A stretch of 41,393 bases of DNA from a virus (Duplodnaviria > Caudoviricetes), in IMG/VR virus record IMGVR_UViG_3300005996_000032, positions 1 to 41,393 of that record; one strand, given 5' to 3'. Of the stretch, positions 1-41,393 are shown one piece after another. Positions within the stretch are counted from its first letter, which is position 1. Every line of letters starts with the position of its first letter. The notes below the pieces were generated by a model. The model was given only the letters and a program-made list of their open reading frames with translations, was not told the DNA's origin and did no database searches. The position numbers were made by a program, and so were the translations under genes.

Positions 1-369
1 TTAGTTCCCATTCTTGAACCTCTCTATGATGCTGTTGATGACGGCCCTTCCCTTCCCGGTCAGGAACAGTTGCTTGTTGCGCCGGTCTATCGGGTCCTCG
101 CGGGCAACGATCACGTCGTGTCCCGGTCGGCCCTTGCGGTGGTACTTTGAGAGTGCCGCCACGTTTCGGGAGACTGACGCGCTGGTCAGCCCGGTGTGCT
201 GCATGAGGTCTCGGCTGTGTAAGCCTTCCTCTCGCGCGATGAGCAGGAAGATCATTGCAGTCTGCATCTGCATCTCCTGGTCCATCTTGCGGAACTCTTC
301 GATCACTCGGATGGCGTCTGTTATGACGCTTCTTTCTCCACTCATTTTTTTGCTCACTGATAGAACCAT
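1..369 (-). CDS. MarR-family winged-helix transcriptional regulator
   Basis: HTH segment GLHSRDLMQHTGLTSASVSRNVAALS and wing motif EDPIDRRNKQLFLTGKG; this gene type is typical of integrase-linked T7-like phages. Confidence 0.85.
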   Translation of the reverse strand: MVLSVSKKMSGERSVITDAIRVIEEFRKMDQEMQMQTAMIFLLIAREEGLHSRDLMQHTGLTSASVSRNVAALSKYHRKGRPGHDVIVAREDPIDRRNKQLFLTGKGRAVINSIIERFKNGN

Positions 370-438
370 GACGCATCCCCTTTTCGTGGTCGGATTGGCT
401 ACATTGGCGGTCCCCCATTCGCAGCCAACAACGACTAC

Positions 439-711
439 CTAAGAGGGAACCTTATCGTAGTCGAAGTTGTCTCCACCTGCCACATAATTCGCGTCTATGG
501 GGCTCTCAAGGACATCACGGCAAATGTCCTCTGGAAAGAGAGCCGTTTCGGGATTGCCGTTAAAGTAGAAGGGCCTTTCGTCGTTGTCGGCCCTCTCTGC
601 CATGACGATGGCCTCGGGAAGGAGGTCGATTGGACCGCTCGGCAGAAGGTCGAAAGCCTCGGGATTTGTGTCTCTGAAAACCGTTACGGGGTTCACAAGT
701 TTCTCACTCAT
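439..711 (-). CDS. hypothetical acidic early protein
   Basis: 90-aa ORF; SD-like GGGAGAAGGA before ATG; co-directional with neighbours. Confidence 0.65.
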   Translation of the reverse strand: MSEKLVNPVTVFRDTNPEAFDLLPSGPIDLLPEAIVMAERADNDERPFYFNGNPETALFPEDICRDVLESPIDANYVAGGDNFDYDKVPS

Positions 712-822
712 GGTGGTCCTTCTCCCTTGCCGTTGGACCCGGTTCTTTCGGGGTGGTCAGAGCCTATAGGTCTCTCGCCCGCTAATTAAACCGGGGTCCA
801 ACTGACATTTCATTTCTAACTG

Positions 823-1062
823 TTACGCCTTCTTCGCGGGCACCTTCTGGCGCGATGGGAAGCGGTCGAAGACCTGGGCGTAGAAGCGGCTATGGTCCAT
901 GAGGAGGGCCATGAGGGCGTCCTTGGGGACCGAGACGGCCTTGGTAGTCGAGCGGGCCTTACCTGCGACATCCCAGAGAGCCTCGAAATGCTCGTCGGTG
1001 GTCTTGAGGTCGGCCCGCTTCATGTTCGCGGTAGTGCTGGCCCACTCGGGGCGGTCAGGCAT
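823..1062 (-). CDS. hypothetical early protein (MPDRPEWAST...)
   Basis: ATG at 1062 preceded by GGAGGAG; overlaps the stop of the upstream gene. Confidence 0.7.
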   Translation of the reverse strand: MPDRPEWASTTANMKRADLKTTDEHFEALWDVAGKARSTTKAVSVPKDALMALLMDHSRFYAQVFDRFPSRQKVPAKKA

Positions 1063-1309
1063 GGCTGATCTCCTCCCCCATAGCGAGGAGGCCCTCCAGG
1101 TCCTCGTCCATCTTGTCGCGCAGGAGGCGGAGCATGTGGAGGTCACGCTCGTAGGTCTGCTCCAGCTTCTCAATGGTCTCGTCTAGGCGCTTGCGCCACC
1201 ATGCGAGGCTCGGGCTGCCGCGTAGCTCCTCGATCCGCTTGGCCCACTCCTTGTGGAACTGGTCGAGGAACATCTGGCGGCGGATTTCTTCGGTCCCGTG
1301 AATGTTCAT
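1055..1309 (-). CDS. hypothetical coiled-coil early protein (MNIHGTEE...)
   Basis: ATG at 1309 with AGGAGG SD; ATGA overlap with the upstream ORF. Confidence 0.7.
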   Translation of the reverse strand: MNIHGTEEIRRQMFLDQFHKEWAKRIEELRGSPSLAWWRKRLDETIEKLEQTYERDLHMLRLLRDKMDEDLEGLLAMGEEISHA

Positions 1310-1521
1310 GCTGTCGATCCTCCTTTCGAGGGTGTCATCTTGCGCTCGACGTGCCGGGTCAGTTCGCGGCGGCGGGAATGCCACTCGCGGTAGCCTCGGA
1401 GGTCGATCACTCGGTTGCTGATGTCGGGCTTGCGCCGGTCGTGCTCGACTATGGCGGCGAACACGCCGGTCACCGTGACGCGGCCCAGCTTGAGGGCCAC
1501 GTCGGTCACGTTGGGGCTCAT
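1306..1521 (-). CDS. hypothetical early protein
   Basis: 71 aa; AGGAGG SD; tightly packed in the early operon. Confidence 0.6.
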   Translation of the reverse strand: MSPNVTDVALKLGRVTVTGVFAAIVEHDRRKPDISNRVIDLRGYREWHSRRRELTRHVERKMTPSKGGSTA

Positions 1522-1529
1522 GGTGCCTC

Positions 1530-2372
1530 CTATGGTGTCGGGGTGAAGGGTGCGAACAGATCGCCGGTCTCGGGGCAGCGGTAAGGCGGCTCCCAGTCAG
1601 GATCGTCGGCCTTTGCCTCGGCTTCCTTCTCCTCGCGAAGCTCCCTCACCTTCTGGTCGAGCTTGTCCCAGTCCACGCCGTCCTGAAACTCTTGGAACAG
1701 GCCGTCGCCGTCGATCATGAGCCACATGAACGCTTCGCCAGATGGCTCCCCGTTGTCCTCTTGATTGATCCCCATGCAGCGCATGGCGGCGAGGAGGAGC
1801 GTTCCGAGTTCGTTGTGATCCCACTCGGTCACGTCCCGCTCGAACCACTCCTCGACAGCGTTTGTGTAGTGCGAGATGAAGCCCGAGCGGCTGGTGTGGC
1901 GCTCGCGGATTGCCTGGGCGAGCGTCAGGAAGCTGTCATGCTCGGCGTTCACTTGGAGTAGACGCATGACCGCCGCTGGTTCAACGAGGATGAACAGTCG
2001 ATCCGTCTCGAAATTGTAGAACCGGGGCGAGGTCATCTCCTCATACTCGGCTCCCAATTCGATCCGACCGTCTGGCCCAAGGCTGTCTTCCGACCACTCT
2101 CCGAACCAATGGTTGAAGGCGTCGGCGTAGGTCTTGGCGACCGCGAAGTGCATGGCCGAATGGTCGGCCACGTCGAACAGGATTTCATGGAACTCCCCCT
2201 CGTCTAGGCGAAGCTCCTCGGGCTGGTAGTGCTCGGGGTGATAGGTCTGGTCGGACTGCTTCTCGACCATCCACTCGACCTCTCGGTCGGCAAGGTGGTC
2301 AAGCTCCTGATCGAGCCAGCTAGGGTAGAAGCCGGGGAAGTTGGGGAGGCATATGGATAGCTTGTGCGTCAT
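1530..2372 (-). CDS. hypothetical acidic early protein (280 aa)
   Basis: Long ORF with SD; D/E-rich; contains SPRFYNFETDRLF, a motif type I recall from phage early regions. Confidence 0.8.
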   Translation of the reverse strand: MTHKLSICLPNFPGFYPSWLDQELDHLADREVEWMVEKQSDQTYHPEHYQPEELRLDEGEFHEILFDVADHSAMHFAVAKTYADAFNHWFGEWSEDSLGPDGRIELGAEYEEMTSPRFYNFETDRLFILVEPAAVMRLLQVNAEHDSFLTLAQAIRERHTSRSGFISHYTNAVEEWFERDVTEWDHNELGTLLLAAMRCMGINQEDNGEPSGEAFMWLMIDGDGLFQEFQDGVDWDKLDQKVRELREEKEAEAKADDPDWEPPYRCPETGDLFAPFTPTP

Positions 2373-2465
2373 GGCTGATCTCCTTTCTATCTAGCCGGTG
2401 ACTGGGTGGTGTTCCCACCGCTACACTGGGAGAAGTCGCTCCCCCAGTGCAGAAGAAGGGACACG

Positions 2466-2831
2466 TCAAGAGGCGCGGAACAGGTATGTGATCCCGTCCA
2501 GTTCGGCCTCGCTGTAGTCCATTGCGATGTTGTCGGAGGTGCCCTCCCAGTCGATCACGATGTAACCGGGGAGGTTCTCTGGGATGTCCCCGATGTCCGA
2601 CAGAAGCTCTTTCGCGTACTCCTCGAACTCGTCCTCCCGAATGAAGGTCACCCCGTGGTGCCAGTCGGGGCAGTAGGGTTCGGCCTCGGATCGGAAGTCG
2701 CGGAGGTCAGAAAGCTCGATTTGCTCCTCCTCGGTCATCCCGTCACAGTCCAGCATCTCCTCCAGTTCATGGATACGGTATTCAACCTCGCGGCTGTCGA
2801 GCCGTCCGTCTCCTCGAATATCTCTACTCAT
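2466..2831 (-). CDS. acidic ArdA-like putative anti-restriction (DNA mimic) protein
   Basis: Very acidic 121 aa; EFEEYAKELLSDIGDIPENLPGYIVIDWEGTSDNIAMDY resembles the ArdA C-terminal pattern; early position. Confidence 0.55.
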   Translation of the reverse strand: MSRDIRGDGRLDSREVEYRIHELEEMLDCDGMTEEEQIELSDLRDFRSEAEPYCPDWHHGVTFIREDEFEEYAKELLSDIGDIPENLPGYIVIDWEGTSDNIAMDYSEAELDGITYLFRAS

Positions 2832-2863
2832 AGCGTAGTCACTCCTTGTGTGTAGGGGTTAGG

Positions 2864-3049
2864 TCAAACCTCGATCCCACAGGCGCGCAGGAAGCGGTCC
2901 CGGTCGAAGCGTGGGTTGTCCTTGGCGAGCGCGGTGGAAATGGCCTTGGCGGTCTTCCCGACCATGTGCTGGCTCTCCGATCCGTCGCGCCACAGGTTGA
3001 CCTCCTCGCGGATAGCGGCGGCGATCAGTTCGTAGTCCTTGCGGGTCAT
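2864..3049 (-). CDS. hypothetical early protein
   Basis: MTRKDYELIAAAIR...DNPRFDRDRFLRAC is a recurrent small phage protein pattern; GGAGG SD. Confidence 0.75.
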   Translation of the reverse strand: MTRKDYELIAAAIREEVNLWRDGSESQHMVGKTAKAISTALAKDNPRFDRDRFLRACGIEV

Positions 3050-3450
3050 AGGCGGTCCTCCATCGTGCTCTGTAGGATGATGTCTTCAAGGTTATCGGCC
3101 ACCCCTCCGAGGCAGAGACGACCGTCGTCCAGAGGCAGTTGGTACTCGCGTATCGCGTCGCGAGCCTCGGCCAGTGGCGCGAGGATTGCATTCATGGCCT
3201 CGAAGGCAGCGTCGAAGCTCTTGAAGTCGCCAATCGCGGCAGCGATCCCGTCCTCCATCCCGTACAGGGTCCAGAAGAGCTTCCCACCATACTTGGCCTG
3301 ATACGCCTTGGCGGCTTCCAGCGCGGCCTCTGGGGTGCGGATGTGTGAGCCCCGGCTGTTGCACCATTGGGGCTCCCCGAGGAAGCTCTTGACGTGGCCA
3401 GCGCGTTCCACACATGGCCTGATCTCATAATAGTCAAAGCGTTCGGTCAT
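3046..3450 (-). CDS. hypothetical early protein
   Basis: 134 aa; GGGAG SD; overlaps the next gene. Confidence 0.7.
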   Translation of the reverse strand: MTERFDYYEIRPCVERAGHVKSFLGEPQWCNSRGSHIRTPEAALEAAKAYQAKYGGKLFWTLYGMEDGIAAAIGDFKSFDAAFEAMNAILAPLAEARDAIREYQLPLDDGRLCLGGVADNLEDIILQSTMEDRL

Positions 3451-3453
3451 GGC

Positions 3454-3636
3454 CTAGTCTCCCTGCCACTTGATGATTTCCTCCAGCGCCCCGGCTGCAT
3501 TCAGGAGGCACTGGCGCTCGTATTCGGTCACGAGGTCGGCGTGTTCGGCGTTCTCGCGGAGCCACCTTGTGATCTCTCCACAGGCGCTCCGATTGAGCGC
3601 GTTGGCGACGGTCCTCGCGTAGCTGCTGGTCTTCAT
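3454..3636 (-). CDS. hypothetical early protein
   Basis: 60 aa; AAGGA SD; ATGA overlap. Confidence 0.6.
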   Translation of the reverse strand: MKTSSYARTVANALNRSACGEITRWLRENAEHADLVTEYERQCLLNAAGALEEIIKWQGD

Positions 3637-4025
3637 GTGTCGATCCTTTCGTAGATGGCCTCACCATTGGAGAAGGCGCCGATCCTGCGGAACTCACCGA
3701 AGGCGCGCTCGAAGGCCGGGGCAAACTGTGCCGCCCATGCCGCCGCAATCTCCTCGTGGTCGATGTCAGGGCGAACCCGCATCCAGATCGCGGCAAGGCC
3801 GCAATACTCGCTCACGCCGATCTCGACGTGGCCATTCTGGAGGAGGATGCGGTCCTCGCGACCGGCCCAGCCGTCAGCCTCATAGAGGCTCGGGCGGAGG
3901 CTCATGGCGAACTGCTGAACGTCGTCAACGAAGTCCTGCCAGTCCAGGCAGTCCCCCATCTCGGTCACGTCGCGGTAACAGACGGCAATCAGGTTGCCGC
4001 TGGGCGTTGAAACGCTCCTACCCAT
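3633..4025 (-). CDS. hypothetical early protein (MGRSVSTP...)
   Basis: ATG at 4025 with GAGGAG SD; motifs GVSEYCGLAAIW and GAFSNGEAIYE. Confidence 0.75.
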   Translation of the reverse strand: MGRSVSTPSGNLIAVCYRDVTEMGDCLDWQDFVDDVQQFAMSLRPSLYEADGWAGREDRILLQNGHVEIGVSEYCGLAAIWMRVRPDIDHEEIAAAWAAQFAPAFERAFGEFRRIGAFSNGEAIYERIDT

Positions 4026-4212
4026 TGGTGATCTCCTCTCGGATTGCGCGGGCGCACCATGCGTCAAAGGCGTCCTCATTCATGGTGGCGATGGTGGACA
4101 CGGAAGGGACTTGGCGAACCCACTTGTAGAGGATCGGCGCGTCCCGGCAGGTGATGGCGTAGCCGCCACCCGGCGCGCTCCTTATGCGCCAGCGTTTGCT
4201 TGAAATATCCAT
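4018..4212 (-). CDS. hypothetical early protein
   Basis: ATG at 4212 with AAGGAG SD. Confidence 0.6.
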   Translation of the reverse strand: MDISSKRWRIRSAPGGGYAITCRDAPILYKWVRQVPSVSTIATMNEDAFDAWCARAIREEITNG

Positions 4213-4281
4213 TGCGCTTGCTCCTTTCTCATTGCGCGGTGAACTCAATGAGCGGCTCCGTAGAGCCGCCTGTTGAACTCA

Positions 4282-4701
4282 CTAGGCTGCGAGGAAATAG
4301 CCGCCGTTCTGCGGGTCGTGGGTCCATGCGTCACTGGCCAGAGCCGTGTCGCGATCTACGCCGCCAAAGGCTCCCAGAGGGACCGTTTCGCCGCTGTCGA
4401 CAAAGTAGAGGGACGCCTTGCGGGTCGCCCCATTCTTGCGGAGGCGATGGCCGAGGAGGAGGATGCTTTCCTCGTCCTTAATCCATGCGGCGATGTGCGG
4501 ATAATAGGCCGCGTCGATCAGGAAGGAATGCTCCTCCTGCCCCTTGTAGGAGCCGACCAGCGGCTTGATCGGAATGTCCAGGACATCCGCATATTCATGG
4601 AAGCGCGCGATGCGCTCCTCCTCCTGACCTACACAAAAGATGATCTGCTCGGCAGCGAGGATTGCGGCGCAGGGCTTGTTAAATCGGATAGGTGCGTTCA
4701 T
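4282..4701 (-). CDS. hypothetical early protein (possibly distantly related to phage SAM-lyase-like proteins)
   Basis: ATG at 4701 with GAGGAG SD; GSYKGQEEHSF...EESILLL pattern; the functional guess is weak. Confidence 0.6.
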   Translation of the reverse strand: MNAPIRFNKPCAAILAAEQIIFCVGQEEERIARFHEYADVLDIPIKPLVGSYKGQEEHSFLIDAAYYPHIAAWIKDEESILLLGHRLRKNGATRKASLYFVDSGETVPLGAFGGVDRDTALASDAWTHDPQNGGYFLAA

Positions 4702-4726
4702 GTGGGTTTCTCCTCTAGTGTAACGA

Positions 4727-4900
4727 TTAGGCCAAAGCGACAGACAGAGCGACCAAGCCAAGGCCAGCGGCTGCGGTCACGGCTTGCCAGATAAAGGCGA
4801 CCGCCCTGTGCCGCCGATTGTCGGCATTCAGGATCAGGGGCGGATTGCCTTCACCATTGGGAAGGACAAGCGGCGTATGCGGCGGAATAGGGTTGCCCAT
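4727..4900 (-). CDS. small membrane protein (57 aa, not in ORF track)
   Basis: GAGGAG SD then ATG GGC AAC...; C-terminal hydrophobic stretch AVAFIWQAVTAAAGLGLVALSVALA; TAA at 4727-4729. Confidence 0.6.
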   Translation of the reverse strand: MGNPIPPHTPLVLPNGEGNPPLILNADNRRHRAVAFIWQAVTAAAGLGLVALSVALA

Positions 4901-4939
4901 TAGTCAATCTCCTCTCTTGTGAGCGTTCAAGCGAACGCC

Positions 4940-5143
4940 CTAGTAACCAAGCCAGCCCAGCAATTCGCGGCCTGAATAGCCGCCCTTGCGGAGCTTTGCG
5001 ACGGTCTCACCTGTCGCCTTTTCCACGATGTTTCCCGTGTCTTCGCACTGGGCAAACTCGCAGCGGTAGAGGCCATGAGCGGCCAATTCATTGAGAGCCG
5101 CGCGGAACCCCACACGGCTCGTTACAGCTTGTTCGTAAGTCAT
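4940..5143 (-). CDS. hypothetical early protein
   Basis: 67 aa; GGGAGAG SD. Confidence 0.6.
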   Translation of the reverse strand: MTYEQAVTSRVGFRAALNELAAHGLYRCEFAQCEDTGNIVEKATGETVAKLRKGGYSGRELLGWLGY

Positions 5144-5170
5144 AGTGTAATCTCTCCCATAGTGGAACGA

Positions 5171-5770
5171 TTAGGGCATGACATAACGCAAACGGCGCGA
5201 CTCCAGCCCATTCAGCATTAGGGCAGAGATGCAACCGCGCGTCTCGAAATTGGCCATGCCAGCGTTTGAAAGAAGATGGACAAACCAACCGCGCCAATGC
5301 GGGCCGTGTCCTTCGTGGGGTTGTCCCGCACGGGATAGCTTTTGATCCCAGCTATCGGCCCAGTGGGCCACTTCGTGCGCTATGATAACGTCAGTCCAGC
5401 CCCATTCTGCGAAGTAGCAGCCGACCAGATTTGCGTTGCAATGGTTGATCCGCTCCTTCGTGAATGCAGCCTTGAAGCTCTTGCGCATAATTTCGGCTTG
5501 CTTCTCATTGGCCTTGCCGGTCTCCACCAGACGCCGAATGGCTATCTTGGCGCAGAGCCGCGCATAACCTTTTGCCGCCTGTCGCGTCTTGAAGACGTTA
5601 GAGACAGGGCGCAAGTCTTCCCATTCCCACTTGTAACAACGCTTGCGGTTGCTATCCCGCTTTTGTTGCCAAGTGACGAATTGAGCGCCGGTTGCCAGCA
5701 CAACTAGACTGGCCCCTAGCCTTTGACGTTCCCGCCAAAACTCGGAATGAATGGTCATGATGAACCTCAT
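5171..5770 (-). CDS. putative zinc metallopeptidase (HExxH, SprT-like); first early gene
   Basis: VIIAHEVAHWAD followed by HEGHGPHWRGWF (third His ligand and HG..W motif). Confidence 0.65.
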   Translation of the reverse strand: MRFIMTIHSEFWRERQRLGASLVVLATGAQFVTWQQKRDSNRKRCYKWEWEDLRPVSNVFKTRQAAKGYARLCAKIAIRRLVETGKANEKQAEIMRKSFKAAFTKERINHCNANLVGCYFAEWGWTDVIIAHEVAHWADSWDQKLSRAGQPHEGHGPHWRGWFVHLLSNAGMANFETRGCISALMLNGLESRRLRYVMP

Positions 5771-6211
5771 TTTGAGCTAACCAAAAGAGCCCCTAGCGAG
5801 GCTCCTTTGGAATGCCCAAAAGGCGAACTTACGGAATGTCTGTAGACCGCAAACCGCCTTTGGCATTCTGCCCAGATTGATTGTCAACGCTACACGGTAG
5901 CTCCCGCCATCTAGGTCTAGACGGGCCGACTATTTCGAGCTTTGCGGTCTTCCCTGTTTCACTTGCGGCTCAATCTTCCCCCAGTGACCGTTACCAAGGC
6001 CGGTCTATGGCTTCCGATTGACTTCGCCCGCTTGTCCTTCACAGGGACGCATTGCGCGCTTTCGTCGGTACATATTCGATTTTCAAAGAACTGGACCTTG
6101 CCGGTCTCTTGCTTTTGCGGCCACCTTGGCGGCTCGTTCTGCTATCGCTTGGCTTGCCTTGGTGCCCCGAGAACCTCGTTGGCTGGCTTGCCGTGTTGCG
6201 ATGTTGAACCG

Positions 6212-6241
6212 AACATAGGTCACGCTAAGCGCAATGGTCAA
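6212..6241 (-). promoter_or_regulatory. candidate host sigma70 early promoter
   Basis: Minus strand TTGACC-N18-TATGTT in the non-coding leader, pointing into the early genes. Confidence 0.4.
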
Positions 6242-6403
6242 TCCCAGTGTAGCGATTTTTTGGGAAGAAAGTGATAAGCCGTTGTTTTCATTGGGATAAA
6301 AATGATGTGCCGAATGCTGCATTGTGTGGAATGGTCTAGCGTTGGCATGGTGATTTGGCCCGTGCTGGCCTTGTGTGGCGCATAGTGCGACTAGGTGATT
6401 TGC

Positions 6404-6496
6404 CCCCTGCCCTGCCCTGCCCTGCCCTATCGCTTGCCGGTCTCGTGCTCGTGCTCCTCGTGCTTCCCCCAGTGCTTCCCCCAGTGCTTCCCAGTG
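6404..6496. repeat. short tandem repeats near the genome left end
   Basis: (CCCTG)n at ~6405-6428, then GTGCTC and CAGTGCTTCCCC iterations at ~6445-6496; analogous to the short repeats flanking T7 terminal repeats. Confidence 0.7.
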
Positions 6497-6499
6497 AGC

Positions 6500-7080
6500 C
6501 ACGCCGGGAATAGGTCAGCACTGCTGCCATGTTCACAATCGTTGAACGGATAGGCATGGATTGTTCATAGGAAAAAACACCAGTCTCCAGACAGACGGCT
6601 GACCATGTGGCCCCGCGCTCCTCCTCGTGGCTCTCCTCGTGGCCAGATCATGCGCCAATGGGACAGCATATCCCGTGTTAGCCCAGTGTTTTCAATGGGT
6701 TAGCGCAAGATGTGGCGGAATGTGTGGGAATTGGCCCCATGCGGCCAGCAGATCGGCCCCCCTTGCCACCCTGAGCCAGCCGGGGGGGGCCACCGGGGGA
6801 ACCGCGCGTTCATCTTCTCCGAGGGGGTCACTCACAAATTTCTGTCAAACATCCGGGGATGCTCCCACAGCGGCCCCCACCGGGATCACCGGCAGAGGCC
6901 CTGGGGAATACAGAGAGGCAGGGGGAGGCCCTGTAGAGGGGGGATACCTACATGGTAGGTGCTATCCCCTACCCCAGAGGCCCACTAGCCCCCTAGAGCC
7001 ACACAATGGTAGCCCAGGGAGGTCATTGTAGCTCTCTAGGAGATACCCCCTAAGACCCCCTAACCTTTAGAGGCTCCCTC
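6500..7080. other. non-coding genome-end (terminal repeat/concatemer junction) region
   Basis: No credible gene between terL and the early leader; CCCCTA iterations at ~6966-7062; a phage promoter at 7086-7099 fires into it. Confidence 0.55.
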
Positions 7081-7102
7081 TATATAGTGGTGAGTAATTT
7101 AT
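7075..7102 (-). promoter_or_regulatory. phage RNAP promoter (phiOR-like)
   Basis: Minus strand AAATTACTCACCACTATATAGAGGG; core shared with three other intergenic copies; T7-like CACTATA. Confidence 0.85.
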
Positions 7103-7123
7103 CCCACTGATCTCAAAGGGTTT

Positions 7124-8896
7124 TTAGCGACGGGATTTCCGGCTGCGGAGGGCTCTGTTCTTGCCCATCCAGCCACCACGCCGCTTCGGTCGGGCCGGTC
7201 GTTCACCACCGGGAGTTCCCAGGGTGTGCGTGCTGCGCTTCCACCGCTTGAGTTCCTCCTTGAGTTGGCGGTCCTCGTAGTCCGACTTGGCCTTGGTGGT
7301 GTCCCTGGACAGGTAGTCGAGCCAGTAGCCCACTCCCATAGCCAGGGCGTCCAGGCGGTCATCCTTGGCGAGCGAGCCGCGCTCCCTGGTGACCCTGGTC
7401 ATCTGGTAGAACAGGCGGTAGCGGTTCTGCTCCTCGGTCGGATACTCCTCGGTGCTGCGGAAGTCCTGCTCGATCACGCTGGGGCTCACGATGAGCCTGT
7501 GGGCGTTGAGCACGGGCTCCAGGGTGTCGATGATCCTGGCCTCCTTCTGCTGCCGGGACCACTTGCTGTCCTCGATAGCCACTCGGTAGACCTTGTAGCT
7601 GACCGCGCGGAGAAGCTGGGCGAACATGCCGTCACCGAAGTTCGGCTCGACAATCACCTTCTTCACCTCCTCGCGCTCTGCGATCTTCATGAGCTTCACG
7701 AGGGTGTCCTCGGAGTAGCCGCCCTTGATGCCGCCAGCGGCGGTCAGGTAGAGCCTCCCGTGGAGCATCTTGAGGACGACGTAGGCCGTCTCGTCAGAGC
7801 CTCGACCGGCAGGGTCAATGGCCATGATGGCCCCGGTATACTCTGTCCACTCGTTCTCCACCGACATGGGCCGGTAGTAACGGTCTCCGTCGAGCCCCAC
7901 GTTGGGGAGGTTCTCGATGGTGAGGTCGGGGCTGGATGCCCAGATGACATCGGTCGGAGCCTTCTTGGGGTTGGTGTCCATGACCACGAGGTCGGAGATG
8001 CGGAGCGGGTGTCGGTCGGCGTCCGATAGGCTCGTGTCGAGCATGAACTGGAGGGCGAACCCTGTGCGACCGTAGGAGAGCTTGCGCTCCTCCAGGTCCT
8101 CCAGGCCGAACCGCTTGGGGTCCGTAGGCTTGCCCACTAGGCTGGGATCGTCCTGTAGCTCCTGGGCGATCTTGGGGGCTAGGCGGGTGCCGTACTTCCC
8201 CACCTGATCCTCGTCGGGATACAGGGCGGGCCAGATGCGGAGGACGTAGCCGCGTTGAGGTAGGGTGTTGTAGAGGGACTGCTCCGTCTGGGGCGTCCCG
8301 AGGTAGATCACTCGGCCACCCGGCTTGAGCACGGCGTCGAACTCCTTGACGAGTTCCAGGATGTGCTCCCGCATGGTGTTGGTGGCGGAGTTGCTGACCA
8401 CCTCAATGTCATCGGCTACGATCACGTTGGCGCGCGAGCCGGTGATCTGCCCGGTGATCCCAACGGACTTGACCGAGGGGCTGTCGTCGGCCCTGGCCGG
8501 TCCCACGTCGAAAGCGATCTTCGAGGTCCGCTGATCTCCCCTGGGCACCAGGTGGCGTAGCTGGGGGATTTCGTAGATGAGCCGTAGTGCGAAGGTCGAG
8601 AAGTTGTCGGCGCGGCTCTTGGATGCCGACACGACCATGATGCGTGTCTGTGGATCGCAGTAGAGAAGCCAGACCACGAATGCGACGGTGATCCAGGATT
8701 TCCCTACGCCTCGGAATGCCTCAATGATGAGGCGGCGCGGTCCATGCTGTAGGAACTGCGCCATGTCGTACTGGACTGGGGTCGGCTCTGGTAGAGCCAG
8801 ATGGTTCCAGACCAGCCATAGGAAATTGCGGAAGTCGAGGAGCGGGTCTTTGACTTGGGTGTGGCTCGTACTCGACTGTAGTTGTTGCTTGGTGAT
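7124..8896 (-). CDS. terL: terminase large subunit (T7 gp19-like); proposed ATC start at 8896
   Basis: AFRGVGKSW Walker A, ITGSRANVIVADDIE Walker B, IDPAGRGSDET and DDRLDAL nuclease motifs. The gp19-like N-terminus DFRNFLWLVWNHLALPEPTPVQYDMA lies upstream of the ORF-track ATG (8764), and an in-frame TAA sits at 8909-8911. Confidence 0.95.
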   Translation of the reverse strand: MTKQQLQSSTSHTQVKDPLLDFRNFLWLVWNHLALPEPTPVQYDMAQFLQHGPRRLIIEAFRGVGKSWITVAFVVWLLYCDPQTRIMVVSASKSRADNFSTFALRLIYEIPQLRHLVPRGDQRTSKIAFDVGPARADDSPSVKSVGITGQITGSRANVIVADDIEVVSNSATNTMREHILELVKEFDAVLKPGGRVIYLGTPQTEQSLYNTLPQRGYVLRIWPALYPDEDQVGKYGTRLAPKIAQELQDDPSLVGKPTDPKRFGLEDLEERKLSYGRTGFALQFMLDTSLSDADRHPLRISDLVVMDTNPKKAPTDVIWASSPDLTIENLPNVGLDGDRYYRPMSVENEWTEYTGAIMAIDPAGRGSDETAYVVLKMLHGRLYLTAAGGIKGGYSEDTLVKLMKIAEREEVKKVIVEPNFGDGMFAQLLRAVSYKVYRVAIEDSKWSRQQKEARIIDTLEPVLNAHRLIVSPSVIEQDFRSTEEYPTEEQNRYRLFYQMTRVTRERGSLAKDDRLDALAMGVGYWLDYLSRDTTKAKSDYEDRQLKEELKRWKRSTHTLGTPGGERPARPKRRGGWMGKNRALRSRKSRR

Positions 8897-9030
8897 AGGG
8901 GGGTCCCCTTAAAACGCAGAAACCCCCCAGCGCGGCTCACCTATGGGGGCAGAGCGCGCGCCAGGGGGTTCTGACGATTGGTTACACTTGAGGAGGCGTT
9001 GGGAGCCGCTGACGGGCTCCTGTGGCCGAT

Positions 9031-9261
9031 TTAGGCTGCGGCAGCGTCGTCCGACTTGAACGGCAGGAGGTCTGCGAGTTTCTCGCGCTCCTCATTGCTG
9101 TCGCCCTCGGGCACGAAGTCCACGCCGTTGTCCTTGAGGAACTGGCGCACGACATTGAGGTCGGCTGCGGTAGCTTCGCCATCGTCCAGGCGCTCCTTGA
9201 GAGCATCCACGAAGGCGTCGAATAGGGTGTCTAGGGTTTTCTCGGTGGTCTTCTTAGCCAT
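9031..9261 (-). CDS. terS: terminase small subunit (gp18-like)
   Basis: LKERLDDGEATAADLNVVRQFLKDNGV pattern; immediately upstream of terL. Confidence 0.85.
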   Translation of the reverse strand: MAKKTTEKTLDTLFDAFVDALKERLDDGEATAADLNVVRQFLKDNGVDFVPEGDSNEEREKLADLLPFKSDDAAAA

Positions 9262-9544
9262 TCCAGAGGTTCCCTACTGCCTCTCGGATGCCCTCCTGAA
9301 AGAGCATCCATACGGCACCCACTGCGGCTACCGCACCGGCCACCCAGGCGGCGTAACGATTGACCTTGTGCTCGACGCGAACGACGCGCTCCTTGGTATC
9401 GTTGACCTCCTTTTCGAGGTCTGCCTGTTTGAGGGCCTGTTGGTCGATCCTCCAGAGCATCAAGTCCTGCTTACCCTCGATCCTCATAAGGGACGCGGAT
9501 AGCTCGTACTGGCTCTGGGGGACGTTTGGTGTTTCGTCGGTCAT
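9254..9544 (-). CDS. coiled-coil protein with C-terminal TM helix (holin/XhlA-like candidate)
   Basis: Heptad region followed by YAAWVAGAVAAVGAVWMLF; occupies the T7 holin position before terS. Confidence 0.55.
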   Translation of the reverse strand: MTDETPNVPQSQYELSASLMRIEGKQDLMLWRIDQQALKQADLEKEVNDTKERVVRVEHKVNRYAAWVAGAVAAVGAVWMLFQEGIREAVGNLWNG

Positions 9545-9566
9545 GTCTCCATTCTTCTTGTTCTTC

Positions 9567-10133
9567 TTATAGGTCCGCTGCCCACTCCCAGAGGTCATCG
9601 ACCTGCTCGGCGGGAAGCTCGAACTCGTCGGCCAGGGAGAGGACCAGCGGGTGGTTCCGTTCAAATTGCGTGGCGTGCTTCCACTCGATCTGCCCCTCGG
9701 GGTTGTCGTCCAGGGCATCGTCCACGTCGCCCTCGGTGATCTCGATGGAGGCCAGGGCAAGTCGCACCTGCCGGGGGGACAGCGGGGACATCACCTCTCG
9801 CCGCGACTCCAGGTCCCGAAGGTCCTCGGAGTGGGACGCACGCTTCTCGTTGTAGCGCGCCTCCAGCATCTCGGTGTGGTGCTGCTCCAGCCTCGACATC
9901 AGGGGGTCAATATAATCCTGGACGTACTGTAGGAGGTCGTCCTCCAGGCCATCATCGCCGAGGTGGATGTTAGCATCTTTGTCCACGGGGGACTTCCCAC
10001 CGTGAAGCGTCGTGACGCCGGGGAAGTTCTCCTCGTCGGTGAACTCGATTGACCACTCCACGAGAACCACGAGGTCATCTTCGGAGGGGTCGGCGTGGGC
10101 CTTCACCACACGCCATTGCTTGTTGAGTGTCAT
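9567..10133 (-). CDS. putative tail fibre assembly/associated protein
   Basis: C-terminal LSPRQVRLAL...IEWKHATQFERNHPLV...QVDDLWEWAA pattern, commonly found after phage fibre genes. Confidence 0.6.
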   Translation of the reverse strand: MTLNKQWRVVKAHADPSEDDLVVLVEWSIEFTDEENFPGVTTLHGGKSPVDKDANIHLGDDGLEDDLLQYVQDYIDPLMSRLEQHHTEMLEARYNEKRASHSEDLRDLESRREVMSPLSPRQVRLALASIEITEGDVDDALDDNPEGQIEWKHATQFERNHPLVLSLADEFELPAEQVDDLWEWAADL

Positions 10134-11260
10134 TAGTCGTTCCTTCGTCCTTGAATTGTTCCTTCGGTCGAGAAGGTGATGGAGGCACCATCAGCCAGCC
10201 AGATGGCCCAGTTCGGGTCGGACCCTGCGGACCCTGCTGATCCTGCGGAGCCAGAGCCTTCGCTTCCCGATGCGCCTGTGCTGCCGGTCTCGCCGTCGCC
10301 ACCGGGTTCACCCCAGTCGCCACCATCGCCGCCCGTGCCGCCAGTGCCACCAGCGCCAGCTTCCTCACCACCAGGGGACCCTGCGGACCCTGGGGAGCCA
10401 TCGGTACGGTTCACTCCGACTGATCGCCCGGTGCCCCCAGAGCCGCCCGCACCGCCGTCGCCCCCGGTCGTCTCGTAGCCATCCTCAACGAACCTATCGC
10501 GGGCGATCTCGTAGAGGTTGCCGGATACCAGCGGGCCGCTGAAATAGGTCCAGCCGTCTGTGCCGGTGAAGCTGTCGGTGTGGCTCGGGTAGGTCTGGCT
10601 CGGTGAGCCGGAGGGATCGCCCCAGTGGGCGTATGTCGATCCGCTGCCGTGGAGCATGTAGACGTAGAGGGGCTCTGTGCCGGTATACTCAAAGCCGCTT
10701 TCAGGCTGTCGCTCGGTGTACGACGTGTCCGCCCAGCCGGGACCGCCTTGGCCCCCTGTGCCTCCCGTACCGCCGTCGCCCCCGGCAGCGCGGATCGCGC
10801 CGAGGTTCTCAACGGTGGCCTCGGAGTTGGGCTGGAGGTACAGCGTCCCGTCATCGGCGCGAACGTCGCCACGGTTGATGATGCGAACGCCCTGGGCGTC
10901 CGATGGGACCCTGATGGCACCGAACCCGTCATACGCCATGAAGAAGCTGGAGGTCAGTTCGACCTCGCGGGTCCAGTCGGAGATGGCGTCGTCACCAGCC
11001 ATAGACAGGACGTTGAGAGTATCGCTCCAGGTCCCGCCAATTTGATAGCTGAACTTCGGCTCGGTCCCGTAGAAGTCCGACATGGACAGTGGGCCGCTCG
11101 TGGGGACGCTCTCGGCGTGGTTGGTGCCCTGGTTGTTGGGTGCGTTATCCTTGATGATCCCGGCCCCACGGTAGAGGTCGGTGAGCATCGTCGGGCCGGA
11201 AGCCCCATACTCATCCATGACCTCCGAAAGCCACATGGGGCCGGAACTCGGAATTGCCAT
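10133..11260 (-). CDS. glycine-rich tail fibre tip/adhesin
   Basis: N-terminal MAIPSSGP...VPTSGPLSMSDFYG adapter motif and several GGxGG runs around a variable aromatic-rich insert. Confidence 0.7.
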   Translation of the reverse strand: MAIPSSGPMWLSEVMDEYGASGPTMLTDLYRGAGIIKDNAPNNQGTNHAESVPTSGPLSMSDFYGTEPKFSYQIGGTWSDTLNVLSMAGDDAISDWTREVELTSSFFMAYDGFGAIRVPSDAQGVRIINRGDVRADDGTLYLQPNSEATVENLGAIRAAGGDGGTGGTGGQGGPGWADTSYTERQPESGFEYTGTEPLYVYMLHGSGSTYAHWGDPSGSPSQTYPSHTDSFTGTDGWTYFSGPLVSGNLYEIARDRFVEDGYETTGGDGGAGGSGGTGRSVGVNRTDGSPGSAGSPGGEEAGAGGTGGTGGDGGDWGEPGGDGETGSTGASGSEGSGSAGSAGSAGSDPNWAIWLADGASITFSTEGTIQGRRND

Positions 11261-11270
11261 TCGTTTCTCC

Positions 11271-12251
11271 TTAGATGTTCTGCTGGACGCCGATGTCGCC
11301 CGCCACGAGGAAGTTCCCCGATGCGTCGATCTTGGCGACCGCTGTGCCGTTGACCGTGAAGACCACCTCGCCCGAGCCGTTGATCTCGACAGCGCCGAGT
11401 GCCTGGGCTGCGGTCTGGGCCTCGTCGCGGAAGCCCTCCGCCTGATTGCGGTATGTCAGCGTCGTGTTTCGGAACGCCTCCGCTTCGTCTCGGAAGTCGC
11501 CAGCGTCGTCTCGATGCTCGGCTGCGGTGTCCATGCTGTTCTGCGCGTTGAGACGGTAGCCGTTGGTGGTGTCTCGGGCAGACTGTGCCTCGTCCCGTGC
11601 GTCGTAGGTGTCATCACGGGCCTGGAGGGTATCGTCGCGGAAGCCCTCGGTGGTGTTCCGGTAGTTGAGGGTGGTGGCTCGTGCTTCCTCGGTGTCCTCA
11701 CGCCATCCGTACACGTCACTGCGGTAGGCATTCACGAGGTCTGCGGTGTCCTCGGCCTCGCTCTCGGCAATCTCTGCGCCGGTCCTGGCTGTGATCGCTT
11801 GGGCAAGCTCGGACGACATCGCCGTCTCGGCCCATTGGCGGGTCACCACGTCTTCATCGTCAATAGGATCAGCGACGTTCACGATGCGCCGATCGGTGGC
11901 GTCGAGGTTTCCATCGGTGTCCTCTGCCAGCGTGGCGTCGAGCGCGTCGAACGCCTCGGATGTAACGTCGAGGGCCTGTCGGGACTGGAGGTTGATGTCG
12001 GAGCCTCGGATGGCTCCTGCGGAGGGGATTTCTGCGATCAGGGTGTCGCGCTCGGTGCGCCGGAAGACCCTGACCTGTGCCCCGTCGTCTGGTGCCGGTG
12101 AGACCCTGGCCGTGTTCGGCTGGATGAACTCGAAGGCCACCTCATCGCCGTCTACGGAGACAACGATGTAGTCCTCGCTTAGGAACGAGAACGGGATTGA
12201 GAAGTCGGTCTGTTCCCCGTCACCGAGGTACAGTTCATAGGTGCTGCTCAT
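11271..12251 (-). CDS. tail fibre protein (gp17-like N-terminal anchor plus coiled-coil shaft)
   Basis: GDGEQTDFSIPFSFLSEDYIVVSVDG...VRVFRRT anchor; DATDRRIVNVADPIDDEDVVT motif; Arg-periodic heptads. Confidence 0.9.
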   Translation of the reverse strand: MSSTYELYLGDGEQTDFSIPFSFLSEDYIVVSVDGDEVAFEFIQPNTARVSPAPDDGAQVRVFRRTERDTLIAEIPSAGAIRGSDINLQSRQALDVTSEAFDALDATLAEDTDGNLDATDRRIVNVADPIDDEDVVTRQWAETAMSSELAQAITARTGAEIAESEAEDTADLVNAYRSDVYGWREDTEEARATTLNYRNTTEGFRDDTLQARDDTYDARDEAQSARDTTNGYRLNAQNSMDTAAEHRDDAGDFRDEAEAFRNTTLTYRNQAEGFRDEAQTAAQALGAVEINGSGEVVFTVNGTAVAKIDASGNFLVAGDIGVQQNI

Positions 12252-12309
12252 GTTTCCTTATTCATTGGAGGCCCCGCCCTGGATCGGGCGAGGCTCTCGG
12301 GGTGTGCGT

Positions 12310-15300
12310 CTACTCGTCCAGCGCCTGGACATCCTCGAAGTCATCGCTCGGGGGTCTCTCATCGCGCCCTCGTGCGAGGGTGTTCATGAGCATGACCATC
12401 GGGATGGCGTTGGAGAATGGTAGGACGCGGAAGAGGCTCTGGATTTCCTGCTTGGTCATCCCCCGTTCGTTCAACAGGGGGTGGGCAATCGCATCCAGGA
12501 AGTTGACTGCGCTCTGTGCTGCGTCTGCGGTCGGGTTGCCGAAGATGAGGTCTGTGGCCTGTCCCGTGGTACGGAAGTCGAACCAGTTCTGACCTGTCCC
12601 TCTGCCCAGGATGGTGGTGTCAAAGAGCATCGGAAGGACAGACGAATAGCCCGACCTCTCGAACGAGGCGAGGCCAACGGTCATCGGATCGAGCCTCTCT
12701 TCGAGGTACTCGTCGGCATCCTCCCGGCCAATCGCGGCGATCTTCGTCCGCACTGCGTAGGAAAGACCACCCAGCATGGAGGAGAAGAGGAAGAACGTCA
12801 TGGCCCCGATGTCGCCACCCTTCGCAAGGTGGACGTTGTGCATCAGGTTGTTGGTGAAGGCACCGAAGATGAAGCTTCGGAACTGCATGAAGATGCGTCC
12901 CATCGGGTGGCTCATCCACTGGGCAACCATGCCGATGTCGTTCTGCTGCACGGCCTGTCTGGTCGCGCGGTAGATCGCGGACTTGAAAGCCTCTCGGGCC
13001 TCGGGGTCCTGCCACCTCTCGAAGTGCATCCTCTTGACCTTGTTGCCGGTCAGGACGCCCTTCTCGGTGGTCACGTTGTCGGGGTCGCGGAGTTGTCGGA
13101 AGATGCGCTGTGTCATCTCCTCGCTGATACCGTAGCTCCGAAGGCGGCGCTCGGTTAGCCTCCTGCCGCCATTGGCCATGTCAACGAACCGCTGGACCAT
13201 AGAGTTGGCCATCCATCGCTGCATTCCGACGTTCACCACGTTCATCCCCGACAGGTCCGAAGTCATTCTGGACCACGAGTTGAGGACGTTCTCGGCGTCG
13301 TTCATCTTGCTGCCACGGTCGGTGTTGAACGGGCTCCCGCTCATGTCGTCCATGCGCATGTAGTCGTTGCGCGTGAGCCGGTCCAAGCCAACGGCGATAC
13401 CCTCTTCGAGGTCCCTTGCGAGACCGTTCTGGAGGGACCAGTCGCCAGCCTCGTCCACGGCGCGGCGCATTGCGGGCATCTGGGAAAGCATTGCCTTCCA
13501 GCCGGAAGCCCCCATGATGCCAGCCAAGTCCGGTATCTGGGCGAAGCCAGCTTGGTTCATGATGCGGTTGTAGTTGAACTTCTCCATCACGCGGAGGAAG
13601 TCACCCCACTGGCTGTTGTCCATGCGGTGCGTGGGCCGTCCGACGATCCAGTTATACATGAAGGCCATGCGGTCGGCCTCGCTCTGCGCCACGCGGTCAC
13701 TCAATCCCCTGTCCGCTGCGGACTTGAGGATCGGGTTGAGCACGTTGGAGGTGAACTCTGCATCGTTGGTGATGCCGTCAACGAGGACCTCCTTCGTCCT
13801 GGGGTCTTCCACCCTGTAGCGGGCCATCGCGATCCTACCGGCCATCTGGCGCGCGTAGCGCCCGAAGAGGTAGTTTGCGTCGTTGACCAGGAGGAGGTCC
13901 TGGAGCGTCACCTTGTCCACGCCCGTGCCGTCCCTCCTGCGGAGAGACACCTCGGTGTTCTCCTTCATGAGGACCCTGGAGCGGCCCCTTGCGGTGCGCC
14001 CCGTGTCGGTCTTCTTGCTGTAGGAGGAGAGAATGGAAGCTGCCTCGTTCTCCGACATGCCGCCGTAGGTGCGGAGGATGTCAGCGATGTCTTCGATGTC
14101 GTTGGAGGAAAGCCGGTTCGCGGCCATGCCCTCCAGGTGGTGGAGGCCGATGGAGTTGTTGGTGATCGCACGGGCGAAACCCGCTGCGGCCTTGCGCTGG
14201 ATTACCTCTTCAACATCAGGGCGTGCCGCCCTCATGCCAGCGAACACGGCCTCCTGGAGACCCTCGTCGCCGTACACGTTGCGGGCGGTATGGACCTTGT
14301 TGCTGTCGAAGACCCTCATCATGTAGTTCGGGTTGTCGGCAAGCTCCTCGAACCCAGCCACCGCGCGTGCGTCCAGCCCCTCCATCATGCGGGGGTTCTG
14401 GGCGATCTTGCGGATATGGTCCTGGAGAGACCTGATCTTGTTCCCGACCTTCATGACGTGTGGGCTGTACCGACCGTCTGCCGGGTTCTCGTCGCGGACG
14501 TACCGGCCGATCTCCTCGTGGAACTCGGTGGTGGCCTCCCGCTTCTTCCGGTACTGCCAGGGCTTGATGTTGGCGTCCTCTAGGAAGGCCCTCTGCGCTG
14601 GCGTCCAGGACCGGAAGTAGTCGCCGGTCCAGGCGTCGAAGAAGCGGAGCGTGTCCTCACTGGCCGTCATCGGGCCGGGTGTGGCCGCGTCCTTGGCGAG
14701 TGGCTGTCCCAGGAGCCTCGTAACGGGGTTCTTGGAACGCATGATGATGCCCATGTTGTCGAAGCGGAGATTGCCCCACATTGCCTTGGGGACCTCGCTG
14801 TCACCGATCTGCGCAAGCTCCTCGTTCAAGAGGCGCTCCATAGCCGGTGTGCGGGCCGCGCCCACGGTGCTTCCGGGGCTGTCCATGTTGTCCAGTAGGG
14901 TACGCTGCATCCGGGACATCTCTGCCCCAACGTCCTGCATCGCAGGGTTGCGGGTGAGCGCGCCCACTGCGGCACCAAAGCCAGCGCCGAAGACGCCACC
15001 GGCCAGCACGTCCCAGCCATCCCGCTCGGGGACGATGGGGACCGTTGCTGCCGTACCGGCTACGCCAGCCGTGCCACCCAGGAGGGCGGAGTGACCGGCG
15101 CGCACGGCGCGGGAGGCCGAGGCCGTCCGAATGAACGGGGCTGCGGCACCGAGGGTCAGAGCTTCGGCACCCAGGGCAACCGGGTCGAGCAACTCTGCCG
15201 CCATACGACGGGCAGCGCCGCTCCAGCCAGCCTCGGCAAGGCGCGTCTCGCGTTCCTCATTCTTGAGGGCAGCTTCGCGGATGGACCGGGCGTGCTCCTC

Positions 15301-16098
15301 GGAGCGTGCCCTGGAGAACCACTCGGCGTATCGCTGTGGGTCCAGGTCGTCACCAAGGAGTTCCTGGACCTTGCCCTCGGTAAGCTCGAACTCGGGGTCC
15401 AAGGTCATCTCTGGGCGGTGCCGGTTGATGGCCGCGATGGTGCTCTGCGTGGTGAAGGCGTCCTTCCACAACTGGATCGAGCCGGGGTCGTCCTTGCGAT
15501 CCGGCATCTCGTCAGCCGTCATAGGCTCGAAGGTCATCGGCTCCATGCGGTTCTGGCGGTGGAGAGAGGTGCCCTCCCCGCCCTCGAACTGTGGAATGGG
15601 TCGCTGCTGTTCGAGCGGCTCGGCGTCAGCCCCGCCTGGGTGCGACACGGTGCCTGTGGAGGTGTCGCCCAGGAGCGCCCGTGCGTTCTCCCGGTGTTCA
15701 TCCATCTGGAAGTTCACCTTGTCGCGCACGGTGCCTGGAGCGCCGCCATTGTCTTCGTCAGAAGCGTTGAACTTGTTGGCGTCACCGGCATTGATCGCCG
15801 CGTAGATGCGGAGGATGCCGTCGCCGGGTTCCACGCCGTTGTCCAGGAGATACTGCCCCGCCGCTCGGACCTGATCTCGAACAGGGGTGTCCTGGCTGAC
15901 ACCGTACTTCTCCGCCTGGGGCTCGCCCCACTGGATCAGTCCCCGGTGCTGGCCCCACTGTGTGCGGGGGCCGGGTTGCCAGGGGTCAAACGTCCCGGCT
16001 GTTTCGTAGGACATCACCGTGGCAATGTCCTCGGGGTCCCAACTGTTCTCTTGCGAGACCTCCAGAATGGCGTCACGCAGTTCTCTTGATTGGCTCAT
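12310..16098 (-). CDS. internal virion protein D (gp16-like) with N-terminal lysozyme-like domain
   Basis: 1262 aa; position before the fibre gene; N-terminal ATVMSYETAGTFDP...GLIQWG motif; C-terminal MQFRSFIFGA. Confidence 0.85.
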   Translation of the reverse strand: MSQSRELRDAILEVSQENSWDPEDIATVMSYETAGTFDPWQPGPRTQWGQHRGLIQWGEPQAEKYGVSQDTPVRDQVRAAGQYLLDNGVEPGDGILRIYAAINAGDANKFNASDEDNGGAPGTVRDKVNFQMDEHRENARALLGDTSTGTVSHPGGADAEPLEQQRPIPQFEGGEGTSLHRQNRMEPMTFEPMTADEMPDRKDDPGSIQLWKDAFTTQSTIAAINRHRPEMTLDPEFELTEGKVQELLGDDLDPQRYAEWFSRARSEEHARSIREAALKNEERETRLAEAGWSGAARRMAAELLDPVALGAEALTLGAAAPFIRTASASRAVRAGHSALLGGTAGVAGTAATVPIVPERDGWDVLAGGVFGAGFGAAVGALTRNPAMQDVGAEMSRMQRTLLDNMDSPGSTVGAARTPAMERLLNEELAQIGDSEVPKAMWGNLRFDNMGIIMRSKNPVTRLLGQPLAKDAATPGPMTASEDTLRFFDAWTGDYFRSWTPAQRAFLEDANIKPWQYRKKREATTEFHEEIGRYVRDENPADGRYSPHVMKVGNKIRSLQDHIRKIAQNPRMMEGLDARAVAGFEELADNPNYMMRVFDSNKVHTARNVYGDEGLQEAVFAGMRAARPDVEEVIQRKAAAGFARAITNNSIGLHHLEGMAANRLSSNDIEDIADILRTYGGMSENEAASILSSYSKKTDTGRTARGRSRVLMKENTEVSLRRRDGTGVDKVTLQDLLLVNDANYLFGRYARQMAGRIAMARYRVEDPRTKEVLVDGITNDAEFTSNVLNPILKSAADRGLSDRVAQSEADRMAFMYNWIVGRPTHRMDNSQWGDFLRVMEKFNYNRIMNQAGFAQIPDLAGIMGASGWKAMLSQMPAMRRAVDEAGDWSLQNGLARDLEEGIAVGLDRLTRNDYMRMDDMSGSPFNTDRGSKMNDAENVLNSWSRMTSDLSGMNVVNVGMQRWMANSMVQRFVDMANGGRRLTERRLRSYGISEEMTQRIFRQLRDPDNVTTEKGVLTGNKVKRMHFERWQDPEAREAFKSAIYRATRQAVQQNDIGMVAQWMSHPMGRIFMQFRSFIFGAFTNNLMHNVHLAKGGDIGAMTFFLFSSMLGGLSYAVRTKIAAIGREDADEYLEERLDPMTVGLASFERSGYSSVLPMLFDTTILGRGTGQNWFDFRTTGQATDLIFGNPTADAAQSAVNFLDAIAHPLLNERGMTKQEIQSLFRVLPFSNAIPMVMLMNTLARGRDERPPSDDFEDVQALDE

Positions 16099-16104
16099 GT
16101 TTTC

Positions 16105-18207
16105 CTATCGTTGCTGGTGGATACCGCGCCGCGTCTGTTGCGGCCTGACGGACGGGGTGAAGGCGTCGGGCCTTCCGTCGTCCTCCCGTGAGGGCTGCTG
16201 GCGCTGTCGGCGGCGCTGCCGGTCGGTAGCATCGCGAATGGCTTCGCTGTCGCCCTCCCGGATAAGCCGTGCGGCTTCCTGGTTCACTTCGTTGATGTCG
16301 GTGGTCATGGCCTGTCCGTTCTCGTTGAGGAGAACCTGCCCATCCATGTCGGTGACGACCAAGGTGCCGCCGCCGTAGTGACGGACGGTAGCCTCCTGTT
16401 CATCATCGTCGGACGGGAGGAACTGCTCCTCGAACTTGCCCATGATGCTGTTGAGACCGTCCTGCCAACGCTCGTGCCTCGGGTACTGCTCAAGGCCCAC
16501 GATGTACGATCCCCGGAAGTGGGGCACCGTGGACGAGTAGTTCTCGGCGGCGATCTCGATAGCGCGGTCCTCGGTGTATTCGCCGGTGGAGTAGAGGATT
16601 TCAGCATCACGCTGGACTGCTGCCCGTGCGGTGCCGATGGCGAAGTCTTCGGACTGCGACGGTGCATCACCCCGCTTCCAGAGGAAGCCCAGGGCTCGCG
16701 AACGCTTGTCCATGTGGGTGTCGATGGCCTCATCAATGGAGGACATGCGACTACCGAAGCTGCGCCTCATGCCGCGATCACCGGGGTCGAATGCTCGCTG
16801 TGCCATCTCGACGGCGCGCGGGGTGTCCATGCCTCGGGTGCGGATCAGGGCGTCAACCGTGCCGAGGAAGCTGTTGGTGTCCTCGGAAAGCTGGCTGGAG
16901 ACGTAGGTACGGTATGTCTCCTTCATCGAACGCCAGCGGTCCACTCGGTTGGTGATGTCTTCCATGCGGCCCTCGTCCTGGAGGGCGTCCACGCCGAAGC
17001 GCGTCTCGATCCCGTCGAGTTCCTCTTTGATGGCCGGATGGTCCATCCCCATGTTCATGAGGACGTGCATCGTCTCGGTGTCCACTACACGCTGGGAAAC
17101 CCGCTCCTGTTCCTGGAGGCTCTGGCCCCATTGCATGATGTTGCGCTGGAAGTGCTCCCGCTGCTCATCGGCGGTGACCTCGTGGGTGTCCCCCGTGGTC
17201 TCGCTTTCGATCACCGTGTCCTCGAAGCGGGAATAGTCCCCGTCCTCGACCACTCGGCGGATGTTGTTGCGGAACACCTCGTTCATGCCGTGCTCCAGCT
17301 CGTTCGCACCGATCACCTTGGTGGCCCTCTCGCGGATGCGGTCGGCTTCGCCACGATGGGTGATCTTGGAGGACAGCGGGTCCGATGCTGGACCGGCCCC
17401 TTCCCTCGGAGTGTCGATGAGAGCGATGGCGTGCTCGGGGTGCTCGTCTGCGATTGCACCGGCCAGAGACATTACCCAGCGGTCGAGCTTGTCGTAGCCC
17501 ATGCCGAGTGTGCCCTCCTGGCCGAGGTCCTTGTAAAGACCGCGGACTTGCCGGGGGAACTCATCAGGGCTGTAGTCCTCCTCCAGGAGACGGTAGACAT
17601 CCCCTTCGAGGTTCTTGAAGGCCACGTCGTCCTGCACCTCTGCGGTGCGCTCGCCGTGGAACTCTTCCTGGCGGTTCTCCGCCCAGCCGCGAACGCGGGA
17701 CATTTCCTCGAAGAAGCCCCTCTGGGCCATCTCGTCGGTGATCCCACTCTGCTCCAGATACTCGTTCTGGCGCTGGGTGAGGTGGGCGTCGATGTCCCCA
17801 CTCTCCCAGTTGAAGTCGTTCTGCATCTCGTCGCGAAGCTCGCGGGCGAAGTCGATGGCGTCGGCCCGACCGGCTGCTTTCATGAGCGCCGGGGCTGCGT
17901 CGTAGATGACCCTGCCATCGGGGAGACGCCCCGTCCTGGCCACGTCGCGCTGCTGGGCGCTGGTTAGCCTGGAGAACTCGTTCTGGAGCCCCGTGGTGTC
18001 CTGCTCCTCCTGCTGCTGTACGGCGGACAGGTTCGACAGGGACTTGGAGAAGCCGCCCAGGGCCTCCGCCAGGGCGAAGTAGTTCTGCCCTGGGTTGGCT
18101 ACCCTCGGCGCACCCCGGAAGGTGTCCGACTGTAGCGGGGCTGGCTGGATGTCCTGCCGGGGGCGAAGGTCGGGCGCTTGGACCCGACTACCTTGCCGTC
18201 TGCTCAT
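16105..18207 (-). CDS. internal virion protein C (gp15-like)
   Basis: 700 aa, helical, N-terminal ALAEALGGFS; synteny. Confidence 0.75.
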   Translation of the reverse strand: MSRRQGSRVQAPDLRPRQDIQPAPLQSDTFRGAPRVANPGQNYFALAEALGGFSKSLSNLSAVQQQEEQDTTGLQNEFSRLTSAQQRDVARTGRLPDGRVIYDAAPALMKAAGRADAIDFARELRDEMQNDFNWESGDIDAHLTQRQNEYLEQSGITDEMAQRGFFEEMSRVRGWAENRQEEFHGERTAEVQDDVAFKNLEGDVYRLLEEDYSPDEFPRQVRGLYKDLGQEGTLGMGYDKLDRWVMSLAGAIADEHPEHAIALIDTPREGAGPASDPLSSKITHRGEADRIRERATKVIGANELEHGMNEVFRNNIRRVVEDGDYSRFEDTVIESETTGDTHEVTADEQREHFQRNIMQWGQSLQEQERVSQRVVDTETMHVLMNMGMDHPAIKEELDGIETRFGVDALQDEGRMEDITNRVDRWRSMKETYRTYVSSQLSEDTNSFLGTVDALIRTRGMDTPRAVEMAQRAFDPGDRGMRRSFGSRMSSIDEAIDTHMDKRSRALGFLWKRGDAPSQSEDFAIGTARAAVQRDAEILYSTGEYTEDRAIEIAAENYSSTVPHFRGSYIVGLEQYPRHERWQDGLNSIMGKFEEQFLPSDDDEQEATVRHYGGGTLVVTDMDGQVLLNENGQAMTTDINEVNQEAARLIREGDSEAIRDATDRQRRRQRQQPSREDDGRPDAFTPSVRPQQTRRGIHQQR

Positions 18208-18728
18208 TGATTAAACCTCTGCTGCTGTGCGTAGGCGTTCACGCCGCTGGAGAAGATGTTGACGAGGGTCGCGCCGAAGCCGGGTTTACTCGGCTGGGGC
18301 ACAGAGTTGATCCGGGCGATTGCCTGATCCTGCGTGGCGTCCATCTCGCCCCTCATGTAGTCCTGTGAAATCTCCAGGTTCCTGCCGACCGAAGCGCCGT
18401 AGCGGCCTTCCTGCGCGGATAGGTCCTGGAGGAGCGCATTGACAGACAGGCCGGAAACGCCCGCCTCCCCTGCGGCTGTTCTTGCCGTGGATCGAGCGGC
18501 CTGACCCTCCAGGGCCACGTCCTGCGTCGTCTGTGCTGCGGCCTCGCCTTCCTGCTGGATGCGAAGCTGTTGTGATGCGTATTGATTGACTGCTGCGCGC
18601 TGTGAAGCCTCGCGGTTCGCCTCGAATTGGGCCTGTTGGTGCTCGTACTGGGACATCTGCCCCATGTAACCGACCACGCCCTGGGCGATCCCCGCTACTA
18701 GGCTTAGCGCGGCGACTGGAATGCACAT
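18204..18728 (-). CDS. internal virion protein B (gp14-like)
   Basis: MCIPVAAL start, A/Q-rich, AGEAGVSGLSV motif; synteny. Confidence 0.85.
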   Translation of the reverse strand: MCIPVAALSLVAGIAQGVVGYMGQMSQYEHQQAQFEANREASQRAAVNQYASQQLRIQQEGEAAAQTTQDVALEGQAARSTARTAAGEAGVSGLSVNALLQDLSAQEGRYGASVGRNLEISQDYMRGEMDATQDQAIARINSVPQPSKPGFGATLVNIFSSGVNAYAQQQRFNQ

Positions 18729-18731
18729 TCG

Positions 18732-19208
18732 TTATATCGTCTCTCTTGTTCGGATGATCTGGAGGAAGGGCTTGCCCCTCCATCCCCAGCGTTCGACACG
18801 CTTGATGATCTTGAAGCCCAGCCACTTCACCCATTTCAGGTGGAGTTCATTGCGCTCGTCCACGTAGTTCCCAAGGATGGGATACTGCTCTTGGAGGCGC
18901 TCCAGGATTGCCCTGGAAGCTCGGAGGAAGCGCATCTGCGCCTTCCTGTTGTTCTCTAGTTCCTTGGTTGCGACCAGCCATACGATCCCCATGTTCGGGG
19001 TCCCGATGACCGGCTCGACGCCCAGCATGACCTGGGGTACCCCCTCGGCATCCAGGCCGACCATCGTGCCCTCCTTCTTGGCCGCGAGCGGCAGGAGGAC
19101 CGTGGGAGGCACCCCGACATAATCGAGGGCCTCCCTGCGGTCGGCAGATCGGATGCGCGAAGCGATGTCCCGGCCATCCTCTGGGGTGGCTCTGCGGACT
19201 AGCTCCAT
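18732..19208 (-). CDS. gp13-like virion assembly protein (GNAT-like fold)
   Basis: IRSADRREA...NYVDERNELHLKWVKWLGF; TAATG coupling to tail B. Confidence 0.8.
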   Translation of the reverse strand: MELVRRATPEDGRDIASRIRSADRREALDYVGVPPTVLLPLAAKKEGTMVGLDAEGVPQVMLGVEPVIGTPNMGIVWLVATKELENNRKAQMRFLRASRAILERLQEQYPILGNYVDERNELHLKWVKWLGFKIIKRVERWGWRGKPFLQIIRTRETI

Positions 19209-21601
19209 TAGACGCTCCTGTTGCGGTTGACGTAGTTGGCGGTCCACGCCCCCGATACGAGTTTGCACGGGAACGGGCTGCGGTTGGTGACTTCGATCAC
19301 CGTGCCCCTGGCGTTGCTCATGACGGGCACGCGGAACTCTCCATCGGACAGGGCGATCTCGCCTTCGACGTTCGCGCTGTCGCCGTCCTGCCGCCCGGTG
19401 AACTGGTACGAGTACGTCTTGCGGTTCTTCGGTGTCACATGGACCTCGAAGTGAGCCGTCTCGTTGTAGACCAGGGTCAGGTAGCGAAGCTGGATGCGCC
19501 CGCCTGTGCGGATCGTGATGCCGCCGCCCGTAGCCTCCTCACGAATGAAGAACTCGGAGAAGCGGTAGAGCATCTCGTAGGGGACGCCCGCCCAGAAGTC
19601 GGTATCGGTGAGGTCGCCGCGAACCGTCACTTGGTCGCCGCTCACGTCCTCAACGAACACATGCCGCCCATCAGCCGAGGCCACCTCGATCTCATCAGCC
19701 TCGTAGGGAAGCGTGAAGGTCGAAGTATCCTCCTCCTCGTCATAGCTGACAGAGCCGAGGTCGTCGCTGTGGACCCTGCGGTCCAGGAGGGTGGCGTATT
19801 CGCCTTCGGGGTCGGTGTAGGCCGGGTCGATGGGAATGCGTTCGAGGGCAGTCTGGCCGTCCTCGTAGCGAACCAGCATGAACATCTCGGAGTTCACGAT
19901 GTCCACGTTGAGGATCGTTGATCCCTCCTCGATCTCCCACTTGCTCCAGGAGGACTGTAGCTTCTGCCGGTCGTCCCAGTAGTAGACGTAGATGTAGATG
20001 GTCCGAGGCTCCTCGCTGGAGACCGCCGCTAGGACGCTCTCGGACGCGGAGGTGGTGACCTTGAAGATACCCGTGGGGACATACGACGGGGCGTGCCCGG
20101 TGATGTCGTTGGTGTCGTAGGTGCCAGCCATGTCGTCCATCAGGAAATACTCGTGGAAGGACGAATGGTCGCCACGGTCGGCGGCGAAGTAGATGTAGCG
20201 CCCCGACGACACGGGCTTGGCCGTGGTGGAACTCTCGAACTCCGTTGTGGGGTCGATGGAGACCGTCCTGGGTGATAGGAGGTTGTCGGCCTCCAGGGCG
20301 AACTGCGTCTGGTCCGAGAAGAGGAACAGGTCGTTTGCCCAGGGAACCGCGAAGTTGAGGATCGACACCTTGTCGTGGGTGGTGTCCACGTCGATGGGGT
20401 CATCGTCCAGGATTTGTAGGGCCGTCGTCCTCCAGAAGTTGAAGAAGTCCCCTGCCCTGGAGGCGATGAACGTCTCGTCGGACAGGAAGCCCAGGCGGTT
20501 CTTATGGAAGGTCACGTCGGAGATGGTCCTGCCGATGAAGCTCGGCGGGGGAACGATCTCTTCGTCGCCCGATACCCTCGTGTCCCACTCCTGGGACTTG
20601 AAGGTGAACGTGCCGTCTGCCTCGGAGATGAGGGTGTGCGGCATGGTCGATGGGAGGAGCGTCGTTCGCACCCCAGGTTCGGGGCACTCGCGCCACACCT
20701 TGCCGTTGAACCGGACGAAGTAGTGGTCCATGTCGTTCTCCTGGCTCCCGAAGACCTTGATGACGAAGCCGTCTGGTCCGCTCGGGGGAAGCCGGGAGAA
20801 GTTCTGCGTCTCGTCCTTGAGCGCGTACATGGACTGCTGCGCGAAGCCGTCCTCGGTTCGGATGGTGAAGTCCGAGTTGCCGGTGATGTAGAGGACATCC
20901 TCGTACCGGGTCCATGAGAAGCCGCTGGGGAGGTTGTCCTCCAGGTTGTTCCCGAACTCGGCTGTATGGGAGGTAGGGAAGTTCACCCCGTCTGCGCCCT
21001 CTGCCAGCGCCTTGGCGATGTTGGTGGTGTCGATGGTGTCAACGTCGGTCTCGGGGTCTGTCCCCACGCCGTCGCCTGGGCGGTAGCCCGCGACCTCCAC
21101 GTCATTGACGAAGATGCGATACCAGCGCCCGTAGTTGCCCGCCTTGACAGGCACGATGGCCTCAAAGGGGCGGCTCGGTTCCGTCTCGTTGGGGTCGAGC
21201 CCGGTCACGACCGACTTGTTGGTGATGAACGTGAAGTCGGCCACGGTGACGGCTCGGAAGCCATGCCGGGGGTTGCTGTTGGAAAGGTATGCCTTACCAT
21301 CGGGGAAGTTGACCGTGCGCTCGTCGCCGGTGTTGGCATCGAACACGCGGAGGTCACCGTCAGCGATTACCGTGTAGTAACGCTCCTCGGTGTCCCGGTT
21401 GATGAAGTGGGTGAATGCGCTGTCGCCAACGTCCTGCTGGATCGAGCCAACGTAAATCCTCGGGGGCCTCTTCTTGAGACCCTCAACTACCGTCGAGTAG
21501 GCGTTGATCTGTTCGTCGCACTGGGTGGCTAGGCGGAGGCTGGGAGACTGTTGCGAGACCCCATTGATGAGGTTCGCAATGCTGCTGCTGATGCTTGCCA
21601 T
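19208..21601 (-). CDS. tail tubular protein B (gp12-like nozzle)
   Basis: NLINGVSQQ, GLKKRPP, PSFIGRTISDVTFHKNRLGFLS, QSSWSKW motifs; 797 aa. Confidence 0.95.
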   Translation of the reverse strand: MASISSSIANLINGVSQQSPSLRLATQCDEQINAYSTVVEGLKKRPPRIYVGSIQQDVGDSAFTHFINRDTEERYYTVIADGDLRVFDANTGDERTVNFPDGKAYLSNSNPRHGFRAVTVADFTFITNKSVVTGLDPNETEPSRPFEAIVPVKAGNYGRWYRIFVNDVEVAGYRPGDGVGTDPETDVDTIDTTNIAKALAEGADGVNFPTSHTAEFGNNLEDNLPSGFSWTRYEDVLYITGNSDFTIRTEDGFAQQSMYALKDETQNFSRLPPSGPDGFVIKVFGSQENDMDHYFVRFNGKVWRECPEPGVRTTLLPSTMPHTLISEADGTFTFKSQEWDTRVSGDEEIVPPPSFIGRTISDVTFHKNRLGFLSDETFIASRAGDFFNFWRTTALQILDDDPIDVDTTHDKVSILNFAVPWANDLFLFSDQTQFALEADNLLSPRTVSIDPTTEFESSTTAKPVSSGRYIYFAADRGDHSSFHEYFLMDDMAGTYDTNDITGHAPSYVPTGIFKVTTSASESVLAAVSSEEPRTIYIYVYYWDDRQKLQSSWSKWEIEEGSTILNVDIVNSEMFMLVRYEDGQTALERIPIDPAYTDPEGEYATLLDRRVHSDDLGSVSYDEEEDTSTFTLPYEADEIEVASADGRHVFVEDVSGDQVTVRGDLTDTDFWAGVPYEMLYRFSEFFIREEATGGGITIRTGGRIQLRYLTLVYNETAHFEVHVTPKNRKTYSYQFTGRQDGDSANVEGEIALSDGEFRVPVMSNARGTVIEVTNRSPFPCKLVSGAWTANYVNRNRSV

Positions 21602-21602
21602 C

Positions 21603-22235
21603 TTAGCGGCCCGAGGAGACCCTCAAGGGGCGACCATTGCGGCGGCGAAGGATCGCTGCGGCGTGGCGGTTGCGTAGGAGGTTCGCGCCCTTGGTCCTGA
21701 TCTCGGACTGGCGGAACGCGGAGCGAGCTTCCATCTCGTCATCCTTGGTGAACATATGGGTGGCCTCGTCGCCCATCACGCGATCATGGAAGATGCGCGC
21801 CGCGCGGATCGTGATGTAGTGGCGGGTGGCCTCTGGGAGGTGCTCGAAGGGCATGTTGAGGATCATGTCCACGTAGACAGGCTCCCCGATGTTGTAGGTG
21901 TGGCCGCGCCGGTCATAGAGGCGCTTGCCGCGCACCACGAGGTCACGCTCGGTGTTGGTCGTGGGCTTTATCTCGTCTGCTTCGATCACGTTGCCGGGGA
22001 GAACGATCTCGCCCGTTGAATTTGGTGTGATCCGGTAGCCCTTCTCGGTGTTCGAGTTGAGCCCTCGGGTCTGGACCTGTCGGCTGGTGGTTCGCAGGAT
22101 GTTCCTGGCGATAGCGGCATCGACATTGATGTCGTCCTCCAGCGAGGATACCGGCGTCTCACCGATGGCCGACAGCATGGTGTTGATCGCCTCTCGCTCC
22201 GTAGTGGGCATGAGGGCGTCTGGATTGAACTCGAT
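21603..22235 (-). CDS. tail tubular protein A (gp11-like); proposed ATC start at 22235 (alternative ATG at 22211)
   Basis: TEREAINTMLSAIGETPVSSL and FEHLPEATRHYITIRAAR motifs; AGGAGG 5 nt before an in-frame ATC. Confidence 0.92.
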   Translation of the reverse strand: MEFNPDALMPTTEREAINTMLSAIGETPVSSLEDDINVDAAIARNILRTTSRQVQTRGLNSNTEKGYRITPNSTGEIVLPGNVIEADEIKPTTNTERDLVVRGKRLYDRRGHTYNIGEPVYVDMILNMPFEHLPEATRHYITIRAARIFHDRVMGDEATHMFTKDDEMEARSAFRQSEIRTKGANLLRNRHAAAILRRRNGRPLRVSSGR

Positions 22236-22261
22236 TGGTTCCTCCTGGGTGAATGATGATG

Positions 22262-22301
22262 AAAAAAAGGGACGCCCCCAGAGTTAACCGGGAGCGCCCC
22301 T
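22262..22301 (-). terminator. T-phi-like terminator after the major capsid gene
   Basis: Minus strand AGGGGCGCTCCCGG-TTAACT-CTGGGGGCGTCCCT followed by a U run. Confidence 0.9.
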
Positions 22302-22334
22302 AAAGAGGTCGTGCGTGGACCTACTCGCTAGTGA

Positions 22335-23279
22335 TTAAGCGAGTTCGTCCGGGCGGATTTCAACCGCGCAGTCGGGACGGAGAACGCCGTGGCCGACCAG
22401 GTACTTCGCCACGATGAGCGTGCCCTGGTAAGGCATCTGGTATTCCATCTCGACACCGAGGTCCATGAGCTTGACCGTGCCAACTGCCTGTCGGTTCATG
22501 ACCAGTGCGGTCACGCCCGAGAAGTCGTCGCGGTACTTCTCATGGATGTCGTCGTTGGAGGTATCGTCCTCATCAGCAAGGTTGTTCGTCTTGATGATCG
22601 GGAGGCCACCCACGGTGTAGATGGTGCCCTTGGAGATCGAACCAGCGCCGTCGTAGTCGCGGTTGATGTACGTCTTGTTCTGCGCCAGCGAGTAGAACTG
22701 CGCGGGCTTCACAAAGGCGAAGCGGTCGTTCTCGGGAACGTCCTTCTCATCGAAGTTCTGCTGGGCCGAGAACAGTGCCTCACCCAGGACATCGCTGTCG
22801 CTGTCCACGTCGGCGGCTACGATGGTCGAGCCACCGGGGAGATCGTCAACGGGGTTCTCCGAACGCGCGGCCTGTACGCCAACGCGAGCGACGTTCTTGT
22901 CGTAGTGTTGCGCAAGCGCCTCACCACACTGGAACGAGTATTCCGAACGCACGTCGTAGTGGTTCATGGCCTCGTCCACGTCCGCGATGAAGACATCCGC
23001 AATGAGCTTGTCGTCAATGGTGATGACCTGCTCGTTGTGGTTGACGGACTGGCCGTCGATCTTCGTGCCGGGGGTGTGGTTCCGAGTACCGATGCGGCCA
23101 GTTGCCGGGAACTGGGCCGACTTACCGTGGGCGATCTGACGCACACGATGGCGCTCTGCGAACGCGGTCTTGCGGCGGAACGCCGTCATTACTTCGCCGC
23201 CGAACACCTTGAGGAAGAGTTCGCGGTCGCCGCCCTCGGCATTGATCTGACCGGAGCGGGAAACCAAAAAGTCTGGCAT
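22335..23279 (-). CDS. major capsid protein (gp10-like)
   Basis: LFLKVFGGEVMTAF, GKSAQFPATG, ITIDDKLIAD, YDVRSEYS, GHGVLRPDCA motifs. Confidence 0.97.
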   Translation of the reverse strand: MPDFLVSRSGQINAEGGDRELFLKVFGGEVMTAFRRKTAFAERHRVRQIAHGKSAQFPATGRIGTRNHTPGTKIDGQSVNHNEQVITIDDKLIADVFIADVDEAMNHYDVRSEYSFQCGEALAQHYDKNVARVGVQAARSENPVDDLPGGSTIVAADVDSDSDVLGEALFSAQQNFDEKDVPENDRFAFVKPAQFYSLAQNKTYINRDYDGAGSISKGTIYTVGGLPIIKTNNLADEDDTSNDDIHEKYRDDFSGVTALVMNRQAVGTVKLMDLGVEMEYQMPYQGTLIVAKYLVGHGVLRPDCAVEIRPDELA

Positions 23280-23497
23280 GTGTATAATCCTGTTGTCTGG
23301 GTTGTGGTTTCTTGTTCTCCGTAGTCAGACATCAGAAACAACGAGATTGTCCTCCGGCCACTGGACGCATCCAGTAGTAGAAGGGTCAGGTATTTCACGT
23401 TGTCATCTTACGGTGGGGTCACCCCCTAAGGAGGGGTGTGATCTTCCCTTTTCCAGACAAGGAATTGCCTATCAGTTTTGCTTTTTGATAGGCACGT

Positions 23498-23573
23498 TGG
23501 TCGGCGCGGCAGGACTTGAACCTACAACCTCCCCATTATCGGTGGGGTGCTCTACCAGTTGAGCTACGCGCCT
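23498..23573 (-). tRNA. tRNA with GAU anticodon (Ile identity), atypical A1:G72 mismatch and C33
   Basis: 76-nt cloverleaf AGGCGCG TA GCTC AACTGGTA GAGC A CCCCA CCGATAA TGGGG AGGTT GTAGG TTCAAGT CCTGC CGCGCCG A CCA; encoded CCA; anticodon at 23538-23540. Confidence 0.93.
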
Positions 23574-23660
23574 CCAGGACCGTTAAAGCAGCGATCAGTG
23601 TTCACGCAGGCATCCTGGGATAAGAGGGCCGTGGTTTGCATTGCAGGGACCACAGCCATG

Positions 23661-23933
23661 TCAGTCTGCGAGGCTGTCGTAGAAGGCGATCAGGCGTTGA
23701 CCGCATTCCGACTTCTCTGCCTCGGATTGCTTGAGGGCCGCGATCAGGTGGATCACGTCGGCTCTCGTCAGTTCTCCATCGGGCGGTGCCGGGACGGCCT
23801 CTTTGAAGCACGTTCGGATGTCCGAGGGGATTTCGGGATAGGTGGCCTCGACCAGCCTACTCCCAGAGCTTGCGCAACTCGTCAGTATCGTCACTGTCAA
23901 GGCACATGCGATTATCTTCCAGAGAGGCGACAT
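23661..23933 (-). CDS. o-spanin (Rz1-like lipoprotein)
   Basis: Signal peptide with LTSC lipobox; Pro-rich; overlaps the i-spanin end in another frame. Confidence 0.8.
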   Translation of the reverse strand: MSPLWKIIACALTVTILTSCASSGSRLVEATYPEIPSDIRTCFKEAVPAPPDGELTRADVIHLIAALKQSEAEKSECGQRLIAFYDSLAD

Positions 23934-24195
23934 AGCTTGTCAGTCCTCCTACACGGTTGTTGAGTGCGGTGAGCCGCTCCTGGGCGTCATCGGCGCGCTG
24001 GGCATCCTGTGCCCTAGCCTCGGCCTCACGGGCGATCCGTCTGTCCCGCACCTCGATCTCTGTTTGTAGGGTCTCGACCTGTCGCTCGTTGCGTTCGTCG
24101 GAAACCCCTTTGGCGTAGATCGCCCAGACCGCGCCGAGGGCGGCAATCACGGCGATCCCATAGGGTAGGAACCGCAATAGAATTGCTGGTAGCAT
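23857..24195 (-). CDS. i-spanin (Rz-like)
   Basis: N-terminal TM helix, coiled coil, C-terminal Cys; overlaps the lipoprotein gene. Confidence 0.8.
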   Translation of the reverse strand: MLPAILLRFLPYGIAVIAALGAVWAIYAKGVSDERNERQVETLQTEIEVRDRRIAREAEARAQDAQRADDAQERLTALNNRVGGLTSYVASLEDNRMCLDSDDTDELRKLWE

Positions 24196-24420
24196 CTAGC
24201 GTTTTCCTCCTGTGATCTTGTTGAGGACCCTTCGGTAATCTAGGTGGCCGATCCCGGTGTAGACGCCATACAGGGTGCCCACGAGGCCGAACCCGGAAGC
24301 CACAACTGTGGTGGCTTGGTCGGTCCAGATGGACAGGTAAATGGCGATCCAGACGAGGACCATGTTGATAGCCAGCCAGACCTTCGAGGTCCTACGCTTG
24401 CTTCTACGTTCTTCGGCCAT
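24196..24420 (-). CDS. putative holin (2 TM helices)
   Basis: Basic N-terminus, two hydrophobic segments, basic C-terminus; lies between amidase and spanins. Confidence 0.65.
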   Translation of the reverse strand: MAEERRSKRRTSKVWLAINMVLVWIAIYLSIWTDQATTVVASGFGLVGTLYGVYTGIGHLDYRRVLNKITGGKR

Positions 24421-24856
24421 TGGTGAAGCCGTCGATGTTCCCGAAGGTGTCGCTGGGTACGTCGAACGAGGGACACGCCTTGCCGGGGTCGAACTCGTTA
24501 TGGCCCGCGATCCGCACGATGCTCGGGAAACGCTCGGTGAGGTCCTGGAGTAGCCCACGGATGGAACTGACCTGGGCCTCTGTGCGGGTGTCCTGCGCGA
24601 TGTTCACGTCGTTAGCATCCACGCCGCCAACGTAGCAGATATGGATGTTGTCGCGGTTGTGTCCGTAGACGCCAGCGCCTTCTTGGGAGAGGGGTCGGCC
24701 CTCTTCGATGGTGCCGTCCAGGTAGCCGACAAAGTGGTAGCCGATGTCTCGCCAGCCGTTGTCGTTCACATGCCAGTCGCGGATGTCTGCGACGGTGTGC
24801 TCACGACCACCGGGCGTGGCCGAACAGTGGATGGTGATGGTTGTTGGGTTCTGGAT
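24404..24856 (-). CDS. N-acetylmuramoyl-L-alanine amidase endolysin (T7 gp3.5-like); proposed ATC start at 24856
   Basis: ITIHCSAT (Zn ligand), WH...GWRDIGYH, ICYVGG, AGHNE, KACPSFDV; the first motif lies upstream of the ORF-track GTG (24769). Confidence 0.92.
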   Translation of the reverse strand: MQNPTTITIHCSATPGGREHTVADIRDWHVNDNGWRDIGYHFVGYLDGTIEEGRPLSQEGAGVYGHNRDNIHICYVGGVDANDVNIAQDTRTEAQVSSIRGLLQDLTERFPSIVRIAGHNEFDPGKACPSFDVPSDTFGNIDGFTNGRRT

Positions 24857-24933
24857 GGTGTCTCCTTGGGAGCGGCCCCGAGGAGGGGACCGATCTGGCC
24901 GGCCCTTCCCTCAACTCGGGGTCTTACGCTGTC

Positions 24934-25818
24934 TTAAAGGTTCTTGGAGTTGGCGAGCTTCTTCTCGACCTGGGCGCGGAACGCCGGGTCGGAATGGTAC
25001 TTCTCGTTGTCCATGTCGCGGCTCACCTCGTCCCACGATCCGTAGGTGTCGCCGGAAGTGGCTTGACCTTCGCCGCCGAGGCGCTTGCTCGGAGGCTTAC
25101 CGTTCGCTGCCTCATACTTGCCCTTGAGGGCGTCGATGGCGAACAGGACGGTGTTCATGTCGCCGCTCTCGAACTGCTTGTTGACCGTCTCCATCTCCTT
25201 GTCGGAGAGGTTCTTGCCAGCCCATTCGAGGACTTCCGTCTGCTGCTCCTCGCCGCCGAATGCGTTCTGGATGGTCGAGGTCTGCCGCTCGTTCATGGCC
25301 TTGGCACCTTCGATGTAGGTGTCCACCAGGAACTCGGGCACGTCGAACATCTCCAGGATTTTCTCCCGGCTCTCCTCGGAAATCTCACCGGTCTCGGCAA
25401 GCTCCTTGGTGTAGTCCTGGAGGTCCTCCTCTGTGATCTCGCTGGCCTTCGGCTTGTCGTCCTTGTCGGACTTGTCGTCGCCGTCAGCGTCCTCGCCATC
25501 CTCCCCATCCTCGGCGTCGTCGGCCTTGCCGTTCTTCTTGAGTTCGGCAAGCTCCTGCTGCGCCTTGGTCAGGGCAGACTGCTGCTCCTGATAGGACTTG
25601 GCGAGGTCTTCGGGGCTCTTGAAGTTCTCGGGGAGCCACTCGGGGCGGTCGCCGGTGTCGTCGGACTGCTGCTGCTGGTCTCCCTGCTGCTCTTGTCCGT
25701 CGCCCTGGGACTGCTCGTCGGAGGCGGTCTCTTCGCCGTCAAAGGTCTTGGCCATCTCGGCGTCGTTGGGACCCTCTTTCGGGGTGCCTTCGGATGTGAA
25801 CGTGATGTGGTCAGCCAT
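24934..25818 (-). CDS. capsid scaffolding protein (gp9-like)
   Basis: RPEWLPENFKSPEDLAKSY; acidic; C-terminal KYHSDPAFRAQVEKKL. Confidence 0.92.
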   Translation of the reverse strand: MADHITFTSEGTPKEGPNDAEMAKTFDGEETASDEQSQGDGQEQQGDQQQQSDDTGDRPEWLPENFKSPEDLAKSYQEQQSALTKAQQELAELKKNGKADDAEDGEDGEDADGDDKSDKDDKPKASEITEEDLQDYTKELAETGEISEESREKILEMFDVPEFLVDTYIEGAKAMNERQTSTIQNAFGGEEQQTEVLEWAGKNLSDKEMETVNKQFESGDMNTVLFAIDALKGKYEAANGKPPSKRLGGEGQATSGDTYGSWDEVSRDMDNEKYHSDPAFRAQVEKKLANSKNL

Positions 25819-25967
25819 TAGTAGCTGATGACCTTGATGCGCTTGTTCTCGCTGGTGACCTTGCCGCGCTTCGGTGCAGCCTTCTTCGGCTTGGTGGACC
25901 GCTTGCGCTTCGTCACCTTAGGGGTCTCTTCCGTCTGCTCGACGGGAGTGCTCTGTTCGTCGCTCAT
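25818..25967 (-). CDS. small basic protein between portal and scaffold (49 aa, not in ORF track)
   Basis: MSDEQSTPVEQ...KRIKVISY; ATGA and TAATG overlaps with both neighbours. Confidence 0.65.
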   Translation of the reverse strand: MSDEQSTPVEQTEETPKVTKRKRSTKPKKAAPKRGKVTSENKRIKVISY

Positions 25968-27556
25968 GCTTCTTGCTGTGCTGCTCTCTCTGTTTCTGCC
26001 TGTTGCTTCATTCCCTCCTTGGCCATGCCGCCGCCCTGCTGGATAAGCTGGGGGAGCATCTCCTGGAGCATCTGCATCATCTGCTGCTGCTGGCCTTGCT
26101 GGCCCTGCTGCTCCTGATTGATGACGAGGTGGCGGGCGTCGATGTTGAGCGCCGCTGCTCGCTGCTTGAAATACTCGGGCAGGTTGATCGTCTCTGCGAT
26201 CTGCTCGGGCGGGAGGTACTGCGCCGCCGTGCCGATGAGGTTGTCCAGGGACGCGAGCGAGTGGGCTCGGCCAAGGGCCTCAATGCCGGTGACGATGACG
26301 GGCTTAACGTCCGCTTCCTTCGGTAGGGCGGGGACGCGCTTGGCCCTCTCCATGCGCTTCTCGTAGAGGCGCACGACTGGTAGCTGGAACTCGATAGCCA
26401 GGAGCGAATAGACGCCACCCAGGGCATCATCCAGTTCCTCGGTGAGACGCCTGATCTCCTCGGCGGTGACGCGCTCGGCGTTCCGCTGGACAGACTGGTG
26501 CATCATGAAGGCCAGGGACAGCCGCTGTGTGATGTCCTGGATCATTTGCAGCGCAACCTGGAGGTCGGCTTGCTTCTCTACCTGGAGGGCTCTGACCTCT
26601 TCGGGCTGGCCTTCGACAAACGCGCCGTTCTCGGCCTCTTCCAACTCCTGGACAGACACGCTGCCATTGGGGTTGACGAGGAAGATGAGACGGGAGCTTG
26701 CTGCTGCCCCTTCGAGGACGGCCTCCATGAGACCTTCGAGCGACAGTAGGTCGCCAATGAACTCCTCGATCAGGCCGCGCCCGTAGTCCTCGTTCTCCAG
26801 CGAAGTGAAGCGGAGGGGGACGTAGGGGTTAAGCTCGGGGCGGTGGGTGCCCTCGGAGCCCTTAACGACCGTATCCTCAACCTGCTGGTACTCCTCGATC
26901 TTCCCGTTTTCGTTGAGGAAGAAGTGGGTGTAGAGGTCGAACTTGTCTTCGTCCTTGATGTCCTTCCCGGCGTAATTGTCCGAGGTCTTAATTGCCTCTT
27001 GGACCTCCTCGGGCAGTGCGGTGTAGGCGATCTTCTCTTTGATGACGCCTTCTAGCAGGGTGCCGGTGGGGTCTCTGGCAATGACGTAGCTATCCAGTCG
27101 GTAGCCGCGTGGGATCGCCTTGGGATCGGTGGGAACGTACAGGAGGTAGTTGCCGGAAACGACAAGCTGCCTAACGCTCTCAAACGCAAGGGGCCGGAAC
27201 TTGGAGTTTTCCATCTCCGTCTTGACGGCCCGTGCGCGCCGGTCGAGTGCCTCGTCAAACTCACCGCGTGTACCCTGCTGCTCGGAAAGCTGGTCGATGG
27301 TGAAGTCATCAATCTGGTACTTGAAGCACGGTGCGTTCGGCGGGTAGAGCGCGAGGAGGAGCTTCGATGAGATCGTCCTGACGCCCCTGGAGCCAATCGA
27401 CTGTTGGGGGGTTTCAAATTCGCTGCTTCCGCTATGGCCGTCCTCGGGCATCAGGGTCGGGATAGTAACCTTCGCGGCGTCTCGTGCGCGTTGAAGGAAC
27501 TGGTCCCGTGACCCTGTGAGGGCGGAATACCGCTTGGCAGCCGTTCCTTGTTTCAA
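25964..27556 (-). CDS. portal (head-tail connector, gp8-like); TTG start
   Basis: QSIGSRGVRTISSKLLLALYPP, EDYGRGLIEE, RNAERVTAEEIR, LGGVYSLLA motifs. Confidence 0.97.
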   Translation of the reverse strand: MKQGTAAKRYSALTGSRDQFLQRARDAAKVTIPTLMPEDGHSGSSEFETPQQSIGSRGVRTISSKLLLALYPPNAPCFKYQIDDFTIDQLSEQQGTRGEFDEALDRRARAVKTEMENSKFRPLAFESVRQLVVSGNYLLYVPTDPKAIPRGYRLDSYVIARDPTGTLLEGVIKEKIAYTALPEEVQEAIKTSDNYAGKDIKDEDKFDLYTHFFLNENGKIEEYQQVEDTVVKGSEGTHRPELNPYVPLRFTSLENEDYGRGLIEEFIGDLLSLEGLMEAVLEGAAASSRLIFLVNPNGSVSVQELEEAENGAFVEGQPEEVRALQVEKQADLQVALQMIQDITQRLSLAFMMHQSVQRNAERVTAEEIRRLTEELDDALGGVYSLLAIEFQLPVVRLYEKRMERAKRVPALPKEADVKPVIVTGIEALGRAHSLASLDNLIGTAAQYLPPEQIAETINLPEYFKQRAAALNIDARHLVINQEQQGQQGQQQQMMQMLQEMLPQLIQQGGGMAKEGMKQQAETERAAQQEA

Positions 27557-27559
27557 TGT

Positions 27560-27760
27560 TTACCTTGGTACGTTGGTGCCCGCGCTGGACCGTCCGGTCG
27601 CTGCCGAAGGGGCACTGCGCCTCACGCGGAGACGGCCTCGGCCACGGCGGCGGCTCTCGGGCTGCTCATTGGTTCCGTAGACAGGGGGTCGCTGTGATGC
27701 GGGGGCTGGTGCTGGCGCGGGGGCCTTGTTCTCAATTTTGGGTGGGCTAGGTGGGCACAC
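27560..27760 (-). CDS. small virion protein (gp6.7-like); GTG start
   Basis: MCPPSPPKI...PAPAPAP...RRRGRGRLRV pattern; AAGGAG SD; precedes portal. Confidence 0.65.
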   Translation of the reverse strand: MCPPSPPKIENKAPAPAPAPASQRPPVYGTNEQPESRRRGRGRLRVRRSAPSAATGRSSAGTNVPR

Positions 27761-27761
27761 T

Positions 27762-27968
27762 CTATCGTTCTCCTTTGCGTTCTTGTCGTCGCTTGAGGGA
27801 CTTGAGGTGGTCCACGACACGTCGGGAGCCAAGGCGAAGAAGCATCTCCCTCTCATTGGCCATGTCCTCATTGGGCAGGGCATTGGGGAATTTCTCTTCG
27901 AGGTAGTCGATCATGAAGTCGTCAACCTCGGGTGCTCGGTCGCTCTTTATCTTCACTCGCGTAGTCAT
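27762..27968 (-). CDS. conserved small protein (gp6.5-like position)
   Basis: DYLEEKFPNALP...GSRRVVDHLK; first gene after the late promoter. Confidence 0.7.
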   Translation of the reverse strand: MTTRVKIKSDRAPEVDDFMIDYLEEKFPNALPNEDMANEREMLLRLGSRRVVDHLKSLKRRQERKGER

Positions 27969-27983
27969 CGAGTAAGACCGGGG

Positions 27984-28008
27984 GCTCTATTAAGTGGTGA
28001 GTAATTCA
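27984..28008 (-). promoter_or_regulatory. phage RNAP late promoter
   Basis: Minus strand GAATTACTCACCACTTAATAGAG; core at 27993-28006; upstream of the structural operon. Confidence 0.85.
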
Positions 28009-28371
28009 TCCGCGTGTCAGCCTCTTCTCCTCTCGGATGGCGAACCACTTGATCTTGCGGATGTCGTAGAGGGGGTCGTTGCCCTCCTTCTCGCCCAGGC
28101 GGAAGCACGCCTTGAAGATGTTGCCGACCGCGAAGTTCATGTTCTTCGCCTCGATCAGGTCCTGTAGCTCGGTCGCGTCGGGTGGAAGCTGGTAGTAGTC
28201 GGTCGAGCCTCCATCGGACTTGATGGGTTCGATCTCGTCTAGGATCAGGAGGTCGGCCTTGGAGCCGGTAACGTCCCTCGCCACCTCCACTTTGTTTTCA
28301 CATGATGTCGGGCATTCCCCCCGTGCCAGTAGGCAGTTGCAGGGGGAATAGTCCCTCAAGTCGGCTCCCAA
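28006..28371 (-). CDS. DUF3310-like (gp1.7-related) protein; start uncertain
   Basis: DGGSTDYYQLP...MNFAVGNIFKACFRLGEK...YDIRKIKWF. Confidence 0.7.
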   Translation of the reverse strand: MGADLRDYSPCNCLLARGECPTSCENKVEVARDVTGSKADLLILDEIEPIKSDGGSTDYYQLPPDATELQDLIEAKNMNFAVGNIFKACFRLGEKEGNDPLYDIRKIKWFAIREEKRLTRG

Positions 28372-29207
28372 AGTTTCACTTCTCCTTTCTTGAAGTCGTA
28401 GTTCTCGAATTGCAGGATGTAGGCGAGCCGCGCCTGGAGGATCGCGTCTTCCTCGGTGAGGTCGTTGCGCTCGTAGTGGCTCACGATGGCATCCCAGTAG
28501 GTGTCCATCGGGGTCTTCTTCCAGCGGGTCTCGGTCTTGCCCTTGCGCGGGCCTCTCTTGAAGGTGTGCTCGTAGGGCTCAATTCCCACGGGCTCCTCAC
28601 CGCCCAGGAGTTCCTGCGCGCCCTGCATCCCGATGCCGGGGCAACCGGGGAAGTTGTCCACCACGTCGCCCGCCAGGGCTTGACAGTAGAAGTGAAGCTC
28701 GGCCTCGTCGGGAGAGACCTTGAGAAGCTCGTCGGACTTCGGGAAGAATACCTCGCCGGGGATCGTCTGGAGGTCCTTGTCCTCGGTGATGATGACCTGC
28801 CGCCACTTCTTCCACTTCGGGTGGGTGGCGGAAATGCCAATCACGTCGTCGGCCTCCAGGTTCTCGATTGCCTTCCCGTCCATGTTCTCGACGGCCCACC
28901 TGCGGAGCCAGCGGAGGATGATCGGTCGGCCAGAGGCGGGGCGGTTCCCCTTGTAGTCGGGGTAGATGTCGTGCCGGAAGGTGGTGGAAGAGTTGGACAC
29001 GGCGAAGAGAACCTCATCGGCGTCGAACTCCTCCACCATCCTTTCGACGTACTTCTCGACGGCTTCACACGCTGCCGCGCGATCCGCCCAGACGGTGGAG
29101 ATGTCATGTGGCTCGGGCCAGTCGATCACCTCCTCTACCGCTGCGGCGGCGGCGAACACGATGTGGTCACCGTCGATCAGTAGCCGAGTGCGCTTGCGCT
29201 TAGCCAT
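28356..29207 (-). CDS. 5'-3' exonuclease (gp6-like)
   Basis: LLIDGDHIVF, FRHDIYPDYKGNR, LEADDVIG, EDKDLQTIPG, GDVVDNFPGCPGIG. Confidence 0.95.
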   Translation of the reverse strand: MAKRKRTRLLIDGDHIVFAAAAAVEEVIDWPEPHDISTVWADRAAACEAVEKYVERMVEEFDADEVLFAVSNSSTTFRHDIYPDYKGNRPASGRPIILRWLRRWAVENMDGKAIENLEADDVIGISATHPKWKKWRQVIITEDKDLQTIPGEVFFPKSDELLKVSPDEAELHFYCQALAGDVVDNFPGCPGIGMQGAQELLGGEEPVGIEPYEHTFKRGPRKGKTETRWKKTPMDTYWDAIVSHYERNDLTEEDAILQARLAYILQFENYDFKKGEVKLWEPT

Positions 29208-29448
29208 GAAGTGCGTCGGCACCGTCCAGGATACGCTCGGTGAGGGTCTCGTTCACGGCGGCGTGGTCGGGATAGAAGAGGGTGCCCTCCTCCGTCTGGA
29301 CCGTCCACTGGGCGGCACGGTTCACGAAGAACTCGGCCCAGCCGAAGGTGTTTCGGGCGGCGACGAGGATGAGACCGGCGAGCCACAGCGGGATCGCGGT
29401 GAGGAAGGTCACGAGTGCGCGGGTGCGTACAGCGTTTCGAGTGCTCAT
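29200..29448 (-). CDS. small membrane protein
   Basis: ATG at 29448 with AAGGA SD; one TM segment. Confidence 0.6.
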   Translation of the reverse strand: MSTRNAVRTRALVTFLTAIPLWLAGLILVAARNTFGWAEFFVNRAAQWTVQTEEGTLFYPDHAAVNETLTERILDGADALHG

Positions 29449-29774
29449 ATGGTGTTTCCTTTCCAGGTTGTTACACGGTGGATACGAGACAGGACGTAGG
29501 AGACGCTCTGGGCGCTGGTGTCGAACCATTCGCCTTCGAGCCGCCTGTCGTCCAGGACCTCGTGGATGATCCGCTCGACCTCGTGGTAGCCACGAATGAA
29601 GAAGCGGATGTCTTGAAATGCGAAAGACCTGTAGGGGTCTAGGATGTTGAACTCCTGTAGTCTTTTCAGGGGGTTTTTGGACGAGCCGACCTTGCATAGA
29701 CCTGGGTAGGCCCTGGAGGTCAGGACGTAGACGAAGCCGGGGGAGCTAGTGCGTTTCCGCCCAGTTAAGTCCAA
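29445..29774 (-). CDS. T5orf172/GIY-YIG-like domain protein; start uncertain (TTG 29774)
   Basis: GFVYVL...LCKVGSSKNPLKRLQEFN...VERIIH...GEWF. Confidence 0.75.
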   Translation of the reverse strand: MDLTGRKRTSSPGFVYVLTSRAYPGLCKVGSSKNPLKRLQEFNILDPYRSFAFQDIRFFIRGYHEVERIIHEVLDDRRLEGEWFDTSAQSVSYVLSRIHRVTTWKGNTI

Positions 29775-31878
29775 TGTCCGCGCTACCGCTAAGGGGGCAG
29801 CGGAAATCGTAGAAGCGTCCTGCTTCCGCGATTGACCACTCGGCGGCTTTGGCAACTGTGTCAGCGATCTCCTCTTTAACTTCGATCTGGAACTCGTCGT
29901 GGATGTTGGCTACGAACTCGTAGTGTTCGCCGGGGACAAAGCCCTGCTCCTGTAGGTGCTTGTCCAGGATCACCAGGGCGCGCTTCATGAACACCGAACC
30001 AGCCCCCTGGAGGAGGCTGTTGAGTGCTGCGTGGAGGTTGCGGATCGGAATGCGGCGACCGTCAGGTCCCTTGATCCAGCCCCTCTGCTTGCCCCGCTTC
30101 TGTACGCTGTCGATCAGCTTGGCGAGCGCCGGGAGCTTCTTGAGGAACCGCTTCTGCGTCTCCTCGCCCTTCTTGATGATGGCGTTCTTGCTGCCCGTGG
30201 CACCGGCGTTGACACCGAGGGTGAAGAACCATGCGCCGTAGATGAAGGCATAGAACCAAGTCTTTGCTGCATCTCGGATAATCCCCAGCGCCGTAGCGTT
30301 CTGGGAGTGCATGTCTGTGCCCTGCTTCTTGTCCCCGTTGAGGACCGTCTCGATGTAGGCACCGTTGTCCCAGCGGGCCATGTAGCCAGCCAGACAGCGA
30401 AGCTCCAGGGCGTCAGCATCACAACCGACGATCCGGCGTCCCTTGGGAGCCGTGAAGAGTTCGCGGCATTCCTTCCCGTAGGGGAGCTTCTCGCCGGTCC
30501 TCTTGTCGTAGATGCCGGGGACGTTCGCCACACCGTAGTGCGTCATGCGGCCCGTAACGGCCCCATTGGTGTTGGCCCCTGCGGGGAGCCGACCATCGGA
30601 GCGCATGTTCTTGAGCCACGCCTTGTTGCCCTCGGAGACTTGGCCGAGGCGCTTCTGGACGGTGTAGTATTCCGCCACCAGCTTGGCTTCCGGCCAGGGG
30701 AGCTTCTCCAGGACCTCTTCCGAGACCTTGGGTGCGCCCCCATCGGTAAGCTCAACGGGCTTCCAGTTGCGGTAGGTGGTGAGCCGGTCGGCCACCTCGT
30801 CCCTGCTGCCGGGGTTGAAGGGGGCCAGCTTGACCTTGGTGTATTGGCCGTGGGTGATGCGGGTGGGGTTGCCGTCCGCGTCCTTGACCGTACCGATGAT
30901 CTCCTCGCCGCCCGTGTAGTGGCACTTAGGTGGGCCGACGTAGGGCTTGAGTTCCTTGCCGGTCTTCTCGGAGAAGCGCCGCACGGTGATGTCGGGGAAG
31001 TCCGTCATCTTGACGGAGCGGGACTTCTTTGGACGCTCGCGGCCCTTCTTACGGAACCACGGGGGGAACACCTCCTGTAGCTCCTCCTCGATCTCGGCCC
31101 TGCGGCCTACAAGGTGGGCAACCAGTGAACCGGCCTTCTCCTGGTCGATCAGGAAGCCGTGTTGCTCCTGCCTCCAGATGATCTCGGCAACGTCGTGCTC
31201 CATCTGAATGGCGTCCATCCCCGGCTTGGGGTGGAAGTCCAGGGGGTCGAGCCCCCACTTCTCGAACTCGGAACAGAGCTTTCTCCAGGTGGCCTCGGTG
31301 ACCTCCACGTCGGTGACGCAGTAGTCCTGCATCTCCTGGCTCCAGGTGCCCCAGACGTACTGGACAAGCTCGTCGCCCTTGAGGCCCTTGAGCTTTCCTT
31401 CGGCCTTCTTGGCGTTCCCATAGTCGCCCTTCCAGAGCCCCAGGCGGTAGCCCCAGGCTTCCAGGCTGTGGCGACCGTAGAACTGCTTCGGTATCCACTC
31501 GACGCCCTTCTTCCGCTTCTTCGCCTCGACCTTGTTGTCCGTCGCCCACATATCGGAGTAGGCGAGGTTGGACATGGTGAGGGTGTCGCGGACGTGGGCC
31601 TTCGGTTTGAACCAGGGGTAGACCTTCTGGAGCGCCGGGATGTCGAACCGGATGATGTTGTGGCCGATGATGAGGTCGGCCTCTTGGAGCTTTTTGACGC
31701 CAGCTTCGATACCGTTCTTGGTCCCGGCATGGATGGGCATGATGAGCCCGTCGTCTTCGTCGTCGTCGTGGTAGCTACCCACCTCCCCTGTGTCGGGGTC
31801 CTTGATGACAAGCGAGTGGACGACCGTCAGTTGGTCGAGGAGGCCGTCCGTTTCGATGTCGAAGATGAGTGTCTTGAT
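29746..31878 (-). CDS. family A DNA polymerase (T7 gp5-like); proposed ATC start at 31878
   Basis: Exo I IFDIETDGL (upstream of the ORF-track GTG), GHNIIRFDIP, DADALELR, KTWFYAFIYGA, NIHDEFQ. Confidence 0.96.
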   Translation of the reverse strand: MKTLIFDIETDGLLDQLTVVHSLVIKDPDTGEVGSYHDDDEDDGLIMPIHAGTKNGIEAGVKKLQEADLIIGHNIIRFDIPALQKVYPWFKPKAHVRDTLTMSNLAYSDMWATDNKVEAKKRKKGVEWIPKQFYGRHSLEAWGYRLGLWKGDYGNAKKAEGKLKGLKGDELVQYVWGTWSQEMQDYCVTDVEVTEATWRKLCSEFEKWGLDPLDFHPKPGMDAIQMEHDVAEIIWRQEQHGFLIDQEKAGSLVAHLVGRRAEIEEELQEVFPPWFRKKGRERPKKSRSVKMTDFPDITVRRFSEKTGKELKPYVGPPKCHYTGGEEIIGTVKDADGNPTRITHGQYTKVKLAPFNPGSRDEVADRLTTYRNWKPVELTDGGAPKVSEEVLEKLPWPEAKLVAEYYTVQKRLGQVSEGNKAWLKNMRSDGRLPAGANTNGAVTGRMTHYGVANVPGIYDKRTGEKLPYGKECRELFTAPKGRRIVGCDADALELRCLAGYMARWDNGAYIETVLNGDKKQGTDMHSQNATALGIIRDAAKTWFYAFIYGAWFFTLGVNAGATGSKNAIIKKGEETQKRFLKKLPALAKLIDSVQKRGKQRGWIKGPDGRRIPIRNLHAALNSLLQGAGSVFMKRALVILDKHLQEQGFVPGEHYEFVANIHDEFQIEVKEEIADTVAKAAEWSIAEAGRFYDFRCPLSGSADIGLNWAETH

Positions 31879-32021
31879 TGGCAGACCTCATAGATAGCGA
31901 GGACCACCTCCTTCCACCGTGAGGCGTCCAGGGTGATCGTCGCGAGTTTCGTTTTGAGGATCAGATTGCCTCCGTCAGTGGAGACGTTTAGATAGCCCTC
32001 GTCGGGGTGGATTACTGGCAT
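31827..32021 (-). CDS. hypothetical protein overlapping the DNA polymerase start
   Basis: 64-aa ORF coupled to the upstream gene; last ~50 nt overlap the polymerase 5' end. Confidence 0.5.
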   Translation of the reverse strand: MPVIHPDEGYLNVSTDGGNLILKTKLATITLDASRWKEVVLAIYEVCQSRHSSSTSKRTASSTN

Positions 32022-32521
32022 TCAGGGACGTACTCCGTCACAAGGTCTCCCTTGAGCACCAGCCACTTGTCCGTCAGCCCGCCGTTGGAGCGGATCATGC
32101 TGCGAATGTGGACGGGGTACTCGGAGAGAAGTGCGTTGGTGCCGCTGTCGCGGTATTCGACAACGCCGTCCATTGGCTCGCGGAACGGCGCATGGAACCA
32201 GAACTCTGCGCCCTCTCGGGCACATACGCGGTCCAGGTCGAGGAACAGGGTGCAAGCGGACATGCAGGAACCGTGGAACTCCACCTTGGTCCCAGCCTGT
32301 CGCCACTTCTCGCGGGTCTGGATGAACTCCTGTACGAGACCGCCGCCGTTGTCCTTGATGATTACGCGGTCGGGCGGTGGCGCGGGGTTTGCATTGCTCT
32401 CGGGCATCGTCCCCGCTGCGATAGCTGCGACCATCCCGGCTGCTGCTAGAAAGCCAGCGATGGGCCAGACAGCATCAAAACGGGATTTCATCGGCGTCAT
32501 CGTCAATAGGATCGAAGCCAT
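32012..32521 (-). CDS. membrane-anchored ClpP/crotonase-like fold protein
   Basis: N-terminal hydrophobic segment; IKDNGGG, GSCMSACT (Ser), FWFHAP (His). Start uncertain. Confidence 0.6.
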   Translation of the reverse strand: MASILLTMTPMKSRFDAVWPIAGFLAAAGMVAAIAAGTMPESNANPAPPPDRVIIKDNGGGLVQEFIQTREKWRQAGTKVEFHGSCMSACTLFLDLDRVCAREGAEFWFHAPFREPMDGVVEYRDSGTNALLSEYPVHIRSMIRSNGGLTDKWLVLKGDLVTEYVPECQ

Positions 32522-34169
32522 GATCGTTCTCCTTCTGGTTGGGGTCGTAGTCGGGCTTCTCAAAGAGCCGCCCGGTGGCGGGATCGAAGCCCATGTAGAT
32601 GACCTCGCCAGTGGCTTGGCCGGTGTAGCGGTCCTTGAGGACGCGGAAGGTTGTCGTCTTGCTCTCCTCCTCATCCTCGGCGTGTTGGTCACGCTCCAGG
32701 CCGAACATGAAGAACGACCAGAAGCCGATGGACCGGGAGCCCTTGAAGTGCCGGATCATTACGCGGCCTCCTTCCTCGTGGGGCTTGCCCTCGGGTGTCG
32801 TGAGGTGGCTGACGAAGTGGATGATGATGTCGAGTTCCTGGGCTAACCCCGCCATCTCCTTCATGATCTGCTCAATGCTCTCCCGCTCGTTGGCCGTGTC
32901 GGCCATCGCGGTGAGGTGGTCGAGGTAGAAGATGCGGATGCCCTGGGTTGCGGCCATGAAGCGGATATGCCCCTTCACGATCTCCCAGTCGGTCTGACCG
33001 AAGTTGTCGTAGAAGGTGACCTTTCCCTTGAGCCCCTCACAGGCGTCGAGAAGCTCCTCCTTCGTCCAGAGGGGGTCGCCCTCCTTCGGGTTGGGAACGT
33101 GGAACATCTTACCGGCCATCTTCCCGGCGACACGCTTGGCGGTCTCGACGGGCTTCTGCTCCAGGTAGATCGCGCCAACGTGGTGGCCCTGTTCTATGTC
33201 GAACATCATCTGCTGCGTCATAAGGTCGGTCTTGCCGATCCCCGTGCCCGCGCCGATGGCGTAGACCTCTCCCCAGCGCCGACCGTAGGTCAGGTTGGTG
33301 AGCGTCTGGAGGAACCAGGGTATGCCCCACTCGACCGGCTTGGTGACCTCGGACATGATGTCGTCAATGGACACGAGACCGTCTGGGCGCTGCTCCTTGG
33401 CTCCCCAGATGGCGTCGATGATGCCCTTGGAGTTCCCCGCCATGAGCATCTCGTTGGGGTCCTTCTCGGGAAGAGAGGCCACCTTGAGCTTGCCCGGTGT
33501 GAGGGGCAGAGAGAGGCAGTCCTGGACCGCCGCTTGGCCGCTGTCGTCCATGTCGAACATGAGGATCACTTCCTCGAACCGTTCGAGCCAGTCGATATGG
33601 GCCATCAAGGCTTTCTTCGCGCCATCGTCGCCGTTCGGGACCGAGACCACGGGCCACTTGTGCCCTTGCGCCTGGGATACAGACATGGCGTCCATCTCGC
33701 CTGTCACCACGACCAGCTTCTTGCCGCTGTCGCGCCATAGGTGCTGGCCAAAGAGCGGCTTGGAACGCTTGCCGGGGCCGACAAACCGCATGTCCCTCTT
33801 GGAACGCGGCCTGATCTTCTGGGCGATGATCTGTTTGGTGTCGGGGTCGCGGTAGTTGAAGACGCGGACTGTCTCGCCTTTGAACTCGGAGCGGGTGAAG
33901 CCCCACTTCTTGGCGGTCTCCTCGGTGATCTTCCGGCTGCGCCAGCCCGAGGTCTCCCCTATAGGGATGAGCTTGTCGCTCTTTTTCTGGGACTTGGCGT
34001 CCTGGGTAGTCTGTTCGATTGTCTCGCCGTCTCCCTTCTCGTAATACTCGCAGCCCATGCCGAAGCAGTAGGCGTGGCCGTCCGAGTAGCGGGCTAGGTT
34101 GTCCCTAGACCCGCACCCTGGACATGGTTCTTTCCCGACGAACTCACTGTCGTCTTCGGGGGTGTGCAT
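32475..34169 (-). CDS. primase-helicase (gp4-like)
   Basis: Zn finger CPGCGSRD...CFGMGC; TOPRIM GEMDAMS and MFDMDDSG; Walker A AGTGIGKT; YLDHL; FKGSRSIG; VLKDRYTG. Confidence 0.97.
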   Translation of the reverse strand: MHTPEDDSEFVGKEPCPGCGSRDNLARYSDGHAYCFGMGCEYYEKGDGETIEQTTQDAKSQKKSDKLIPIGETSGWRSRKITEETAKKWGFTRSEFKGETVRVFNYRDPDTKQIIAQKIRPRSKRDMRFVGPGKRSKPLFGQHLWRDSGKKLVVVTGEMDAMSVSQAQGHKWPVVSVPNGDDGAKKALMAHIDWLERFEEVILMFDMDDSGQAAVQDCLSLPLTPGKLKVASLPEKDPNEMLMAGNSKGIIDAIWGAKEQRPDGLVSIDDIMSEVTKPVEWGIPWFLQTLTNLTYGRRWGEVYAIGAGTGIGKTDLMTQQMMFDIEQGHHVGAIYLEQKPVETAKRVAGKMAGKMFHVPNPKEGDPLWTKEELLDACEGLKGKVTFYDNFGQTDWEIVKGHIRFMAATQGIRIFYLDHLTAMADTANERESIEQIMKEMAGLAQELDIIIHFVSHLTTPEGKPHEEGGRVMIRHFKGSRSIGFWSFFMFGLERDQHAEDEEESKTTTFRVLKDRYTGQATGEVIYMGFDPATGRLFEKPDYDPNQKENDHGFDPIDDDADEIPF

Positions 34170-34378
34170 TAGGCTTCGAGGAGGTCCTCGATCTTGCGCG
34201 CAACGCGGTCGGCGCGCGCCGCCTCTTCGATAGCGTTACCGCTTTCCTTGGTGAGGGCGTTGGCCTCCTCGGCCAGGGCGTCGGCGCGGTAGCTCTGGGC
34301 GTCGGAATGCGCGCGGAGCTTGGTGGCCATCTTCTTGAGGCCCTTGGTGATTTTCTCGACGGAATTGTTGTCAAACAT
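34169..34378 (-). CDS. small coiled-coil protein (gp4.3-like pattern)
   Basis: MFDNNSVEKITKGL...ARADRVARKIEDLL; AAGGAG SD. Confidence 0.7.
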   Translation of the reverse strand: MFDNNSVEKITKGLKKMATKLRAHSDAQSYRADALAEEANALTKESGNAIEEAARADRVARKIEDLLEA

Positions 34379-34410
34379 GAATGGTGTCTCCTTGAGTGTA
34401 ACGGTTGGGA

Positions 34411-34830
34411 TCAAGCGGCAAGCTGGTAGCGGACGTAACGCTGGCCGGTGGCGTCCTTCTTGAACTGCGAGGCGATGGGCCAGCCGTTCTCCTTGAGGTC
34501 GCGGATGCGGCGCGGAAGGGCACGGCACTTGTAGAGATCGTTGGCCTCGCGACCGGAGATCGTGCCGACCGACTGGAGGTGGGCCAGGATGTCCCGCGTC
34601 ATGGGTGCCGTGGGGTTCGTCGGGATGACCTCCACTTCCTTGGTCTCGAAAGGCAGCGGTATGTCATCGCCGTCCAGGACCACGAGGACCGGATACGGGT
34701 CTCCGCTGTCCACGCTATCGACAATCCCCTGCTTGCCAACAAGGTTCTCGGCGTTGGGGCCGAGGGATGCGGCGAGCTTGTCCTCAATGATGCGGACGCG
34801 GTTGCCGGGGATGATGTCAGTCTTTGCCAT
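34411..34830 (-). CDS. SH3/KOW-like plus winged-HTH protein
   Basis: C-terminal ILAHLQSVGTISGREA...LPRRIRDLKENGWPI...RYVRYQL. Confidence 0.7.
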   Translation of the reverse strand: MAKTDIIPGNRVRIIEDKLAASLGPNAENLVGKQGIVDSVDSGDPYPVLVVLDGDDIPLPFETKEVEVIPTNPTAPMTRDILAHLQSVGTISGREANDLYKCRALPRRIRDLKENGWPIASQFKKDATGQRYVRYQLAA

Positions 34831-35311
34831 TGCGCTTTTTCCTCTTTGGCTTGGTCTTCGGGGTGGGTGGGTTCCAGTCCAGGAGGTCCATCGTGGCGTT
34901 CACCACGTCTGGGTGTAGCTCCTCCTGGAGCCATGCCGTTGGGATCGTCTTTGCTGCGTACTCGAACTGGTTTTTCTCACACCACTTCGCGTAGGTCGTC
35001 TTGCTCTGCTTGCTGATCCGATTGCGCGGATTGGAGAAGACGAAACGGATGTCGAGGAGCGGGTACTGGCTCGCAATCATGAGGTGCTTCTGGCGGTCAG
35101 CCGTGACGAAGCGCCCCTTGGTCTCGACAATGATCCCATTGGGCAAAATGAAGTCGGGAGTGTAGCTCCTGACCTTGGCGGGTTGTTCGTAGGAGAGCTT
35201 GTGCTCCTCGAACGTGAAGGGGATGCTCTGGGCCGACAGGTCCCCAGCGACACTCTTTTCGAGGCCGCTGCGGAACCCGTATTTCAGCCCTACGGACTTA
35301 CTTGAGGCCAC
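34817..35311 (-). CDS. endonuclease I / Holliday junction resolvase (gp3-like); GTG start
   Basis: GFRSGLE, YTPDFILPNGIIVETKGRF, LDIRFVFSN, SKTTYAKWC. Confidence 0.95.
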   Translation of the reverse strand: MASSKSVGLKYGFRSGLEKSVAGDLSAQSIPFTFEEHKLSYEQPAKVRSYTPDFILPNGIIVETKGRFVTADRQKHLMIASQYPLLDIRFVFSNPRNRISKQSKTTYAKWCEKNQFEYAAKTIPTAWLQEELHPDVVNATMDLLDWNPPTPKTKPKRKKRNGKD

Positions 35312-35313
35312 GA

Positions 35314-35976
35314 TCAGAAGTCGTCGTGACCCTCATCGTCCTCATCGTCGGCGTCGTCGTTGTCATCCATGTCGTCGGAGTGCGAACCGTCGTCGGTCCA
35401 GCCACCCTCAACGGCACCGAAGCCTGGGTCCTGATCGGCACCGTCGCCGCCAGCCAGTTCGACCACCTGGACGCCCTGGATGTAGAGCGTCACGCCAACC
35501 TTGCCGGTGGAGCCCATGTAGTAGGGCTTGACGTAGGTCTTCACGCGCAGCTTGGAGCCGCCAAAGACCAGCACGTCTGTCTTCTCGCCCTGGGCATCAA
35601 CGATGGGGAAGCGGCGCTTGCCCTTCTTGTTTGGGCCGCTCTTGAAACGGACGATGTAGTCGCCGGTCTCTTCGCCGTCCTCGTCCTCTTCCTCGGTCCA
35701 AGGGTAAGCCTTGTCGAGTTCGTCCAGAGCCTTCTTGAGCTTGCGCCCCTTGAGGCTCTCTTCGAGGTCGGCCTTGGTCTCCTCGTAGAAGGCGTCGATT
35801 GCCTCCTCGATCTTCTCCCGTCCGAACTCGTCAAGCTGGTCATCGTCCATGACGAGTTCCGTCTTGAAGTTCTTCTGGCCCTTGTATTCGTCGGGCTCGT
35901 TGAGGTGGTTCCACTTCGAGCGGCAGATGGGTGTGAAAAGGACGAGCATGTCATCGTCCTTCTTCTTCTTGGTCAA
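35314..35976 (-). CDS. ssb: single-stranded DNA-binding protein (gp2.5-like); TTG start
   Basis: GGSKLRV...GVTLYIQGVQVVEL; acidic tail ending in Phe. Confidence 0.9.
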   Translation of the reverse strand: MTKKKKDDDMLVLFTPICRSKWNHLNEPDEYKGQKNFKTELVMDDDQLDEFGREKIEEAIDAFYEETKADLEESLKGRKLKKALDELDKAYPWTEEEDEDGEETGDYIVRFKSGPNKKGKRRFPIVDAQGEKTDVLVFGGSKLRVKTYVKPYYMGSTGKVGVTLYIQGVQVVELAGGDGADQDPGFGAVEGGWTDDGSHSDDMDDNDDADDEDDEGHDDF

Positions 35977-36001
35977 TCGTTTCTCCTGTGTAGGTGTTTG
36001 G

Positions 36002-36172
36002 TCACATCTCGAAGATGTCGTAGAGGTGCTCGACGTTGTAGCCCTGGTCGATGAGAACCATCTCCAGGTCCACGGGGAGCGGGTAGCCCAGGTCCAGCGT
36101 TTGGAAGGCCAGGGCGTACTCGGGCGTCACAACCGAGATCATGATGCCCGTCTCGGGGCAGCGTTCGATCAT
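36002..36172 (-). CDS. small hypothetical protein (56 aa, not in ORF track)
   Basis: MIERCPETG...GYPLPVDLEMVLIDQGYNVEHL; ATGA overlap with the upstream gene. Confidence 0.6.
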   Translation of the reverse strand: MIERCPETGIMISVVTPEYALAFQTLDLGYPLPVDLEMVLIDQGYNVEHLYDIFEM

Positions 36173-36420
36173 ATCCGAGCGGCATCCATACCGTGGACGA
36201 ACTCCAGATACTCCTCGACGTGGGTCGGGCTGACCGCCAACTCCTTGCGGAGGTACTTGATGAGGTCCTCTGCCGATCCGACCGAGGCCAGGATGGGCCT
36301 CTGGTTGGACTGGAAGCTGGGCTCGCCGTAGACAATGAAGCCACCGTTCGGGGCCTGTTCGACCGAGAAGCGAAGTGGCTCCTCGGGGCGGGGTGATTGC
36401 TCCTTGAGTGTAGGGGTCAT
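36169..36420 (-). CDS. hypothetical protein
   Basis: 83 aa; VEQAPNGGFIV; coupled to neighbours. Confidence 0.65.
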   Translation of the reverse strand: MTPTLKEQSPRPEEPLRFSVEQAPNGGFIVYGEPSFQSNQRPILASVGSAEDLIKYLRKELAVSPTHVEEYLEFVHGMDAARI

Positions 36421-36653
36421 CGCGTAAGGACCTCCTTCATGGTTGCGGTGTCGGTGCCCATGCCCTGCCGCGTCATGTCGGCAATGGTCTGGGCGGTGTT
36501 GCGCTTGGGGTTGATCTTGCGGAAGCCCCGTGTCGGGTGGAGGTGCCGGTTCGAGGCCGCGAGGGTCTCGTTGTAGGCGTCCAGGCGGTAGCCACGGCGG
36601 CGCTCCTGCTTGAGGGCATAGCGGCGCTGGCGGCGTGCGAAAGTCTGGCTCAT
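36417..36653 (-). CDS. basic hypothetical protein
   Basis: Arg-rich; HLHPTRGFRKIN; AGGAG SD. Confidence 0.65.
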   Translation of the reverse strand: MSQTFARRQRRYALKQERRRGYRLDAYNETLAASNRHLHPTRGFRKINPKRNTAQTIADMTRQGMGTDTATMKEVLTR

Positions 36654-36931
36654 TCGGTACTCCTGCTGTCTCGTAGGATGACCTCGACCACTTGCTTCAT
36701 GTGCTGTGTGTCCGCGAAGGAGCGGATCGTGGTCTCAAAGGTCTTCATGGTGTCTTGGATGGCTTGCTCGATGATGGGCTCTGCGGCCTCCTCGAAGCGG
36801 GCGCGGAGGGCCGACCGTAGGTGGCTGTCCAGCCCGTCGAGCATCGCTTTGTGGATGGTCTCGGCTCCTAGATGCCGACCGGCCTCCTCGGCGGCGGCGA
36901 GGGCCATTAGGGTTCCGTTCTCGCCCCTCAT
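36650..36931 (-). CDS. hypothetical protein
   Basis: ATG at 36931 overlapping the upstream stop. Confidence 0.6.
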   Translation of the reverse strand: MRGENGTLMALAAAEEAGRHLGAETIHKAMLDGLDSHLRSALRARFEEAAEPIIEQAIQDTMKTFETTIRSFADTQHMKQVVEVILRDSRSTE

Positions 36932-37179
36932 TCCTTGGCGACCTCCTCTAACTGCTGGATGGTGTCGTAGAGGTGAGCACCAGCCCGGTAGAAGCGATCT
37001 CGCTCCAGTTCCCTCCAGGCGTCCTCCATCGTGGCGTCGGGGCCGGACAGCTTGATGTCCACTTGGCCGAACGATGCGTTGCCGATCATGTGGATGATGC
37101 TGTCGTCGCCGTTGGGCTCGACGTAGAAGAGGAACTCTTGGCCACAGTGGTCGTGGATGTGCGCTTGGAGCTTGCTCAT
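36928..37179 (-). CDS. hypothetical protein
   Basis: 83 aa; AAGGAG SD. Confidence 0.65.
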   Translation of the reverse strand: MSKLQAHIHDHCGQEFLFYVEPNGDDSIIHMIGNASFGQVDIKLSGPDATMEDAWRELERDRFYRAGAHLYDTIQQLEEVAKE

Positions 37180-37466
37180 GGTGAGGTGTCTCCTTTCGGA
37201 ACGTATTGGATGGTGGTGACCTCGCGGGCCTCGACCTCGGGAAGCTCGATCTCGTCGGTCTCAAATTCGAGGGGGCGCTCGTCCTGGTACTCGGTGGCCC
37301 CTTCGGACCATGACAGGAGGAAGAAGCGGTCACCGTGCTGGAACACGAGGTCCTTGTGGACGGACCAGCGGGTGGTATCAGCCACTCGCTCTGGACGGGC
37401 CACGGCGAAACCCTCGGGGGCCTCTCCGTAGATCAGGTCCAGTAGGTCCTGCTTGGCGAACTTCAT
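37176..37466 (-). CDS. hypothetical protein
   Basis: DTTRWS...SEGATEYQDERP...EVEAREVTTIQYVP, a recurrent phage pattern. Confidence 0.7.
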   Translation of the reverse strand: MKFAKQDLLDLIYGEAPEGFAVARPERVADTTRWSVHKDLVFQHGDRFFLLSWSEGATEYQDERPLEFETDEIELPEVEAREVTTIQYVPKGDTSP

Positions 37467-37732
37467 CGCGCCACCTCATGGATCATGTAGTCCTGGATGG
37501 CGCGGAACTCGGAGTGCCGTTCCCCTTCGGAGGCCATGAGGTTCTTCGTCACGGCCATGACATCTTGTGCCTCGATGCGGTGGTGCTTGCACAGCATCAG
37601 GAAGAGTGCGGCGGTCCCGACAAGCTGGCTTGCGGGCTGTAGGTCCTGCGCCCTGTCGAGGAGCGTGAAGGCTCCACGGGCGGCGACCTTGGGGTCAATG
37701 TTGTTGATCTTGTCTCGATTAATCGAGGACAT
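37463..37732 (-). CDS. hypothetical protein
   Basis: ATG at 37732 with AAGGGAG SD. Confidence 0.65.
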   Translation of the reverse strand: MSSINRDKINNIDPKVAARGAFTLLDRAQDLQPASQLVGTAALFLMLCKHHRIEAQDVMAVTKNLMASEGERHSEFRAIQDYMIHEVAR

Positions 37733-37817
37733 CGAATGGCTCCCTTGAGAGTGCGTAGGTAATAAGGATGAGGGCTGCGACCGGGGCCGCAACCATTACG
37801 ACAGTGGAGGCATCCAT
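37719..37817 (-). CDS. 32-aa single-TM peptide (not in ORF track)
   Basis: MDASTVVMVAAPVAALILITYALSREPFDVLD exactly fills the gap; GAGGGG SD. Confidence 0.45.
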   Translation of the reverse strand: MDASTVVMVAAPVAALILITYALSREPFDVLD

Positions 37818-37819
37818 GC

Positions 37820-38170
37820 CTAGAAGCCCCTCGTGAAGCGGCGGCGCTTGGCGTCCACAGCGTCCTCGCCGGGAAGGCGGAAGTTAGGAAGCTGGACGAG
37901 CAGTTCGAGTTCGGTGTGGGTGGTCAGACAGAGGCGCTTGGTGAGCCAGTCGGTCTGCTCCCAGCCCTTGAAGAAGGTCGCCTTCTCGAAGGTGAGCGTG
38001 TAGGGCACCTCACCATAGAGGCCGTATGGGAACGCCTCCATCCGAGGCATCACGGCGAACTCCAGGATGCGTGCAAACTCGGGGCTCTCGGGGATGTCCC
38101 GCTCGGAGAAGTGGCCGAGGAGCCGGTCGGGGTTCTGGTGGTCGTAGACGTTGATAAGTCGTTCGTTCAT
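37820..38170 (-). CDS. hypothetical protein
   Basis: 116 aa; GGAGG SD. Confidence 0.7.
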   Translation of the reverse strand: MNERLINVYDHQNPDRLLGHFSERDIPESPEFARILEFAVMPRMEAFPYGLYGEVPYTLTFEKATFFKGWEQTDWLTKRLCLTTHTELELLVQLPNFRLPGEDAVDAKRRRFTRGF

Positions 38171-38195
38171 TCGTTCCTCCAGTGTAGGTATTTGG

Positions 38196-38414
38196 TCAAT
38201 GAGAAGCGCGGCGGGCGCGGCGGCGGTTACCTGGGAGGGGCTTGCCTCGGCGGCGTTGGAAGTAGCCCTTCTGGCGGAGCGCCTCGATCACCATGCGGCG
38301 TACCGTCTGGCGCTGGCTTCGGTTCATCTCCACGAAGTCGAAGGTCGTTGTGCCTTCGTCCTCCTGGATCGTCATGTCCCAGTAGGACGAGCCTCGGCGG
38401 ATCGTGATTTCCAA
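38196..38414 (-). CDS. hypothetical basic protein; TTG start
   Basis: AAGGAG SD 6 nt before TTG. Confidence 0.65.
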   Translation of the reverse strand: MEITIRRGSSYWDMTIQEDEGTTTFDFVEMNRSQRQTVRRMVIEALRQKGYFQRRRGKPLPGNRRRARRASH

Positions 38415-38424
38415 GGTGTTCTCC

Positions 38425-38616
38425 TTATCGGTTGATGAGTTTGTGGAGGTGGGCGGCGGCGGGCTTGCTGTACGGGTGTCGCTCCAGGTGCCCTTCGACC
38501 GCCTTGATCTTGCGCGCCGTGACGTTCGGGTCGGGACCTCGTGCGGTGCTGACCTTCTTGTGCTTGGTGCGGCCCTTCACCACTCGCGGGTGAATGCTCT
38601 GCCGGTTTCGGCTCAT
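38425..38616 (-). CDS. small basic protein; first gene after the middle promoter
   Basis: GAGGAG SD; K/R/H-rich, 63 aa. Confidence 0.7.
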   Translation of the reverse strand: MSRNRQSIHPRVVKGRTKHKKVSTARGPDPNVTARKIKAVEGHLERHPYSKPAAAHLHKLINR

Positions 38617-38649
38617 GCTGCTCCTCTGGGTTGGAGTTGAATGGGTTGG

Positions 38650-38672
38650 TTCCTCAAGTGGTGAGTAAATGC
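38650..38672 (-). promoter_or_regulatory. phage RNAP middle promoter
   Basis: Minus strand ATTTACTCACCACTTGAGG right after the RNAP stop; core at 38657-38670. Confidence 0.85.
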
Positions 38673-38688
38673 TACGCCAGTGTAACGA

Positions 38689-41142
38689 TCACGAGAAAAA
38701 GAAGTCCGAACGCAGGACCTCTCGGATGTCGAGCGAGCCCTTGGCGGGCGTCGGCGGGACATCCCCGTGAGCCTCCTCGGGCAGCATGGCGAGCACGTCA
38801 TTGCGGAAGTCCTCCAGCACGTCGTGACGCTCGTACATCTCGACAAACGCCTCGCGGATCAGGACCGAGAACCGCTGGGTGTCTGCGGCCAGGGTCCCGT
38901 AGCTGTCGTGGATCATGGCGAAGTCGGTGATGTTGTCGCCCAGTCCCTTGAGGATCGTGAGGACCATTGCGGAGGCGTCGAGCGAGTGGACGAAGTTCGG
39001 GGCAATCGCCAGAGCTTGCTTGCTCTCCTTGAGGGTGTCCGTCTGCTCCTGGTAGGAGAGCGTCGTGACCGAGCCGAACAGTTGCGTCCTGACCCGGCGC
39101 GGCTCCATGTCCACATAGTGCTGCTTCGCGCGGAAGCCGCTGGGGGTGGTCCACTCGACGGTCAGGTCGTGCTTGGCCATCACGCGGGCCACCTTCTGGA
39201 GCCACGACATGGCGAGGCGCGCGGCCTCGATCTTGACGCCCATGCCTTCCCAGACCTTCTTGGACAGGTAGATCATCGCGCCCCGGTAGTCGTCACCGAA
39301 CGGATCATCACTGCCCATCTTCTCCCGCACTGCCTCCTCGACATACTCACGGCAGGACGAGAAGGTGCCGCCATAGGGCAGGACCATGACGGGGCGCTTG
39401 GTGACCTTCCGGTCGATCCCAAGCTGGAGGAAGGTGCCAGCCATAAGCTGGTGCTTGGGGTCCTCTCCCCCTTCCCTCGCCTCACGCTGGAGCGCGTCCG
39501 TCACCCAGTCGGCCACGGTCTGGTAGATGTCGGCAGGGGTATCGGAAGGTCGGAGGTTGACAGCCGCCCCTCCCACGGGATCACGCAGCATGGCGCTGTA
39601 GTGTTGAAGGCCGTTGCAGGTGCCGTCGAGGGCAATAGGTAGCGAGGACCGAAAAGCCAGTCCCTCACGCTTATATCCCGCCCACTCGAAGCAGAAGGCG
39701 AGGAAGGAGAACGGCTTGTCGGCTTGGTGCCACCAGTCGAACTTGATGGGGTCCTCGGCGCACCAGAGGATTTCCTCCTCGTGCTCGTAGACCCACTGCA
39801 TCCGGTCGTCCAAGGATACCTTATCCTCGCCATATGTATTAGCGCCGTGAATGGCCAGCCAACGGACTGCATCGTAGTCTCCCAGGGGTTTGCCGTGCGC
39901 GAAGGTGAGCAACGACCGTGAGAAGTCGGAGCCCTGCGGATTGAGGTTGCCGGTCGAGGGATACACGCGGCCCCGGAAGTCCAGGTAGTGGGGGAAGTAG
40001 AGTTCCGCGTCGTTCTCGAACCGGCGAGCGGTGTTGAGGGTCATGGCGATGTTGATGCGCCGACCGATGGACTTTGCGTTGGTGTCATGGACCTCACGCG
40101 CTGCCCTCTTCCAGTTGGCGACCTGTTCCTCGGTGCCTCCCTCGGGATACCGGGGGACCGGCAGGTTCTCCCGCTGGGGCAGACCGGGCATCGGGAGACC
40201 ACGGGTCCACATGAAGTCCATTACGCGGAGGACATCCTTGTTGACGGCCCAGGGCGTCTCCTGAATGGCGCTGACGGCATCGAACACGTCGCCCATCGTG
40301 CCGGGGTCATCCTTGAAGGACGCACGGTTGTCATGGCGGGGCTGGACGAGGGCCTGGGAGGGCATCACGTCGGTGTGGTAGACGTGCTGGTGCATCCGGT
40401 CCCAAGGCTTCGGAGGGACCACGCAGGGCAACGTGGTGGGGCGTAGGGCCTCACCGATCTCGTTCCTGCCCTCGATCCACTCCATCAGTTCCTCGGTCGG
40501 GGTGATGGCAAGCTCCTGCCCCTTGCGTCCCTTGGCGGGGCGCTTGGCGATCTTCACGAAGCCGGTCACGTCGGTGAACAGTTCGATCAGCTTGAGGCCA
40601 ACGATCATCGTCTCGTTCTTGGTCCAGTGGTCGAAGCCCTCCACCTCGAACTTGTTCATGGAGTAGACCAGTACCTTGCGGCGGCGCTTCCAGTCGGCGG
40701 CGTTCTTCTTGGCGGTCTCGTCCACCTTGTCGAACAGGTAGGGCTTCTCGGCAGCGAAGTGCTGGAACCGGGCCTCGTCCATCACGGCCTGTCCCACTCG
40801 GATGGCTGCGTTGTTGATCGTGTCGGACCTGTAGAGCCTCGACAGGATGATCTTGGTGGCGACGTAGGCCACGCCTCGGGGGTCCATGAACTCGATACGC
40901 TTGGCAGCGCGGGACCTGCGGCCTCGACCAGCGGCGAGGGCCTCGTTCTTCCATCCCCTGATTGCGTCGGCTAGGGGCTCGACCGCCATCTTGGTCAGGG
41001 TGATGCCGGGATAGGTCTCATCCCACTTGTCCTTGGACTTGGAGCGGTCGTAGTGGGAGCGGTAGCGTTCCGCCCCCAGGTTCACCATGTCCAGTTCGAT
41101 CTCCTCCTGTCTCTCAAGTAGCTCCTTGTTGGTGTCGAGCAT
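38689..41142 (-). CDS. single-subunit DNA-dependent RNA polymerase (gp1-like)
   Basis: LDFRGRVYP, LNPQGSD, DGTCNGLQHY, RKVTKRPVMVLPYG, APNFVHSLDAS, IHDSYGT, C-terminal FFS; AAGGAGG SD. Confidence 0.98.
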   Translation of the reverse strand: MLDTNKELLERQEEIELDMVNLGAERYRSHYDRSKSKDKWDETYPGITLTKMAVEPLADAIRGWKNEALAAGRGRRSRAAKRIEFMDPRGVAYVATKIILSRLYRSDTINNAAIRVGQAVMDEARFQHFAAEKPYLFDKVDETAKKNAADWKRRRKVLVYSMNKFEVEGFDHWTKNETMIVGLKLIELFTDVTGFVKIAKRPAKGRKGQELAITPTEELMEWIEGRNEIGEALRPTTLPCVVPPKPWDRMHQHVYHTDVMPSQALVQPRHDNRASFKDDPGTMGDVFDAVSAIQETPWAVNKDVLRVMDFMWTRGLPMPGLPQRENLPVPRYPEGGTEEQVANWKRAAREVHDTNAKSIGRRINIAMTLNTARRFENDAELYFPHYLDFRGRVYPSTGNLNPQGSDFSRSLLTFAHGKPLGDYDAVRWLAIHGANTYGEDKVSLDDRMQWVYEHEEEILWCAEDPIKFDWWHQADKPFSFLAFCFEWAGYKREGLAFRSSLPIALDGTCNGLQHYSAMLRDPVGGAAVNLRPSDTPADIYQTVADWVTDALQREAREGGEDPKHQLMAGTFLQLGIDRKVTKRPVMVLPYGGTFSSCREYVEEAVREKMGSDDPFGDDYRGAMIYLSKKVWEGMGVKIEAARLAMSWLQKVARVMAKHDLTVEWTTPSGFRAKQHYVDMEPRRVRTQLFGSVTTLSYQEQTDTLKESKQALAIAPNFVHSLDASAMVLTILKGLGDNITDFAMIHDSYGTLAADTQRFSVLIREAFVEMYERHDVLEDFRNDVLAMLPEEAHGDVPPTPAKGSLDIREVLRSDFFFS

Positions 41143-41163
41143 TCAGTGCCTCCTTCGCATACG

Positions 41164-41191
41164 AAAAGAGGCCCCCCTACTGGGAGGCCCC
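41164..41191 (-). terminator. intrinsic terminator-like hairpin directly upstream of the RNAP gene
   Basis: Minus strand GGGGCCTCCC-AGTA-GGGGGGCCTC-TTTT (10-bp stem with two G:U pairs). Confidence 0.65.
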
Positions 41192-41215
41192 CGTTATACA
41201 GTGGTGAGTAATTAT
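41192..41215 (-). promoter_or_regulatory. phage RNAP promoter upstream of the RNAP gene itself
   Basis: Minus strand TAATTACTCACCACTGTATAAC; core at 41200-41213. Confidence 0.8.
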
Positions 41216-41231
41216 TGGTGGTGGGTGTCGG

Positions 41232-41393
41232 CTAGAGGTTGGGGTCCCAGATGAGACGCACGGCCCCCACGACGATCAGGCTGGTGATGACGCCGACCGT
41301 GACGGCCACGGGCCACTCATACCCAAGCCACCCTGCGAACATGCCGGTGGCCTGGAAGGGGATGAGGGCGAGGAAGAGGTAGTTCGGGTTCAT
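41232..41393 (-). CDS. small two-TM membrane protein (53 aa, not in ORF track)
   Basis: MNPNYLFLALIPFQATGMFAGWLGYEWPVAVTVGVITSLIVVGAVRLIWDPNL; ATG at the window end, TAG at 41232-41234. Confidence 0.6.
   Translation of the reverse strand: MNPNYLFLALIPFQATGMFAGWLGYEWPVAVTVGVITSLIVVGAVRLIWDPNL

Follow-up and report, generated by a model that had tools for sequence, protein, structure and literature searches.

The only tRNA gene called in this T7-like provirus specifies a tRNA-Ile(GAU) that departs from a standard elongator at two places, an A1·G72 mismatch at the end of the acceptor stem and a C33 in the anticodon loop. The same genome contains three core genes that, from their reading frames, appear to start obligatorily at ATC, and a fourth gene probably does so too. 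C33 is a recurrent trait of mobile tRNAs, found in phages and tRNA arrays, and is not private to the present gene; A1·G72 is close to private to this phage. It stands at about an even chance that the tRNA is an elongator backup belonging to the mobile C33 family and that the ATC starts are read weakly by the host fMet-tRNA. The likelihoods given to this and to the other readings are judgements and were not computed. Positions refer to the window, which is the whole stretch of 41,393 nucleotides that was analysed, and papers are cited by PMC number.

Table 1. Features of the window that bear on the tRNA(GAU) gene and on the putative ATC starts.
Feature	Position	Strand	Basis or remark
tRNA-Ile(GAU) gene, encoded CCA	23498..23573	(-)	ARAGORN, Rfam, position-by-position numbering
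tRNA(GAU), key positions	A1 23573, G72 23502, C33 23541, anticodon 23540-23538	(-)	
tRNA(GAU), further pairs	C30:G40 23544/23534; U50·G64 23524/23510	(-)	
Trailer with second, diverged acceptor 3' strand	23486..23497	(-)	canonical U72, then A and TCA
9-bp hairpin predicted to mask the second acceptor strand	23466..23494	(-)	folding z -3.46, -3.21
Major capsid gene, directly downstream of the tRNA	22335..23279	(-)	PHROG; ATG start
Terminator-like hairpin, 3' of the capsid gene and upstream of tail tube A	22268..22301	(-)	
Tail tubular protein A	21603..22235	(-)	probable start ATC 22235-22233 behind AGGAGG
T7-lysozyme-like amidase	24404..24856	(-)	putative start ATC 24856-24854 behind AAGGAG
Candidate phage RNA polymerase promoter copy	27993..28006	(-)	position and T7 layout
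T7-like DNA polymerase	29746..31878	(-)	putative start ATC 31878-31876 behind GAGGT
Terminase large subunit	7124..8896	(-)	putative start ATC 8896-8894

The tRNA, called by ARAGORN with anticodon GAT, scores 62.9 bits against Rfam RF00005, and its sole non-standard pair is 1:72. Below the mismatch the acceptor stem continues with G2:C71, G3:C70, C4:G69, G5:C68, C6:G67 and G7:C66. The D-stem has C11:G24 and U12:A23, the anticodon stem C29:G41, C30:G40 and A31:U39, and the anticodon loop C32 C33 G34 A35 U36 A37 A38; U50·G64 and A51:U63 are present, and the molecule ends in A73 and the encoded CCA. All stems other than 1:72 are paired, and the elbow bases G18, G19, U55 and C56 are intact. The identity set of IleRS comprises the GAU anticodon, A37, A38, A73, C4:G69, U12:A23 and C29:G41. 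An earlier note on this DNA had claimed that the full set is present together with an A1:G72 mismatch and C33, and that the arms pair well in a gene that is not decayed; the numbering found every feature it had listed. The cloverleaf and the identity elements are thus those of an elongator tRNA-Ile(GAU), but A1·G72 and C33 replace a paired 1:72 and U33, so that the molecule is a variant and not a standard member of that class.

Canonical initiator tRNA carries C3:G70, A11:U24 and a CAU anticodon. The present tRNA shares with initiators the 1x72 mismatch with G2:C71, whereas G29:C41, G30:C40 and G31:C39 are all absent, including the minimal G30, and G3:C70, C11:G24 and GAU stand in the other three places. 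The description of the gene as a hybrid without the three G:C pairs and with the elongator C11:G24 therefore holds. An origin from tRNA-fMet or tRNA-Pro was considered and dropped, as the nearest compared tRNAs are Ile(GAU): they make up 23 of the 25 best-scoring among 2,366 compared tRNAs, in a set enriched for GAU.

An assembly error is unsupported. Two Logan assemblies (X1 and X2), which are possibly the source samples and hence not an independent sampling, match positions 21000-33000 as one piece with 2 differences that leave the tRNA unaffected. Both agree with the window at the three putative ATC start codons inside that stretch, the terminase ATC lying outside it. An identical tRNA is found by alignment in L002, and the same tRNA is called in L001, L263 and L264. 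The acceptor copy in the trailer can pair 8/8 with tRNA positions 1-8, and a comparable trailer occurs in 2 of 228 GAU tRNAs, one of which is that of the present phage. Owing to the 9-bp hairpin, the G72 cloverleaf is predicted to be the favoured fold of the longer precursor. In the precursor, base pairing is predicted between the leader bases UGG (23574-23576) and the encoded CCA (23498-23500), which could shift or slow 5' processing.

The window record is classed as a provirus. PHROG matches outline a T7-like gene layout on the minus strand, in the order RNA polymerase, ssDNA-binding protein, endonuclease, primase-helicase, DNA polymerase, exonuclease, portal, scaffold, amidase, capsid, tail tubes, internal virion proteins, tail fibre and terminase. 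The best named relatives of the polymerase, at about 51-53%, come from rhizobia and Mesorhizobium phage Lo5R7ANS, which makes an alphaproteobacterial host likely. The sequencing runs that contain window DNA are labelled hypersaline lake metagenome, and among 401 genomes from the order to which G004 belongs, none matched the prophage family at E 1e-100. Phage Lo5R7ANS (Autographiviridae, NC_025431.1) has the same gene order, with the amidase and further genes of the lysis region likewise placed between scaffold and capsid, and a polymerase of 51% identity. However, ATG is the start codon of the polymerase, amidase and terminase in that phage, and its sole tRNA is a tRNA-Leu near the integrase.

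The tRNA(GAU) gene sits between lysis-region ORFs and the capsid gene. No sigma-70 promoter was found near it. A 14-base motif occurs in four minus-strand copies (7086-7099, 27993-28006, 38657-38670 and 41200-41213), one on each side of the RNA polymerase gene, one ahead of the late region and one behind the terminase, and by its position and the T7 layout it is a candidate promoter for the phage RNA polymerase; the copy listed in Table 1 is the nearest one upstream of the portal, the lysis genes, the tRNA and the capsid. In the nearest fetched relative (L003/G001, capsid identity 74%) the capsid leader is kept and the tRNA is absent, and no tRNA was found anywhere in its 25.4 kb, which represent 63% of a genome. 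The conserved leader (window 23280-23450, minus strand, against L003 2812-2925) contains a nested hairpin (z -1.83) and is possibly a processing site or a regulatory RNA; in a loose search its motif matched 2 of 95 capsid loci, one being L003. The spot before the capsid gene is occupied by tRNAs in other T7-like phages as well, by His in L010 (2743-2815) and by Pro, Met and His in L278 (2537-2786). Compensation for codon use was considered and set aside, since nothing unusual was seen: the Ile codons of 23 genes are 364 ATC, 53 ATT and 9 ATA of 9,018, and the capsid has an Ile content of 5.4%. The window proteins matched no translation factor in Pfam (35 proteins), NCBIfam (14) or PHROG (42), and the scanned set held no Fmt, initiation factor or tRNA-modifying gene.

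In the genes for the DNA polymerase, the amidase and the large terminase, no in-frame ATG, GTG or TTG lies between the upstream stop and the conserved N-terminal motif, and an SD followed by ATC is found in place of a canonical start. The polymerase frame reads I-K-T-L-I-F-D-I-E, its D-I-E aligning to residues 5-7 of T7 polymerase, of which D5 and E7 are catalytic. The first GTG lies 32 codons past the ATC, beyond this exonuclease motif, and a CTG two codons before the ATC is without an SD. In the amidase the first GTG is 29 codons past the ATC, after an H-C-S-A-T that aligns with T7 lysozyme, where the motif provides a zinc ligand. The first ATG of the terminase comes 44 codons past the ATC, the D-F-R-N-F segment aligns with T7 from residue 18 on, and three relatives have ATG at the position aligned to the ATC. 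The start of tail tube A is probable and not obligate, because an in-frame ATG follows 8 codons later, albeit without an SD, and because G001 has a TTG behind a like SD. The SD energies at the obligate ATC starts are -6.8, -8.3 and -7.3 kcal/mol, and the SD of tail tube A has a value of -10.3; the SD sites of the ATC starts are no stronger than those of the other 48 genes (p 0.26). A hand census of 52 genes gave 45 ATG, 4 ATC and 3 TTG, with no ATT or ATA; it does not count the endonuclease or one small ORF, whose starts are ambiguous. The ATC of endonuclease I (35314) went uncounted as a start because a GTG follows one codon later. Its start region (35311-35317, minus strand) offers CTG, ATC or GTG beside the ssb stop codon, and G001 has a comparable CTG-ATC arrangement.

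Near-cognate AUU and AUC starts are known from E. coli infC and pcnB. Like them, the present starts combine a strong or normal SD with an Ile codon at the homologous start position; unlike them, the four are ATC without exception and share their genome with a tRNA cognate to AUC. Starts in other phages were surveyed by homology among T7-like relatives and, separately, by a homology-free (blind) test over 49 genomes. Obligate non-canonical starts were found in 1/70 polymerases, 1/29 endonucleases and 3/55 portals (ATA/ATT), and in none of the 94 capsid, 73 tube A, 60 tube B, 51 primase and 16 terminase genes, nor in amidases, of which two overlapping sets (8 and 11) were surveyed. The three portal genes (L318, L327 and L751) have no canonical start, and an ATT or ATA stands behind a very strong SD. 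The blind test recovered the three obligate ATC starts among 50 genes of the present phage and found 7 among the 1,981 genes of the 48 other phage genomes (p 0.0008), and the present phage was the only one of the 49 with three; against 13 T7-like relatives the p value is 0.017, and against the six closest genomes (4/220) it is only 0.06.

No GAU tRNA was detected in the T7-like relatives that were scanned. The polymerase nevertheless starts at ATC in G001, which is 63% complete, and the polymerase and a spanin-like gene both do so in G414, which is 92% complete, and neither genome has a detected tRNA. A looser rule, which calls a start probable when an Ile codon has a better SD than any canonical codon, flags 4/16 of the relatives' terminases and 3/73 of their tube A genes. 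Judged from the sequences of G001, G414 and these terminases, starting at ATC is a habit of the clade in its own right. A general link from weak 1:72 pairing to ATC starts was not borne out: 15 phages with a weak or mismatched 1:72 in their tRNA(GAU) have 1 ATC start in 715 genes, against 1 in 801 genes for 20 genomes with a Watson-Crick 1:72, about 40 kb having been read per genome for most. The phage of L864, whose tRNA also carries A1·G72, has no ATC start among the 28 and 31 genes of two regions. The highest ATC count thus coincides with the present tRNA, but ATC starts occur without such a tRNA and weak-1:72 tRNAs occur without ATC starts.

Gene callers truncate proteins with ATC starts (P0121, 678 aa; P0175, 546 aa), and in a 41-kb relative the database polymerase and terminase are both truncated. 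The polymerase and terminase of the clade are cut short in public gene calls because of their non-canonical starts, a result that stands even on the plainer reading of the tRNA. Many polymerase entries from Sinorhizobium/Ensifer prophages (P0136, P0142, P0145 and P0156-P0172) begin after the D-I-E motif, which may reflect clade-wide non-canonical starts (ATC in L734, CTG-like in L735) or the choice of the gene caller.

The distribution of C33 was followed in viral sequences with a pattern fixing the D-stem, the loop and the T-loop. Estimated totals are about 260 stretches for C33-GAU and about 2,700 for U33-GAU, so that C33 accounts for roughly 9% of viral tRNA(GAU); over all anticodons they are about 1,600 and about 59,000. 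After removal of sequences with poor stems (5 of 111 and 2 of 117), 106 distinct C33-GAU and 115 distinct U33-GAU sequences were left. An encoded CCA is commoner in the former (87/106 vs 46/115), and so is G30:C40 (92/106 vs 51/115); a YCGAUAA loop is common to 102 of the 106, and 1:72 is paired in 100. The present tRNA has the C33 in a YCGAUAA loop, the Ile-type body and the encoded CCA of this mobile family, and it is without the paired 1:72 and the G30:C40 that are usual, though not universal, there. Its nearest resemblance is to other tRNA(GAU) genes with C33. Two members of the genus Pakpunavirus, PAK_P1 (NC_015294.2) and EM (ON169972.1), carry tRNAs with the same D-arm, a CCGAUAA loop with C33, A1, A73 and encoded CCA, the tRNA-Ile of EM being 84% identical to the present tRNA over 76 nt. 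They differ in having A1:U72 and G30:C40 in place of A1·G72 and C30:G40, and they belong to phages of 93-95 kb, whereas the present gene is solitary in a 41-kb T7-like provirus.

In a prokaryote collection (185,579 species genomes), scanned for C33 only, about 230 C33-GAU stretches were found. The 80 loci with full flanks yielded 71 well-formed matches after 9 were dropped; 55 of the 71 lie within clusters of at least 5 tRNAs and 4 lie near a 16S-end motif. The few C33 tRNA(GAU) near the 16S rRNA end in assembled genomes (L478, L516 and L532) may be housekeeping variants or assembly errors. Neighbouring non-GAU tRNAs carry U33 in 55 of 60 cases, and C33 is therefore anticodon-selective. It is not exclusive to GAU: by uncorrected tests GAC (13/112 vs 0/155), GUU (20 vs 9) and UAC (9 vs 2) are over-represented among C33 tRNAs too, and viral C33 is frequent in tRNA-Val(GAC), Asn(GUU) and Val(UAC) (L343-L468). 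The U-G-U signal that directs queuosine insertion in Asn tRNA includes U33. Literature searches, with subscription journals largely and supplements outside their scope, found no paper on C33 in phage tRNAs; the supplements of PMC10264068 list phage loop changes and could bear on earlier reports of it. Even on the plainer reading it holds that C33 recurs among the tRNAs of phages and arrays and is selective for anticodon, and it is testable in the culturable PAK_P1.

The other departure is distributed differently. A 1:72 mismatch is found in 6/106 C33 and 3/115 U33 viral tRNA(GAU), which is no difference (p 0.32). A full scan for a purine-purine 1·72 with CCA returned 6 stretches, namely 2 copies of the present phage, L864 and 3 others with badly paired acceptor stems, which leaves L864 as the only intact A1·G72 outside the present phage. 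Because array tRNAs sharing the acceptor but with C1:G72 exist, and because the trailer strand has U72, the mismatch could have arisen by one substitution or by a 3'-end duplication. The earlier note would have counted private changes at both positions against its claim; this is nearly so for G72, hence for half of that condition, while C33 recurs.

Combining these observations, it is possible to describe how the tRNA would act as an elongator backup. The phage polymerase would transcribe it together with the capsid gene, and the host would process it and charge it with Ile, so that it could supplement Ile decoding if the host were to cut or block its own tRNA-Ile. C33 would alter a loop that is recognised by a host enzyme, and A1·G72 would be a tolerated private change. 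The ATC starts would be a separate habit of the clade, likely read with low efficiency by the host fMet-tRNA, which would keep the polymerase, the amidase, the terminase and tail tube A scarce. The Ile-type body (C11:G24, U12:A23, C4:G69, C29:G41 and A73) supports this, as do the ATC starts of G001 and G414 and their scarcity in weak-1:72 phages. An E. coli initiator with U29C30A31/U39G40A41 is formylated, yet gives no detectable initiation in a normal strain (PMC3017606), and the present C29C30A31/U39G40G41 can be likened to it; G30 is given as the minimal initiator requirement (PMC5389676). It is the missing G30, which most of the C33 family has, that places the elongator above a reader of AUC starts. 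Altered phage tRNAs that rescue the phage have precedents (PMC12445682, PMC10264068), for example a tRNA-Thr(UGU) that counters P2-OLD (PMC12445682). Among the roles offered in the earlier note, that of a nuclease-resistant replacement for the host tRNA-Ile is the most likely, although the nuclease is hypothetical: literature searches turned up no such host enzyme that recognises tRNA-Ile(GAU) at position 33. Nuclease-resistant phage tRNAs reportedly include a tRNA-Tyr directed against retron-Eco7 PtuAB and a tRNA-Lys directed against PARIS AriB. Like these, the present tRNA is phage-borne with an anticodon arm differing from those of host tRNAs; unlike them, its changed base is 33, and both its resistance and the matching nuclease are hypothetical.

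Several points count against the elongator. According to PMC6393288 a mismatch at 1x72 contributes to the exclusion of a tRNA from EF-Tu and protects it against Pth, so that A1·G72 is poor for an elongator. Charging with Ile is in doubt as well: on initiator tRNA, the change U33C blocked t6A37 formation by the TsaBCDE enzymes of E. coli, and bacterial IleRS has t6A as a strong determinant (PMC8887486). That C33 blocks t6A with certainty was not accepted, as a 2026 structure of TsaBD has no base-specific contact to U33 (PMC13276492). AUC is quoted as being read by fMet-tRNA at only 0.1-1% (PMC11744186), and the unexceptional SD sites of the ATC starts count against the elongator reading too. 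Finally, this reading leaves it as a coincidence that three ATC starts, present in no other of the 49 genomes, occur together with a solitary mismatched GAU tRNA. It is possible, if clearly less probable, that the tRNA is instead the phage's own reader of AUC starts, which would be charged with Ile, formylated by way of the open 1·72 and used for the polymerase, amidase, terminase and tail tube A. In the lysogen such lytic genes would be almost silent, and their expression would rise once the phage polymerase makes the tRNA. The anticodon matches the four ATC codons of the census, three of the genes have their conserved motif ahead of the first canonical codon, and the blind test, the rarity of obligate non-canonical starts among relatives and the want of GAU tRNAs in those scanned all point the same way. 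With initiator tRNA-fMet and the engineered GAU variants the molecule shares the unpaired 1·72, so far intact only here and in L864, as well as G2:C71, A73 and U50·G64. In vitro, engineered GAU initiators can start at AUC, where they were poor to begin with but came near the native level after refolding changes (PMC11744186); tRNAs without the three G:C pairs, and elongators, initiate when fMet-tRNA is low (PMC3017606); and what drives formylation is a 1x72 mismatch together with the pairs 2:71 and 3:70 (PMC6393288). However, this is an elongator-Ile body with C33 and with none of G29, G30 and G31, although most C33 relatives do have G30:C40, and with C11:G24 and G3:C70 where initiators have A11:U24 and C3:G70. 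Furthermore, the clade has ATC starts without a detected tRNA, the excess over the six closest genomes has a p value of only 0.06, and the rule for probable starts flags terminases and tube A genes of relatives too. Neither the phage of L864 nor the 15 weak-1:72 phages show ATC enrichment, a single lineage is concerned, and the scanned proteins include no Fmt or initiation factor. The interpretation in the earlier note is partly supported: the three obligate and one probable ATC starts in core genes speak for its suggestion of a non-canonical initiator, and the absent G30:C40 and the comparisons with other phages speak strongly against it.

Two further readings are less probable. It is unlikely that the tRNA is a decoy or a brake and not a working adaptor. 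As a decoy it would be poorly charged for want of t6A and would serve as bait for a host enzyme that cuts or modifies tRNA; as a brake it would be formylated but stalled at the 30S-to-70S step, holding back the ATC-start genes and delaying lysis. The effect of U33C on t6A37, and of t6A on IleRS charging (PMC8887486), would fit the former. For the latter, formylation licenses 30S binding and the three G:C pairs license the 30S-to-70S step (PMC5389676), and the open 1·72 end protects from Pth (PMC6393288). Yet the 106 distinct C33 tRNA(GAU) keep their stems paired and 87 of them encode CCA, as suits a role in translation; a bait would presumably have kept the U33 loop of the host; and the TsaBD structure makes the t6A argument less secure (PMC13276492). 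More doubtful still is that the gene is a recently damaged passenger, in which a 3'-end duplication or a recombination left a mismatched acceptor and which no longer matters. The second acceptor strand with canonical U72 after the CCA could be a trace of such an event, no diverged orthologue was found, and the closest relative is without the gene; but the other stems pair, the CCA and the elbow bases are intact, the Rfam score is 62.9 bits, and the hairpin is predicted to favour the G72 fold.

If the tRNA does read AUC starts, nature would have provided a second initiator tRNA whose anticodon is not that for Met, and a prophage would have a new means of silencing toxic lytic genes. A temperate phage would then have recoded its start codons, with those of the polymerase, amidase, terminase and tail tube A moved to AUC and a formylatable tRNA(GAU) of its own gating the lytic programme; this is put forward here as a tentative idea that we hold to be improbable rather than probable, and it would parallel the stop-codon recoding of phages. 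Altered anticodon arms are known in phage tRNAs, and so are near-cognate starts in general; literature searches, with most subscription papers outside their scope, found no phage-encoded AUC initiator, and the combination seen here appears to be new.

Two further features of the window lie apart from these questions. A long GC-rich hairpin (24877-24921, minus strand) is found between the scaffold and amidase genes, just upstream of the amidase SD. Positions 4282-4701 on the minus strand give a weak match to the S-adenosylmethionine lyase family (E 9e-5, below the curated cut-off), which would fit a T3-like anti-restriction gene.
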